DNA of 64,000 nucleotides from Zygnema circumcarinatum SAG 698-1b (Eukaryota; Plantae; Zygnematophyceae): positions 1,324,297-1,388,296 of the forward strand of contig CM074819.1 in the NCBI GenBank assembly GCA_037447605.1, written 5' to 3'. Both the position numbers and the translations under genes were made by a program. Positions 1 to 64,000 of this stretch are shown piece after piece. How positions within the stretch are numbered: position 1 is the stretch's first letter; the number at the start of each line of letters is the position of its first letter. Under the pieces are notes generated by a model, which was not told where the DNA came from, did no database searches, and saw only the letters and a program-made list of their open reading frames with translations.

Positions 1-1270
1 GGAGGGGGAGGGGCATTGGGGAGGGGGAGGGGCATTGGGGAGGGGGCATTGGGGAGGGGGGTTGGGGAGGGGGCAGTGGGGAGGGGGCACTGGGGAGGGG
101 GAGGGGCATTGGGGAGGAGGAGGGGGCGTGGGAGGGGCATTGGGGAGGGGGAGGGGGCAATGGGTAGGGGGCATTCGGGAGGGGGCAGTGGGGAGGGGGA
201 GGGGCAGTGGGGAGGGGGAGGGGCGTGGGGAGGGGAGGGGGCACTGGGGAGGGGTAGGGGCATTGTGGAGGGAGAGGGGGCATTGGGGAGGGGGCATTGG
301 GGAGGGGGATGGGTCATTGGGGAGGGGGAGGGGCATTGGGGAGGGGGAGGGGCATTGGGGAGCAGTGGGGAGGTGGAAGGGGATAGGAGAGTGGGCATTG
401 GGGAGGGGGAGGGGCATTGGGGAGGGGTAGGGGCATTGGGGAGGGGGAGGGGGCAGTGGGGAGGGTGAGGGGCATTGGGGAGGGGGAGGGGCATTGGGGA
501 GGGTAGCATTGGGGAGTGGGAGGGGGCAGTGGGGAGGGGGAGGGGGCATTGGGGAGGAGGAGGGGGCAGTGGGGAGGAGGGGCACTGGGGAGGGGAGGGG
601 CATTGGGGATGGGTAGGGGGCATTGGGAAGGGGGAGTGGCATTGGGGAGGTGGAGGGGCATTGGGAGGGGGGAGGGGCATTGGGAGGGAGGGGCATTGGG
701 AGGGGGAGGCATTGGGGAGGGAGGGGCATTGGGAGGGGGGCATCTGGGAGGGGGAGGGGGCAGGGGAGGGGGAGGGGGCACTGGGGAGGGGGAGGAGCAT
801 TGGTGAGTGGGAGGGGGAATTGGGGAGAGGGCAGTGGGGAGGGGGAGGGGCATTGGGGAGGGGGGGGTGCATTGGGGAGTGGGAGGGGTCATTGGGGAGG
901 AGGGGCATTGGGAGGGGGCATTGGGGAGGAGGGGGCATTGGGGAGGGGCATTGGGAGGGGGCAGGGGAGGGGAGGGTCATTGGGGAGGTGGAGGGGCATT
1001 GGGAGGGGGCATTGGGAGGGGGAGGGGCATCGGGGAGGGGAAGGGCATTGGGGAGGAGGGGGACTGGGGAGGGGCATTGGGAGGGGAGGCATTGGGGAGG
1101 GTGAGGGGCATTGGGAGGGAGGGGCATTGGGGAGGGGGAGGGGCATTGGGGAGGGGGAGGGGGCATTGGGGAGGGGGGGGCATTGGGGAGGGGGAGGGGG
1201 GAGGGGGTAGTGGGGAGGGGGTAGTGGGGAGGGGGTAGTGGGAGGGGGAGGGGAGGGGAGGGGAGGGGAG
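1..1270. repeat. G-rich minisatellite, ~20-bp unit GGGCATTGGGGAGGGGGAGG
   Basis: Continuous degenerate repeats of gggcatt/gggcagt followed by G4-5 runs; almost no C on the + strand. Confidence 0.95.
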
Positions 1271-1455
1271 GTTACCGCGCCCCCGCATTCTGTCGAAGTC
1301 CAAAACCGAGTACCGATATGATACCAAAAGATCCCTGCATTTTGATACGCGTGCGCAAAACCTGGTCGGTTTTCTGCAGCGCGTATCGTTTCGTATCGTA
1401 TTCCGGCGAAAGGTAAATCCAGAAGTGTGGTTTGTTGTGGTCGCGCCAGGCCATG

Positions 1456-1566
1456 GGTGGATGGATGGATGGATGGATGGATGGATGGATGGATGGATGG
1501 TTGATGGATGGTTGATGGATGGTTCTCGCTCTGGCTGTTGGTGTTGTTGTTGTTGTTGTTGTTGTT
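1456..1566. repeat. (GGAT)n and (GTT)n microsatellites
   Basis: ggatggatggat at ~1456-1522 and gttgttgtt at ~1537-1566. Confidence 0.95.
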
Positions 1567-1653
1567 AAGCGAGAGAGAGCGAGGCGTGGCCGTTACTTCG
1601 CGAAAGAAGGAAGGTCTGAAGTCTGACCCCCCCTATTGTTGTAGCATGTATTA

Positions 1654-1849
1654 GGGGTGGTCAGACATTGACCATGGCCGTACTAAGTTTTATAGTATAC
1701 TAAAAGTCAAAGTTCTGCGTACGAATTCCGGGTCGGGTTCCGCGGCTCCACCGTACTCAGCCACACCGACATGCGTGCATAGCCAATGCTTGATTCGCCC
1801 GACAGGTTTACTAAAGTGATTTGGCCATGGTCAAATGTCTGACCCGCCC
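1654..1849. mobile_element. ~200-bp MITE (family A) with ~26-bp terminal inverted repeats
   Basis: Left GGGGTGGTCAGACATTGACCATGGCC and right GGCCATGGTCAAATGTCTGACCCGCCC. A diverged copy in opposite orientation lies at 23424-24334, and the internal sequences also align. Confidence 0.85.
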
Positions 1850-2903
1850 TGTTGTTGTACTATGTATTGTATTGTCTTCGAAGCGCTGCGTTTGTTTGTT
1901 GATGGGCGGTTCGTCAACTGGTCGGTCTGGTCCGACCGGTTTGGACTGGTCGGTCTTCCAACGGAAGAAATGATGATGAAGAAGAGGAAGAAGAAGAAGA
2001 AGCGTCACTTTGAAATCATCACTCCTGCTAGGCTAGAGTGACACCTACGAATAACTCTGTCGTGTAGCGATTCTGAAAGGACAGAGCGACACGTGGCATC
2101 GTTACGGCGCGCCATGTGTACCGGAAAGCCACCACGTGGCATAAAGTGGTCCCAGGAGGGCGGGGCTGGCGCACGCTGATTGGCCAATCTCAGTGCTTCT
2201 TTAAAGACATTTTGTCGTTAGCGAAAGCGCGCTTGGAGTGTATCTGGACCATGTCCGGTACCAACAATCATAGTTGAATGCGTTATAGAATACGTAATAT
2301 GCATATAGATTTTCATATAATTAACGGCATGTGCATAGTATGGGTTCTTGAACGTACACAGTTCCGTTCCTCGTTTTGACAAGGATAAGGGCACCTCGCG
2401 AGACATTTGGCGGAGGCCGAGGACGTCAAACATTGTCAGATCAGAAAATTCGACGGCGGGCAACGGGCAGCGGGCAGGCGGGCAGCGATCGAAATATTTG
2501 CAGCGGGTAGCCAGCGGTGAACGCATCGAAGCCGTCCGTCAAGCGATACGGAGCAATGTTTGGTGCTTGGGAACATTTTGAGCTGCCCGAACTTGGCGGA
2601 CGAAACGAAACCTGCGCACGTTTTGACGCCCTCGCGAGGGAGCCCTCCGACCGTACGGACGGTCCCGCCCGCGGGCTGCTGACATGGCGCCGAAAAGCGA
2701 TCTCGGCCGCGCGCTGCGTCCGACGTGACATCAGCGACCGCTGCAATGTCGCCACGTGGCGAGAGATCCATTGCGAATCAGCGCGAGTGACTGGGCGGCA
2801 GTTGAAGAGGGAGAGAGGGAGGGAGGGAGGGAAAGAGGGAGAGGGAGAGGGGCAGGGAGGGAGAGAGAGAGCGAGACGCGGCCTTGAGCGCAAAGTGAGG
2901 GAG

Positions 2904-5117
2904 ATGGGGCTGGTCGTTTCTTCGACGGGGCGGATGGGCCTATTGGCGGCCATGGCTGACAGCGCCGCGCTGCTGCTGCAGGAGGCGGGCGGCTTCATCG
3001 CATTCCTCGCCGATGTCGCGCTGCCGCAATTGCTTGGAGGTAGCGTTGTTCCGGGATTAAAATATGTGAGAGTGGAGACTGACCTAATTACCGAGTTGGT
3101 AGAGGAAGAGGGCGAGAGGGAGGGAGAGGGAGAGGTGGAAGGATTGGGAGAGGAAGAGCGAGAGGGCGAGGTACCGGGACCGGGAGAGGAAGAGGTAGAG
3201 GAAGAGGGAGAGGAGTCAGAGGTAGAGGAGGATGGAGAGGAAGAGGGAGAAGTAGATGGATCGGAAGAGGACGAGGTAGAGGATGAGGGAGAAGATGAGG
3301 CAGAGGTAGAGGATGGAGGAGAGGAAGAGGGAGAGGGAGTGGCCGAGGAAGAGCTATATGGCGAGAGAGAGGATGAGGCAGATGTAGAGGAGGAGGGAGA
3401 GATAGAGGGAGAGGTAGAGGGATCGGAAGAAGAACAGGTAGAGGATGAGGGAGAGGATGAGGGAGAGGTAGAGGATGGAGGAGAGGAAGAGGGAGAGGGA
3501 GAGGGACTCGGATTGGGAAGGGAGATGGGTTTGGGAGAGAGGGAGGGATTAGGACAAAGCGAGAGGCTGGCTGAGAGAGAGGCGAATGTGAGTGCGGAGG
3601 AGGAGATTGGTTCGCGTGATGCACGGGCGTGCCTCGGCGGGGTGTATTCCGCCATCTTTGGGGAGGCCAACAGTACGGATTTGGAGATTCTTTCGGCGGA
3701 GGGGCGCTTCTATTTGGGGGGGGGGCTTTACTCCGCTGTATTTGGAGAAGGCCGAGAGGAGCCTTTCTCCCTTCTCCTTCCGCAGTTCGAGTTCTTTCAC
3801 CCCTCGGAGCGATTCGACTTACTGCACAAGTTGGGCGAAGGAGGTTTCGGGAGTGTATGGGCGTGTCACGATCGTGTGACATCGGAGATAGTCGCATGCA
3901 AATGCATGAGGAAAGATGCTTTGCAATGCGTTGCCGATGTGGAGGCGTTGGAGGTGGAGGCGCTCGTTATGTGGCGCCTCCGAGACAATCCTCTCTTCGT
4001 AAAGTTAAGGCAAGCTTTTCAAGATGAGGGTAATATTTATTTTGTCATGGAGTTATGCGAGGGGGGGTCCCTCCTCGATGAAGTCACCGAATGGGGAGGG
4101 TGCTTTCCTGAATGGAAAGCATCTGAAATATTCGGTCAAATTTGCAGTGGCATGGCTGCAATGCATTCGAGAAATCTCTTACACAGAGATTTAAAACTCG
4201 AAAACATCTTAGTGAAGGATAATGGAGAAGGGGGAAAGTCCATCAAGATCGCAGACTTTGGGTTGTCGCTCGGACTCGAGCAAGGAACTGAGGTGTATGG
4301 AGGTGTTTGCGGGACACCTTTGTATATGGCGCCCGAGGTGAGGGGCGATGAGGGTTATGGAATGCCTGCGGACGTTTGGTCCGCGGGCATTCTTCTATAT
4401 CGGATGTTGGGGGGCGGCTTCCCCTCACGGGAAAGGGAACTCTTTTGTGAGCCGCAGTGGGCAAATGTATCAACCCACGCTATGTCTTTAATTTCTCGAA
4501 TGTTGGTGACCAAGGAGGAAAGGCCAACATTCGAAAGTATGTTAAATGATCGATGGCTTAATGGTTGGTTGAGGGAGGAGGACACGATTGCTTGGGTGGG
4601 AGGAGAAGACGAGGAGACCGAAGAGGCGGCAGAAATGGATCGTACGGAGGCGATAAGAGTGGCGGGAAGGAAGCGAACGGGATTCGACGATGTAGTCACG
4701 GAGAGAGCGAAGAAGCGAATGAAGGGAGGAAGAGGAGGCAAAGGGGAGAAGAGGCGAGTTAGAGAGCAAGGGAATGTCGGTGAATGGAGGGGAGAGGGAG
4801 AGGCTGCGATTCAGCTAGGTGGAGATAGAAAGAGAAAGAAATTGAAGTGGAGGGAGGAGGGAGAGGGAAGGAGAGAGAGGAAGGATGAGGAAGAAGAGGG
4901 AATGAGAGGGAAGAGGGAGCATGAGCATGCTCTGCGGGCAGAGACTGAGTGCGGCTTTTTCGTCTACATTTTGTACTTCGTCTTCTTTTTCGTGTTCTTT
5001 TGGAAGAATGTGTTGGAGTGGGCAGAGGATGCTCTCGCCACGCCCGTGTTTGCTGCCGCGCCAAGGAGGGAGAGGTTGGGGGAGAAGGGGCAAAAAGGTG
5101 GGCCAAGTCTATTCTGA
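2904..5117 (+). CDS. Intronless Ser/Thr protein kinase (CAMK/CDPK-like domain, no EF-hands) with acidic repetitive N-terminal region
   Basis: Kinase motifs are intact in one ORF (~3813-4560): LGEGGFG, VACK, HRDLKLEN, KIADFG, GTPLYMAPE, DVWSAG. Likely start is ATG 2904 (MGLVVSS). The 3' end is uncertain. Confidence 0.85.
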   Translation: MGLVVSSTGRMGLLAAMADSAALLLQEAGGFIAFLADVALPQLLGGSVVPGLKYVRVETDLITELVEEEGEREGEGEVEGLGEEEREGEVPGPGEEEVEEEGEESEVEEDGEEEGEVDGSEEDEVEDEGEDEAEVEDGGEEEGEGVAEEELYGEREDEADVEEEGEIEGEVEGSEEEQVEDEGEDEGEVEDGGEEEGEGEGLGLGREMGLGEREGLGQSERLAEREANVSAEEEIGSRDARACLGGVYSAIFGEANSTDLEILSAEGRFYLGGGLYSAVFGEGREEPFSLLLPQFEFFHPSERFDLLHKLGEGGFGSVWACHDRVTSEIVACKCMRKDALQCVADVEALEVEALVMWRLRDNPLFVKLRQAFQDEGNIYFVMELCEGGSLLDEVTEWGGCFPEWKASEIFGQICSGMAAMHSRNLLHRDLKLENILVKDNGEGGKSIKIADFGLSLGLEQGTEVYGGVCGTPLYMAPEVRGDEGYGMPADVWSAGILLYRMLGGGFPSRERELFCEPQWANVSTHAMSLISRMLVTKEERPTFESMLNDRWLNGWLREEDTIAWVGGEDEETEEAAEMDRTEAIRVAGRKRTGFDDVVTERAKKRMKGGRGGKGEKRRVREQGNVGEWRGEGEAAIQLGGDRKRKKLKWREEGEGRRERKDEEEEGMRGKREHEHALRAETECGFFVYILYFVFFFVFFWKNVLEWAEDALATPVFAAAPRRERLGEKGQKGGPSLF

Positions 5118-5689
5118 GTTATGTTAAGTTAAAGTGTTTTTAACTGCCGCTTCCAATTCGGGGAAGAAGGCGATCAATGAAGTGGATTGCAACTTTACTT
5201 TATTTCATTCATTTCAACTTCGTCGTTCCATTCGGCGAGGAAAGAAGGAGACTGTGAAAGGCAGCCATCCGGTTGCTTGAAGTCACCATCCCAAGCATGG
5301 GAAGAAAATGCCAGAATTTGGCATAAAATAACTTCAATGGCTCATTTGAGGTGATAGCGAAGGCTTAGCTTTCGTTTTTCTATTCTCGAGCAGCAGTTTG
5401 TTGTAGATGAACGTAGAAAATTGGCCTTTTATTATTTTTCAACTTCCACTGCTTTGGCAGTCATTTTGTTTTCAGCAAAACTGCAGACTCTGAAATTTCT
5501 GATATGACTTTTTTTCAACTATATGTGATCTTCTGAAAATGCAAATTCTGCGATGCGTGTTTTTTCTTTGCTCATTTTCTTCTTTTGTGTAGATGGACAT
5601 GCTCTGCTGAATTTATTTTACTTTATTTTGTTCTGTTTTGTCGCGGCAGAGCGCATGAGTGCGCACTTTGTGAGACTAGTCAGAAGATT

Positions 5690-6810
5690 TAGGGGTCAGG
5701 CTAGGCTTAGGGTCTAGGGTGTAGGGTGCAGGGTCTAGGGTCTAGGCTCTAAGGTCTAAGGTCTAGGGTGTAGGGTTTACAAGTCAGGGTTCAAGGATTA
5801 GGGATTGGGATGAGGGGTTTGCGGACTTTGGGCTCAGGCTTTAGGGTTAAGGACTCAGGGTTCAGGGACCGGGGTTCAGGGTTTTGGTTGCAGGGTTTAG
5901 TGTGAAGGGTTCAGGGTTTGTAGGACTTAGGGTTCAGGGTTCCTGGTGTACGATTTGGGGTGTGGGATTCAGCGTTCAGTTGTCCTCAGGGTTCAAGGAC
6001 TAGAGATTAGAGATTAGGGTGTAAGGTTTATAATTTTGTGGGTTCAGAGTGTAGGGTTAAAGGGGGGTAGGGTTTTGGGGGGTTCAGGTTTTAGGTTTTA
6101 AAAAGCGTTCAGGCTTCAGGGTTGAGGGTTCAAGGTTCAGAGTTCAGGGTTCAGTGTTCAGGGTTTAGAAGTCAGGGTTCAGGGTTCAGGTTCTAGGATT
6201 AAGGTTCAGTGTTGAGGGGGGCTGAGAATTGAGGGTTGAAGTTTTAGGATTTGGTTAGGGTTTAGGATTCAAGGGTTAGAGTTCAAGGGGCTAGGGCTCA
6301 GGGTCCAGAATTTGGAGTTCAGGGTAGGGTTTTAGGTGTAGGGGTCAGGGTTCAGGTTTCAAGAGGTCAGGGTTTAGGGTTTAGGGTTAAGGTTCAGGGT
6401 TTCTGGGAGTTCAAGGTCTCTTTTAGGCTTAAGGGTTCATGGTTTTATGGTTCATGGTTTTTGGGTTCAGTGTTGAGGGGGGCTGAGGGTTGAGGGTTGA
6501 AGTTTTAGGGTTTGGTTAGGGTTTGGGATTCAAGGGTTAGAGTTCAAGGGGCTAGGGCTCAGGGTCCAGGGTTTGGGGTTCAGGGTAGGCTTTTAGGTGT
6601 AGGGGTTAGGGTTCAGGTTTCAAGAGATCAGGGTTTAGGGTTAAGGTTCAGGGTTTCTGGGAGTTTAAGGTCTCTTTTAGGGTTAAGCGTTCATGGTTTT
6701 ATGGTTCTTGGTTTTAGGGTTCAGGGTTTAGGGTTTAGGGTTCAGGGGGTTGAGGGTTGAGCTTTCAGGATTTAGGCTTTAGAGTACAGTTAAGGTCTCT
6801 CAGGGTTTGG
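5690..6810 (+). repeat. Interstitial degenerate telomere-like array (TTTAGGG/TTCAGGG variants)
   Basis: Many tttaggg/ttcaggg/tctaggg units, with a ~261-bp tandem duplication starting at 6203 and 6464. Confidence 0.9.
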
Positions 6811-7559
6811 AGGCTGAGGATGTAGCTCGTGGGATTCAGGAAACCCAGACTTAATAAACCCCAGACTTTATGTAACCTTTCTTTAGCAGGGCAAAGGGGT
6901 GTACTTTAGCAAAAAGATTCAGGGTGGTTCTTGGAAGGATGGAACTCGAAAGTTTGAGGCGAGGATATGGATCTTGTTTTTATGCTTCGAAGGCGGAAAT
7001 GTAAGGCGGTGTACGAATCGGAGACAGAAGTTGGACTGAAGGAAGGATTGAAGGACTGTATCTTACTTTTTAGGTTATGCGTTGGTTGACTTTACTTCGT
7101 CTTGGAGGTGTTCAGACTTGCAACAATGGCTGAAGGTTTGTTGGTGCAACTTTGAATGGAATGTTGCTGTTGTTAGATCGTGTGGTCCGTATTTGACATT
7201 TGGTCTGAAAGAAAAATGGAAGTGGAGCCCTTAGAAAGAGGGAGGAGGAAAGGTCTGCTGATGATGAAACAGTATTGGAGGTCAATGCGGTGCCAAAACA
7301 ACGTTGTTGAAGTGTGAATGGCTCAGTTCCGACCAAAAAGCCCACGGTACATCGAAAACTCTAAAATGTAAAACCCTTCAGAAACAGCCTGAGGGACAGA
7401 CTGCTGTGCCCTGCCAGTTCATTGGAATCACTCACTGCAGTGCAGGATTAAAGAAGCAGCGATCTTAGAAAAGTGAAACTCTATAGGGAGGTAGCTATGA
7501 CATACTTCCTTTATTGCGTGTTGGGTTGACACTAAGGTTGTGACTTGTGACTTTATCAT

Positions 7560-9720
7560 GATTAAATGCGTCAGAGACATAAATCTTCATCCGGCAAAAC
7601 CCCCTTCACAGCGGCCATGGCTGACCCCAAGCCCTCATCCCCTCCCTTGTAGACTTTAATGGCTACAACAATTTCCATGTCACTGTTCCGTGATTCCCTA
7701 CTGTCTCAATGCGACGAATTGTCTGCAACTGGACTGTTCAAATTTTCTTCCGCACATGTAGCCACAACACAAGCAGACGAAATTTCCACCACGTTTTCTC
7801 CAAGACTTCTCTTGGCAGTCACTTGGGATTCCTGCAGCTCAGAAACCTTCAGAACACGCTCTACCACTACAGCTTTCACATGTGAGAAATCCGTTGACAG
7901 TTTTGTCTCCGTTGCGGCTGCAGGTATTGCAGCTTCGACCACTCCAGTTGCCGGAAGGTTAAGCTGCCTTACAGAATTCTACGTTGGGTTCAAATCTTCC
8001 TTCAAATTCAGATTCGAAGCTGAATCGAATGTCCTCGCCCATGTCCTCAGTCCTATGCTCCTCCGACCTATTTTTTTAACCTTATCTTCTCAACAGATGC
8101 AGGAACAGCTTCAGGTTCAATTATTCCCCTGTCCTCACTGTGCAGGAAATATTCCTTCTGTGAGCTCCGCCCGTGCGCTGAACCCCGCAGAGTGTTCAGA
8201 GCAGGAAAGGGTTCAGAGACGTCCTCAAGCTCCTCAAGCTCTGCGAAGGCGGGAAACGGACAGAACATAGCACGTGAGTATATTGCAAAGGGGGAGGGGG
8301 GAGGGAGGGGGAAGGGAGGAGGGAGGGAGGGGGGAGGGAGGGTGGAGGGAGGAGGGAGGGAGGGGGGAGGGAGGGGGGAGGGAGGGGGAGGAGGGAGGGC
8401 AGAGTTAGAAGGGAAGGGAAGAAGAGGGGAGGGCTTTATGACGGGAGAGACATACAGAAACGAGATGGGCATGGGCATGGATGGAAAGGGAGGGAGGAAA
8501 GGAGGACGACTGGATGGTGCAGCGAGGATGACGTGGGAGAGAGGCAAGGAAGGGCAGCAGAATGAAAGAGAGAGAGAAGGGGAAGATGGCGGCGAGAGAG
8601 AGTGAGAGTGAGAGGGAGACATTACCCATGCTTTGCCATTGTTTGGAGAACATGCCCAGGGACACTCGAGTCAAGTAGGCAGCGTCGTTCCATGCGTACA
8701 GTAACCGTAACATCCAGTAACGCTCTCAGTTCCTTCAGAAGATGTGATAGTGAAACACTGTCCTAACTAACGCAAAACTTCTCGGCATTTTGTTTGATGC
8801 ATTTGATATTGAATTAGCTACGACCGATGGTGTAGCCATAGAACCTCCCACATCAAAACCTGCAATTTTAAGCCCATTCCTCCATTTTCAACATAGGGGA
8901 GGGGGAGGGGAGGGGAGGGGAGGGGAGGGGAGGGGGAGGGGGAGGGGAGGGGGAGCCATCTGAGCTACATCGGCCAAAAGGTAACAGAAAAAAAGAGATC
9001 AGTAGGGTCTAATTTCCAATCGGGCCATTCAAAGTACTAGAAATTGAAAAAAGTCGGAGTGCCCAAAATCAGGGCTTAGGATTTCCGTACCTTTCCGAGA
9101 GTGAAGGGCAGGAGGAGGGAGCGGACTCCCACAAGGCGCCTTCTCTTTCCATCTCTTCACGTGCATCTCCCCTGGTCAAAAAGAGGAGAAACAGGAGATT
9201 ACCGAGAGAGGGAGGAAGGACGGGAGGGGGAGAGACAGAGGGAAAGAGAGAGGGGGGGAGATAGAGAGGCAGTGAGAGAAGGGGAAAGAGAGGGCGGAAG
9301 AGCGGAAGTGGGAGGGGGTGAGAGAGAGAGTGAGAGAGACATTCTATTCATATTTCGATGAACTCTAGCCACAGTATAGAAACTACCAAAATGGGGAAAA
9401 AAATGGAGGAGATGATTGGTGATTCTATCAATAAAAGCTAGCATGAGATAAGACCACGCGAAGGTAAAAAAGAAACGAACTAAAAGAGAGGAATGTTATG
9501 GATGAGAAAAGAATTGAACGAATCTTTGGCCAATGGTCAACCATTGTACCTTCACTTCCCCCTTGAGCCCTTTTTCCGACTGTAGTTGCCGCCCAGCCTC
9601 TCCGCTTCCATTGCTTTGAGCCGATTTTTGTAAGCAGGAGGCTGCTTGGCGTGCTCTATGGCCTGCTTGCAAGAGCCCAAATTATCATTCTGAACTTTCA
9701 AACTTCCTAGATTCCTAGTG
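7560..9720 (-). pseudogene. Possible decayed multi-exon gene of unknown identity
   Basis: Exon-like blocks with AG/GT ends at ~9550-9710, ~8625-8859 and <8240. The first two join in phase, but stops and frameshifts follow and no domain is recognisable. Confidence 0.25.
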
Positions 9721-9913
9721 GAATATTTTCCCCTCTAAGTTCACCCTCTCTAAACTTGGGAATTGGTCCATCCATTCTAACTTGATATCATCACTGACTT
9801 GATAATGGTCTCCTGCCCGCTAACTTTCTCTCCCCTCTAACGTTTCCAATTGGCTTGTTTAGCGTTCGCGTGCGTATCTTACTATTTCTCTCCCTCGCAT
9901 TCTGTCCTCCTCT

Positions 9914-9952
<39 letters not shown>

Positions 9953-11460
9953 ATCGGTTTTGCGTATGTTAAGTTTTTCCTGCAGCTCGCTCACACGACA
10001 GGCAGGGAGCCTGCCAACCAGTTGCAAAATTGCCCCCCCCCCCAAATTCCTTGAGTCTGTCTCCACGAGTTGGACCTGGTCGCCCACAGCAACTCAAACC
10101 AGGAAAACAGAAACAGCTTGGAAAACTGTGCATATCGTAACCAGTCATTTTAGTATTGGAAGGCGGAGAGAAGCAGCAGCACCCCGACAAGAATTGCTCT
10201 CAAATCCTCCTCAGCCTCCCTCTCACCAACCCCACAATGGGTAAGGATATGAGCACTACAATAACAATATGACAACGTGTAAGAATAATTCTTTGTCAAA
10301 AGCATGACATTCTGGGAAGCAGAACTCACCGCTTTGGGTTGATAGTATGTGCGGTAGTACTGAGCAGTGTTATATAAGTACTGGAACAAAAAGGTTAAAA
10401 ACGAAAAGCATGTATGAGAATCAAAAGCATGCATAGCAAAGGCAGCCTCAGAGCCTTCCGTAGAAGAAAAAAGCGGTATCATAGAAACCATGAAGCATGT
10501 ATATACTTTACAGTTTTCCTATGTGTCAATTCATGTTAATCCAACTGTATATGTTCATGTTTAATTTTACATATGCACCAATGTGCACCTGTTCAGGATG
10601 AGCGAGAAAGTAGTCATACTGCTCACGCTTTTCCTAATGGTGCTTGCAGGAATCATCTTACCCTAAATCTTCGTAGCAGTCTTCAGTATCACACCAGATA
10701 GCGGTTGCAGAAACCGCCATGGCTGCAACAACCAGGAGCTACAGCATGCAGGAACTCGGAATCCTATCCATCTTCAAGAATGGCTACTCTCTCTCACTCT
10801 CCCCCCCTCTCTCCCTCTCGCTCTCTCTCTCCCTCTCCCTCCCTCTCTCTCTCTCTCTCCCTCTCCCTCCCTCTCTCTCTCTCTCCCTCCCTCCTAATAG
10901 TTTGCAGCACCCTAATGCTCTGCAGCAAGCTTCATTCAAAAATGTCCAATTATTTGATAAAAGGATTCTGGATGCATCCTTTAGAAAAACTAACAGCTGA
11001 CAGCTCTTCTGTTCAGCAGCCTAATGGTCTGCCGCAAGCTTCAATAGCATCCAGCAAATCCAAATACTGTAGATTCCAGCAAACCCTAACTGCTAGCTGC
11101 AAAAGCGCTCACTGCAACACAGCACTGAGCTCGAAGTGGAAGAAAGCCCGCCATTAGTCACTTGACATTGGTTATCAACTTGGCTGAGAAAACGACTAGT
11201 AAAAATATGACAGAAGCACCCATTCAGACTTTCAACCGTTGGCTTTGAACCATTGCCAATGGTTGGCGATCATTGAATCCAATGGTTCCAACGATTCCGA
11301 GTTGGCTTGTCCGCTTCTCAATGGTTCCAACCATTGGTTCCAATCATTGGTTCCAACCATTGGTTCCATTCATTGGTTCCAACCATCGCCAATGGTTGCC
11401 AACCAATGGACGCATTTCATGGCTGGCAGCTACTACGGTTCTTGGAAATCGCAAAATTTC

Positions 11461-12154
11461 CACAGATCGGACCATTAGACAAACCAGTCGACTGGTTGGC
11501 AACCAGTGGTTGCGGACCGAAACAACCATTCGACTGGTTTGGAACCAGTGGATGCCACTGGTTGGCAACCAGTCGAATGGTTGGCAACCAGTGCCGCCGG
11601 ATCGAAACAACCAGTCGACTGGTTGCGAACCAGTGGCGCAGGACTGAAACAACCATTCGACTGGTTCGGAACCAGTGATCCAATGGTTGGCAACCATTGA
11701 ATTTCTGAAATTATGCCTTTTTGCAAAAATGGGTCGTTTGTGTTTTTTGGTTGGTTGCCAACCGTTGACAACTAGTGTTCGGATTCGTACAGCCAAATCG
11801 TACGGTTGTACGGGGATTCTGTACGGCCGAATCGTAGTTGTTTTCTCCGAAACGCCGACGGCATTTTGGTAACTGTAGCGTTCAGTTCGCTACAACTAGT
11901 GATTTAATGGTTGCCAACCATTTGATTTAATGGATATAACCATTCGACTGGTTGCCAACCAGTGGATCCACTGGTAGGCAACCATTCGACTGGTTGCCAA
12001 CCAGTGGTTGCGGACCGAAACAACCATTCGACTGGTTGCCAACCAGTGGATGCCACTGGTTGGCAACCAGTCGACTGATTGCCAACCAGTAGACGTCCAA
12101 CCATTGCCATCCAATGGTTGTCCAATGGTTGCCGATCCACTGGTCCGAACTGTG
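11461..12154. mobile_element. Non-autonomous DNA transposon, 14-bp TIR CACAG(A/T)TCGGACCA, 8-bp TSD (P- or hAT-like)
   Basis: Left CACAGATCGGACCA at 11461, right TGGTCCGAACTGTG ending 12154. Perfect TSD AAAATTTC at 11453-11460 and 12155-12162. Dense palindromic subterminal repeats (aaccagtcgactggtt, tggttggcaacca). Confidence 0.85.
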
Positions 12155-12911
12155 AAAATTTCTCGCTCGCCGCTGCCCGAATCGCGCGCCGTCCTGTTAA
12201 CGCTACAGTACAGTAGCGGCGGGCCCGTCGTACGGTCGCCGGCGAGGTTTTGGCCGTCAAGACCCGCCGGTCGTTACTGGCGGTACGGTACTCTCCGCAC
12301 CATGCCACAAGTATGCGATCCTCGCTTTTTTCGTTTGTCCATATGTCCTTCGCGACCAGTTGTTCCTCATGCTTCCCCATGTTGTTCATTTTGTCCGTGT
12401 ACAATTGATAGCATGCATCATGGCCATCATGAAACCAATGCCACTTTCCTTCATTAACAAATCTTGGGCCCGAAGAATCCCACATCTTCCCCTTTAGAGT
12501 GGGCAGAGGCTTTTGTTCAACATTTGCTTGCGTCGAATGTGCATTTCTGTGCAAGCTCATGGAAACTTTGTGAGGCTTTTCAATCGATATTGATGTGTTC
12601 AGAACAATGGCAGGGGGCGAGCCTTGCCTTGCCTTGACTTGCCTTGACTTGCCTTGACTTGCCTCCACATAGAGGCTCTGCCCACGCGCTAACTACATTG
12701 TAGAACAAGAAGAAGAACACGAAGGCTCTCAAGCAGAGCGAGCTGCAACCAATCCTCACTTTAAAAGCAGCCCTTCGCTTCGCCTCCTGTTCTACAAGCC
12801 ACCTAAAGTTCGCTATGAATACTGCATTATTTCTTACTATCGATCGCTGTAACACAAGAGTCCCATCACGGCAGTTCACACGTTAGCTAGCTGAGCACAC
12901 CTTTGCATGTT

Positions 12912-15900
12912 CTATACCTGCGAGACACCCTTCAGCTCTTTGTTGCCATCCGCCACGGGTCTCACTCGTCCACGCTCTCCTTTTGAGTTTTCAGCAAACT
13001 GCACACACCCGGATGGAACAGTTTATCAGCTACTAAGTTCTCTCTCTCTCCCTCTCTCCCTCGCTCTCCCTCTACTAAGTTTTCTCCCTCTCGACTAAGT
13101 TTCTCTCTTTCTTTCTCTCTCTCTCTCCCTCGACTAAGTTCTCTCCATCTCGACTAAGTTTCTCTCTCTCTCTCCCTCTCTTTCTCTCCCTCTACTAACT
13201 TCTCTCCCTCTCGACTTAGTTTCTCCATCTCTCTTTCTCTCTCTACTAAGTTCTCTCCCTCTCTCTACGAAGTTTTTCGCTCTCTATCTCTCTTCCCCCC
13301 CTCTCTCCCTCTCTATTTCTCTCTCTCTATCTCTCCGTCTCTTTCGACATTGATAACAGTTTCAAAACCTAATCCTCTACTTCACCTTCCTCTGGTGCTT
13401 CCATCCCTTCATTTCCTCACCTTCATGCCCGCAACGTGCAGGTTCTGCTCCTTCTCTTTCTCGCTGTACTCCGACGCATAGTACGACTCCTCCGTGGCGG
13501 TGGGAGCCCTCGAGGGAGGCAGCAGGATCCCTCCCCACTGCGGAAAGTAAATGAAGAAAACCAAACAGGTCACGCCCATGATCATGATCCCCATGTACTT
13601 GAACCCATCCTGAGCGGGATACGAAGCGCTTGTGAAGAAGATCGCCTGCACGCATCGATGCAGAGGAGAAGGAGAAGGGAGAGGAGGGGGAGGAGAGGAT
13701 AAACACGAGCATGTTAACTTCGCATCGTACACACATAAAAGGTGCATTCCCTGCATTCCAATTGTGGACTTCAAAAAAGCAGCTCAGTTCCGGGGAGTTG
13801 AAAGCCCTAACAACCGTTCTATGAGAGCGAGAAGGAGTTCCATAGTGAGCGAGCACCTGGGTGACTGCGGAGCCCACATTCCCCCCTGCGCCGGTCAAGC
13901 CCGAGACTACGCCGAGCGCGCGACGTGACACGAAGGGCACGACCCCGAAGGTGGCTCCGCAGGCGGCCTGACAGAAGAACGAGAACACGATGAGGACGAC
14001 CACGGAGGAGGCGACACTGCTCATGTAGCCCAAGGTGAGGCAGGAGAGGCCGCCCAGAGTCTGCAAAAGACATAGCCAGAAAACAGGCGCACGGGAGTCA
14101 GGAGGATTGGACTACAGGACTACAGGAAGAGGGAGCCGTCTTCCCCCCCCTCCCCTCCTCTCTCTGTGTGGAAGTCTGCGGGGGAGAAGGGGAGGGAGGG
14201 GGGGGANNNNNNNNNNGGGAGGGAGGGAGAGAGGGAGGGAGGGAGGGAGAGAGAGAGAGGGAGAGAGGGAGGGAGGCTCACCTGAATGGTCCAAAGGAGC
14301 AGCAGTCGACCGCGCATTCCGAATCGGCGCGCGGAGACATCGGAGAGGATTCCTCCGGTCGGCCTCGACACGACGTTGGCGAGTCCAAAGGAAGCTGCGC
14401 AGCCCCCCTCATTCAAAGGTGTCAAAAATCAAAGAGAAACTTAGTTGGGCGGGTGACTAACCAAACCAACGACGGGCGGCTGTCTATGGCAGTTAGAGGC
14501 GGCCGACATCGTGAGTGAGGCTGATGGGGGTGGCGAGTGCATGCATGCATACATGCAATGAGGCCGGCGGTCGTGACACTCAGCGCGAAGCGGTCCACGA
14601 AATAGTTGTGAATGACATTGTCGATTGTGAGCTCCACGCCGAAGCAGTAGCCGTACAACATAATCATGATGTAGGTGCGGTAGTTCGTGAACGCCACCCA
14701 CATCACCTGATGTTGCATCCGTCCACATCCCAAAAGTCATGAGGCCATAGAAGCAAATGAAAGGAACAGAGCAGACGTGGTATTGGATAAAGTCGTGCCA
14801 AATAACTGCACCCCGGAAGTGTTAAGTGTGACTAATACCGCAAGTCAAACCTGAAAGACAAGGTCAAACAAAAGGAGTTTTGTGTTGTGTTGTTGCTGAA
14901 GTTCATAATAAGACTTGCGCATGAACAGAGCCCAGTTAATTGGCTTCATGGACAACACAAATGGGGATTCAAACAATGAACATATGCCCGCTTCTCACCA
15001 CCAATCCAAGAGGAGAGAAGGAGCAACAGGACCGTATAGGAGGGAGCTATTTTTCAAATGAAAAGCTCCAGCTTCCATTTTTCAGTTTTCAGTTTCAGTT
15101 TTCCAGCTTTCAGATTCCAGTTTGGGAGAAGCCGATTCCACCTTTGAGAGTTTGTCCATCTTGCGCGTGCCCGCCTTGTTGAGTGCGAGGTACTGCCCGT
15201 CGGGGCAGTCCTGCCCGAAGGCGAGCACGAGAAGGCCCACAAAAATTTGGGCAGTGCCCGGAACAAAGAAGGCGAGTCTCCATGCTGTGAACTCTTTAGC
15301 TCCAAACGAGTCTCTGATGAGCAGCTCAAGGAACGGCATGAGGAGCTGGATAAAGCCACCGCCCAGGTTGCCCCACCCGGCTGACAAGCCGTTGGCTAAC
15401 CCCACGATCTTTGCATTGAACATGGAGCTCATCCAGTACTGCTCAGCCCCTCACCGGCGCGCCCATTGCCGTGTCAGTGCGGGAAGGGAGGAGGGGAGAG
15501 ACAAGGGATGATGGCGAAGGGGGAGTGGTGGGAGATAGGAAGTGGGAGGAGCAGGAAGGAGAGGGAGGTGCAGGTCGAACAAGGGAGAGCGGGAAGGAGA
15601 GGGAGGAGCAGAAAGGAGAGGGAATAGGAGGAAGGAGCGAAAGTAACAGGAAAGAGAGGGAGGAGCAGCAAGGAGAGTGGGAGGAAGGTGAGAAGGCAAA
15701 AGTGCAAAGAATGGGACGAGAGGGAGAAGGACACCTGACAGCTGACGAAGGTGGCGAGGGCGAATCCGATGAAGAGGCGCACGACGATGTAGCCGGTGGC
15801 GGTGGAGACGGCCGCCATGGAGAGCGTGCAGGGCACGGTGGCCATGAGGAGGAAGGCGGCGCCGTAGCGCGGGCCCACCAGGTCGCAGATGGAGCCCATG

Positions 15901-16444
15901 ATGACACGCGAGAGCACCGCGCCCACCACGGAGGTGATGGCGGCGTTGCCCACGTCCGTCTTGGTCAGGCTGATGTTCTCGCGGATGATGGGCACCAGCG
16001 GCGGCGCCGCGAAGGACGAGCAGAAGGCCGTGAAGAAGGAGAACCACGCGAGGTGGAACGCGCGCATGTGCGGCTGCGCCACGCTGAACAGCTTGATCTT
16101 CTTCGCCTTGTGCTCCGAGTCCACCGGCAGCGGGAACAGCCCCTCCGCCTCGTCCGTCTGCGCCGCGTTGTACTGGAATATCGGCTCCCTGCACGCCCCC
16201 CACCCTCCCTACCGCCGCTCAGAGATAAGGGATTATTTCCAGCATTTCAGGAACATCTTTATGAATTTGGCGACTTTCTGATCACCGGAAGGTCGCTGTT
16301 GTGACACTTCCCTGCATGCTGTACAGCCTGCCGACAAGCTCCCACAATGCCCCTGCAAACCAACCTACCCGAGACGCCACGCATAGAATCCCCGGGCTCT
16401 CCGGGCGCATCTCTGCCGATGGGTGTGATCGACTGATCCGCCAT
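12912..16444 (-). CDS. NRT2: High-affinity nitrate transporter NRT2 (MFS, NNP family), ~8 exons
   Basis: Spliced exons give [85 protein letters not shown] and [11 protein letters not shown]; stop TAG at 12912-12914. Confidence 0.97.
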
Positions 16445-16544
16445 GGCTTCGTCCTTAACCTCCCTCTCCCTCTAACTCTTCCTTTCTCCCTTTCCCTCTC
16501 CCTCTCCCGCACTCGCCCGCATTCCCGACGGCAAGTTGCGCGCC

Positions 16545-16551
16545 TTTTATA
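16545..16551 (-). promoter_or_regulatory. Putative TATA box of NRT2
   Basis: TATAAAA on the - strand ~100 bp upstream of the ATG. GTAC cluster at 16585-16658 and CACGTG G-boxes at ~16755 and ~16813 lie further upstream. Confidence 0.55.
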
Positions 16552-18462
16552 CGGCGGGGATGCAGCACTTGGCATGGCACATTCGTACGGACTCGAAATG
16601 TACGGACATGTTGTACTATATGTACGGAAACTGCGGCGGATCGTTTGGTTGGCCGTACGGTTATACGAGGAGTCGCTCCGTCGACCAATGCGAGACGTCC
16701 ACGAGACATAGTCCCACCTTTGATTGGTCGGTTTTTGCGGGCCCGCTGAGGCGGCACGTGGTGGTACGGAATTGGGCGCGTCCGTCGGCGATGCCACAGG
16801 CCGGGCGGCAGCCACGTGGTGGGCCACAGTCCTACGTGGCAGCTCCAGAACGCCAACGTGGCGATTGACTTGTCGGTGGCCAATCAGCGAGAAGGGATTT
16901 GAAGCGTGGCGCACCGTCCATTTCGGAAGCCGTGGGATAATCCAGACCGTCTATTTGAACTGTGCAATTCATCATCTGAATGGTGTATTTGAAAACCAAT
17001 CAGCAGTTGTCATGTCAGCAATATTTATGACATGGCGAGCTGTGATTGGTTTGGCTTCGAATAGGGCCACCATGGTGGCAAGCCCTTCCCTCCATCCATA
17101 CGATGGTCCTTAGACCTAATTTCTAATAGAAGCACAGTCTGCATCGAACGGCAGAGGAGACGCGTTTGCCATCCAACGGCACCGGAGGGCTGGACAGTCC
17201 ATCGCCTTTCCATGTCACAGATAAGCGGCGTGTTGTTGAGTGGACCGGTTTCCATGTAGGCAACTCGATTTATTCGCATTGCCGCCCGTCTGGAGGCGCC
17301 TGCTCTTGTAGCGAAAAAACACTCTTATCTTATCCTATCTTATCACTTCTCTGCTTCTCTTAAACCTCAAGGACTTCAAACCACATAAACGCCCAAAATG
17401 TTGTGATGTCAACTTAGTGTCCGACAAATTCATCATCATCATCAGCCGCCCATCGCCGGCTTCCTTACAAATTTGAGCAGGACAAGATAACGCAGAGTGC
17501 AGAAAACGAAGAAAGACTTCGTCAAAATAAAACTAAGCAGTGCAGGACAATTACATGTATGAGAGATGCTTCGAGAATGGAAGTGGCATTGATCTGCGAG
17601 TTGCTTCTGTTTACATGGGTCATCCGCATTACCTGAATTCCGCATGCCAGTCAATCCATATGCCATCTCATCCGCATGCCACCATGACGCAGAGAGCCTC
17701 TCACATAAGGCGTGCGGACAGACAAGCATCATTTACCACGAGAAGTCGCAGAAGCTGCACGAGCATGGAGAAAAACAGACACTTCCGAGACAAACAGGGC
17801 GGAGACAACGTTGTCAGAGCAAACTCTCCACTTCAAAGAACCTGCGCGGAACTTAAGGTTACATAGAAGTGCCAAATGAAAAGAAAGCCCTGAAAACTTT
17901 CCGCTAAAGCCAAAATAACTGCTCGTAAGAGTCAACCCGCTCACCCTCCCTCCATCCCTTCCTCCCCTCCTGCACAGCGGCCAAGTAGGTAGCTCTAACC
18001 AAACGCCACTCCACCAGCTTGGATTGAGGCCTTATCCCCCCTTCCTGCTGTACCCATTCCTACCAAAAAAAAAGGCGGCTCCTGAACAAGCGGCGGCTCC
18101 TGCTCCAAGCCAGTCTCATATGGGCAATGTCATGCTACGCCACTCCTCCATGCTTGAAGCCATATCATGTCATGTCGTAGTACTGAGCACCCCTCGCCCG
18201 GCACTCACATACCTCTCACTCCGTTCTAACTCCCTCCCCACTACAAGGCCTCTCGTTTTTGGCGCAGAATCAAGTGCCTTCTTCCTCATCACCCGACTGA
18301 TTTGTCTACATGAACTCAGGCCTTTCACACTCATCACCTGGTTACGTCCCCCCTTCCGGCCGTCCATCCCTCCTCTTCCTCTCTCATCCACCCCCCCCCC
18401 CCCCCCNNNNNNNNNNCCCCCCCCCCCCCCCCTCCTCCTCCCCATACCCTCTTCCGAGCACT

Positions 18463-21400
18463 CTATTTTCCTCCTAAAGTAGGGAACTGCGACTGATCTT
18501 CTGTGTTGATTTGGGGAGACGAGAAGTTGCGTCCACCATATCCACCGCGGCCTCCTCCCGGCCCATAGCCGCGCCCTCCTCCATAGCCGCCTCCCTCACG
18601 CTCTCCATTTCCACGGAAAGCTCCACGGCCCTCCCTCCTCTCCCCACGCCCGCCCCCGCGCCCTCCGCGGCTACGAGGATAGTAGGACTCTCCTTCAGCT
18701 GGCTTCAGAAACTCGTTTATGTTCACAGCCTGCAGGAGCAGCCAGAAGGCCTCAGTCATACTAACTTGCCTTACACACGTTCCCATTACAGTAGCAAGTG
18801 CTGGACACATCTGTCCAGTGCTGAATGAGGGGGAGAACCGAAAGGTTCGTTTTCAGACAAGTAGATATTAAGCAGCCGTTTGGCTGGCACGACACTTGCA
18901 TATTTTTGTGGCCTGTCCAGATGCCTATCCCTAGAAGCAGATATAGGTAGTGTTTCAAGCACTTCCAATAGGCCACTCTCTTGAACAGGAAATTGTGTAG
19001 CAGTAAAGAATGTCGACAACGTCGCGAAGTAGAGATGAGCAAAAATACCTTGTTCTTTTTCTCCTCTTCCTCTGCCTTCTTCTTCACGACCTTCTCCTTC
19101 TCAGCACCCTATCATAAGACATTAGCCAAAAAGTGTGAGGGAGACACATATTAGCTCGCAGACAAATAGTGTGAAGTGCTTATTGTACAACATGTAGAAT
19201 AAGCTTCCTGCAAAGAAGAGCAACAACGAAAAAAACGGATGCACTGCAAAAAGAGCGCAAAGATCTTTCAAGTAACAGCAAGACCGTAAGCTGTCCTGTC
19301 AATCTCCTCTGAAAAATCAGGCTTGGCACCATACAAAGCCTACCAGTTTCAGAAGGATAAGGTCTTCCTCCAAAACCTTCTTCTGCACCTTCTGCATTTT
19401 TTCGAAATCCTTATCTTCAACTACCTTGCGCTCTTCCGCACGGTTAGCTAAGAGTGCCTTCCTCTTCTCTTCAAACACCTTCTCATATTCATCGAGGGTC
19501 ATTTCCTGCAGCAGCAACAAAAGTGTATGGACTCAAAAAATACACAATACAATAACCATGAACCCATGACGAGAGTGAGACAAGGCGCGTTCAGACATTT
19601 CAAAACAGAAACCAGCAGGAACATCCAAACGTCACCAAAGCATAGAGCCTACAGTAAATTACTTTACACTGGGATAAATTTCACGCCTGGATGTGAACAT
19701 TTTGGAGACTGACCTTATCTTCCTCTTCCACAGGCTTGGCTGGTTCCCCGTTGGCCTTCACCTCTTCGCCTTCTGCTTTGGTCTCCTCTCCCTCAGCTTT
19801 GGCATCTGCCTCTCCCTCGGCGGGCTTTTCCTCAACTACTTCTTCCTTCACTGGTGTAGTTTGTTCAACGACAGGCATCTCCCTGCAAAAAGCAGAATAT
19901 GCAAACATTACTCTCTTTTCAACGTTGTAAAACACATGAATCGCGATGAATACAGACATGAAACGTTCGATCAAAACAACTGAGACAAATAACTGCAACA
20001 AATCCCTACTCAGGAGTTAGCTGGCCTCTTCCCTTTCAACAGGGACAAAATGAGCTCCGTAGCATCAAACACAGGAAAACCTGTTCCGCACGTGTAACAA
20101 GCTTATACTGATGGCCGTGTCCAAACCAGAAATTAATAACGCGGATTCTAAGCTAAAACGGAAATAGACCCTAACAGAAATTGCTAGCGAGAAAATGCTG
20201 CTAAGTGCATGCGTCGAACTCAATGGCCAGACCAATTTAATAGCACACTTCCAAAAGGATCCATTGTCACATGGCTAGCTGGAAGGGCTTTGAAAGGCAA
20301 CGTTCATCAAAAGAGACTTGGAAGACCACTTTAGATCTGTCTTGAAGAAGAAATTGCAGATTCAGTCAGCCAACTCCACAATTACGGCCGGGAGGTTGAT
20401 GCAGTGACAGGATATTTCTTACCAAAATGGTGCAAACAAAACACCTGACATCAAATGCCTTCCACAGAATATGCCCATTCGAACCAGTAGCCCAAACTTT
20501 GCTACGCTTTCCTCAAACCTCACAGGCTTACGATTTATGCATCACCAAGCTCATGTTGCAAGCACATATTTCCGTAACAGGCAAAAACCAAGAGTACAAT
20601 TTAATAGATAGCAAAAGTCGGAATTTCCACGCCGGTCAAGGGTCTTTCAGGTTGAGCAAACATGCAATCCAAAGCCATGAAATCCAAAAATCATAAAGCA
20701 GGTACATACTCTTGCTGGACCTCGCCTTCAACTCCCCAATTGCCCTGTCCACCACCGTGGCGCTTCATCTCGTGCCTGCAACGAAAGTCAAGTAAACGCT
20801 CCATTTGACTTCCAAAAATGGCTGGCCCTTCAAATGACAAACAGCTCAGGCCAGACTTCCACAACCAAGTACAGAGGAGTCCCTATCTGAGAGACGCCAG
20901 CAAAACGAAACCAACACACTGCACGGATCACTTCAACAATGCAAAACCCACATACCACTCAAGGGCAACTTCAACAACCTCCGTAGAAACAGAGCAAAGG
21001 GACAATGTAACAAAAAACGCAATAGGTGGTCAAAATGCACTACATCGCCAAAGGAATTAAACACCTACTCCAAAAGACAAGCTCACTCAAATTGGCCTTC
21101 AAGAACATGTCCTCCTCACCCGCGCCCTGTTCCAGAATGACGATCATGCTCCCTGCGGAAATGTCGGTGCTCCTCACCACCCTCTCTCCCGCCCTGGAAA
21201 GCACGCCCTTCTCCTCCCTCACCACGGTTTCCTTGATATCCCCTCCCTTCTCCTCCCTCACCGCGATTTTGATAGAAGCCGCGGCCTCGGACACCACGCC
21301 CTCCACGGCCTCCACCTCGTCCTCCCTCAAGATTTCGAACTTCCCCATCCTCAGTGCGACCATAGCCCCCTCCACGGCCTCCCTGGAATCCTCCTTCCCC

Positions 21401-22073
21401 TCCCTCTACTCCCTCACGCTGCTCATTGCTAGGCCTCCGCCCGCCATAGTTTCCACCTTCCCTTTCTCCAAAGCGCTGGTTGTAGCCCCCATCTCTCCCG
21501 CCTCGGAATCCACCTCTCTCTCCTCCGCGGCCTCCACGTCCTCGACCGCGTCCTGGACCACCCTCAGCCTGAGCTGCAACAGGCGCCTTCACTGGCTCGC
21601 TTACTGCAAAAAAACACCCAAGCAAATAAAATTCACAGTGCGACGAGCAAACGATCAAACCACGCAACTTAATTTCACGCAGAATACATCAATATATATA
21701 TATATGCGAATTAGGCCAGGCAGCAGCTTTAAGGAGCTGGAAACATCAGCAAGTATTTCCGGGGGGCAGCTGAGCCCTTGTCAGCCAAAAGAAAGTATCT
21801 CAGAAGAAAGTTCTCAAGCCCTTCCAAACCGCACTAGTAAAAGCTTTCACGCAATTAACGACTGAAGTTTCCACAAAAGCAGCCAAAAAGCGAAAGCAGT
21901 AACAGTCTGCCAACTGCATTACCCGTCTCCGGCTTCGCAGGCTGCGGCTTGGCCACAGCCTTCTTGGCCGCCGGCTTCTCCACAGACACGGGCCCTACCA
22001 CGCGGTTCACAACGGCCTGGGGGTCCTCATTCTCATCGTCATCAAGCAATGCAAAGAAGTTCTGCGTCGCCAT
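18463..22073 (-). CDS. RGG-repeat RNA-binding protein (HABP4/PAI-RBP1/Stm1-like, plant RGGA-type), ~7 exons
   Basis: N-terminal MATQNFFALLDDDENEDP, RGG-rich exon, REHDRHSGTGRG, KRHGGGQGNWG, EMTLDEYEK, AVNINEFLKP and C-terminal QFPTLGGK*. Confidence 0.93.
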
Positions 22074-22344
22074 GGCTGCTCTGCAGGCAAGAGCGGGAGT
22101 TTCCCCCCTTCGAAGCCGCCGCTTCCTGCTGGCTCACTCAGCAAACTGCCTGAACGAGCTCCACGCCGCACCTGCTAAGCGCGGCAGCCATGGCCGGCAT
22201 GACACCTCTCCCCTCCTCCCTCTCTCTCTCACTCCCTCCCTCCCTCGGACTGCAGGGGAGGACGGCGGCTGCTGCTGCGACGCGTGGCGGCCTCCGCGAA
22301 TCCCAGGGGCGCCGAAAAGGGCGATTAGGGCTTCCGCGGGGCCC

Positions 22345-22350
22345 TTTATA
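22345..22350 (-). promoter_or_regulatory. Putative TATA box of the RGG gene
   Basis: TATAAA on the - strand ~270 bp upstream of the ATG, next to GGGCCC. Confidence 0.4.
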
Positions 22351-22635
22351 CTGGAGGCGCCTTGAACCCTCGTAAGAAACCGGGCAGGCTAAAAGGGTTC
22401 AGAGGAAAACCATCGGGCTGGGTTTGCAAGGGGGGAAAAAAAAGTGGTAAATGGACGGACAGATGCCTGCCACGTGGAACAAATGAGAAATGGGGAAAGG
22501 AGGGCCGTTAGATTCGGACGGCGACGCCCCGCGGGCGTCAGGTAAGGACGGGACGGGACGCGGGGTTTAGGGATTTGCGGGCAGGCGATTGGATAAAACG
22601 GCCGCAGGGGTTCTAGGGCTTGTGGCATCTCTGGG

Positions 22636-22945
22636 CGGTTCGCATGTTGGAGCATGAAATGTTGCCTTGCTATGTGCCATTGGATGGACATTGTTCAGCT
22701 CGTCTACGCGGTTCTCATGTTGGAGCATGAAATGTCAACTTGCTATGTGCCATTGGATGGACATTGTTCAGCTCGTCTACGCGGTTCTCATGTTGGAGCA
22801 TGAAATGTCAACTTGCTATGTGCCATTATGGACATTGTTCAGCTCGTCTACGCGGTTCTCATGTTGGAGTATGAAAATAGTCTTAGTGTCCCCATTGCAC
22901 CGGTCTTGTTCATCTCGTCTATTCTCATGTTGGAGCATGAAAGGA
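22636..22945. repeat. 66-73-bp tandem satellite; degenerate units resume at ~24350-24625
   Basis: CATGTTGGAG(C/T)ATGAAA starts at 22643, 22716, 22789, 22860 and 22926; related motifs at 24371 and 24574. Confidence 0.9.
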
Positions 22946-23149
22946 AGACGGAAATGACATTGCTCTCACGATAGCGATGCCATGAAATGCACATGCGAAA
23001 GTCAACATGGGGAACCACTAGGAACCAACCGGTCACAAGGGATCTGAGGACGAGAAAAACGCCACAAGCTGCAATCCGGAAGTAGAAGAACCCACAAGCA
23101 GCCGCGAAGGTCGCAGGAGAAGGGGAGAGGCAAGGGGGCGCTGCGCAGC

Positions 23150-23326
23150 TTGGAGGACAATGGGATCGCTAGCCATTGGCCAAGCATTGGCAATGGCAAT
23201 GGTTGGACGTCCTATGGTTCGCAACCATTGCCATCCAATGGTTGTGGCCATTGGCAATGGTTGCTTCGACCCGGCGCCAATGGCTCGCAACCATTCGCAA
23301 TGGTTGGTCCAATGGTCCGACCTGTG
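23150..23326. mobile_element. Partial copy of the CACAG-TIR element family
   Basis: Same ccattgg/caatggtt subterminal repeats, ending in AATGGTCCGACCTGTG (right TIR). Left end degenerate. Confidence 0.6.
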
Positions 23327-23423
23327 CAACGCAGTAAGGCAGTGGAAATGCGCTGGCGATAGAAGGTGGCGAGCATTGCCGGAGGGGCACAATGAATGTT
23401 GGCTTTCCATTCCCAATATTGTA

Positions 23424-24334
23424 GGGGGGTCAGACATAGACCATGGCCAATCAAATTGGGGGCGACTATTTACAGTGTACGGATTCTGAATGTAGTGTAC
23501 GATTTCACCGGGCAGCAAAAAAATCATTTTTTTGGTTGCCCGGCGCTGTTTCATACTTTTTAGAATAGATACAGACCTTTTTCATCGGATGTACGGATAG
23601 TGATTTGAAATGTACGAAGCGCGCGCGTCTACAAGGTATAAGGGCGCAACACGTGGAGCAACATGATTGGTCGCGGCAACATATGACGTGACAAGTATGT
23701 TTGGGACCGTGACGTGACGAAACGAGACGCGACAAAAGTGGAGTCCGCGGACGGCAGTCGGAAATGGCGGGAATAAAAACTGACAGATTTTTCCTGAAAC
23801 ACGCTACGTTATGTGCCCTATCTTTTTCTGTCAGTTTTAATTCCGGCCATTTCCGACTGCCGTCCGCGGACTCCACTTTTTTCGCGTCTCGTTTCGTCAC
23901 GTCACAGTCCCAAACATACTTGCCACGTCATATGTTGCCGCGACCAATCATGTTGCTCCACGTGTTGCGCCCTTATACCTTGTAGACGCGCGCGCTTCGT
24001 ACATTTCAAATCACTATCCGTACATCCGATGAAAAAGGTCTGTATCTATTCTAAAAAGTATGAAACAGCGCCGGGCAACCAAAAAAATGATTTTTTTGCT
24101 GCCCGGCGAAATCGTACACTACATTCAGAATCCGTACACTGTAAATAGTCGCCCCCAATCAAATTAAGCAAGCCTGTCGGGCGAATTAAGCATTTGCTAC
24201 GTACGCATTTCAGTACGGCTGGGTTCGGCAGAGCCGCGGATCCCGAACCGGAATTCGTACACGAAACTTTGGCCTTTAGTACAGTATACTAATTCGAGAA
24301 TTTAGTACGGCCATGGTCAATGTCTGACTCCCCC
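23424..24334. mobile_element. MITE family A copy interrupted by a nested foldback element
   Basis: TIRs GGGGGGTCAGACATAGACCATGGCC and GGCCATGGTCAATGTCTGACTCCCCC, flanked by TA on both sides. Body at 24166-24334 matches the reverse complement of 1654-1849. Confidence 0.85.
23458..24156. mobile_element. Mutator-like foldback element, ~330-bp near-perfect inverted arms, 9-bp TSD
   Basis: Ends GGGGGCGACTATTTACAG and CTGTAAATAGTCGCCCCC. TSD AATCAAATT at 23449-23457 and 24157-24165. Loop ~23788-23826. Confidence 0.92.
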
Positions 24335-25109
24335 TATTTGATTGGTCTCGGTCATCTCATCATTGCTCCTCATGTTGGATAGTGAGAGTTGTCTTACTAT
24401 TCCCAACGATGAGGTCGTGTGCATCTCGCCATATACTTTTTTCATGTCTCCATGACATCTCCATAGAATGGGAATCGCTCATCTCGACTTATGCTATTCT
24501 CGTGTTGTGAGCAAGTCTCCTGTCTTAACTATCCCCAACAAATTGGGCTTGTCAGATTTGCCCGTGTTATTCTCATGTTGGAGCATGACAGTTGCCTTTC
24601 TGTCCCCACAGAATAGGTCATGTTCGGGGAGGGGAGGGAGGGAAGAGAGAGGGAGTTGGGTGGGAAGGAGGGAGGGTGGGGGGGAGGGAGGAAGGGTCTT
24701 GTTGAAGTTCACCCAGGTGTCGTTAGTCACCTTCGTCATTGGTAAACTTTTCTGATCTTGAAACGAGCCACCAGCAAGTGCATTAGCCATTAGAGAATAT
24801 CGACCAATGACTCTCTGCACAAGAAAGCTCTAAGGGTTCTAAGGGTGTTTGGAGTAGTCTGCTAACTGTGTCAGATCTTCGACTTATATTTTGCCCAATT
24901 CGGTGAGCCTTAAGGCCAAGAATCGAGTGAACTCGACATGACACATGCTCGACGCAACATCGAAACTCTCATCGTCCTCTCGGGGCCAGCAAGCCTTGAA
25001 GATCGCTTTCATATGGATGGTACCTCAGGGCTGCTTGCAGATGATTTCACTCACAAATGAACAATTATTCAAATGTTTATGGGGCATAATGAATATTCTC
25101 TCTATATCT

Positions 25110-25540
25110 CCCCCCCCTTTCCCTCTTCCCGCCTCCCTTTACTTCCTTCTTCTCCTTCTCTACCCCTCCCCCCTCCCCCCTCCCTTGCCTGCCCTTCTCC
25201 TTCTCTACCCCTTCCCCCTCCCCCCTCCCTTGTCTGCCCTCCTCCTTCTCTACCCCTTCCCCCTCCCCCCTCCCTTGTTTGCCCTTCTCCTTCTCTACCC
25301 CTTCCCCCTCCCCCGTCTCTTGTCTGCCCTTCTCCTACTCTACCCCTTCCCCCTCCCCCCTCCCTTGTCTGCCCTCCTCCTTCTCTACCCCTTCCCCCTA
25401 CCCCCTCTCTTGTCTGCCCTTCTCCTTCTCTACCCCTTCCACCTCTCCCTTCTCTTGTCTTCCCTTCTCTTTCTCTACCCCTCCCCCCTCCCCCCTCCCT
25501 TGTCTGCCCTTCTCCTTGTCCCTCCCCCCCTCCCCCCCGC
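25110..25540. repeat. CT-rich ~45-bp minisatellite
   Basis: Repeated ccttctccttctctaccccttccccctcccccctcccttgtctgc. Confidence 0.9.
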
Positions 25541-26489
25541 TTGGAGGTGTGCTCCCGCAGTGAGCACACCTCCAAGCGGACAGGGAGAGGACACATTGTG
25601 TCACGAATATCATAGGCAGTGGTGTACTTGTATCCCGCATACGTAGTCACAAGGACGGCCGGTTCCTTTTGTCCTTTCCCTCCTCACCCCTCTCGCACTC
25701 TTCCCACCACCCCTGTTGTCTTTTCTCGCCACATCTTCCTCCACCACTTCCCCTCCTGCCTCCTCCCACCCCCCCTCACTCACGTCCTCTCCCCCTCCCT
25801 TTCCCTGTTCCCCCCTCGTCTCTTTCCATCTCTATTTCACTGTCTTTCCCTCTTCCTCTCGCTGATCTTCCCTCCCGTGCTCTCCCCCATCCCCGTAGTC
25901 GACCCTGCCCCTTTCTCTCTCTCACTCCCCCGTTTCCTCCCTTCATCCCACCAACTTCCAATGCCTTCAATTTTCACAAAACCATCAGCCACCCCTCTTC
26001 TTCCCGCTCGTATGTATTCTCTCTCAACCCCTCATTTCGTTTGCTCGTTTCAATCGTTTAAAGCCCTAGACAAAAAAAGGAAGTGGTCAGAATCAACCTC
26101 ACCTGAAAGACTGAGTTGATAGTGCAGGTCAATCCACAAACCAAAGCGATGTGTTCGTTTTCAGAGTCCCTTTGGAGCTCCTTTTTTCCGAAAAATGTGC
26201 TCTCTCGCAACAAAACTCTAAAGCGGAATCTTTAGCTGAAAGGGCGCAGCCATTCATTCAAAGATCAAAGCCCAGTATCAGTGTGTTGACCAGCCAGGAA
26301 ACACTAAAAAACTGCACAAACAGTCATTGAGGTTCACTGCTTTGGAGCAGATTTTAACCTGAGGCCTACTAGAATGAGACGTTGAAGAAATTGGAGAAAT
26401 GTAATAGTGGAGAGGGAGAGAGGGAGAGGGAGAGGAGAGCTAAGGAGATGATAGGAGATAGGCGAGGAGACAGGGATTCAGGACAATCT

Positions 26490-28020
26490 TTGCCGGCATA
26501 CTTGCTGTTCGCCTTTTCCTTCCCCTGCTCTGCGCTCGCTCATTTGGTCCAATGTATGGCGAGACAAAGCATAAACAATATCAAATTCCCGTCGATAGAG
26601 GCAGAGCTAATTAGTACACCTACAGCCGTCAAAATTCCTTATCGAGATTGAGCCCCTGTCAAGGAGAATATGGAACCACATAGAATTCTGATAAAGAACC
26701 TGGAAAAGGAGCCCTGTAGGAATCCTGTCGAATTCATCAACTCTCACGCCGAGTCCATTTCAACAAGTAGTCTCTTTTGAAAGATAGGTTCGATTTCACG
26801 GACTAACTGAGCTAAAAATGGTCGACAGTACTCTGGCCCCAAGGCACTTATCCGAAAGCTGTAAGTCCTAGATACCATATGAAACCGAGAGTCAGTTTCC
26901 TAGACTTAAGTAAATCTCTCAAAACTGAAATGACATCCTTGAAAGACTGTGTGCGAGAAGTCACTCTCACCCATTGCCGCTGCTACAAATATGTAGGCCA
27001 TACATTGCCTCGGAAACTCTGAGACATTTCATTGCAATAATGGCCTTCTCTCACATCGCTCCCTCTGTGCCTTGACTTTATGTGATTCGAGAATCGCCAT
27101 ACCCACATCTGCGTCTCCAAACGCTCCAATTTCATGTACCTCTCAAAGTGACCTGCAACTGCTCTCCCTACATCGTGCATGCACACCAGAAGAAGTTCTT
27201 TTCCTGCTTTTCGGGTGCTGAGAAAACCTTCCTGTTCGTGCCCCTCTACAATCCTCAAAATAAACCATGTATATGTTCGCAATGCGACAGCGCAAACGCA
27301 AACAGAGCTCCATCCTTTTCTGTACAGTTGAACAGACGAGCACACGATACTTCTCCAGGAACTATTCAAATCGTCATCCTCCTCATGTACAGAAGCCGAC
27401 AGCAATTGAGAGTCTCATAACCCGTCACATCACCTGCAGACATAGTTGCAGAAGAAACTAGCCGCAGAAGCCTAGAAAAGTGAATGAACCGGTGCCCAGC
27501 GCGAGCGCAGCTACAGATGCAGCAAGTACCTTCCTTTCACTGCAGAGCTGTCAACTCAGCTGCGCAATCAGTCATGAAGATGCTCTCTCCCTTTCATTAA
27601 GAATCTCAATTGCAACATTTCCATGAAATCCCTCCCAGTAGTGCCTCCACACCCACCTTACAGCAGCTTCCGATGAAGCGCCTTCTCACCACTCCTCGCC
27701 CACATTGCCTCATTGCCACGCCCTAGCCAGCCATAACCAGTACTTGTCAGCTCCTCACAGACGGACATCCGTGCATCACAAGCAGCATGCAGAATTCTGG
27801 AGAAAACTGCAATTGCATCGAAAGGCATGGTGAACCCAAATCACTTCTTCAATTCAGCTCATATCAATGCAAACCACTTTCAGATGTACTTCCTTCCTTG
27901 CATATGTTCAAACATTCATCCAAAGAAGAGATAAGTGGGGCATCTTCCCTTTCATCACTCATGATAAAAACAAGCTTCATCTCCGAGAAAAAAGCCCCAT
28001 TCAATATTTTTTTCTACCTG
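26490..28020 (-). pseudogene. Possible decayed coding sequence, unidentified
   Basis: Balanced-composition block with long reading stretches on the - strand broken by several stops; no recognisable motif. Confidence 0.2.
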
Positions 28021-28076
28021 TTCCTTTCCACCCTTCATCTCTGCTACCGTCCTTTTGCATCAAGCGGCCGCCGATC

Positions 28077-28320
28077 AATCCCCGTTCCATGTTCCGAATT
28101 CCCCTCCAGTTCCACATTTCCCCGTCCAAATGCCACATAAAATCGTTCCCTCCAACACAATCTCCTCTCTATGTTCCTAATCACCCGTCAGTTGCAAAGT
28201 TCCCCGTAAAACTGCCACATAGACCCGTTTCCTTCCCTCCGAATCCCCGTTCCATGTTCCAGATCCCTAGCCAGTTTCTAAATTCCCCGTCCAGCTGTCA
28301 CATAGAACGCTTCCCTCCCT
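28077..28320. repeat. Three diverged ~82-bp tandem units upstream of PGLP
   Basis: aatccccgttccatgttcc at 28077 and 28242, with a degenerate middle copy at ~28160. Confidence 0.7.
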
Positions 28321-28937
28321 GTCCTACGTGCCCCCTCCCCCCGTTTCGCCCGCCCCCAAAAGACCCTCCCCCTCCGCGCGCCACGTGGCGCCGTACCATT
28401 TTAGCGGATCAGCCTCGCACGAACGGCCCCCTCTCATTGCACCACGTGTCGCGCCCTCCGAAGACCGACATTTTTAACTGTAACGGAACTGTAACGGAGA
28501 ATCCCGTAGTACATGGAACCTTGTAGGGAAAGGGCCCCTTCGCCTCGGGCTTTTGGCGAGGTTCATTCTGTTCGTACGATCGCGAATCCCGGGGTCGCAG
28601 CCAATGGGAGGGTGGCCGTACACGTGCGGGGTGGCGCCGAGAGTGGCTTTTGGCTGAGGCGCGCTGCCGAGCCTGGGCCAGACCAGCAAATTGGGCCGAG
28701 ACTGGTCCGGACCTGCGCCAGCCACAACCAGTTTCTTGAAGCGGAAAAGCGCTCGAGGACGTGGTTGGCAGCGTGCTACATATTGGCGGCGGCAGGGAGG
28801 GATAGGGAGAAAAGGACTCGGAGAAGGAGCGAGAAGGAAAGGGAGGGAGGAGAGGGAGAGGAAGTAGAGGGGGAGGGAGGGAGGAGAAGAGGGAGAGGAA
28901 GGAGAGGGAGGAGGGTTGTGAGGTTTGAGTAGGAAGG

Positions 28938-31900
28938 ATGTCGGCGTCAGCAGCAATGAAGGCGATGGGGAGCTCGCTGAGCACCGCGCAATTGCAGATT
29001 TTACCGGCAGGCTTGAAGACGCCATGCTCTGCAAAAAGGCGAGTACTGGATGGTGCAGGAGGTGGTGGTAGTGAGTAGGGAGGCAGAGGGAGGGATAGCG
29101 GGAGCATGCTGCTGTTGGTGAATCGTGGCGTGTACAATTCTGCATTGCAGTGGTTTAAGTGCAGGGGGGGCCGTAGCTATAGCCGAAGGCAAGGGTAGAC
29201 GGGTGAGGTGTCTCTGTTTATTGCAAGTAAAGTATTGGTAGTAGGTGATTGTATTCATTCCTAAACAGTGAGTAGAGTATGTTCGACAGGTGTATTGTCC
29301 GCTTCTTTATTTTAGAAGGCGGTTCATTTCCTTACTCTCATTTGCCTTGGTTTTAGTGTAATCACCTATTTGCTCTGGAGGTTATGGAAGGTGTATTGTT
29401 ATGACTTCACGGGTAAATTTATTTTCTCCTCTTTGATATAGACACGTAGTTACGCGTGTGTATTCAAGTAACATCGACTCACAGAGGGAATTTCCAGTCA
29501 TCCACTTTATGAAGTTTTGGATAATTTTTGATAGATTTGGAGAGTTTTTCTATTTTATAGATTGCGTCTTGTTTCCTTGTTGACCAACGCCCTAACATTT
29601 TTGCTTGAACTGGCTACAGAGATTTTGCCCCCTTCGTGGGCATGAGGCGCACAGCGCCTGCAATTGTTAGCAGTGCCAAGCCCGTTGGTGCAGAGGCGCC
29701 TCGCAAAGCAGCAACCATTTCGGCGTGGGTCACCAACGGAAGCATAACCACAAGTACGGATATGCCTTCGTCTTTCAACAATCCTGTTTGCTTGCATAGC
29801 TGGCTTACACAGTTTGTTTCTTTATGTGCAGTAAGATTGCCATCGCTAATCTTTACTTAGCGTGTGGTTTATTTTTGCAGATACCCAGGCTCCTTTCCTG
29901 AAGAACCCTGCAGGTCTTATTGACCTTGTGCAGACATTTGTCTTGGACTGCGATGGTATGCATGCAACTCCCTCTTTTGCAAGTGAATTTCAGCACAAGG
30001 ATTCATGGCAACTCTCACCTGTTCCGCTTGTCATTGAATGACACTGCCAATTTATTCCAATCTAAAGTAAGATAAAATTGGCCCTTTGCTTGGCCTACCT
30101 GATCAATGCTTGCAGCGAGTGTTGGAGATGGCCCTGTTTGGTTTGTGACGTGATTTTTTTTCTAAAAACTGCAGGTGTGATCTGGAAGGGAGACAAGCTC
30201 ATCGAGGGTGTTGGACAGACATTGGATGAGCTGCGTGCGAAGGTGAAATAATGTTCATAATATTACTTTTTTTCGTTGCTATCGGAAGCTTGTTTTCCCT
30301 TCCTTAGAAGATGGCTTGATTAACCTTATTCCATGCATGGACTGTGCTTTGGAAATCTCGATCTCTCCGAAATGACCAAGAAATGAGGTCATTGGGGTCT
30401 TTCTGACCTAACCGACTGACTATTGATTGACGAACCTTTCAAAGCTTTTCGTCTGATGCAGGGAAAGCGTCTTGTGTTTGTTACCAATAACTCGACCAAG
30501 TCGCGCAAGGACTACGCGAAGAAGTTTGCCAGCCTCGGGCTGCAAGTCTCTCCAGTAAGTCATTATTGAGCGATGTGTTGGATTCCTCTGGCCTTTGAAG
30601 CCTTTATGATTCTGTATTATACTCAATTTTTCTGGTGAGATTGTCTTCAGATCAGATGATACATTTATAGCTTGCATGTAACTAATGCAGTTTGTTCTTG
30701 CTTGTCACATATTAAGAGGCTCTTCTTCTTGCTTTGTAGAATAGTGAAGCTCCACACTCGAGCTTATGCAGATGCCTTTTTGTTGTACAGGAGGAAATCT
30801 TTGCCTCATCATTTGCGGCTGCAGCGTATCTGAAGTCTATCAACTTTCCAAGCTCTAAGACAGTAAGTTGGACTATTCACTACCTCACTTTCCTTGAATT
30901 ATTGTGTTACGGGAATCCCTGGAGCTGTATGCCGGTTAGTTTACCTCGTTAATCATGCCACGTGGATGATCATGTTTACTGACATGTTTCCATGATGAAA
31001 TTGGAATGCAGGTTTACGTCATTGGAGAGAAGGGCATTCAAGATGAACTGGATGCCGTTGGGATCAAGAATTTTGGTGGACCTGTGAGTTTTCGACTTTG
31101 CCGCTTGTGCCGCTTTGTGGTGCCTGTAAAAAGTTGCTACGTGTTCTTAGCGGATGTGAACCCATCCTTTCGTCGAAGGAGTGACTTTAGAACATGGGCT
31201 AATGGGACATGTGCTATTGTATTGTGCTTGATATGCAGGAAGATGCCGACAAGAGCATCGAGCTTGCAAGTGGAAGCTATCTTAAACATGACAGCGGGGT
31301 ACGTTGATGCAAATCAGCATCCACCTCATGAGAGAGGGAGAGAGAGTTTTCTGGATGTATGCTTGGTATATCTTCTGGATTGTCCAAGATATTCTCGTTT
31401 CTTGGTTGCTGATAAGAATGCAGAAGTTTTATCTGAAGTTTGACTGACGTTGACTTCATGGCTGTGCAGGTTGGAGCTGTGGTGGTGGGATTCGATCGCA
31501 ACATTAATTACTACAAGATTCAGTATGTCTGCTGCCACTGGAAACCATAGTCTTGCTGTAATTGGATGGATCAAATTGAATGCTGTTGTAGGTACATGTC
31601 TTGATCGTGTTCAGTTTCTTGAGAGCTCGTGAGCATGTAGGACAAGCATTTACGGATGGGAGTAAGTTAAGATGATAATTGTTGAATGGTCATCGCTTTG
31701 ACTATAATATGATGAAGTTGAAAGAAAGTTGGTGTGATGATGATGATGCTGATGACGTTTTTCGTATGGTGCAGGTACGGAAGCCTTTGCCTGCGGGAAA
31801 ACAGCGGCTGTCTGTTCATTGCAACAAACACTGATGCAGTGACTCACCTCACTGATGCTCAAGAATGGGCAGGTATGTCTCTGAATGTCCTGGATTCTGC

Positions 31901-34900
31901 CTTAGCTCCATAACCTGACTGAACAGCTTGTGGTTGACAAAATATTGAAGTTTGAAGACTGCTCATTTTTGCATTTATGTTCTGAATTACAGGAGGAGGC
32001 TCAATGGTGGGCGCGCTGAGGGGGAGCACTCGAAAGGAACCTCAAGTTGTTGGAAAGCCATCTACATTCATGCTGGACTACCTTTCCAAGAAGTACGCTT
32101 TTGGAACCATATCCCCTCACCCCTATCAGTACATTTTTTGGCAATTTCCTATGTCAGACTTAGGCGAGGGGCATGATTAAGAATGTGACAGGCTGAGGAT
32201 TGGCAAGTGCGGATCGTTCTAGATATTATTATCTTGTTGGTATTGATTGGCTGTCAGCTGCCATCGTTTTTTTTTTTCCTGCTTTTGTTGACTGCCGGTG
32301 GTTCTGACCTGCAGGTTCGGTATCTCTAAATCCGAGATCTGCATTGTGGGAGATCGTCTCGATACAGACATCCTTTTTGGCCAGAGAGGAGGCACCAAGA
32401 CTCTCCTTGTGCTCTCAGGTAAATTCCACCCACATACATTCCCCACATGCTCCTCTTTCATGGTTGACGCTATTTCGACACAATCAATGGTGATGTTCCA
32501 GCAAGCACACTCCTACTTCGCTGAAACCCTCATGTTTACGTAGTTTCGATATCTCTGGGTCTATTCTGCAGGTGTTACATCATTGGCAGATCTGCAATCC
32601 TCAGATGTTCAGCCTGACTACTACACCGACAAGCTCAGTGATCTGAGAACATCTCCAACCTATGCGGAAGATGCCCCAACTCCCACAGCTCTTCCCAAGA
32701 GAGTAACAACTGGACGTTCCCTTATCCGGGGCAGAGGCCGCGGTAGAGGTCTTGCCCGTCCTTCAGTCGCTCAGTCATATGCTCCCTCATCCCCTGCTCC
32801 TTCATTCTTTGACTCAGTAACTGTGCCAGCAGCACCTGTTTCTGAGTCAGAGTCATACCTCTCCGATGAGGATACCCCTCTTGAAACACGCACTCCCGCT
32901 ACGGCTCGCACAGTTCGCCCCCGAGGTGGGATCCGTGGGAGAGGCCGCTCCCGTAGTCCGACCCCTCGCAGTGTTGTGAGATCAGTTTCACCTTCACCGG
33001 CGGAGGAAGAGCCCCTCTCTTTCTGGGACGCAGAGCCAGTTTCAGTGCCAACATCATCTCCCTCTCGCCCCCGTACTCCCTCTCCCGTCAGACGCGGCCT
33101 TGCTGGCAGAGGCCGAGGCAGGAGTGCAGCACCTCGAGCAGCATCTCGCTCCCTGACCCCTTCAAGGGTTGAGCCAGTAAGCTATGAAGTTGTGGACGAG
33201 CCTACGCCTGTGGTAGTAGTCAGGTCCAAGACCCCTACTGTGCGCGCAAGAGGCGGTCTTCGTGGCCGAGGACGCTCTCGCTCTCCCGCTCCTCGCAGCG
33301 TTTCAAGGTCAGTGGAAGAAGAGCCCCTCTCTCTTTGGGAATCGGAGCCAGTTTCAGTGCAAACACCTTCTCCCTCCCGCCCCCGCATTCCCTCCCCTGT
33401 GAGACGCGGCCTTGCTGGCAGAGGCCGAGGCAGGAGTGTAGCACCTCGAGGAGTGTCTCGCTCCGTGACCCCTTCAAGGGCAGAGCCTGTGAGCTATGAT
33501 GAGAGTGTGGAAGAGCCTACACCTGTGGTAGTGGTAAGGTCCAAGGCCCCCATTGCACGAGGAAGAGGCGGTCTTCGCGGGAGAGGACGCGCCCGCACCC
33601 CCACTCCTCGCAGTGTTTCAAGGTCAGAGGAAGAAGAGCCCCTCCCTCTCTGGGAATCCGAGCCAGTCTCAGTGCCCACATCTTCTCCCTCCCGCCCCCG
33701 TACTCCCTCCCCCGTCAGACGTGGACTTGCTGGTAGGGGCAGAGGCAGGAGTGTAGCACCTCGAGCAGTGTCTCGCTCCGTGACCCCTTCAAGGGTTGAG
33801 CCAGTAAGCTATGAAGTGGTGGACGAGCCTACGCCTGAGGTAGTGGTCAGGTCCAAGACTCCAATTGTGCGAGGAAGAGGTGGTCTTCGTGGGCGAGGAC
33901 GCTCCCGCTCTCCCGCTCCTCGGAGTGTTTCCAGGTCAGTTGAAGAAGAGCCCGTCTCTCTTTGGGAATCGGAGCCAGTTTCAGTGCCTACACCTTCTCC
34001 CTCCCGCCCCCGCACTCCCTCCCCTGTGAGACGCGGCCTTGCTGGCAGAGGCCGAGGCAGGAGTGCAGCACCTCGAGCTGCTTCTCGCTCCCTGACCCCT
34101 TCAAGGGTTGAGCCAGTAAGCTATGATGAGAATGTGGACGAGCCTACGCCTGAGGTAGTGGTTAGGTCCAAGACTCCTATTGTGCGAGGAAGAGGAGGTC
34201 TTCGTGGCCGAGGACGCTCCCGCTCTCCTGCTCCTCGCAGTGTTTCACGGTCAGTGGAAGCAGAGCCCCTCTCTTTCTGGGAATCAGAGCCAGTCTCAGT
34301 TCCAACCTTGGCTCCCTCCCGCTCCCGTACTCCCTCCCCTGTGAGACGTGGCCTTGCTGGTAGGGGCCGAGGCAGGAGTGTAGCACCTCGAGCAGCGTCT
34401 CGCTCCCTGACCCCTTCAAGGGCAGAGCCTGTAATTTATGATGTGGAAGAGCCTACGCCTGTGGTAGTAGCCAGGTCCAAGTCTCCGGTTGTGCGCGGAA
34501 GAGGCGGTCCTCGCGGGCGGGGACGTTCCCGCACTCCCACTCCTCCTCGGAGTGTTTCAAGGTCAGTGGAAGAGGAGCCCCTTTCTTTTTGGGAAGTAGA
34601 GCCAGTCCCAGTTCCAACCTCGACTCCCTCCCCTACCAGGGGTGGCTCTGCGAGTGAGAAGAGTGTGAGAGGTGGCCTGCGAGGCCGAGGGAGAGGACGA
34701 GCGTCGGCGGCTAGAGCTGCCCGCTCTGTGAGTGCTCCCCCATTGAGCGAGTCCCCTGAGCCTGTCGAGTACACTTCCTACTATGAAGCCCCTGTCTACA
34801 GTCCCCCCCGCCAGGAAATTCGAACCCCTCCCCCCACCTCCAATGCTCGTGGGAAGACCGTCAGGGGAAGAGGAAGGTCCGTCCGGCTTTTCCGAGTGTC

Positions 34901-35015
34901 CTCCACTGCGAACGTTCTTGTGGCGAACCGCAGCGGTGGGGGGGGACCTTCAGTTGTCCTCCGGTCATCTAGAAGCCCTTCACCCAGGAGGTCTCCTGTG
35001 ACCATCCGGAAGTAG
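28938..35015 (+). CDS. PGLP1: Chloroplast 2-phosphoglycolate phosphatase (HAD IIA) with ~790-aa repetitive C-terminal extension; 13 exons, ~1,160 aa
   Basis: Transit-peptide-like exons at 28938-29038 (GC donor) and 29620-29753. HAD motifs [67 protein letters not shown] and LVLSGVT. The last exon (from 32572) reads [12 protein letters not shown] straight into the repeats up to TAG at 35013-35015. Confidence 0.93.
32910..34640 (+). repeat. Coding tandem repeat, alternating 312/315-bp (104/105-aa) units
   Basis: The GAG-CCC (EP) anchor of [12 protein letters not shown] recurs at 33009, 33321, 33636, 33948, 34263 and 34575. Confidence 0.95.
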
Positions 35016-36429
35016 AGGGAGGCGGGGGAGAGAGGAAGGGAGAGAGAATGGTGGCAGGTAGAGAGAGATGGAGAGGGAGAAAGATACAGCTATGTGTATA
35101 CAGCAGTTAGAGATTGTTGGACCCTGCACTAACTGTGCAATGTCTTTAAGTTTTTTTAACGATTTTTAGTTTTGGGTGTCTTAGCTTTGTAGGGCTGAAA
35201 GGGATGTTGAAACTGTTATTATGAGAACATCAAGAATCCAAAGCCATGTGTTTGTGTGTTTCTGTTGGATGCGATAAGGTTATGATGATTTTGGAAAACC
35301 AAACAAGAAAATCATTACCATCACTTACATTAAATTTGCCAAATCTCATTTTTTATTGCCTGCTGCTGCGTACATTCAGTCCGATCTGAAGCATTCCTCT
35401 ACTTTATAGCGGCTATCTAGGTATATTTTTCGTAGGCTACGGGGGTAGTTGGGGTCATTTTCTCCTATAGATACTCTTGCGTTAGAAGTCAGCGACGATG
35501 CTCAGAGACTACTTCCTCCTGAATACAACGACGTGCCTTAAGGACGGCTTTCAGTGAAGTAGAGACGGCATGCAGGGATACCTTGGAGGTGACGTTACAC
35601 AATACCTTCAATCTCTGCCATCACTGCGTGCTCACATAGCAGAATGAGGCGGCTTGAATCTAATGTCTAGTGTCATCTAATATCAGGCAGCTGTAGTTGG
35701 GCGTTGGACCTGTTGCTCCCCAAAACAAAGCCAATGGAAAGTCGACTTTCTGAAAGATTTTCAGTGTTCTTGTTGGTTGTTTTCATTTGCAGCAATTACT
35801 TTTGTTAATATTTTTCGTGAGCAATTGGCAGTTTGACTCTGGAGATGTATGGCGAAGGTGACCGACCAGTCCCAGGCTGCTGCTTTTATTGCGCTTTCGG
35901 AAGCCCTTGCAGTGCAAAACCCCATGGACTATCTATCGATGGAATTTAATCCAATTCTCCTCCTGAGACTGAGCCTTCGTTTGTAGACGAGGTAAAATCA
36001 TGAAAAAGGAGTAACTAACTGTCGACTGTTTTTTCACCTAACTTTGAATCAACACTTCGGGTGTGTTCGAAAAATGTCTTGGAAGCTCTCACTGCAATAG
36101 TATCATCTGCCTCTGTGACCCTCAACAAACTCTCCATATTTCACTGGGATAAACCAACCATACACAGTCGCAGATAACTCCCCTCAATTTGGAAACCCCC
36201 TCCACTGTTATCAACGAGGAACTCAAAAGCCTTCCTGAAAACTAACTTGCCAATGCACTGCCTGCTATTGGATCAAAGCAGGGCAGTAGCAGAACATGCA
36301 ATCAAAGCAGCTATTGCGTACGCTGTTAGACGTTCCTTACTTTGCAAGCACTACATTTAAAAAATACTCGAAAAGGACGTGACTAAAAAATAAAAAATGG
36401 GTCCCAACAAAGAGGGAGGTTCCCTTGTA

Positions 36430-37803
36430 CTAATGGTACACCTGTTGTGTGGGGAGCTCTCCCCCTAAGTCTTGGTAGAGAGTCACTGACTCCTTCGGTA
36501 TTCTCTGTAATAAACTCTTCAGAACAGGAATGGTTTCATTGTCTGCAAACCGGAGGGACCACATGCGCCTATCTTTCAACGGATGCTGCTCCTCCATGTA
36601 CCCAGTTTTGGAGTCTATCCATATCATCTTCGTGCTTGAATGATAGACCCAAATGTTGACCACTCGTTCCATAATGAAGCACCAACACAAGCGGCTGTTA
36701 TACTGAAAGCCACGGAACTTGCGAAAGCTCAAAGGACACCTTTCCACATCCCCATGCAGCCGCCATAACGACTCGAGCGTCACAAAAAATGCACGGGCAA
36801 ATGCGATAAATTTGCGAAAATGGTCTCTATGCATTACCCAGTATGAGCAGTAGGAGTACTCTCGTTCAATGGTTGGCAAAGGTGGAAGCCAGCTCCGGCG
36901 GTATTTCGTGGCATGATTCTCATCGTCCAACTTTGATTGCGTACCAAACAGTGCATGAAATGCCGCCGAGTAGACTATATGGCAGCTGCCGTGCTCCTTC
37001 CTGCACTCTCTATACATGTGGCTGCGCTTCCACGTGGACCAATAATAGAACACCCTCGTGTCCAATTTCCCTCCCTCCTCTTTCGCCTTCACCACCTCCG
37101 CTCGCATGTGGGACATCAGCCTTTTTAAAGCAGTGGGTCTCAGATGAAACCCTTTCTTTTTCGCTCTCCAGCTCTGAAACCCTAAAAATGGCACCTTTCC
37201 ATGAATCTCATCCAAGTGCTTGTCGAGTGTGAACATGGCTCCATACTCGCAGAGCAGCCCTTGATATGTGAGGTCTTTAAGGACAGGCAAGAGCTCAGGA
37301 GCATCCACATCATGGCTGCCATTTCGGACCATTCCAGGGTATACACACATACCGCGATATGGAGGTAAAAGATGGACGTGGCTCCATGCTTGCCGGCTGT
37401 AGTACAGCTCGTAAAGGACAAGCACAGGCTCTTGGGAAGAATCTTCAGAAAAGAGCTCGTCGATTCGCTCTGAGTCCTCCTCAAAAGTGACTGACTTTGC
37501 TCTCCTTTTCCCCCTACTTCTTTTAAGCCTGCGCAGCCTGGAACTCTTTCCTACATCCTGCGCCAGAATAGAGACTTCTCCAAGGTTTCTGGCGACATTT
37601 CTACTCAAGTTCCCCCTTGTAGACAATGGGGTTTTCCCATATCCCCTACCAGAATTTTCTACCTCACCCTCTACATTCTTTATCTCCCAAACCTGCGATT
37701 TCTTCATTGGCAGGTCTGCTGCATGGACGACCGGTCCAAAAAAGATACAAAATAAAACTCCCTGCGTTTTTCGTACAATGGACTTAGTCCACCCCATTTT
37801 CAT
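36430..37803 (-). CDS. Intronless protein homologous to the C-terminal domain of plant At5g04480 (BUP)/At4g01210-type glycosyltransferases
   Basis: Motifs YELY..AWSHVH..YRG, DVDA..LPVL, LLCEYGAMF, FLGFQSWRA, LPPLP, WVM..F..F, CWCFIMERVVNIWVYHS and GYMEEQHPL. First ATG 37803 is followed by a signal/anchor-like stretch. Confidence 0.8.
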   Translation of the reverse strand: MKMGWTKSIVRKTQGVLFCIFFGPVVHAADLPMKKSQVWEIKNVEGEVENSGRGYGKTPLSTRGNLSRNVARNLGEVSILAQDVGKSSRLRRLKRSRGKRRAKSVTFEEDSERIDELFSEDSSQEPVLVLYELYYSRQAWSHVHLLPPYRGMCVYPGMVRNGSHDVDAPELLPVLKDLTYQGLLCEYGAMFTLDKHLDEIHGKVPFLGFQSWRAKKKGFHLRPTALKRLMSHMRAEVVKAKEEGGKLDTRVFYYWSTWKRSHMYRECRKEHGSCHIVYSAAFHALFGTQSKLDDENHATKYRRSWLPPLPTIEREYSYCSYWVMHRDHFRKFIAFARAFFVTLESLWRLHGDVERCPLSFRKFRGFQYNSRLCWCFIMERVVNIWVYHSSTKMIWIDSKTGYMEEQHPLKDRRMWSLRFADNETIPVLKSLLQRIPKESVTLYQDLGGELPTQQVYH

Positions 37804-38224
37804 CCGTCTCTTTTTAGAAAACGAGTCACTGTGAAGAGAAAGGCCAGCTGGCCTACCCCCTAAAAACGTCCATCCGATCAAAAGCGTTCCCGGTAGGCCC
37901 TACATTGCCACTTGCTGCTTACGTTCAGGCTTTACAGATATCTAGAACCTTAAGAATTGTTCTCAAATCCTCTTCTTCCGATGAAGGTCATTGAATCTGA
38001 CGAGCAGACTGACGCTGAAGAGTCGAACATGCCAAAATTACCGAGCTAATCTTACCCTAAATTGCTTCCTTCGACTATCTAGGTTCAATGGAGTTCCCAT
38101 CCTCCGGTGCTCTGCTGGTTTCACCTGTTCCATGCGGTGTTCCAGAACTGCGCCTGCTTCTGTGGCTCCATGCGGTAGCTGCTTCGTAACCATTTCCAGG
38201 GGCAAACTTGTCTTACAGCCGGAA

Positions 38225-38237
38225 GTTTGCCGGGAAA

Positions 38238-38276
<39 letters not shown>

Positions 38277-38464
38277 GAAACTGGGAACTGGAATCTGGAA
38301 ATTGTAAACTGAAAACTGGGAACTGGAAACTGGAAACTGGGAACTGGTAACTGAAAACTGAAAACTGGGAAGTGGAAACTGCAAGTTTAAATCTGGAAAC
38401 TGGACGAAGTTTGCCGGCACCGGAAGGCCGAAACCAGCCAAAAGTTCGCCGGGAAAAACTGGAG
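38225..38464. repeat. (GAAACTG)n heptamer array
   Basis: Tandem ggaaactg units bracketed by the direct repeat gccgggaaaaactgga. Confidence 0.9.
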
Positions 38465-38510
38465 TCTGAAAAAACCTTTGAGTTTGTCGCAGATGGTCAC
38501 TTTTTTGCTT

Positions 38511-39343
38511 GGGTAGTGCTAAATCCACACCTTTTTTTGTCTAGATACAGACCTTTTTTCGCCGGGCAGATTCTATTTTAGAAAAAAAAAGGTTTAAAAA
38601 CGAAAAATGCTTTTTTCACATCTTTTTGGAATCGATACACACCTTTTTCCGTGTGTGTCCGTCACGAGATCGGTCGCGAGTGTCCGTCTTTCACATGTGC
38701 GTTGAATCTCAGTCGTCAATTCTCTCGCAGATCGCACCGCGGCAGATCACCGTTCGATCTGCAGCCGGGCTCGGTCCCAACGAATGGTTCGTGTCCACGT
38801 GTCCCGCCAAAGCCGGCTGAAAGTGTGTCCGTACAAAAGTCATACAGTCGCAGCTTCGAAGAAAGGCGAAAAACCGTACGTTAAGAGCTGGACCAATGCC
38901 ATATCATACCAAAAAACACGTGGCAGATGGTGATTGGCTACCAGTTGACAATGGCGAGGCGCTGCTGGCTGGCCGGTCCAGCTCATAATTTTGCGGAGAT
39001 CTCGGGCCACGGGACGCACGCACTCGCACGTGCGAGCCGGCTTTGGCCGGACACGTGGGCACGTGCCATTCGCTGGAACCGAGCCCGGCTGCAGATCGAA
39101 CAGTGATCTGCTACGGTGCGATCTGTGAGAGAATCGACGACTGATGTTCAACGCACGTGTGAATGACAGACACTCGCAAACGATCTCGTGATGGATACAC
39201 ACGGAAAAAGGTGTGTATCTATTTCAAAAAGGTGTGAAAGAAACATTTTTCGTTTTTAGCCCTTTTTTTCGAAAATAGAATCTGTCCAGTGAAAAAAGGT
39301 CTGTATCTAGACAAAAAAGTTGCGGATTTAGTAGTACTGTCCC
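38511..39343. mobile_element. Older Mutator-like foldback element with ~300-bp diverged inverted arms
   Basis: 38511-38818 is an imperfect inverted repeat of 39036-39343. TTTTGCTT flanks both ends (38503-38510, 39344-39351). Shares TAGATACAGACCTTTTT with the 23458 element. Confidence 0.8.
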
Positions 39344-39453
39344 TTTTGCTTTCCCCAATTCTGCTTGTGCTCCCTTTCCTTTCCCTGCCTCCCTCCCTCC
39401 CTCCCTCCCTCCCCGCCCCTTTCCTCCCTCCATCTCCCTCCCCTCCCTCCGCC

Positions 39454-42400
39454 ATGGAGGCGGAGGACCACAGCCGCACCCAACAGACCCCGCCCGCCTC
39501 CGAAGTGTTCTCGTCCTCCTGCTCGCGCCCCCCCCCCAAAGCGAAGCCTCTCCCCGCGGGCCAGCGCGTATGGAAGCTGCTCGCGCTGCTGCTCGGCTTC
39601 ACCACCTCCTTCCTCCTGCTGCTCATCTCCCACCACCGCCTGTTCTGCTTCCCTCAGAATCACGCGGTCAGGCGGCATGGCCTGCATTAATTCACACGTC
39701 GGACATGCATTACTTTTACAGTTGTATACGTTAAAAGTTATGAGATGAAATGTGATTGTCGAGGTCGTTTTACTTTCTGCATTTTCCAACTTTCTCTCGC
39801 ACTCTTCCTCCCATGTGTTACTCCCTCCATCTCTCTTCTTCTCTCTCTCTCAATTCCCTTAGGCCCGCTTCTCTCTCTCCTTCTAATTCTGTCACGCCTA
39901 GGGGATCTCGAGCTCTTCATTAAGCTAAGCTGTATATCGGTACTTTTGGCCTGAACATGTGCATTACAGCTGTTCTTTAATCAGTGATTAAAAATATTTA
40001 GAGGGTCCACAAAATTTCAATCACGGTTCAATCATCGTGCCCTCCTTTTGTCATTCTGCAAGCACGAGTTTGTCTGACTGGACAAAAGCATGTGATGACG
40101 TAGGAATTGTGCATGTATGCAGCCTCAACATCATGTGTCTAGCCTGAATACTTCTGAGTGTCTAATGAATGCAGGCTTTACATCATCGTATAAGCTGCGA
40201 TGGGTCTGATTGGAGCCATTGTTTGTCCTTTCATGTTTGTTTCTCCTATTTTGCTGTAGGCAATTCCAGTACAATATCAGCTAGAACAGCAAATGCAAGG
40301 TTCACCTGCTAAACAAGCTCAACCATTAAGCACCTCAGAGAAGCCGGAAGGATGCATATTGTATATGGATGACAGACGGGAGACGATGCGATCACCAGAA
40401 GCAGCACCGTTCTCCTATTGGGAAGACAGAGGAACTGAACTTAAGTATTGGACGGCTTCAAAGTTCATCAATAGGTGACTTAATGCCGCTTGGAAGTTCC
40501 ATTTTGGTCTCGTTTGCAGCACACTACGTGACATACTGCAGAGGTGCTCTTTCTTCTGATCTTGACTTAATTTTGTTCAAATAAGGAATAAATGAATAGC
40601 TCTTGCTTTTTTCAATTTCTTCGAAGATTGCAGGGCATATGCCCGGCGCCATGGCTATCGTTTCATTGTCGGAAATGCTGGAGACTATTGGAATGCAACA
40701 GAGCGTCGAGCTGCTTCCTGGCTAAAGGCAAGTCGTTTTCTGAACCGAACTAACCGAACTGAACTGAACTGAACTACTCACAATTGATGAAACCAATCCC
40801 CCCTCTTTTTCTTTTCTTCTCTCTTCCCCCGAAAAGCTTCTAGTTCTCACAAGCGAATCATTCGTATTGCTGTTTTTGTTTGGAGATGAGCAGATATTGT
40901 TCATGAAGAAGCAGCTGCAATGCTGTTGCCAATGGGTGTTCTTTCTCGATTCGGATGCCTACTTTCGCATGGAGAATCACCAGTGGTCAATAAGGGACTG
41001 GCTCGTAAAGTTAAAGTCTGAGGTGGGACACAGCCCCATTTTTCTGCTTCTAATGACACCTTTGATCCTACTAATGTTAATTTTTTAGAGAGTTCAACCC
41101 TTGCTTATTGCGGATTATACAAGTTCTTTGTCATTAGTAGAGCTGGGAGGCTTCCAACATTTCAGAAAGCCCGTCATGTCTACGTTTGACGCTAATGTAT
41201 GCCTCATAAGAGTAAAGATAACAATCATATCTACTCAGCACCAGTTATTGCTCTTTCTTGGTTTTTCGAGTTTTGAGTGGTCAAGGAACAAATTCTTCCT
41301 ATTCAAGTTCACCCAAGAATCCTTTCTTTTTTCTGTATCTCTCTCTCTTTCTCTCTCTCTCTCTCATGTCCTTCTTGTCTCCTTACATTTTCAGGAATAT
41401 TTCTTACCTTTGGTGCGTGACGCTGGCGTTGACATGGACGGCCAGACGTGGTTTCCACAGAAACCTGTCAAAATGTTGGATCCTCAAGATGCAAAAAGTT
41501 CCCTTATCGCTCTGTTTCCAAGAAATGGAGACAATTTGAGGGGATGGTGCGGAGGTCACGATCCGCCGGGAGTGAACGTTCTCTTTGGAAGACCGGATCA
41601 GTGTGCGGGCTTTATCAATGCTGGAGTTGTGATGCTTCGGAATTCAACTCTCACTCATAAGGTGGTAGCTTCCTTCCATTCCCAGAATGACAGTTACAGC
41701 TGCAGCTGCAGTTACAAGGAACTGAACTAGTCTGTTGTGTCTAATAGATGAGTGAATAAGTGGACTCCTGCTCCGATGTCTCCATGACTTGTATTGGAGA
41801 AATTTCATTTGTGTGGCTCACATGAAGTATGAATGCTTTACTCAAAGTAAAGCATGAGGAAAGTAAAGTAAAGCAAAGTAAAGTAAAGTAAAGTGAAGTA
41901 AAGTAAAGTAAAGGAAAGTGAAGTAAAGTAAAGTAAGTAAAGTAAAGTAAAGTAAAGAAAAGTGAAGTAAAGTAAAGCGAAGTAAAGTAAAGTAAAGTGA
42001 AGTAAAGTGAAGTAAAGGAAAGTAAAGTAAAGTAAAGTGAAGTAAAGTAAAGTAAAGTAAAGTAAAGTAAAGTGAAGTAAAGTAAAGTAAAGTAAAGTAA
42101 AGTAAAGTAAAGTAAAGTAAAGTAAAGTAAAGTAAAGGAAAGTAAAGTAAAGTAAAGTGAAGTAAAGTAAAGTAAAGTAAAGTGAAGTAAAGGAAAGTAA
42201 AGTATGAGTGGCTTTTGCATGCTGTGTTGGTGGGATCAGTTCCTCGATGATTGGTACAACGACCCGGCGAAGAAGAACTACTACAGAAGGCGGCCCTGGG
42301 AGCAGCACCGAGTGAACATTATTGCGCGGGAGTATAAGCGGCATATGATTGTGGTTCCGTTGATGGAATTAAGCGGCCCGGAAGGGAAGCAGGTCCGTCA

Positions 42401-42503
42401 TTTTTGGAAAAATTCAAGTGAAACGGAAGAAGGGCGGCATGATGCTCTCAAAGCCGCTGCTTTGGGTCTGATTGGCCTCCTGGAAGCAGAAGAAAGCGCA
42501 TAG
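39454..42503 (+). CDS. Type II membrane glycosyltransferase, GT34/GMA12-MNN10-like, 6 exons
   Basis: N-terminal TM LLALLLGFTTSFLLLLI; motifs NRAYARRHGY, ASWLK, VFFLDSDAY (DxD), FINAGVVMLRNS and PWEQ. One GC-AG intron (donor 40728). Confidence 0.8.
41845..42205. repeat. (AAGTA)n microsatellite in the last GT34 intron
   Basis: Long aagtaaagta run. Confidence 0.97.
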
Positions 42504-43054
42504 AATTTTGCGGGGAAGAGCCCAAGAAGGGGATTTCATGCTTCTTCAAGTTTTGCGTAAATAGAGTGCGCTCTCCCTCCTCTCTTGCTTGTTGAAAGGG
42601 AGGATTGAGAGTGTTGGGAGGAGACTGACATCTAAGTATTGATTCTGAATCTTGCAAACCTTTTATCTTTTTCCTGTTGAATAGCTGTTGTGGAGAGGAG
42701 TAGAGGGAGGTTGGAGCAGGTAGGCGTCTGCTGGGCTTCTCACAAGCAAGGGAAGGAGCTCAGCTGATTAGAGGAAGGAGTAGGCGAAGCCAAGTGATGT
42801 GAGAGGGGTGGTAACTGTTCGAATGAATTCTGTAGATTGCAGTTCAGTATTAGGCGAGCTGTAGGAGCTGGAAATAAGCACCAAATTCTCGTGGAGATGT
42901 TTAGATGCGCTTTGAAAGAAAGCGTTAGATGAAGCGTTGAAGTGCGGTCTCGGATCCGGAATGAAGGTTTGTTCATAACTCCTTGGAAGGAAAGGACGAA
43001 AGAACGATGGGCCTATACTTTCTTGCTGCCCATTCTTGTTCTGCGGTTGAGGGG

Positions 43055-43460
43055 GGGAGGGCGAGAGGGAGAGGGAGAGGCGGAGAGGGAGAGGGAGAGG
43101 CGGAGAGGGAGAGGGAGAGGGTGGGAGAGAGGGAGAGGGACGAGGAAGAGAGAGAGAGGGAGAGGGAGAGGTAGGGGGAGAGGGAGAGGGAGAGGGGGAA
43201 GGGGAGAGGGAGAGGGAGAGGGGGAAGGGGAGAGGGCGAGGGAGAGGGAAAGGGAGAGGGAGAGGGGGCCAGGGAGAGGGGGCGAGGGAGAGGGAGAGGG
43301 AGAGGGAGAGAGGGCGAGGGGGAGAGGGAGAGGGTGGAAGAGACCGAGAGGGAGAGGGAGAGGGGAAGGGGAGGGGGAGAGGGAGAGGGGAGAAGGGGGT
43401 GGGGATTGGGAGAGGGAGAGGGAGAGGAGGAGAGGGAGAGAGGGAGAAGGAGAGAGGGAG
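43055..43460. repeat. GA-rich polypurine tract, (GGGAGA)n
   Basis: Near-pure purine run; a similar tract lies at ~46375-46775. Confidence 0.9.
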
Positions 43461-43884
43461 GCTTTGCATCAATTTTCAACCCCCATTGTTCTCGCCATAC
43501 AAAGCAAGTTATCCCCGTGTTACAAAACAGTTTGGAGCCCTTTTGAAGAAGATCAAGTGGAACTTCACTTCACTTCAAGAAGATCCACATTTCTCAGAAA
43601 AACCTCCAATGGATCCACCTTGCAAACTCTGTTAACCCTGAAAGGATTCCTTGACCTTGAGTCATTCATAAAGGTTGACCTCGGTCAGATTCACTGCACC
43701 TGGTCAGAAGTTAACTTACCGTACCGTACGGTATGGCAGATCCCACAAAAAACAAACATTGTTGACCCAGACCACATTCACTGAACTTGGCCAGATGATC
43801 CACACTGAAAGTTGATCCTTCTCCAAAAGTTGATCCTTCTTCAAAAGTTGATCCGGTCTCCCTCCCCTCCCCCAGGCGCCAGCC

Positions 43885-45846
43885 ATGGCTGCCAAAGCTC
43901 CCCTCCTCCCAAACCCTAAAACTCCCACAACCTCTGCAAGTGCTGAGCTGCGCCCTCCTCGCTCCGTCTCTGTTCCTTCTCCTGCAACGCCGCCATGGCA
44001 ACCGCCCTCCCTGCACGTGGCTCGTGCAGGAGGCCACATGACAGAGCTTCTCCACCTTCCAAGCGAGCGGCCCGAGCTCCATGTTCTGGTTATTCCAGGA
44101 AATCCGGGAGTCGTTCCTTTCTACAGCGAATATGTAGCAGACCTCTTCTCTCAGCTCAATGGGCGCGCTTCAGTGACAGCTGTCAGCCATGTAGGGCATA
44201 CAGAAAAGGAGTGGGTGAAGGGAGGGCTCTTTTCTCTCGCAGAACAGATTGATCATAAGGTGAAGTATCTAGACGAGCAGTTCGATTCTGGGAAACTGTC
44301 AGCCATGGATAGTAGCTCAGTTCAGGGGAAGGAGGACAATGGAGGGGAGAGAGAGGAGGGAGGGAGGCAAGAAGGGTCTGGAAAGACGCTGCCATTGGTA
44401 TTGATTGGTCATTCTATTGGAGCACACATTGCCATGGAGGTTCTTCGGAAGTTCGGACCTGGCAGAGTGAAGCATGTTATCGGAGTCTATCCCTTTGTGT
44501 CGCTGAATGAGAGGTCCATATGGCAGAAAGTGCTCAACTGGGCTTCACGTATCACCGTACTTGGTGTATTTCTATCCGGGGTCTCAGAGCTTCTTGGAAA
44601 ATTGCCAAGACAAGTTTCAAGTCTTCTTGTTCGAGGCTCCATGGGCGGAGGTTGGAGCGCGAGCGCTGTGGAAGTGATGCGACGCTATGTGCTGCAGGTA
44701 CATTTCACGACAACATGTTCTTACTTATCTCTGATCAATCGAATTGTACTAGCAGGGAAGATCAGGCCCTTCAGGGTTAATTGAATCTTTAAAATCGTTT
44801 TTTCTCCTCCGTCGAACATTGTGGAGCAAACAAGTCCGTTATCTTTGAAGAAGTGCATTTCCTCCAAGTCATCTTGACATTCTTTGGTTATGCATGTCTT
44901 GTGTGCAGTACGGTGTAACGCGTAACTTCGGCTTTATGGGATCAACGGAATTTGACACAGTAATGTTCTACACCTGTTCACAGCCCTCCACTTCGTTAAA
45001 ATACCTCGCAAGAACATCTCTACATTTTTTATTAACACTTCTTCTTTTCAGGTCCTTCGCGAAAGTTCCCCGTGATGATTTTGTCCATGCCCATTTGATG
45101 GCATCGCCATCGTGAGATCAATGCCACATCTCCCTCGTCTATGGGCTTAACGGAGAAGTAGCAATGACTTTATTATATATGATATGATGACTGTATGATA
45201 ACTTGGCTACTTTTTTGCGCAAGGAAGCTTATACTGTTCTTATTTCGAGTTTTGTGTGATTTTTTTCTGAGTCTGAACCCCCTTTACTGTTTCCTGGATG
45301 GGAATGCAGCTGAAGAGTGTACCCGATTGGGATTTCCTCCGAGCGAACCAGTCTCGACTCTCCTTCTTGTTCGGAGTGGATGATCATTGGGGGCCCCTTC
45401 ATCTCAAAGACGAGGTCTGCACTACCTCGCTTTCTTTCCCAAGTCTTTCAAAAAACACAATGTTTCAGTCACGCCCATGGTGACTTCAACCAATCACATT
45501 TTTGGTAGCACAAATTTTCAGGCCAACCCTTCAAAACAATTGAAGTCAGCGGGACTTTTTAGGGTTTGTTTTTGCTTCTTTCTCCTTACCATTCTCTGTC
45601 TCACCATACCTTCACCGATACACGGAACATCGACCTCGAAGGCCACTCCATGGAGCCTTGCCGTTGAGTTCATTTTTAAGTTTTCTTGTGCGGGCGGAGC
45701 AGATGGTGAAGGAGGTGCCTGGGATGGAAGTGGCGGTGGAGAGGGAGGGCCACCTGCATGCCTTCTGCTGCACGCGGGAAGGCTCCTCCTGGGTGGCCCG
45801 GCAGTGCGCGCGAATGATTCTCTCAAAGCGCATTCTCCGACCTTGA
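43885..45846 (+). CDS. LDAH: Lipid droplet-associated hydrolase (alpha/beta hydrolase), 4 exons
   Basis: VIPGNPGVVPFY, SHVGH, SLAEQIDHK, nucleophile elbow GHSIG, FGVDDHWGP and HAFC. Confidence 0.85.
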
Positions 45847-47364
45847 CTCTATCTCTCCCTCTTCTCGCAAAATGCCTACTAAAGCATTCTAGCTTTTCCA
45901 GTCAGCTTAAAATATTGATCTCTCTTGCCTGCCTGAAGAGGTGCCATGGCAGGCACTGTTGAAGCATGAATGGCGAGGATATGTCGCCCACTCTCTCCTA
46001 ACCTCCCTCAATCTCTCGTCCCACCCCACTTTTTCCAGGCTTTGGCAGTCTCCTTGACAACTTTCTTAAGACGATCCAAGCCGTCCCTCTGGTGTCCAGA
46101 TTGAATGTCAAATGGCAACCACCGCGGGTCCTTGAACAAAACTTTTCCTTGAAGCCCTCAAAGCCGGTTTTATTTTTAGTTTTACATTCCTTTTTCACCA
46201 TTGATTAGTGCAGTTGCGAGAACATATTTAAGGAGATTAGCGAACTTTGCAAATTTTCTATATCCTGAGTAAAATCCAAATCTCAGTTTCTCCCACATTT
46301 GACTACTTGAACATGTCGCTCGTCACACACGTAGAGAGTAATATTCATATGAAAGCTCACCTTGAACTTGCAAAAGGAGGGGAGAGGGAAGGGAGAGGGA
46401 AGGGAGAGGGGGGGAGAGAAAGGAGAAAAGGGAGTAGGGAGGGGGGGGAGGAAGGGGAAAGGGGGGGGGGAGGGGGAAGAGGGGGGGGAAGTGATGGGGG
46501 AAAGAGGGAGAAGGGGAGCAGGAGAAGGAGAGGGAGAGGGAGGGGGAGGGATAAGGGGGAAAGAGGGAAGAAGGGAAAGGAGAGGGAGAAGAGAAGGGAG
46601 AGGGAGGAAGAGGGAATGGGAGGGAGGGGCGGGGAGGGGAGGGGTGGAGAGGGAGGGAAAGGGAGGGAGAGTGGGGAACGGGTAGGGGTTGATAAAGAGG
46701 TGGGGGGGAAGTAGAAGGGGGAGTGGAAGAGGGAGAGAGGGAGATCGAGGGAGAGGAATAGTGAGAAGGGGAGGGAACAAACTTTCCAGTACGAACTTTC
46801 CTTCAGTATGCATTTTTTTTGCTAAGGTTCTGACGGCCATACAAATCCCAAAGGGGCGCTCTCTCCCTCCCTCCTACTGCCACCTGTCTCTGCATCAGAA
46901 CTCTGTCCTCCTCCCATAGGCTTCATATCTACAGTCCGGTTCTACACAGGCGATTTCCCCTCACTAAAGAAGGGGAGCCACCCTTGACATTCTACCAAGC
47001 AAAAACTGCCTGCACTGGGTCCATACAGAAGATATCCGCCCGCAGCTGCTCATATACGACTGACTGCAAACTATACAGAGTTTTGGAAGTGTTGGGATTG
47101 ATTGAAATACTTTCCAGAAATGCCTAAATAAAAAAAGAGGGAAGGGAGAAGAGGGAGGCGAGAGAAGTGCGAAAGAATGAGAGAGAATGGAGACGGTACA
47201 GAGCTCTGAACAGCCGTCACTTAGCATGGGGTTCCGCATTACCTACTTGAACAGGTGCGGCTGAGACCATGCATCCTCCTACAGCTGCCAGAACGCTTTG
47301 ACATTAGGGTGTCCATACAGACTTGATTCGAACCAGCTACTGCGATTAGGGTTTCCATGCAGAC

Positions 47365-47559
47365 TTACTTCAAACCTGCTGCAGCCGCCAAAAATATACG
47401 CAATTGCTGTTCCTTTACGAGCACAGGCAGCCGCTCTCGGGTAAGAGGCCTGCAAAGGAGTCCCCTGACAGGTGTCAGCCAACAGGTCACTTCCAGTCTG
47501 ACTCGGACAAGAAGAGTGCACAGAGAGAGGGAGCCTGTTGAGAAGCAATTGCAGAGAGA

Positions 47560-47612
<53 letters not shown>

Positions 47613-50600
47613 CAGTTCAGTATGTATGGAGAGCGCGAAGGGGGGGGGGGGGAGTGACAGGTGATGGCCGGCTCACCGGCGATTAAGGCGAGCCCACCAG
47701 TCAGACTTCTCCACACCTCGCTTTAACAGTGGCCACTTGGGCAGAGCTTCTATACAAGCTGCACAATCAGGAAGCGAAGAGATCAAAGAGTGTTGTCACA
47801 TTCTGCACAGTGCTCTTCAGCTGCTGAATGGACTGAACCTGCTGCAAGTTCAACCTGTTTTTTCTCATCATGACAAGCAACTTAAAGTGTGAACTACACC
47901 TTTCTGGTCGGCCTTCTGTCAATGCATGCAAATTGTGCAATGAAAACTCATCACTTTGCAAGAAAGGGACTGTAGAATGAAGTACAGAAAGCCTTACATG
48001 CGATGGTGATGTCCCACAGATCCTTCACATTGACCTCCGGAGCGAACTCCCCATTTGCCTGCATACACGCATGAAATCATGAGCAGAGAAACTTGGCATG
48101 GCACTCCAAGAGCATATGTCAAGCAAGACCTAAGTCTTAGTCTTCGTCTTAGTCAAGCGTATTGCAGATAGGACTGCACGGACAGCCTGAAAGAAAGTAA
48201 CAACAATCGAAAGGAACGGTCGTTTGTGCTCCCATGGGCCGTACCTTATAAAACCCTTCTGGTCAACAGTCAAGAATAAGACTTTGCTTCAAACAAGTTA
48301 CAAGTTCAGTGACAACTCAAATCACTCCTGTTCATTTCTCATTTCTCAAAGCCGCTCACCTTGTGTCCAAATTCAAGAAACTTCACGATCACCTCCATTG
48401 CTTTTGGAAGCCGCTTGTATGCTGCCAAATCGAGCTTTGCTTTCACTGCCTCTTCGGTTGTGATCTCCAAAATTGAAGCCACTAAACATGCCGCTAAGGC
48501 AAGGTGGTTTATAGCCTGCCATCCCTTCACTCCTGTATCATCCTCCCCCAGATATACTAGCATTAGGATTGAGCTCAATCCTGCACTGCTAAATGGGGTA
48601 ACAGAACAACATCATTTCCAAAAGCGAAGTGTGCTAACCACCCACATTCAAACATATTAATTTCTACCTTTAGGTGGAGTCAGGAAACAACAGTTCGAGC
48701 CCCTTGAGATCAGTTTCAGTGCTCAGTGTGATGATTTGTTCCCCCAAATACTGGCCTTTCTCATACTGATGGATTCATACAATGGTCAGCATGGGCAGTC
48801 CTAACTGTTCACTAAGATGCAGCTATTGCTTTCCTGCTAATCACAAACCAATCTGCCTCACATCTCCAAGCCATTTGCGTGGTTTTCTTGCCCCCTACAT
48901 AAGGCCTCCATTCTTCATCGGCAGTTCCACTACCCCTGCCGGCAGTTTCTCTACGAATCTTCTACGGGGTTGTGCTCACCTTTAGCACTGGTCCATGAAA
49001 CTGCAGCAGCAAACAGAGGAGTGAAGTCCTGAGCTTCGAGAGCATGTCGAGAGTACTGCTCCCTCTGTCTTTCCCACAAACAATTCACTGAGAAAAATCA
49101 ATGCCAGTCAGAGGGAATAGAGAGAGGGACAGAGAGAGAGAGTAGAGGGAGAGGGGGGGAGTAGAGAGAGGAAAAAAAAGTAGAGTAGATTGTACAATTA
49201 ACAATTCCCAAGGAAACCAATCACATATTGAACGGCAATCCAGTGAAGAGACAGACCCAGCCAGCCAGAAATTCCCTAAAAACCCTAAAAACCCTACAAC
49301 CCCCAAAAACCCTAGAAACCCCTAAAAGCTAATCTACTATTGCCAGGAGTTGCCCATTAGAGAGATTTTACGCAGCCGAAATAAGAAACGCACCGTGCCT
49401 AACACATTAAGAAGCACGTCACAAGCCCCCACAAGTGTAGTGTGACCTTCCTCCCCAGCCTTGAGGGAGCCCATCACATTTGTCCTTGCTTGCTCCTGCA
49501 TAAACTTGACAATCTGCATATCCGCCAAATAACAGAGGAATTCTCTACACGGGTGAGACAGCACTGGATGACTCCCTTAAACACATTCAACTGATAACTA
49601 TACGTAACAAGCCTGAATATTGGCTCTCCTATTTGCATTCGATGTTTACGACAGTGAGTGTGACTTTCAAGTTCTACAAGTTCAAGATGACAAGCCGCTC
49701 CTTGAATCAAAGGGTAAACTTAATGTTTAACAACAGCACCCACTCAGCCTTAGCAGTTACAATTCAAATGAACGGCATTTGGGTGTTATGTATGTAACAG
49801 AATGTATGTAACAGAATGTATGTAACGGAATGTATGTAACAGAATGTATGTAACGGAATGTATGTAACGGAAAGTATGTAACGAAATGTATGTAATAGAA
49901 TGTTTGTAACGGAATGTATGTAACGGAATGTATGTATCGTAATGTATGTAATGGAATGTCTGTAACGGGATGTATGTAACAGAATGTATGTATCACTGAA
50001 GCAGCCTCACTCTTCCATGATGCATGTCTAATAGCTACAAGCTTGGAAAAATATTTCTAAATACCGAACATGATACTAACCGTGATAAGTCCGGCAGTGT
50101 AGATAGAAAATATCCCTTTGAGAATGTTCAATAGCTATCCATTTTCTGAACAGCAAGCATAGTTTCTGCCCTTCCAATTGCTTCCTGCATTTCTGAAATC
50201 TCCAGCGCATCCCTTACCTGTTTATGCCCCCCTCGCTTTACAAGCGCTTTACAACCGGCCGACTCGCTAGTGATTTGCAACAATGCTGGAAGCAAAACTT
50301 TCACCGCCTGCACAGGCCTGTTTCAAGGCCCTTCCCCTCCCACCCTAAAACATCACACTTCCATTGATAACCCATGCTCATGCACTATTCTATTCTGTCT
50401 TCACTTCTATTTATGAAGATATGCTATTCTGTTCCCAGATGACCTTCCTGAACAAGAGCAGAAACATCCGTATGCCAATGTACAGCCTTGCCTACCGGCG
50501 AACAGCAGTTCACATATCAAGTAGCCTAAAGTTTGAGCTTGCAAAACTTACATCTCCTCATCTGATGCCTTTACAGACAACATGAATCCCAAAAGCCGTA

Positions 50601-53600
50601 ACACTCTTTTCCGATGTGCTTCAGGCGCCTCTGCTAGAAACCTGCGATGACAAAAAATCATGTTGATCGACTATCTCCGTCTTCCGCTCCATGCTTTGAA
50701 ATGCTTGGCAAGTTCTTTGTGAATGATTGAACTGAAGATGATCATCGCGAGTAGGCTTAACATCAAGCAGACAAATGTGCGAACCGAACAAGAACATGAC
50801 AGCCCAAGAACGAAAAGGGAGGCTCACCTTCCAACTACTCGAACACAGGCTAGGACTCCATTATCAAGAGTCTTTTCATGTACCTGCAGAATAAAGTCAT
50901 ACCTCTTTGTATGAATGGCTTTCTCAACTAACACCTACTGTGTTTATTTCATGAGATCATGTCGTACACCCTGCATCGCTATCCAGTTCTAAGCATAACT
51001 AGGTTCACACTCTATCCCTTCCTAGGCTGAGATTCAACAGACGTGCTTAACAAACAGAAGAAAAACTAGATTGCAGAGGATTTGAATGGAAGATATAGCG
51101 AACGGAGTAGAAGAACCTTTTTACAGACTCCCACCATTGATAAGCTATAAAATATAAAGCCTTATAAGCAGCTACATGCTGCTGCGTATAAGCCCGAAGC
51201 AGCAGCATCATGAACTTTACTGCTTTGTAAACGGCAAACTTGAAACCTGTTTGATCAACTTTACCCTGCGAAGTTGACTCATCGCCATCATCTTACCCTC
51301 ATACGGTTCTTACCTTGGCTTGTTCAAGAAACTCCAATACAACCCGAATCGCTTCATCTACAGATACAATGGCTTGCTCAAGGGATTCAAGATCCAAGTC
51401 TGCCAGAGATTCTGTCATTGAGAGCAACCATACACCAGCACAGTGCAATCAACAGGGGGTTTTCTGCAGTTGTCGTTTTCAAATCAGGATGAACAACAAG
51501 CCTTTCAGCTATCGTATAAAAAGACCCGTGATACCATAAGCATAAGGAAGAGGGTGAATGCAACCCAAAATTCGAAACGCAGCGGTGTGATACGACAGTA
51601 ATGAATCGTAGAACTCACCTCTCGATTTTGTGTAGCCATTTCCGGCCTCTTCCAAACTCTTTGCTCCTCCCTCTGCACTCGCCGAAGCTGCTTCCGCCAG
51701 GACTGCAATAACCTTCTCTAGGATTGCAAAGCAATCAGCTACCATTCTCTGCGCCTTCTGAACTTCCGGAGACACTTGAGGAAGGTCCCAATCCCCCCCT
51801 CCTCCCCAACAGTCTGTGCCTCCCTCTCCGCTTGTGTCCATAACTGGATAATCCATGGCTGCAAGGTTCATGCTTAGCCCCCTAGTGAGCCCACCCCCAC
51901 CACCCAAACCTCCTCCCAAACCTCCACTACCCAAACCTCCTCCCAAGCCTCCACTACCCAAACCTCCTCCCAAACCTCCACCCAGACCACCAAGCCTCTT
52001 ACCTCCTTCCCCACTCCCATTTTCCCCGCCTTTGTTCCTTTGCCCTTCTAACGCTATGAAAGAGCTTTCGGCTACTCCAGCCTCGCTCGAATCTTCCTCT
52101 TCTTTTTTCTCTTCATCTTCAAAAATTACACGGGCCAATTCTTCCAGCAGGATGGGTACTTCCGCGTGCAAAGCCTCAACCACAGCAAGAAATAACCTGA
52201 TAGACACAGTTCGGCAAATCTTTGTCAAGTTAAGGTTGACTTGGTCGTTGCTTCCGGAACAATCGTAGATAACTTAGCATAGTTCTTGTTCGAAAGACTA
52301 ATTGGCCCGCCATGAAGCAGATAGAACCCATTTGATGGAAAATCTAAAATGTGAGGCATCGGCGACATTGCTGTCATAAACGAAGTTAGAATTAAGGTTA
52401 TAGAAGTAACGATCTGCAACGAACCGAGGTCCTTTCCAACCCATGCAGTCCATAACACCCAACACTGCTTGAGACGTTACAAGAACGTGGAAATTGAAGT
52501 CGAACCAGCTCTGCCTTCTTCACTGTACAGTTTTAGCCAGGACATAAAGCTAAACTCTATTGAAACCTAAAGCGCATCCATGAAAGGAGTTCCACTGAGT
52601 AGCGTTCGGAGTGCCTGAAATTTCGTCCTTATAGCCAAACAAGGTCGATACAGCCACTATCTCTGTAAGTCAGTTCCATTGGGCCATACCTGTTAGCCGG
52701 TAGAGGACTTTGATCTGGAAGGTTCATCACAGGCCCTGTCAACCAGTTTTCCTCTATCTCTGTTGCCACTTTCGCCAACTGCAGTGCTGACTGTCTTTGC
52801 TCACTAGCTGCACAGCACACAACATGCAGTTGCTTAACGAAGCACAACAAACTTATTATAACATCATTTATCATCCAAAATACTGTGGTATTCACATTAC
52901 GGCATCCACGTAAAGACCACCTCCTACAAACTGGGCTCACACGTTGGCGCAATCTTAGCTTTTTAATGTTTTTTTACAGCTGTTCTGAACATTGACTGTT
53001 GCATGGTCGTTGAATGTCGTTTTCATTAACTGTTCCTGAAACGGCAAAGCAAGACTGGCACACACCAATTGGACCAGAAAGCAGGTAGCAGAGCCCCGTT
53101 CGAACATCTGCTGCCCATGCATTGTCGGGCTGAAATTCTTGCAGCTTGTTTCGAACAGGTTCCTGCAAGAAGCATGTACGAAAAATCATTTACCGGCACA
53201 TCCAAATAGCATAAGATGCAAAATCATGGAATTTATTCACGTTTTCCTTTCGTACTACATCACTCTTCCTTCATCATAAAAAGCTCGTAAAAATCTTCAA
53301 GCTTTCAGCTTATCACAAACTAGCTGTGCTGAAATGATTTCAAGAAACAAGTTTAAAGCCGGAGGTTGAGTTGCCAACCGACAACTGTCACGATAAAGTA
53401 TCCTACATCAATGCAACTATATAACCATCCGGCATTTTTAAATCAGATTGCACTTGTCAATCCAAATTAGGAGGCCAGACTGCAGAACATAGTTGTGCAA
53501 TCAACACAGAAGATGACAAAACATACTGCTGCATCTTCTGGTGACAGGAGGTTGACAAGGAGAGTGAGAGCATCGAACTTTAGACCGTCTGTCCCCCGCA

Positions 53601-55330
53601 CCAATTCACGCGCCAATGCCGGTATCTGCCAAGGAAATGGCAATTTGAACATTTGAAATTTTGAGTCACACAAAGCCCAACCTCACTACAAGGGGCAGAT
53701 AGGAATCGCCAATACCCCTCACAGTCTATCTGCTCTATCGTGCAGCGTTTGGGGACAAACCTCCTAGTCACTTAGAAAGGGAAGAACGCTGTGAAGTAGA
53801 ACGAGCAAAATCAAGTGGTCGTTGGAAGCACGCTACATCTAAGCGCTAGCTAAGGCAGTGTACGAATGAATTCTGCGCGACCTGCACAAAATGCGATAGG
53901 AAGCATAACTAGTCTCCGTACCATCGCAAATCCTTCTTAATCTGCAAAATGCCTTTTGTCATTTCTAACCTTGTACAGATTGAGATGCATGCCTATATAG
54001 CATTGGAAAGAAGGGATTAATAGGGTTAATGATGAGGCAATAGATATGCGGGGTTACTAACGGGAGGTCACTTAGGTAAATTATAGTTATTCTACTATGG
54101 ATAGGAAGAGAAATTGGAGAGCCTACCGCACTGGCGAACGCTACTCTATGCTCGTACATGTCTGTGTCTTCCACCCCTTTGCTGAACATAAAAAGCAGAA
54201 ACTTCAGAGCCAACGGCAACCAAGGAGACTCTGCGTTCACAAAACAGATGCTAACTGTTAAGCGCCATAGCCAAGGTATAGCTATCACTCACATACTCTA
54301 ATGAAGACTCCGACTTAAAAGCAAGGGCCTCTTTCCCATACACGAGCAGACAACTGCTGCAATCTAGCTGCAATGTAGCAGGTGGATTACTGGCATGCCA
54401 GAGGGAATTCATTAATCTCATGGGGGTGCGAGAAAAGAAGAAACAAAAGCAGGAAGCCGAAATATGCAAGCTACTCATACAAAGCGCTGAGAATGACTTT
54501 CACGAAAAAATCAAATGAAAGGAAATGCAGCATACCGGGTGGTGATTGTTGGATGTCGGCGGCCACGACTCCCAACGGCTCTTCTTCCTTGACAGCTCTC
54601 AGTCCATGGTCAGACGAGGAGGCCAATTCAAGGAGGCTTTCATAAGCCTCCACCACTGCACCCCCTTCATCTCTGCCAGCCATGCAGCATCAACACATAC
54701 AGGTAGCTGAATGAATCAATAGTTCAAATTTAAAGGAAAAAGCGAGCTCAGACTGAAGGTGAATCAAACGTTCTGACAGTTGTTCAGGTTCTACAGTTCC
54801 CTGCTTTGCACGCAGAGCAACAAACCATTTACCTGTTCTTTATGACAGAGAGAAAGAACGGAATTCTTTCTTCCATGTCGGTTGAAGCTGTCAATTCCGG
54901 CATACAGCAAATGCTGGTGTTCCAGCTCGACAATCTCCTTCGTTTCTCCACCAGTTCTCTAACCACAGCACTTAAAGGAGATTTTCGCCTTTTCTCCTGT
55001 GTATGCTCCAAGGCCTAGGCTTCATGGAGCTTCACCGACATCCAAGAGCATCCTCCTGCCAGATCCTGAACGAACAAACTGAGAACGAATTCCTCATACA
55101 ATATAAAAATCTACACCTCTTCTTGGATGCATCATCAGCCTCCCCTACCTCAACATGAACCTACTTGCAAACATCCCATTGACCTACTTCTGAACCGGTA
55201 AGCAATACCACCCCATTCAGCGGCGCTGCAACATCGTCCTCAGCAATGCAGAACAGATCATTAGGGAGGTTCAGGAGCCCTGCAGGCCATGGCGTGCGCA
55301 GCTCTGCAGGGCCATATGCGGCCCGCCATG
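47365..55330 (-). CDS. Neurochondrin-family (ARM-like) protein, multi-exon; 5' end uncertain
   Basis: Exons read CMPELTASTDMEERIP, AYESLLELASS, IPALARELV..LKFDALTLL, WAADVRTGL, DCFAILEKVI, EAIRVVLEFL, LACVRVVG, LLPALLQIT and ACDVLLN. Stop TAA at 47365-47367. Confidence 0.8.
49787..49993. repeat. 14-bp minisatellite (GAATGTATGTAACG) in an intron
   Basis: About 14 tandem units. Confidence 0.93.
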
Positions 55331-56184
55331 GCTCCCCCGCCCCCTCCTCTATGACCTAATTTTCTCCCAACCTTCATTCCGCACCTGCCTGCAAGCACGC
55401 CGAGGGCCCTTCTTCACCGCCAACAAAGGGAGACCTCCTCCAATAACGATCCGCCACATGACAAATATTGCACACATGGCAGGGCGCCATTGGAGGAATT
55501 TTTGGTGTTTGGCGCGCAGTTGAGAAAGGGGCCCTGGATACGGTACGGAGGTGGGACTGTACGAGAACGATGCATGCCTTATTGTACGGTTCTGTGCAGT
55601 ATTGTACGACGGTGTACGGTAGTGTACGAACAGTAGTTATGGGGTAAGGACAAATGATCCAATTCGTTGACCACTGTAAGAAATAACTGAGGAAAAGTAA
55701 TTGCACATTCATCTCCACATCCTTATGATTTTCATTGGCGATCTGAAAGAGTACAAACTCCAAGTATACGATTCTCATAACACGATACTGATTCTTTACA
55801 GCATGTCAGATAATAGAAAAAAATATCGGCCCTACCGTCGTGTTCTCCGCCGATGTTTTCTGTAAAATCAAATACCATAACGAGTACTCCAGACAAATAG
55901 TGATTCTTCGGAACAAATGTACTCCATTACTGTCCGTACTTCAACGAAAAAATTCCGTTCGTTCAATCCGTACCATACCGTACGGTACATTGCCGTACGA
56001 CCGGCGGGCTTCAAACCTTTCAAGATCCAGATCCGATTTTTTCGAGTGGTCGGTTTTTTGCAAAAAACTTTCGCACAAGTTTTTTGCGANNNNNNNNNNC
56101 CCCCCCCCCCCCCCCCCCCTCTTCCCTTCTTCTCCGCTCCTCCCCCCCTAACCTAGAAACCCGTCCTAAAAATCTACATCTGAC

Positions 56185-56230
56185 CTGTGAAAAAAGATGT
56201 GTATATAGACGAAAAAGGTGTGAAAATTAC
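56185..56230. mobile_element. Degenerate terminal remnant of the foldback family
   Basis: gtgaaaaaagatgtgtatatagacgaaaaagg resembles gtgaaaaaaggtctgtatctagacaaaaaag at 39289. Confidence 0.4.
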
Positions 56231-56477
56231 ATTTTTTTCAAAACAAGGAAATCGTCAGCCATATGACGAGTATCTTACGTCTTTGAATGGCGTCACCCCC
56301 AGTTTGCAGTTTGCGGTTTGCTGCTGTTACCTGGTTTCTTATTTTCGATTTTTGGTTTGCGGTTTGGGATGTGCGCATAGCGATTTGTACGGTACGGGCA
56401 CACCTTTGGACCCAGAAAGGGAGGGAGAGGGGAGGCAGGATTAGGGTTCGACAGCTGCTGCTGCTAGAGGGGGCGCC

Positions 56478-59056
56478 ATGGCCATGGCCATGGCCTTCAC
56501 CATGGCGGCCTGCTCGCCTCCGCTGGCCTCCGCCTCATGCGGAGCTTCTGAAGACCTCCGGGCGCCCTTGCGTTGCAGAAGGAGGCAGGTCGCGGCGCAG
56601 CTGCGCATGTCGTTGCATTCCGGAGACTCGAATCTGTATGTATGTGCATTGCCGGCTTGTTGCACAGTTGCAAAACGAAAATTTAGCCTGTGCAGATGAT
56701 CCATGATGAGAAAGAAAATGCTGTTTTTCTGACACAAGAAAGAGAGAACATTATCTTGAAGCTGAGGCTGGACTCTGTACAAACGTACAAAGCTGTTACG
56801 AATTTATTCCTTCAAGAGTGGTTCTGGGATCATTGCGTAGATAGAATTTTTTTTGTTTAATGCTCTCGCTCAACTGTCCTGGTCTTGGCAGGACTGCTTG
56901 AAGCAACGGTAAGTTATTCCAAACGGAAAGACCTGTCTCGGCGAAAGTGCAGGAACTAACCCAAATTTTGTATCAGCCATAGTTTGGCCTTATGTTTGGA
57001 AGCTGATGAAAATGCAGGAGAGCCTCGGCGGACATGCGGCGGGTGCGGGCGCTTCCATCAGCGAGGGAGCTGAGCGGAGAGGAGCTGATGCAAGAAGACT
57101 GGGAGGAGCGGGAGGGAAGGGAAGAGGCTGCCGGTTGGAGCCAAGGTTCAGAGCTGGACTCTTCATTATAAACATGCAGTGTTTTCCTTTCCTTTCTTCC
57201 CTTCTGCTTCATTTGTGTGTCGTCAGTATTCAATTGTTTTGCTGTATGCATTGTCTTACCTGCATGCTTTCTGTCGACTCCATTGTCCACGGTATTTTTG
57301 CTCCTTTGTCCGGTTGACTGCTCTGATATCCTTCTAGTTTCCTGAAAACAGAATCTCAAAGGTCTGGTGGCAAAGCTAAGGAGGAGGCAGCTCCATTTGG
57401 GGGCTTGGAGAGACTTCTTTCATGGCTGGAATTCGCATGCCTCGGCATCTCTTTGGCTGGCATGGCCAACTCACTACTTAACTCATGGCGCTTATCTTTC
57501 TTCTCCAATGTGAGCTTAGCTGAAATACGAACAGGTCCTACCTTGCTGTATACATTCAAGTTTCAGTTGGTATTCTGGGAACAATCGATTTACTATGGGA
57601 CTTCTGTCGGGATGAATAATAATAATCCACATTGTTTATGCGCTCAAGATTATAGTTCAGGTCTTGTAGAGCTCAAGGGTTAATGAGTCCAGCTTCGGCT
57701 TGAAAGTGAACAATACCGGAGGATTACACAAGTTAACTTCTCTTTACTTCGCTTCTCGCGTAGAAATGTGGCATATCTCAACCTGATGTTGTGGTCGATT
57801 GTGATATACTAGTAGAAACTGACTTATCACCTGACCATCGCCAATGGTCTCCAGGTGGCAGGTAAAAGCATGTCCAACTGGCCCTTCATCCCATTTGTTG
57901 CTGCCCTCCTCATCAACGCCTTTCTGAGGGTTCGACGAGAGCAGCAAGAGGCGAGGAGGAGGCAGGTGTCCCCAGCCAATGAGAGAATGGAATGGACCAA
58001 TGGGGGAGTGCCACTTGGCGAAAGAATTGGGAAGCTGGAGGAGGATGTGGGGACGACAGCGCAGATGCTGCGTCTCCTTTCAAGACAGTTGGAGAAGTTG
58101 GGGGTGCGCTTTCGTGTGACTCGACGAACGTTGCGGGATCCAATGAAGGAGGTGAGGAGAACTCTTTCTTTTTGTTGACTTCGGTGCAGACAAAAGGTTT
58201 CATGCCGGAAGGTTTCATGTAGGAAGGGATCAGCAGATGGTTATTGAGGTCCCGTCGGTATACCCTTTGGGCTTATTGTCATTTCAGAAGTGGGAAGGGT
58301 CCGTGATTGGTAATGTTCTGGCCTAAGTCTTTGCCGTTTGCATTCGATTTTCATTTACTTCCATTGTAATTGTAAGGTAAGATATCCAGAGCGGTTAATC
58401 GCCAAACCACTTACATTTTAGAAGGCGTTGAGGCGGTGCAAGCAAGAAGCCAAGGGGGGAAGCACTAGCATTATGCTATTGAACCATTGGCAACGTTAGT
58501 TTTAGTAAAAATAAGAGTGATTGATCCGTCCAGTCTCTATTTCACTTGAATAGGAATGTCATTACTCAGCAAAGGTGCAGGAAGGCTCATGTAGGGTTGT
58601 TTTGGAATCACAGACATCTGAGCTTGCAGAACAAACGGCAATTTCGGTGGAATTGTTGGCTGCTCGTGCGCAACGAGCGGAGATTGAGTTAAGGGAGATG
58701 CAACTGCTTCTTTTGGCTATGCAGGTGAGATTTATTTCTGCTGATCCTTTCTATACGCCGAAGTGTGAGTCTGTCACGGCAGAGTTAGACAGTAGTAATC
58801 CACACAATTGGAGAGAAGCATTGTACTCTGAAGCTATTTGAATTGCCATTCGTCGTGTACGGATGACGACATGTACTGCTAGCATAGTTTTTTAAAGCTA
58901 TGGCTTCTTTAAGCTATGGAACATCCTTCCAACTTTAAGAGTTCTTTCTTTGCAGGATCAAGCTGCTCGCCAGCTGCAAATGTTTGGCACTGCGATCCGC
59001 CAATCTCAACAAAACCAAAGTGATCTGCAGCGACAGGTGTCGTCTCTGGAGAAAGC
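56478..59056 (+). CDS. Conserved green-lineage membrane/coiled-coil protein (At5g65250-like), probable plastid transit peptide; 3' end in gap
   Basis: KLEEDV...LSRQLEKLGVRFRVTRRTLRDP..ETSELA...ELREMQLLLLAMQDQ matches the remembered family motif; S/A-rich N-terminus. Confidence 0.7.
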
Positions 59057-60493
59057 NNNNNNNNNNNNNNNNNNNNNNNNNNNNNNNNNNNNNNNNNNNN
59101 NNNNNNNNNNNNNNNNNNNNNNNNNNNNNNNNNNNNNNNNNNNNNNNNNNNNNNNNATGTTGTGGTTGTATGGAATGATTCGACGATAACTGTGTCCAAC
59201 ATGGAAACTGAAAGTGAATTATAGGGTTTGGTGGAGGGCACAAAATTGTAGGGTTAGGGTCACTTTAGGGTTTTGACGTTTCCTTGACGATAGGATGGTT
59301 CAAATTTGCAAATAACTGTCCACTGCTGTTCGGTAATTTTCCAGAAACAAAGCCTTCTTGAAGGAATGCTTCCTTTGAAAAGGTTTCGTTTATTCGTTTA
59401 GAAAGGAATTGAGGGAGGTTCTATGATGAAACTCGATAAAACAAATAGAGCCCACTTCCCGATTTTCTACCAAATTCCTTAGATTGGTTTGGATACAGCA
59501 CAGCTGACCTTCGTGAGGCTATCCACCGAAAATGACTCGAGAAAACTAGGTTTATCCCCATAAACCTATTCTTGCTTGCCTTCTGCCCAAAACCCATACT
59601 GTAATCTGAATTTACAACATGCGGAAGTTCATCGTGAGGACCCTTCACAATCCAAAAAGCACACTCGGAACTACGGAAACAACTGGTCCTCCCTCCCTCC
59701 CTCCCTCCTCCCCCCTCCCCCTTCCCTCCCTCCCTCTCTGCCTCTCTTTCTCCCTCCCTCCCTTCCCCCCTCCCTCCCTAGAGCCAAAACCCCATTCCAC
59801 CAAGTGGCTAAACAACAGATTGTCTAACAAAAAAGACAAAATTTGGCCCTGCTGATACCAAAATCGGCCTCCCGAAGACAGAGATAGAACCACGATTGCA
59901 TTAAGAAGTAAATAAATACCGGAGCTCCAATTTCATAGAGTAATAAAATATATCACGCAGGGTCCATGAGAGGGTCCGGACAGCTGCGGGTCCAGAACTG
60001 GAAGCATTCTGTGATAAGCATAAGTTCTGCTCTGCTCTCTCCCCCCCACTTTCAATCTCTCTCTTTCTCTCTCTCCCACTTCTCCTGCCACTCAGACCTT
60101 GAGGGAACCATCACCCTGCCTTGGGAACAGTAGTGAAGGTGACTGTTGACCGAATGTGGTCGACCAAAGTAAGTTAGTAGCGATTCCGCATGCTTGGTTG
60201 GAGAGAAGGAGATCACATAGCCGTTGCTGTACGCCACTCTTGAGCAGAGTTGGAGTTGAACATCGCTTATAAACCGGTTCATGTTTCTTTACAAATTGAT
60301 AATGATTAGCCTCACCTAACGAATTCTAATACAGACTCTCCCTCTCTCGCTCTCTCTCTCTCTCTCGCACTCTCTCTCTCTCAGCGAGGACGTGCTGAAC
60401 AAGGGAAAGAGGGGGTGGAAGAATACAAAAAGTGTAGCACTCACTACCTGTGATCATTTCTGGGGTGGTGTAGGGTGGTATTGAACTCCCTTT

Positions 60494-62992
60494 TTAACTC
60501 TCTTTTAACTCTTTTAGCTCTTTTCCGCTCTTGCTCCGAGTGTAGGAGGAGTTGGTCCGGGACCCCATGCTCGCCTGCCGAAGAAGCTTCTGAAACTCCG
60601 GAAGACTGATCTTTCCATCTCCATCAAGGTCGGCTTCATCCATGAGAGTGTCAATGCTGCCCGTCATCTTGACGGCCTGCATGAAGGGAGCGTGAGATTG
60701 GTTAACCGGTCGACTTCCAAAAAAAAAGGAATAGTAAGAAACCTATCCTCGGTACCTCGGTTTATGTAAACGTTTGGGTAATGTTATTTAAAGTTTTTAT
60801 GTTTAAATGTTTACGTTCACGTTTATGTTTATGTTTCGGCTATGTTTATGAAGAAAAAGAGTGCCACGGAGCTTACTTACGAGCTTCGTTTTAGAGAAAA
60901 AAAACTTATTTGTTCATGTTATGTCGGTTTTTTAGCAAACGCAGAGCCCTTGGTTTCAGTGCACTCACCAAACGCAGCTCTTCCTTGTCGATGAACCCAT
61001 CATTGTCAGTGTCAAACTTTGAAAAGGCCAAGCGAGTCCGAGCTTGATACTTTTCAGAGTCGTGATCCTCGAGCTGATGAACATGCAATGTTGCAGCCAC
61101 AAACTCACCGAAGTCGATGATACCATCCCTGTTACTATCCATCTGTGTTCAGCAAAATTTGAGAGCTCTCTGTCAGTCTTTTTTGAGGTAGATTTTTTTT
61201 TTTTTGGGAAATTGGTTGGGTTTAGCAGCCACTTTAACAATCTCACTTGAAGATTTGTGCTATTGGAAGTCAAAGCTCCTTCCCTTGCAGGGGCTATATA
61301 GAGCGCTTACTGCTTGCAAGATAGAGAGCACCCGAGACTCCTTCAGAGTCCATGGAACATCTGAGGCCAAAGCCTGCAAAAAACAAAACAAAAAACATAA
61401 AATATAAAAGAGCGACAAAAAGTCAAACTCATACTCTCCTAAGCTGATCAGGAAGATGATTTTCAGAGGAAGCTGATTCTTCAAAAGTTACTACTTGATA
61501 CCATTTACATCCCCACTAGATCAACCACAATAGATTAACAACAATAAACATCAACAAAAATCAACGTCGATAAAGATTCTTATTGATAAGGCTCTGCCAC
61601 CAAACCTCCTTCCATGGATCCTCCTTCGTTCTGACCCAAAGAAACTATCCAACCCTTTATTCTACATGCTAATTTTACAGAACAGCAAAATAATAAATTC
61701 AGACGGTTCTTTTCAAGCTCTGGAAGCGAACCTGCTTGACTTCATCCAATGTGATGGTCCCATCCCTGTTCACATCCATCACATTGAACTGATCCCGGAG
61801 AGAACAAATTTCCTCTTCATCCAACGTGCTTGCCAGAGCCTGCGTTTTGCTCTCCCCCCAACCCCCCCCTTTAATCTGCTTTCTACTTTCAGCTCGTTTC
61901 CAAAACTAAACTATGATCGAGCAGATTATACCAGCCATTTCGAAACCAGCCTACGGCCCATTCATCGCCAGCCTAACGGCCCTAGAATACGGGCGTAGTA
62001 TAGCAAAGAAAACACAGCTACATAGCTGTATACAGTTTTAGGAAGAAAAGTGTAGTAGAACACACTCTCTCCCTCTCCCTCCCTCGCCCTCTCTATCACT
62101 CTCCCTCCCTTTCTCTTCCTCTCACTCACTCGCTCTCTCTCTCCTCTCTCCCTCCCTCTCTCCCCCTCTCCCCCTCTCTCTTTCTCCCTCCCTCTCACTC
62201 ACTCCCTCTCTCTCCTCTCTCCCTCCCTCNNNNNNNNNNNNNNNNNNNNNCCCTCTCTCTTTCTCCCTCCCTCTCACTCACTCCCTCTCTCTCCTCTCTC
62301 CCTCCCTCTCCCCCTCTCTCCCTTCTTCTTCTCCCTCCCTCTCTCTCTCCCCCCCTTCCCCCCTCTCTCTCTCACACACTATTGCTCACCCTGAGGGCCA
62401 GCTGCTTGAGTCGGCTATACTTGATGAACTCGCGCATGTTGGAGAGGACGAGAATGTCGAGGGGCACAGCGGACGCCTTTCCGCCCTCCCTCACCCACGA
62501 ATGAGCTGTGGGCCCATCCCCCAAAAGTCCTCCTTCAAGTCAGCATTGCCACCGACAGAAAAGGAACACAACTTTTCATCAACAGAACAAGAGGAATAAG
62601 GGCTCGCTTGCATTCCCGTTTAGGTTTCTCTTTCACTGAACAATCACTTTCCTCCTCCTCTCCTAATTCAGCATAAGTTCCGGGCGTCGTCATCAGCAGC
62701 ATACGTTTTTACATCCTAAGCTCACTTAACACTCAATATATTGCTTTATGTATGTACATGTATGTATATGTAGTACATAGTATATGTATATTGCTATATA
62801 TATCGACGAAGTTCCACTGGAATTTGATAGCTTCTTCTTCTTAGCAGTTAACTTCTTAACATTAAGATAACTTTTACTGCTCAAAAGACATACTGTCCAT
62901 TGACAACAACAACAACAACAATAACAACAACAATCTACATTTTCTGCGACGCATCAAAGTGGAAATTGATTCATCATTGTTAATATGCATAT

Positions 62993-63046
<54 letters not shown>

Positions 63047-63930
63047 GCATGACTTGTCCACATGAAGAGAGTCGTACACAGTGCTTGAGCCGCAGTGAGA
63101 CGAGCGCGAGGGTCCTTCTTAAGGAGCCGCTTCACAAAGTCCTTTGCGGCGGAGCTGATGCCCGGCCATGGCTTCTCTTTGAAGTCCGGCTTCTTCTTCA
63201 GAACCTGAAAGTTGCAGTATGGGGCCCCATGTTTGCTCCACATCAATGGACTCATCACACTTCTGACTGAATTAGCATGTGAAGGTTTGTGGGTGGAGAG
63301 TACTACAACCACATGGGTGCATATCAGACTCAAAACCCAAACACTTGTTCCAGAAAACGTTTAGATTGACAGAAACAAGCACTACTGTGCAAAGCATATA
63401 AATGATTTTCATGAAGTTGCATAAGAACGATGAAACAGACAAACAATCCCATACACCATCCAGAATCCTTGCAACCTTTCTGTATCGTAACAACTACCCA
63501 ACTAATCAGTTTCCTCCCGCAATTCGTGATCATTTCTCCAGTACATTCTCACTAACTTTTCAGTACTTTCCCATATGCCTTCCCTTTGTCCATTCCCAAA
63601 GCCCACCTCATTGAAGATTCCTGCCTCTGTCTTATCCCAGAAGGGGCGCCCCCCGTAATCAGTTTTCTCCCGCAATTCTTCACCATTTCTCCAGTACATT
63701 CTCACTATCATTTCAGTACTTTCCCATATGCCTTCCCTTTGCCCATTCCCAAAGCCCACCTCATTGAAGATTCCGGCCTCTGTCTTATCCCAGAAGGGTC
63801 TCCTCCCGCAGAGGAGGATGTAGGTGATGACTCCAACGCTCCATACATCAGACTCAGGGCCGGACTTCCTCTTCAGCACCTCCGGAGCGACATAATATGC
63901 GGAGCCCACCACATCAGTAAACCTCTTTCC
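60494..63930 (-). CDS. Calcium-dependent protein kinase, CPK16/18/28 clade (3' part; 5' exons beyond the window)
   Basis: [49 protein letters not shown], junction [15 protein letters not shown] and four EF-hands (DVNRDG, DSNRDG, DTDNDG, DLDGDG). Confidence 0.95.
62993..63047. repeat. (CAA)n microsatellite
   Basis: Tandem aac run in a CDPK intron. Confidence 0.95.
63503..63808 (-). repeat. 153-bp tandem duplication spanning a CDPK exon-intron boundary
   Basis: 63503-63655 and 63656-63808 align; both contain GAG|GTGGGC donors (63758-9 and 63605-6). Confidence 0.92.
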
Positions 63931-64000
63931 TGCAAAAAATAGACATAGAAGAAAAGTGAGGCATAAGACATAAGACATTAGAATTTATCTTCATGGTTCT

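Follow-up and report, generated by a model that had tools for sequence, protein, structure and literature searches.

We found that in the alga Zygnema circumcarinatum SAG 698-1b (genome of 71 Mb; PMC11096116) a gene encoding phosphoglycolate phosphatase of the plant PGLP1 type runs on in frame, past its catalytic core, into a 789-aa tail of basic RG blocks and acidic-aromatic patches, predicted to be disordered. At about even chances, in our estimate, this multivalent, block-charged tail draws the presumably plastid-targeted enzyme, whose catalytic residues are intact, into the Rubisco condensate of the pyrenoid. The gene (28938-35015 on the + strand of the window, i.e., the entire 64,000-nt stretch of DNA that was analysed; ATG at 28938, stop at 35013-35015) comprises 13 exons, and its ends had been placed correctly by an earlier reading of the letters without database searches (hereafter, the sequence-only reading).

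The PGLP1-tail fusion is real, and gene mis-prediction or early termination before the tail is ruled out by spliced contigs of three studies. Four public runs were compared over positions 28980-34979; X7, X8 and X20, labelled '?' or 'RNA?', come from separate studies and lack the introns kept in the DNA run X1. All 12 introns are removed in X7 and X8, and 11 of the 12 in X20, the contig of which stops short of exon 1; intron 1 is of the GC-AG type, the other 11 are GT-AG. The frame built from the RNA joints spans 1157 aa with a single stop and includes an 810-aa open frame inside the last exon, which bears out the claim that the last PGLP1 exon continues in frame into the repeats. In X7, X8 and X20, contigs bridge exon 12 to exon 13 and reach position 33119, covering around 160 codons of the tail, and one X20 contig joins exons 11 and 12 to the tail start in exon 13. 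Spliced transcripts thus enter the tail, as the sequence-only reading had supposed, and no joint was found within exon 13 up to 34979 in these three runs, the contigs of which omit rare isoforms and never cross the full array; splicing-out of the tail is therefore disfavoured. Two contigs extend 723-744 nt beyond 34979, i.e., past the stop. Because no one contig runs through the repeat array, the number of tail units rests on the genome assembly, and contig depth in the runs is unable to rank genes. Read as non-coding RNA, the region 27000-38000 gave no match in Rfam. Database searches used single exons or natural proteins as queries, and the joined model served for frame, alignment and tree checks only. 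The features are listed in Table 1.

Table 1. Features of the tailed PGLP1 gene, in positions of the 64,000-nt window.
Feature	Position	Strand	Basis
Exon 1, coding part; start of transit-peptide-like leader (aa 1-34), GC donor end	28938..29038	+	Two runs with a joint that skips 581 nt; frame check
Intron 1, GC-AG	29039..29619	+	RNA joints, frame check
Exon 2; remainder of leader (aa 34-79)	29620..29753	+	RNA joints, frame check
Exon 3; HAD motif I DxD (D101 29946-29948, D103 29952-29954)	29881..29955	+	RNA joints, homolog alignment
Exon 4	30175..30242	+	RNA joints, frame check
Exon 5; HAD motif II T134	30462..30554	+	RNA joints; Pfam Hydrolase_6 E 2.5e-8
Exon 6	30791..30862	+	RNA joints, frame check
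Exon 7	31012..31083	+	RNA joints, frame check
Exon 8	31239..31298	+	RNA joints, frame check
Exon 9	31470..31522	+	RNA joints, frame check
Exon 10; cap loop with H267	31775..31872	+	RNA joints; PGLP matches up to 91% identical
Exon 11; HAD motif III K297 (32055-32057)	31993..32092	+	RNA joints, homolog alignment
Exon 12; HAD motif IV D322, D325, D327	32315..32418	+	RNA joints; Pfam Hydrolase_like E 3.6e-10
Exon 13, coding part; core end (to 32645), entire tail, stop	32572..35015	+	Contigs of three runs, frame check
Predicted disordered tail, 789 aa	32646..35012	+	Frame, predicted structure, composition
First RG block, also in P0154	32727..32765	+	Tail alignment
Five 104-105-aa units, each W-acidic patch, RG block, Y-acidic patch, RG block	33003..34568	+	Tandem array, alignment
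Units 1-5	33003-33314, 33315-33629, 33630-33941, 33942-34256, 34257-34568	+	Tandem array
Partial sixth unit with last W-acidic patch	34569..34632	+	Tandem array
RG block, 11/11 residues identical to P0154	34671..34703	+	Tail alignment
Last RG block RGK.V..RGRGR.VRL, also in P0154	34848..34889	+	Tail alignment
Probable 3' UTR, putative extent	35016..35720	+	Two contigs extending 723-744 nt past 34979

The leader (aa 1-82; S+T 22%, A 21%, 9 R/K, 2 D/E) is transit-peptide-like in composition and length only, and it is in its composition that the transit-peptide-like N-terminus of the sequence-only reading was recovered. It is followed by a HAD-IIA core (aa 83-368), 73-76% identical to PGLP1 of land plants and Closterium and 68% to a PGLP2-like protein, which is assignable to plant PGLP1. 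As had been claimed, all HAD motifs are intact: motifs I-IV (DxD, T, K, GDxxxxD) are present, D101, D103, T134, K297, D322, D325, D327 and the cap residue H267 are each as in 123-124 of 124 homologs, and the PGLP1-type cap loop is retained. Pfam matches fall on exon 5 (Hydrolase_6) and exon 12 (Hydrolase_like). The branch of the protein is longer than typical for the tree (0.21 vs. a median of 0.088), and 15 of the 182 near-invariant core columns are changed. Core, catalytic residues and transit-peptide-like leader are shared with PGLP1 of Arabidopsis, Marchantia, Closterium and Spirogloea. Yet, whereas upwards of 110 further PGLP1s, among them the ones from Closterium, Netrium and Spirogloea, are tail-less and stop ~19 aa after the terminal PD[FY][YF] motif, the Zygnema protein continues for ~800 aa. 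In three Populus entries, disregarded here, the long tail stems from fusion to a PF04142 domain.

The tail is composed mainly of R (17%), S (16%), P (15%), V (12%), G (9%) and E (7%), has a net charge of +75 and a pI of 11.8, and carries 53 SP/TP sites, 8 RGG and many RS/SP dipeptides. Its 14 GRGR blocks follow one another at distances of 69, 56, 53, 51, 54, 51, 53, 51, 54, 51, 52, 56 and 61 aa, i.e., 51-56 aa within a tandem array (33002-34632; 315 bp x 5.2 copies, 85% matches, score 2264) and up to 69 aa outside it. The acidic-aromatic patches are of two types, six EEEP(L/V)(S/P)(F/L)W and five EPV(S/I)Y(E/D); the earlier counts (14 basic blocks, six W-type and five Y-type patches, a tail of ~790 aa) were all correct. 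Charge alternates strictly along the tail, with an autocorrelation of +0.67 at lag 52 and -0.72 at lag 26. In AlphaFold models of two units, which as single-sequence predictions are weak evidence, no secondary structure was observed (pLDDT ~50), and helical stickers were predicted neither in these units nor in the tail of the homolog P0154 (see below), again in weak single-sequence models. By these predictions the tail is disordered, while the whole protein additionally has a folded core of 290 aa.

The pattern of change among the five units indicates that the repeats are under purifying selection. Between units, dS ranges from 0.22 to 0.39 and dN from 0.04 to 0.11, which gives a dN/dS of 0.12-0.37 (mean 0.24); 44 variable columns lie at the third codon position, as compared with 16 each at the first and the second. 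All gaps between units measure 3 or 6 nt, and the RG cores, W and Y are invariant, while their codons vary. The low dN/dS, the codon-position bias, the in-frame gaps and the invariant RG, W and Y together argue that the tail is selected protein sequence and no read-through satellite. Four other reading frames examined contain 5-25 stops each. A translated GA microsatellite is ruled out by the mixed codons of the GRGR blocks, and a neutral satellite is disfavoured by dN/dS and by frame.

Using a profile that was built from natural PGLPs with exon 13 as its lead, we recovered a sole long protein, P0154 (600 aa; Logan SRR8128904/5, coding sequence identical in both runs), a homolog from another species, conceivably out of the Svalbard Zygnema mat study (PRJNA498913), the core of which is 63% identical to the Zygnema core and which ends in a 229-aa tail with three RG blocks, few acidic residues and a net charge of +24. 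When aligned with the Zygnema tail minus the array, this tail presents its elements in the same order, with 80 identities in 206 columns (z 7.8 global, 9.4 local), and the alignment score was matched by none of 2000 six-residue and by 2 of 2000 twelve-residue block shuffles. Three RG blocks, one acidic patch and one aromatic patch are common to both tails; P0154 has no W motif. Composition-adjusted BLASTP between the two tails is not significant (E 12), which is expected for sequence of such low complexity, and the homology of the tails is thus argued from the collinear alignment, the block shuffles and their common position behind a PGLP core. The leaders of the two proteins resemble each other at background level. 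In turn, P0154 shares seven rare core residues with the Zygnema protein, the next best match four. Since the two tailed proteins are sisters under LG+G4 (support 89/78) but are not grouped under LG+C20, their common origin is likely, albeit not firmly established. The P0154 tail may represent an older three-block form of the Zygnema tail.

P0154 carries E in place of the motif III K and has lost six more residues, close to the site, that are otherwise invariant; altogether, 43 of the 182 near-invariant core columns are changed. Based on these replacements and on HAD chemistry, P0154 is probably an inactive pseudo-enzyme, although its HAD core is still predicted to fold, followed by a disordered tail (pLDDT under 50). 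As P0154 retains the tail without the motif III lysine, the role of the tail may not require catalysis, and it seems that the tail can outlast it; this speaks against the simple view of the sequence-only reading, removal of 2-phosphoglycolate (2-PG) at its source. Likewise, with its RG blocks retained and the W motif missing, P0154 marks the RG block as the conserved sticker candidate. Of the earlier proposal of a pyrenoid or Rubisco-condensate tether, what stands is a transcribed, selected and seemingly disordered tail with linker-like spacing and charge, and what finds no support is a leading sticker role for the W-acidic motif.

Searches with the Zygnema tail gave no match among 5.8 billion proteins, in Pfam or in two metagenome scans, and neither it nor the P0154 tail had a match in the ESM Atlas. 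Pyrenoid linkers are lineage-specific, and a tail without sequence homologs is therefore what would be expected of one. Elsewhere in the 64-kb window, no protein shares the motif of the tail. As to the comparison of tail with pyrenoid presence across streptophyte algae, which the sequence-only reading had suggested, the sampled PGLP1 of the pyrenoid-bearing Closterium is tail-less and those of the related Netrium and Spirogloea are likewise, although tailed paralogs could occur in these three genera beyond the sequences sampled. We count the tail-less PGLP1s of other Zygnematophyceae against recruitment to a condensate. Pyrenoids are large in Zygnema itself, where physiology also hints at a CO2-concentrating mechanism, and the supposition that the host, Z. 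circumcarinatum, bears pyrenoids proved right.

The likeness of the tail to known linkers, also proposed from the sequence, holds for sticker spacing and basic charge. EPYC1, CsLinker, SUPA1 and PYCO1 are disordered and basic, with stickers ~50 aa apart (quoted as 52 residues in EPYC1 and 48 in CsLinker), as in the Zygnema tail, and PYCO1 also alternates two sticker types (PMC13655443; PMC11570498). The FLIPPer linker search considers repeats 20-120 residues apart (PMC11570498), a range that includes both the block spacing of 51-69 aa and the 104-105-aa units; of its other features, disorder is present and helical stickers are absent in the weak single-sequence models. Unlike EPYC1, CsLinker and SUPA1, the tail has no predicted helical stickers, and it differs from all four linkers in sharing no motif with them, in having an intact enzyme attached, in its 14 blocks vs. 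5-6, and in that its contact with Rubisco is only proposed. Neither the Chlamydomonas Rubisco-binding motif W[R/K]xx-hydrophobic nor the PYCO1 sticker KWSP[R/Q] has a match in the tailed PGLP1. Because these motifs and predicted helices are missing, we do not class the tail as an EPYC1-, CsLinker- or PYCO1-type linker. That it has neither a known Rubisco-binding motif nor a predicted helical sticker is a further point counted against its recruitment to the condensate.

An enzyme extended by a multivalent disordered tail is a known type of architecture, of which we found no PGLP version described. Chlorella RHOP is an enzyme with appended Rubisco-binding repeats and, together with PMTT and PMST, combines a folded domain with a disordered multi-motif region much as the Zygnema protein does; the enzyme domain of PMTT is probably inactive, which recalls P0154 (10.64898/2026.07.17.739135). 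Yet, the motifs of these Chlorella proteins match the known linker of that alga, whereas Zygnema has no known linker and its motif was compared within the 64-kb window. Hornwort RbcS-STAR is, as here, a streptophyte C-terminal extension on a protein of carbon metabolism, but it is a short coiled-coil on Rubisco itself, whereas in Zygnema a photorespiratory enzyme bears a long repeat of disordered type (PMC13655443). A 2026 review lists linkers for Chlamydomonas, Chlorella, diatom, chlorarachniophyte (candidate) and hornwort and none for streptophyte algae (PMC13655443). In agreement with the earlier statement that no PGLP-linker fusion has been described, the literature covered, with most subscription papers outside it, yielded neither a PGLP with a repeat tail nor a streptophyte-algal linker, and the supplements of Feng et al. 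hold nothing on PGLP.

We favour recruitment into the Rubisco condensate because the substrate of PGLP is a toxic by-product of Rubisco, the tail spacing matches that of EPYC1 and CsLinker, Chlorella enzymes with appended Rubisco-binding repeats, one probably inactive, are known, and the Chlamydomonas matrix contains a predicted phosphoglycolate phosphatase. The latter, CPLD2, belongs to a HAD subfamily other than that of PGLP1. It is enriched in the pyrenoid matrix, and the cited part of its description mentions no RG repeat tail of the Zygnema kind (10.1101/2022.05.31.493820). Under the favoured reading, the Zygnema protein would be imported into the chloroplast and its leader cleaved, whereupon the RG blocks could act as weak stickers on acidic Rubisco surfaces and also pair, via salt bridges and cation-pi contacts, with the E/W/Y patches of the tail itself. 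HAD-IIA family cores dimerise, and dimerisation here would double the valence to about 28. 2-PG would then be hydrolysed next to Rubisco while the tail cross-links the matrix, phosphorylation at SP/TP sites might permit release, and a duplicate that lost catalysis and retained the tail may have become a mainly structural protein. The tailed PGLP1 bears on how pyrenoids are assembled among the closest algal relatives of land plants, and its RG block is a concrete candidate sticker, expressed and under selection. If Rubisco is bound, removal of 2-PG would be physically coupled to its source, and the sister lineage of land plants would have yielded a novel sticker chemistry relevant to engineered crop condensates. 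A bolder version, in which the tailed PGLP family is itself one of the main cross-linkers of Rubisco in the pyrenoid matrix of Zygnema and the first streptophyte-algal linker, with non-helical RG stickers on a dimeric photorespiratory enzyme, one duplicate being an enzyme-linker and another a pure scaffold, we regard as doubtful.

GRG/RGG combined with RS/SP is, classically, the hallmark of disordered regions that bind nucleic acid. The Zygnema tail shares with RG/RGG and RS-rich regions of this type GRGR cores, RGG, RS and SP dipeptides and a high pI, and its RG/RGG are clustered (14 GRGR blocks, 8 RGG) in a region predicted to be disordered, though nucleic-acid binding is only putative. This typical composition, too, we count against recruitment to a condensate. 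The tail might thus grip plastid nucleic acid, i.e., nucleoid DNA or stromal RNA, so that the enzyme either clears phosphoglycolate from the repair of oxidised DNA ends or is a structural protein of nucleoids or RNA granules. We consider this unlikely. In its favour, it is the RG block that is conserved and not the aromatic patch, the charge and the RGG, RS and SP content of the tail agree with it, and the catalytically degenerate P0154 retains the tail. On the other hand, the canonical AT-hook RGRP has no match, the acidic-aromatic patches, invariant and regularly placed, point to protein partners and would be repellent to nucleic acid, and the core is that of the Rubisco-linked plant PGLP1. 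The Zygnema protein differs from RG/RGG regions also in its plastid-type leader, in its metabolic enzyme head and in having no RRM. In Chlamydomonas, the vicinity of the pyrenoid is enriched in RNA-binding proteins, which speaks for such a tether and at the same time makes it compatible with a condensate. Binding to nucleoids instead would reveal an unexpected tie between a photorespiratory enzyme and plastid DNA, and under either reading P0154 offers a natural enzyme-to-scaffold comparison.

Of the same low probability is clustering independent of Rubisco, by which the tail, a block polyampholyte, condenses with itself or is held by electrostatic attraction at the surface of thylakoids or phosphorylated starch, and so concentrates, stores or regulates PGLP, e.g., during desiccation. 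The strict charge alternation, the invariant Arg and aromatic residues, the numerous SP/TP sites and a tail without a known Rubisco-binding motif are all consistent with it; yet, it leaves unexplained why PGLP in particular bears the tail, and the P0154 tail has few acidic residues and three blocks only. That the tail is instead dispensable, a tolerated read-through extension of little function, grown by unequal crossing-over and perhaps trimmed after import, is improbable, for although it is known in two sequences only, among so many tail-less PGLP1s, and its five-fold expansion is limited to one lineage, the mean dN/dS, the solely in-frame indels and the invariant motifs despite mixed codons all speak against it, as do the collinear blocks that persist in P0154 at a core identity of just 63%.

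Intron 1 of the PGLP gene (29039-29619) has GC-AG borders, and contigs at low depth were found within it in X7, X8 and X20, three intron-less public runs from separate studies; these contigs suggest partial intron retention or pre-mRNA.

The tailed PGLP homolog P0154 (L001:111-1913) belongs to a species other than that of the window. Comparison with PGLP homologs showed that the motif III lysine, a catalytic residue, is replaced by glutamate in P0154 and that many other invariant residues are altered as well. Judging by its sequence, P0154 is probably a pseudo-phosphatase that retains the RG tail.

Among the other features of the window, the 866-aa ORF consists of an extended Glu/Gly-rich stretch followed by a protein kinase domain (E 2e-56). 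The 153-bp duplication copies a portion of a CDPK-like kinase exon together with its donor site. The MFS exons resemble an NRT2 nitrate transporter, and the Pfam search of the 483-aa ORF gave no match.

Features of the window
Feature	Position	Strand	Remark
866-aa ORF, unbroken	2517-5117	+	PF00069 match
7-bp repeats, degenerate	5708-6747		similar to plant telomere sequence; internal to window
MFS transporter exons	13377-16124	-	PF07690
82-bp unit x3, 72% matches	28076-28320		~620 nt upstream of PGLP start codon
483-aa ORF, unbroken	36430-37881	-	convergent with PGLP gene
Lipid-droplet-associated hydrolase domain	43885-44784	+	PF10230
153-bp duplication	63503-63798		near-perfect, 94%
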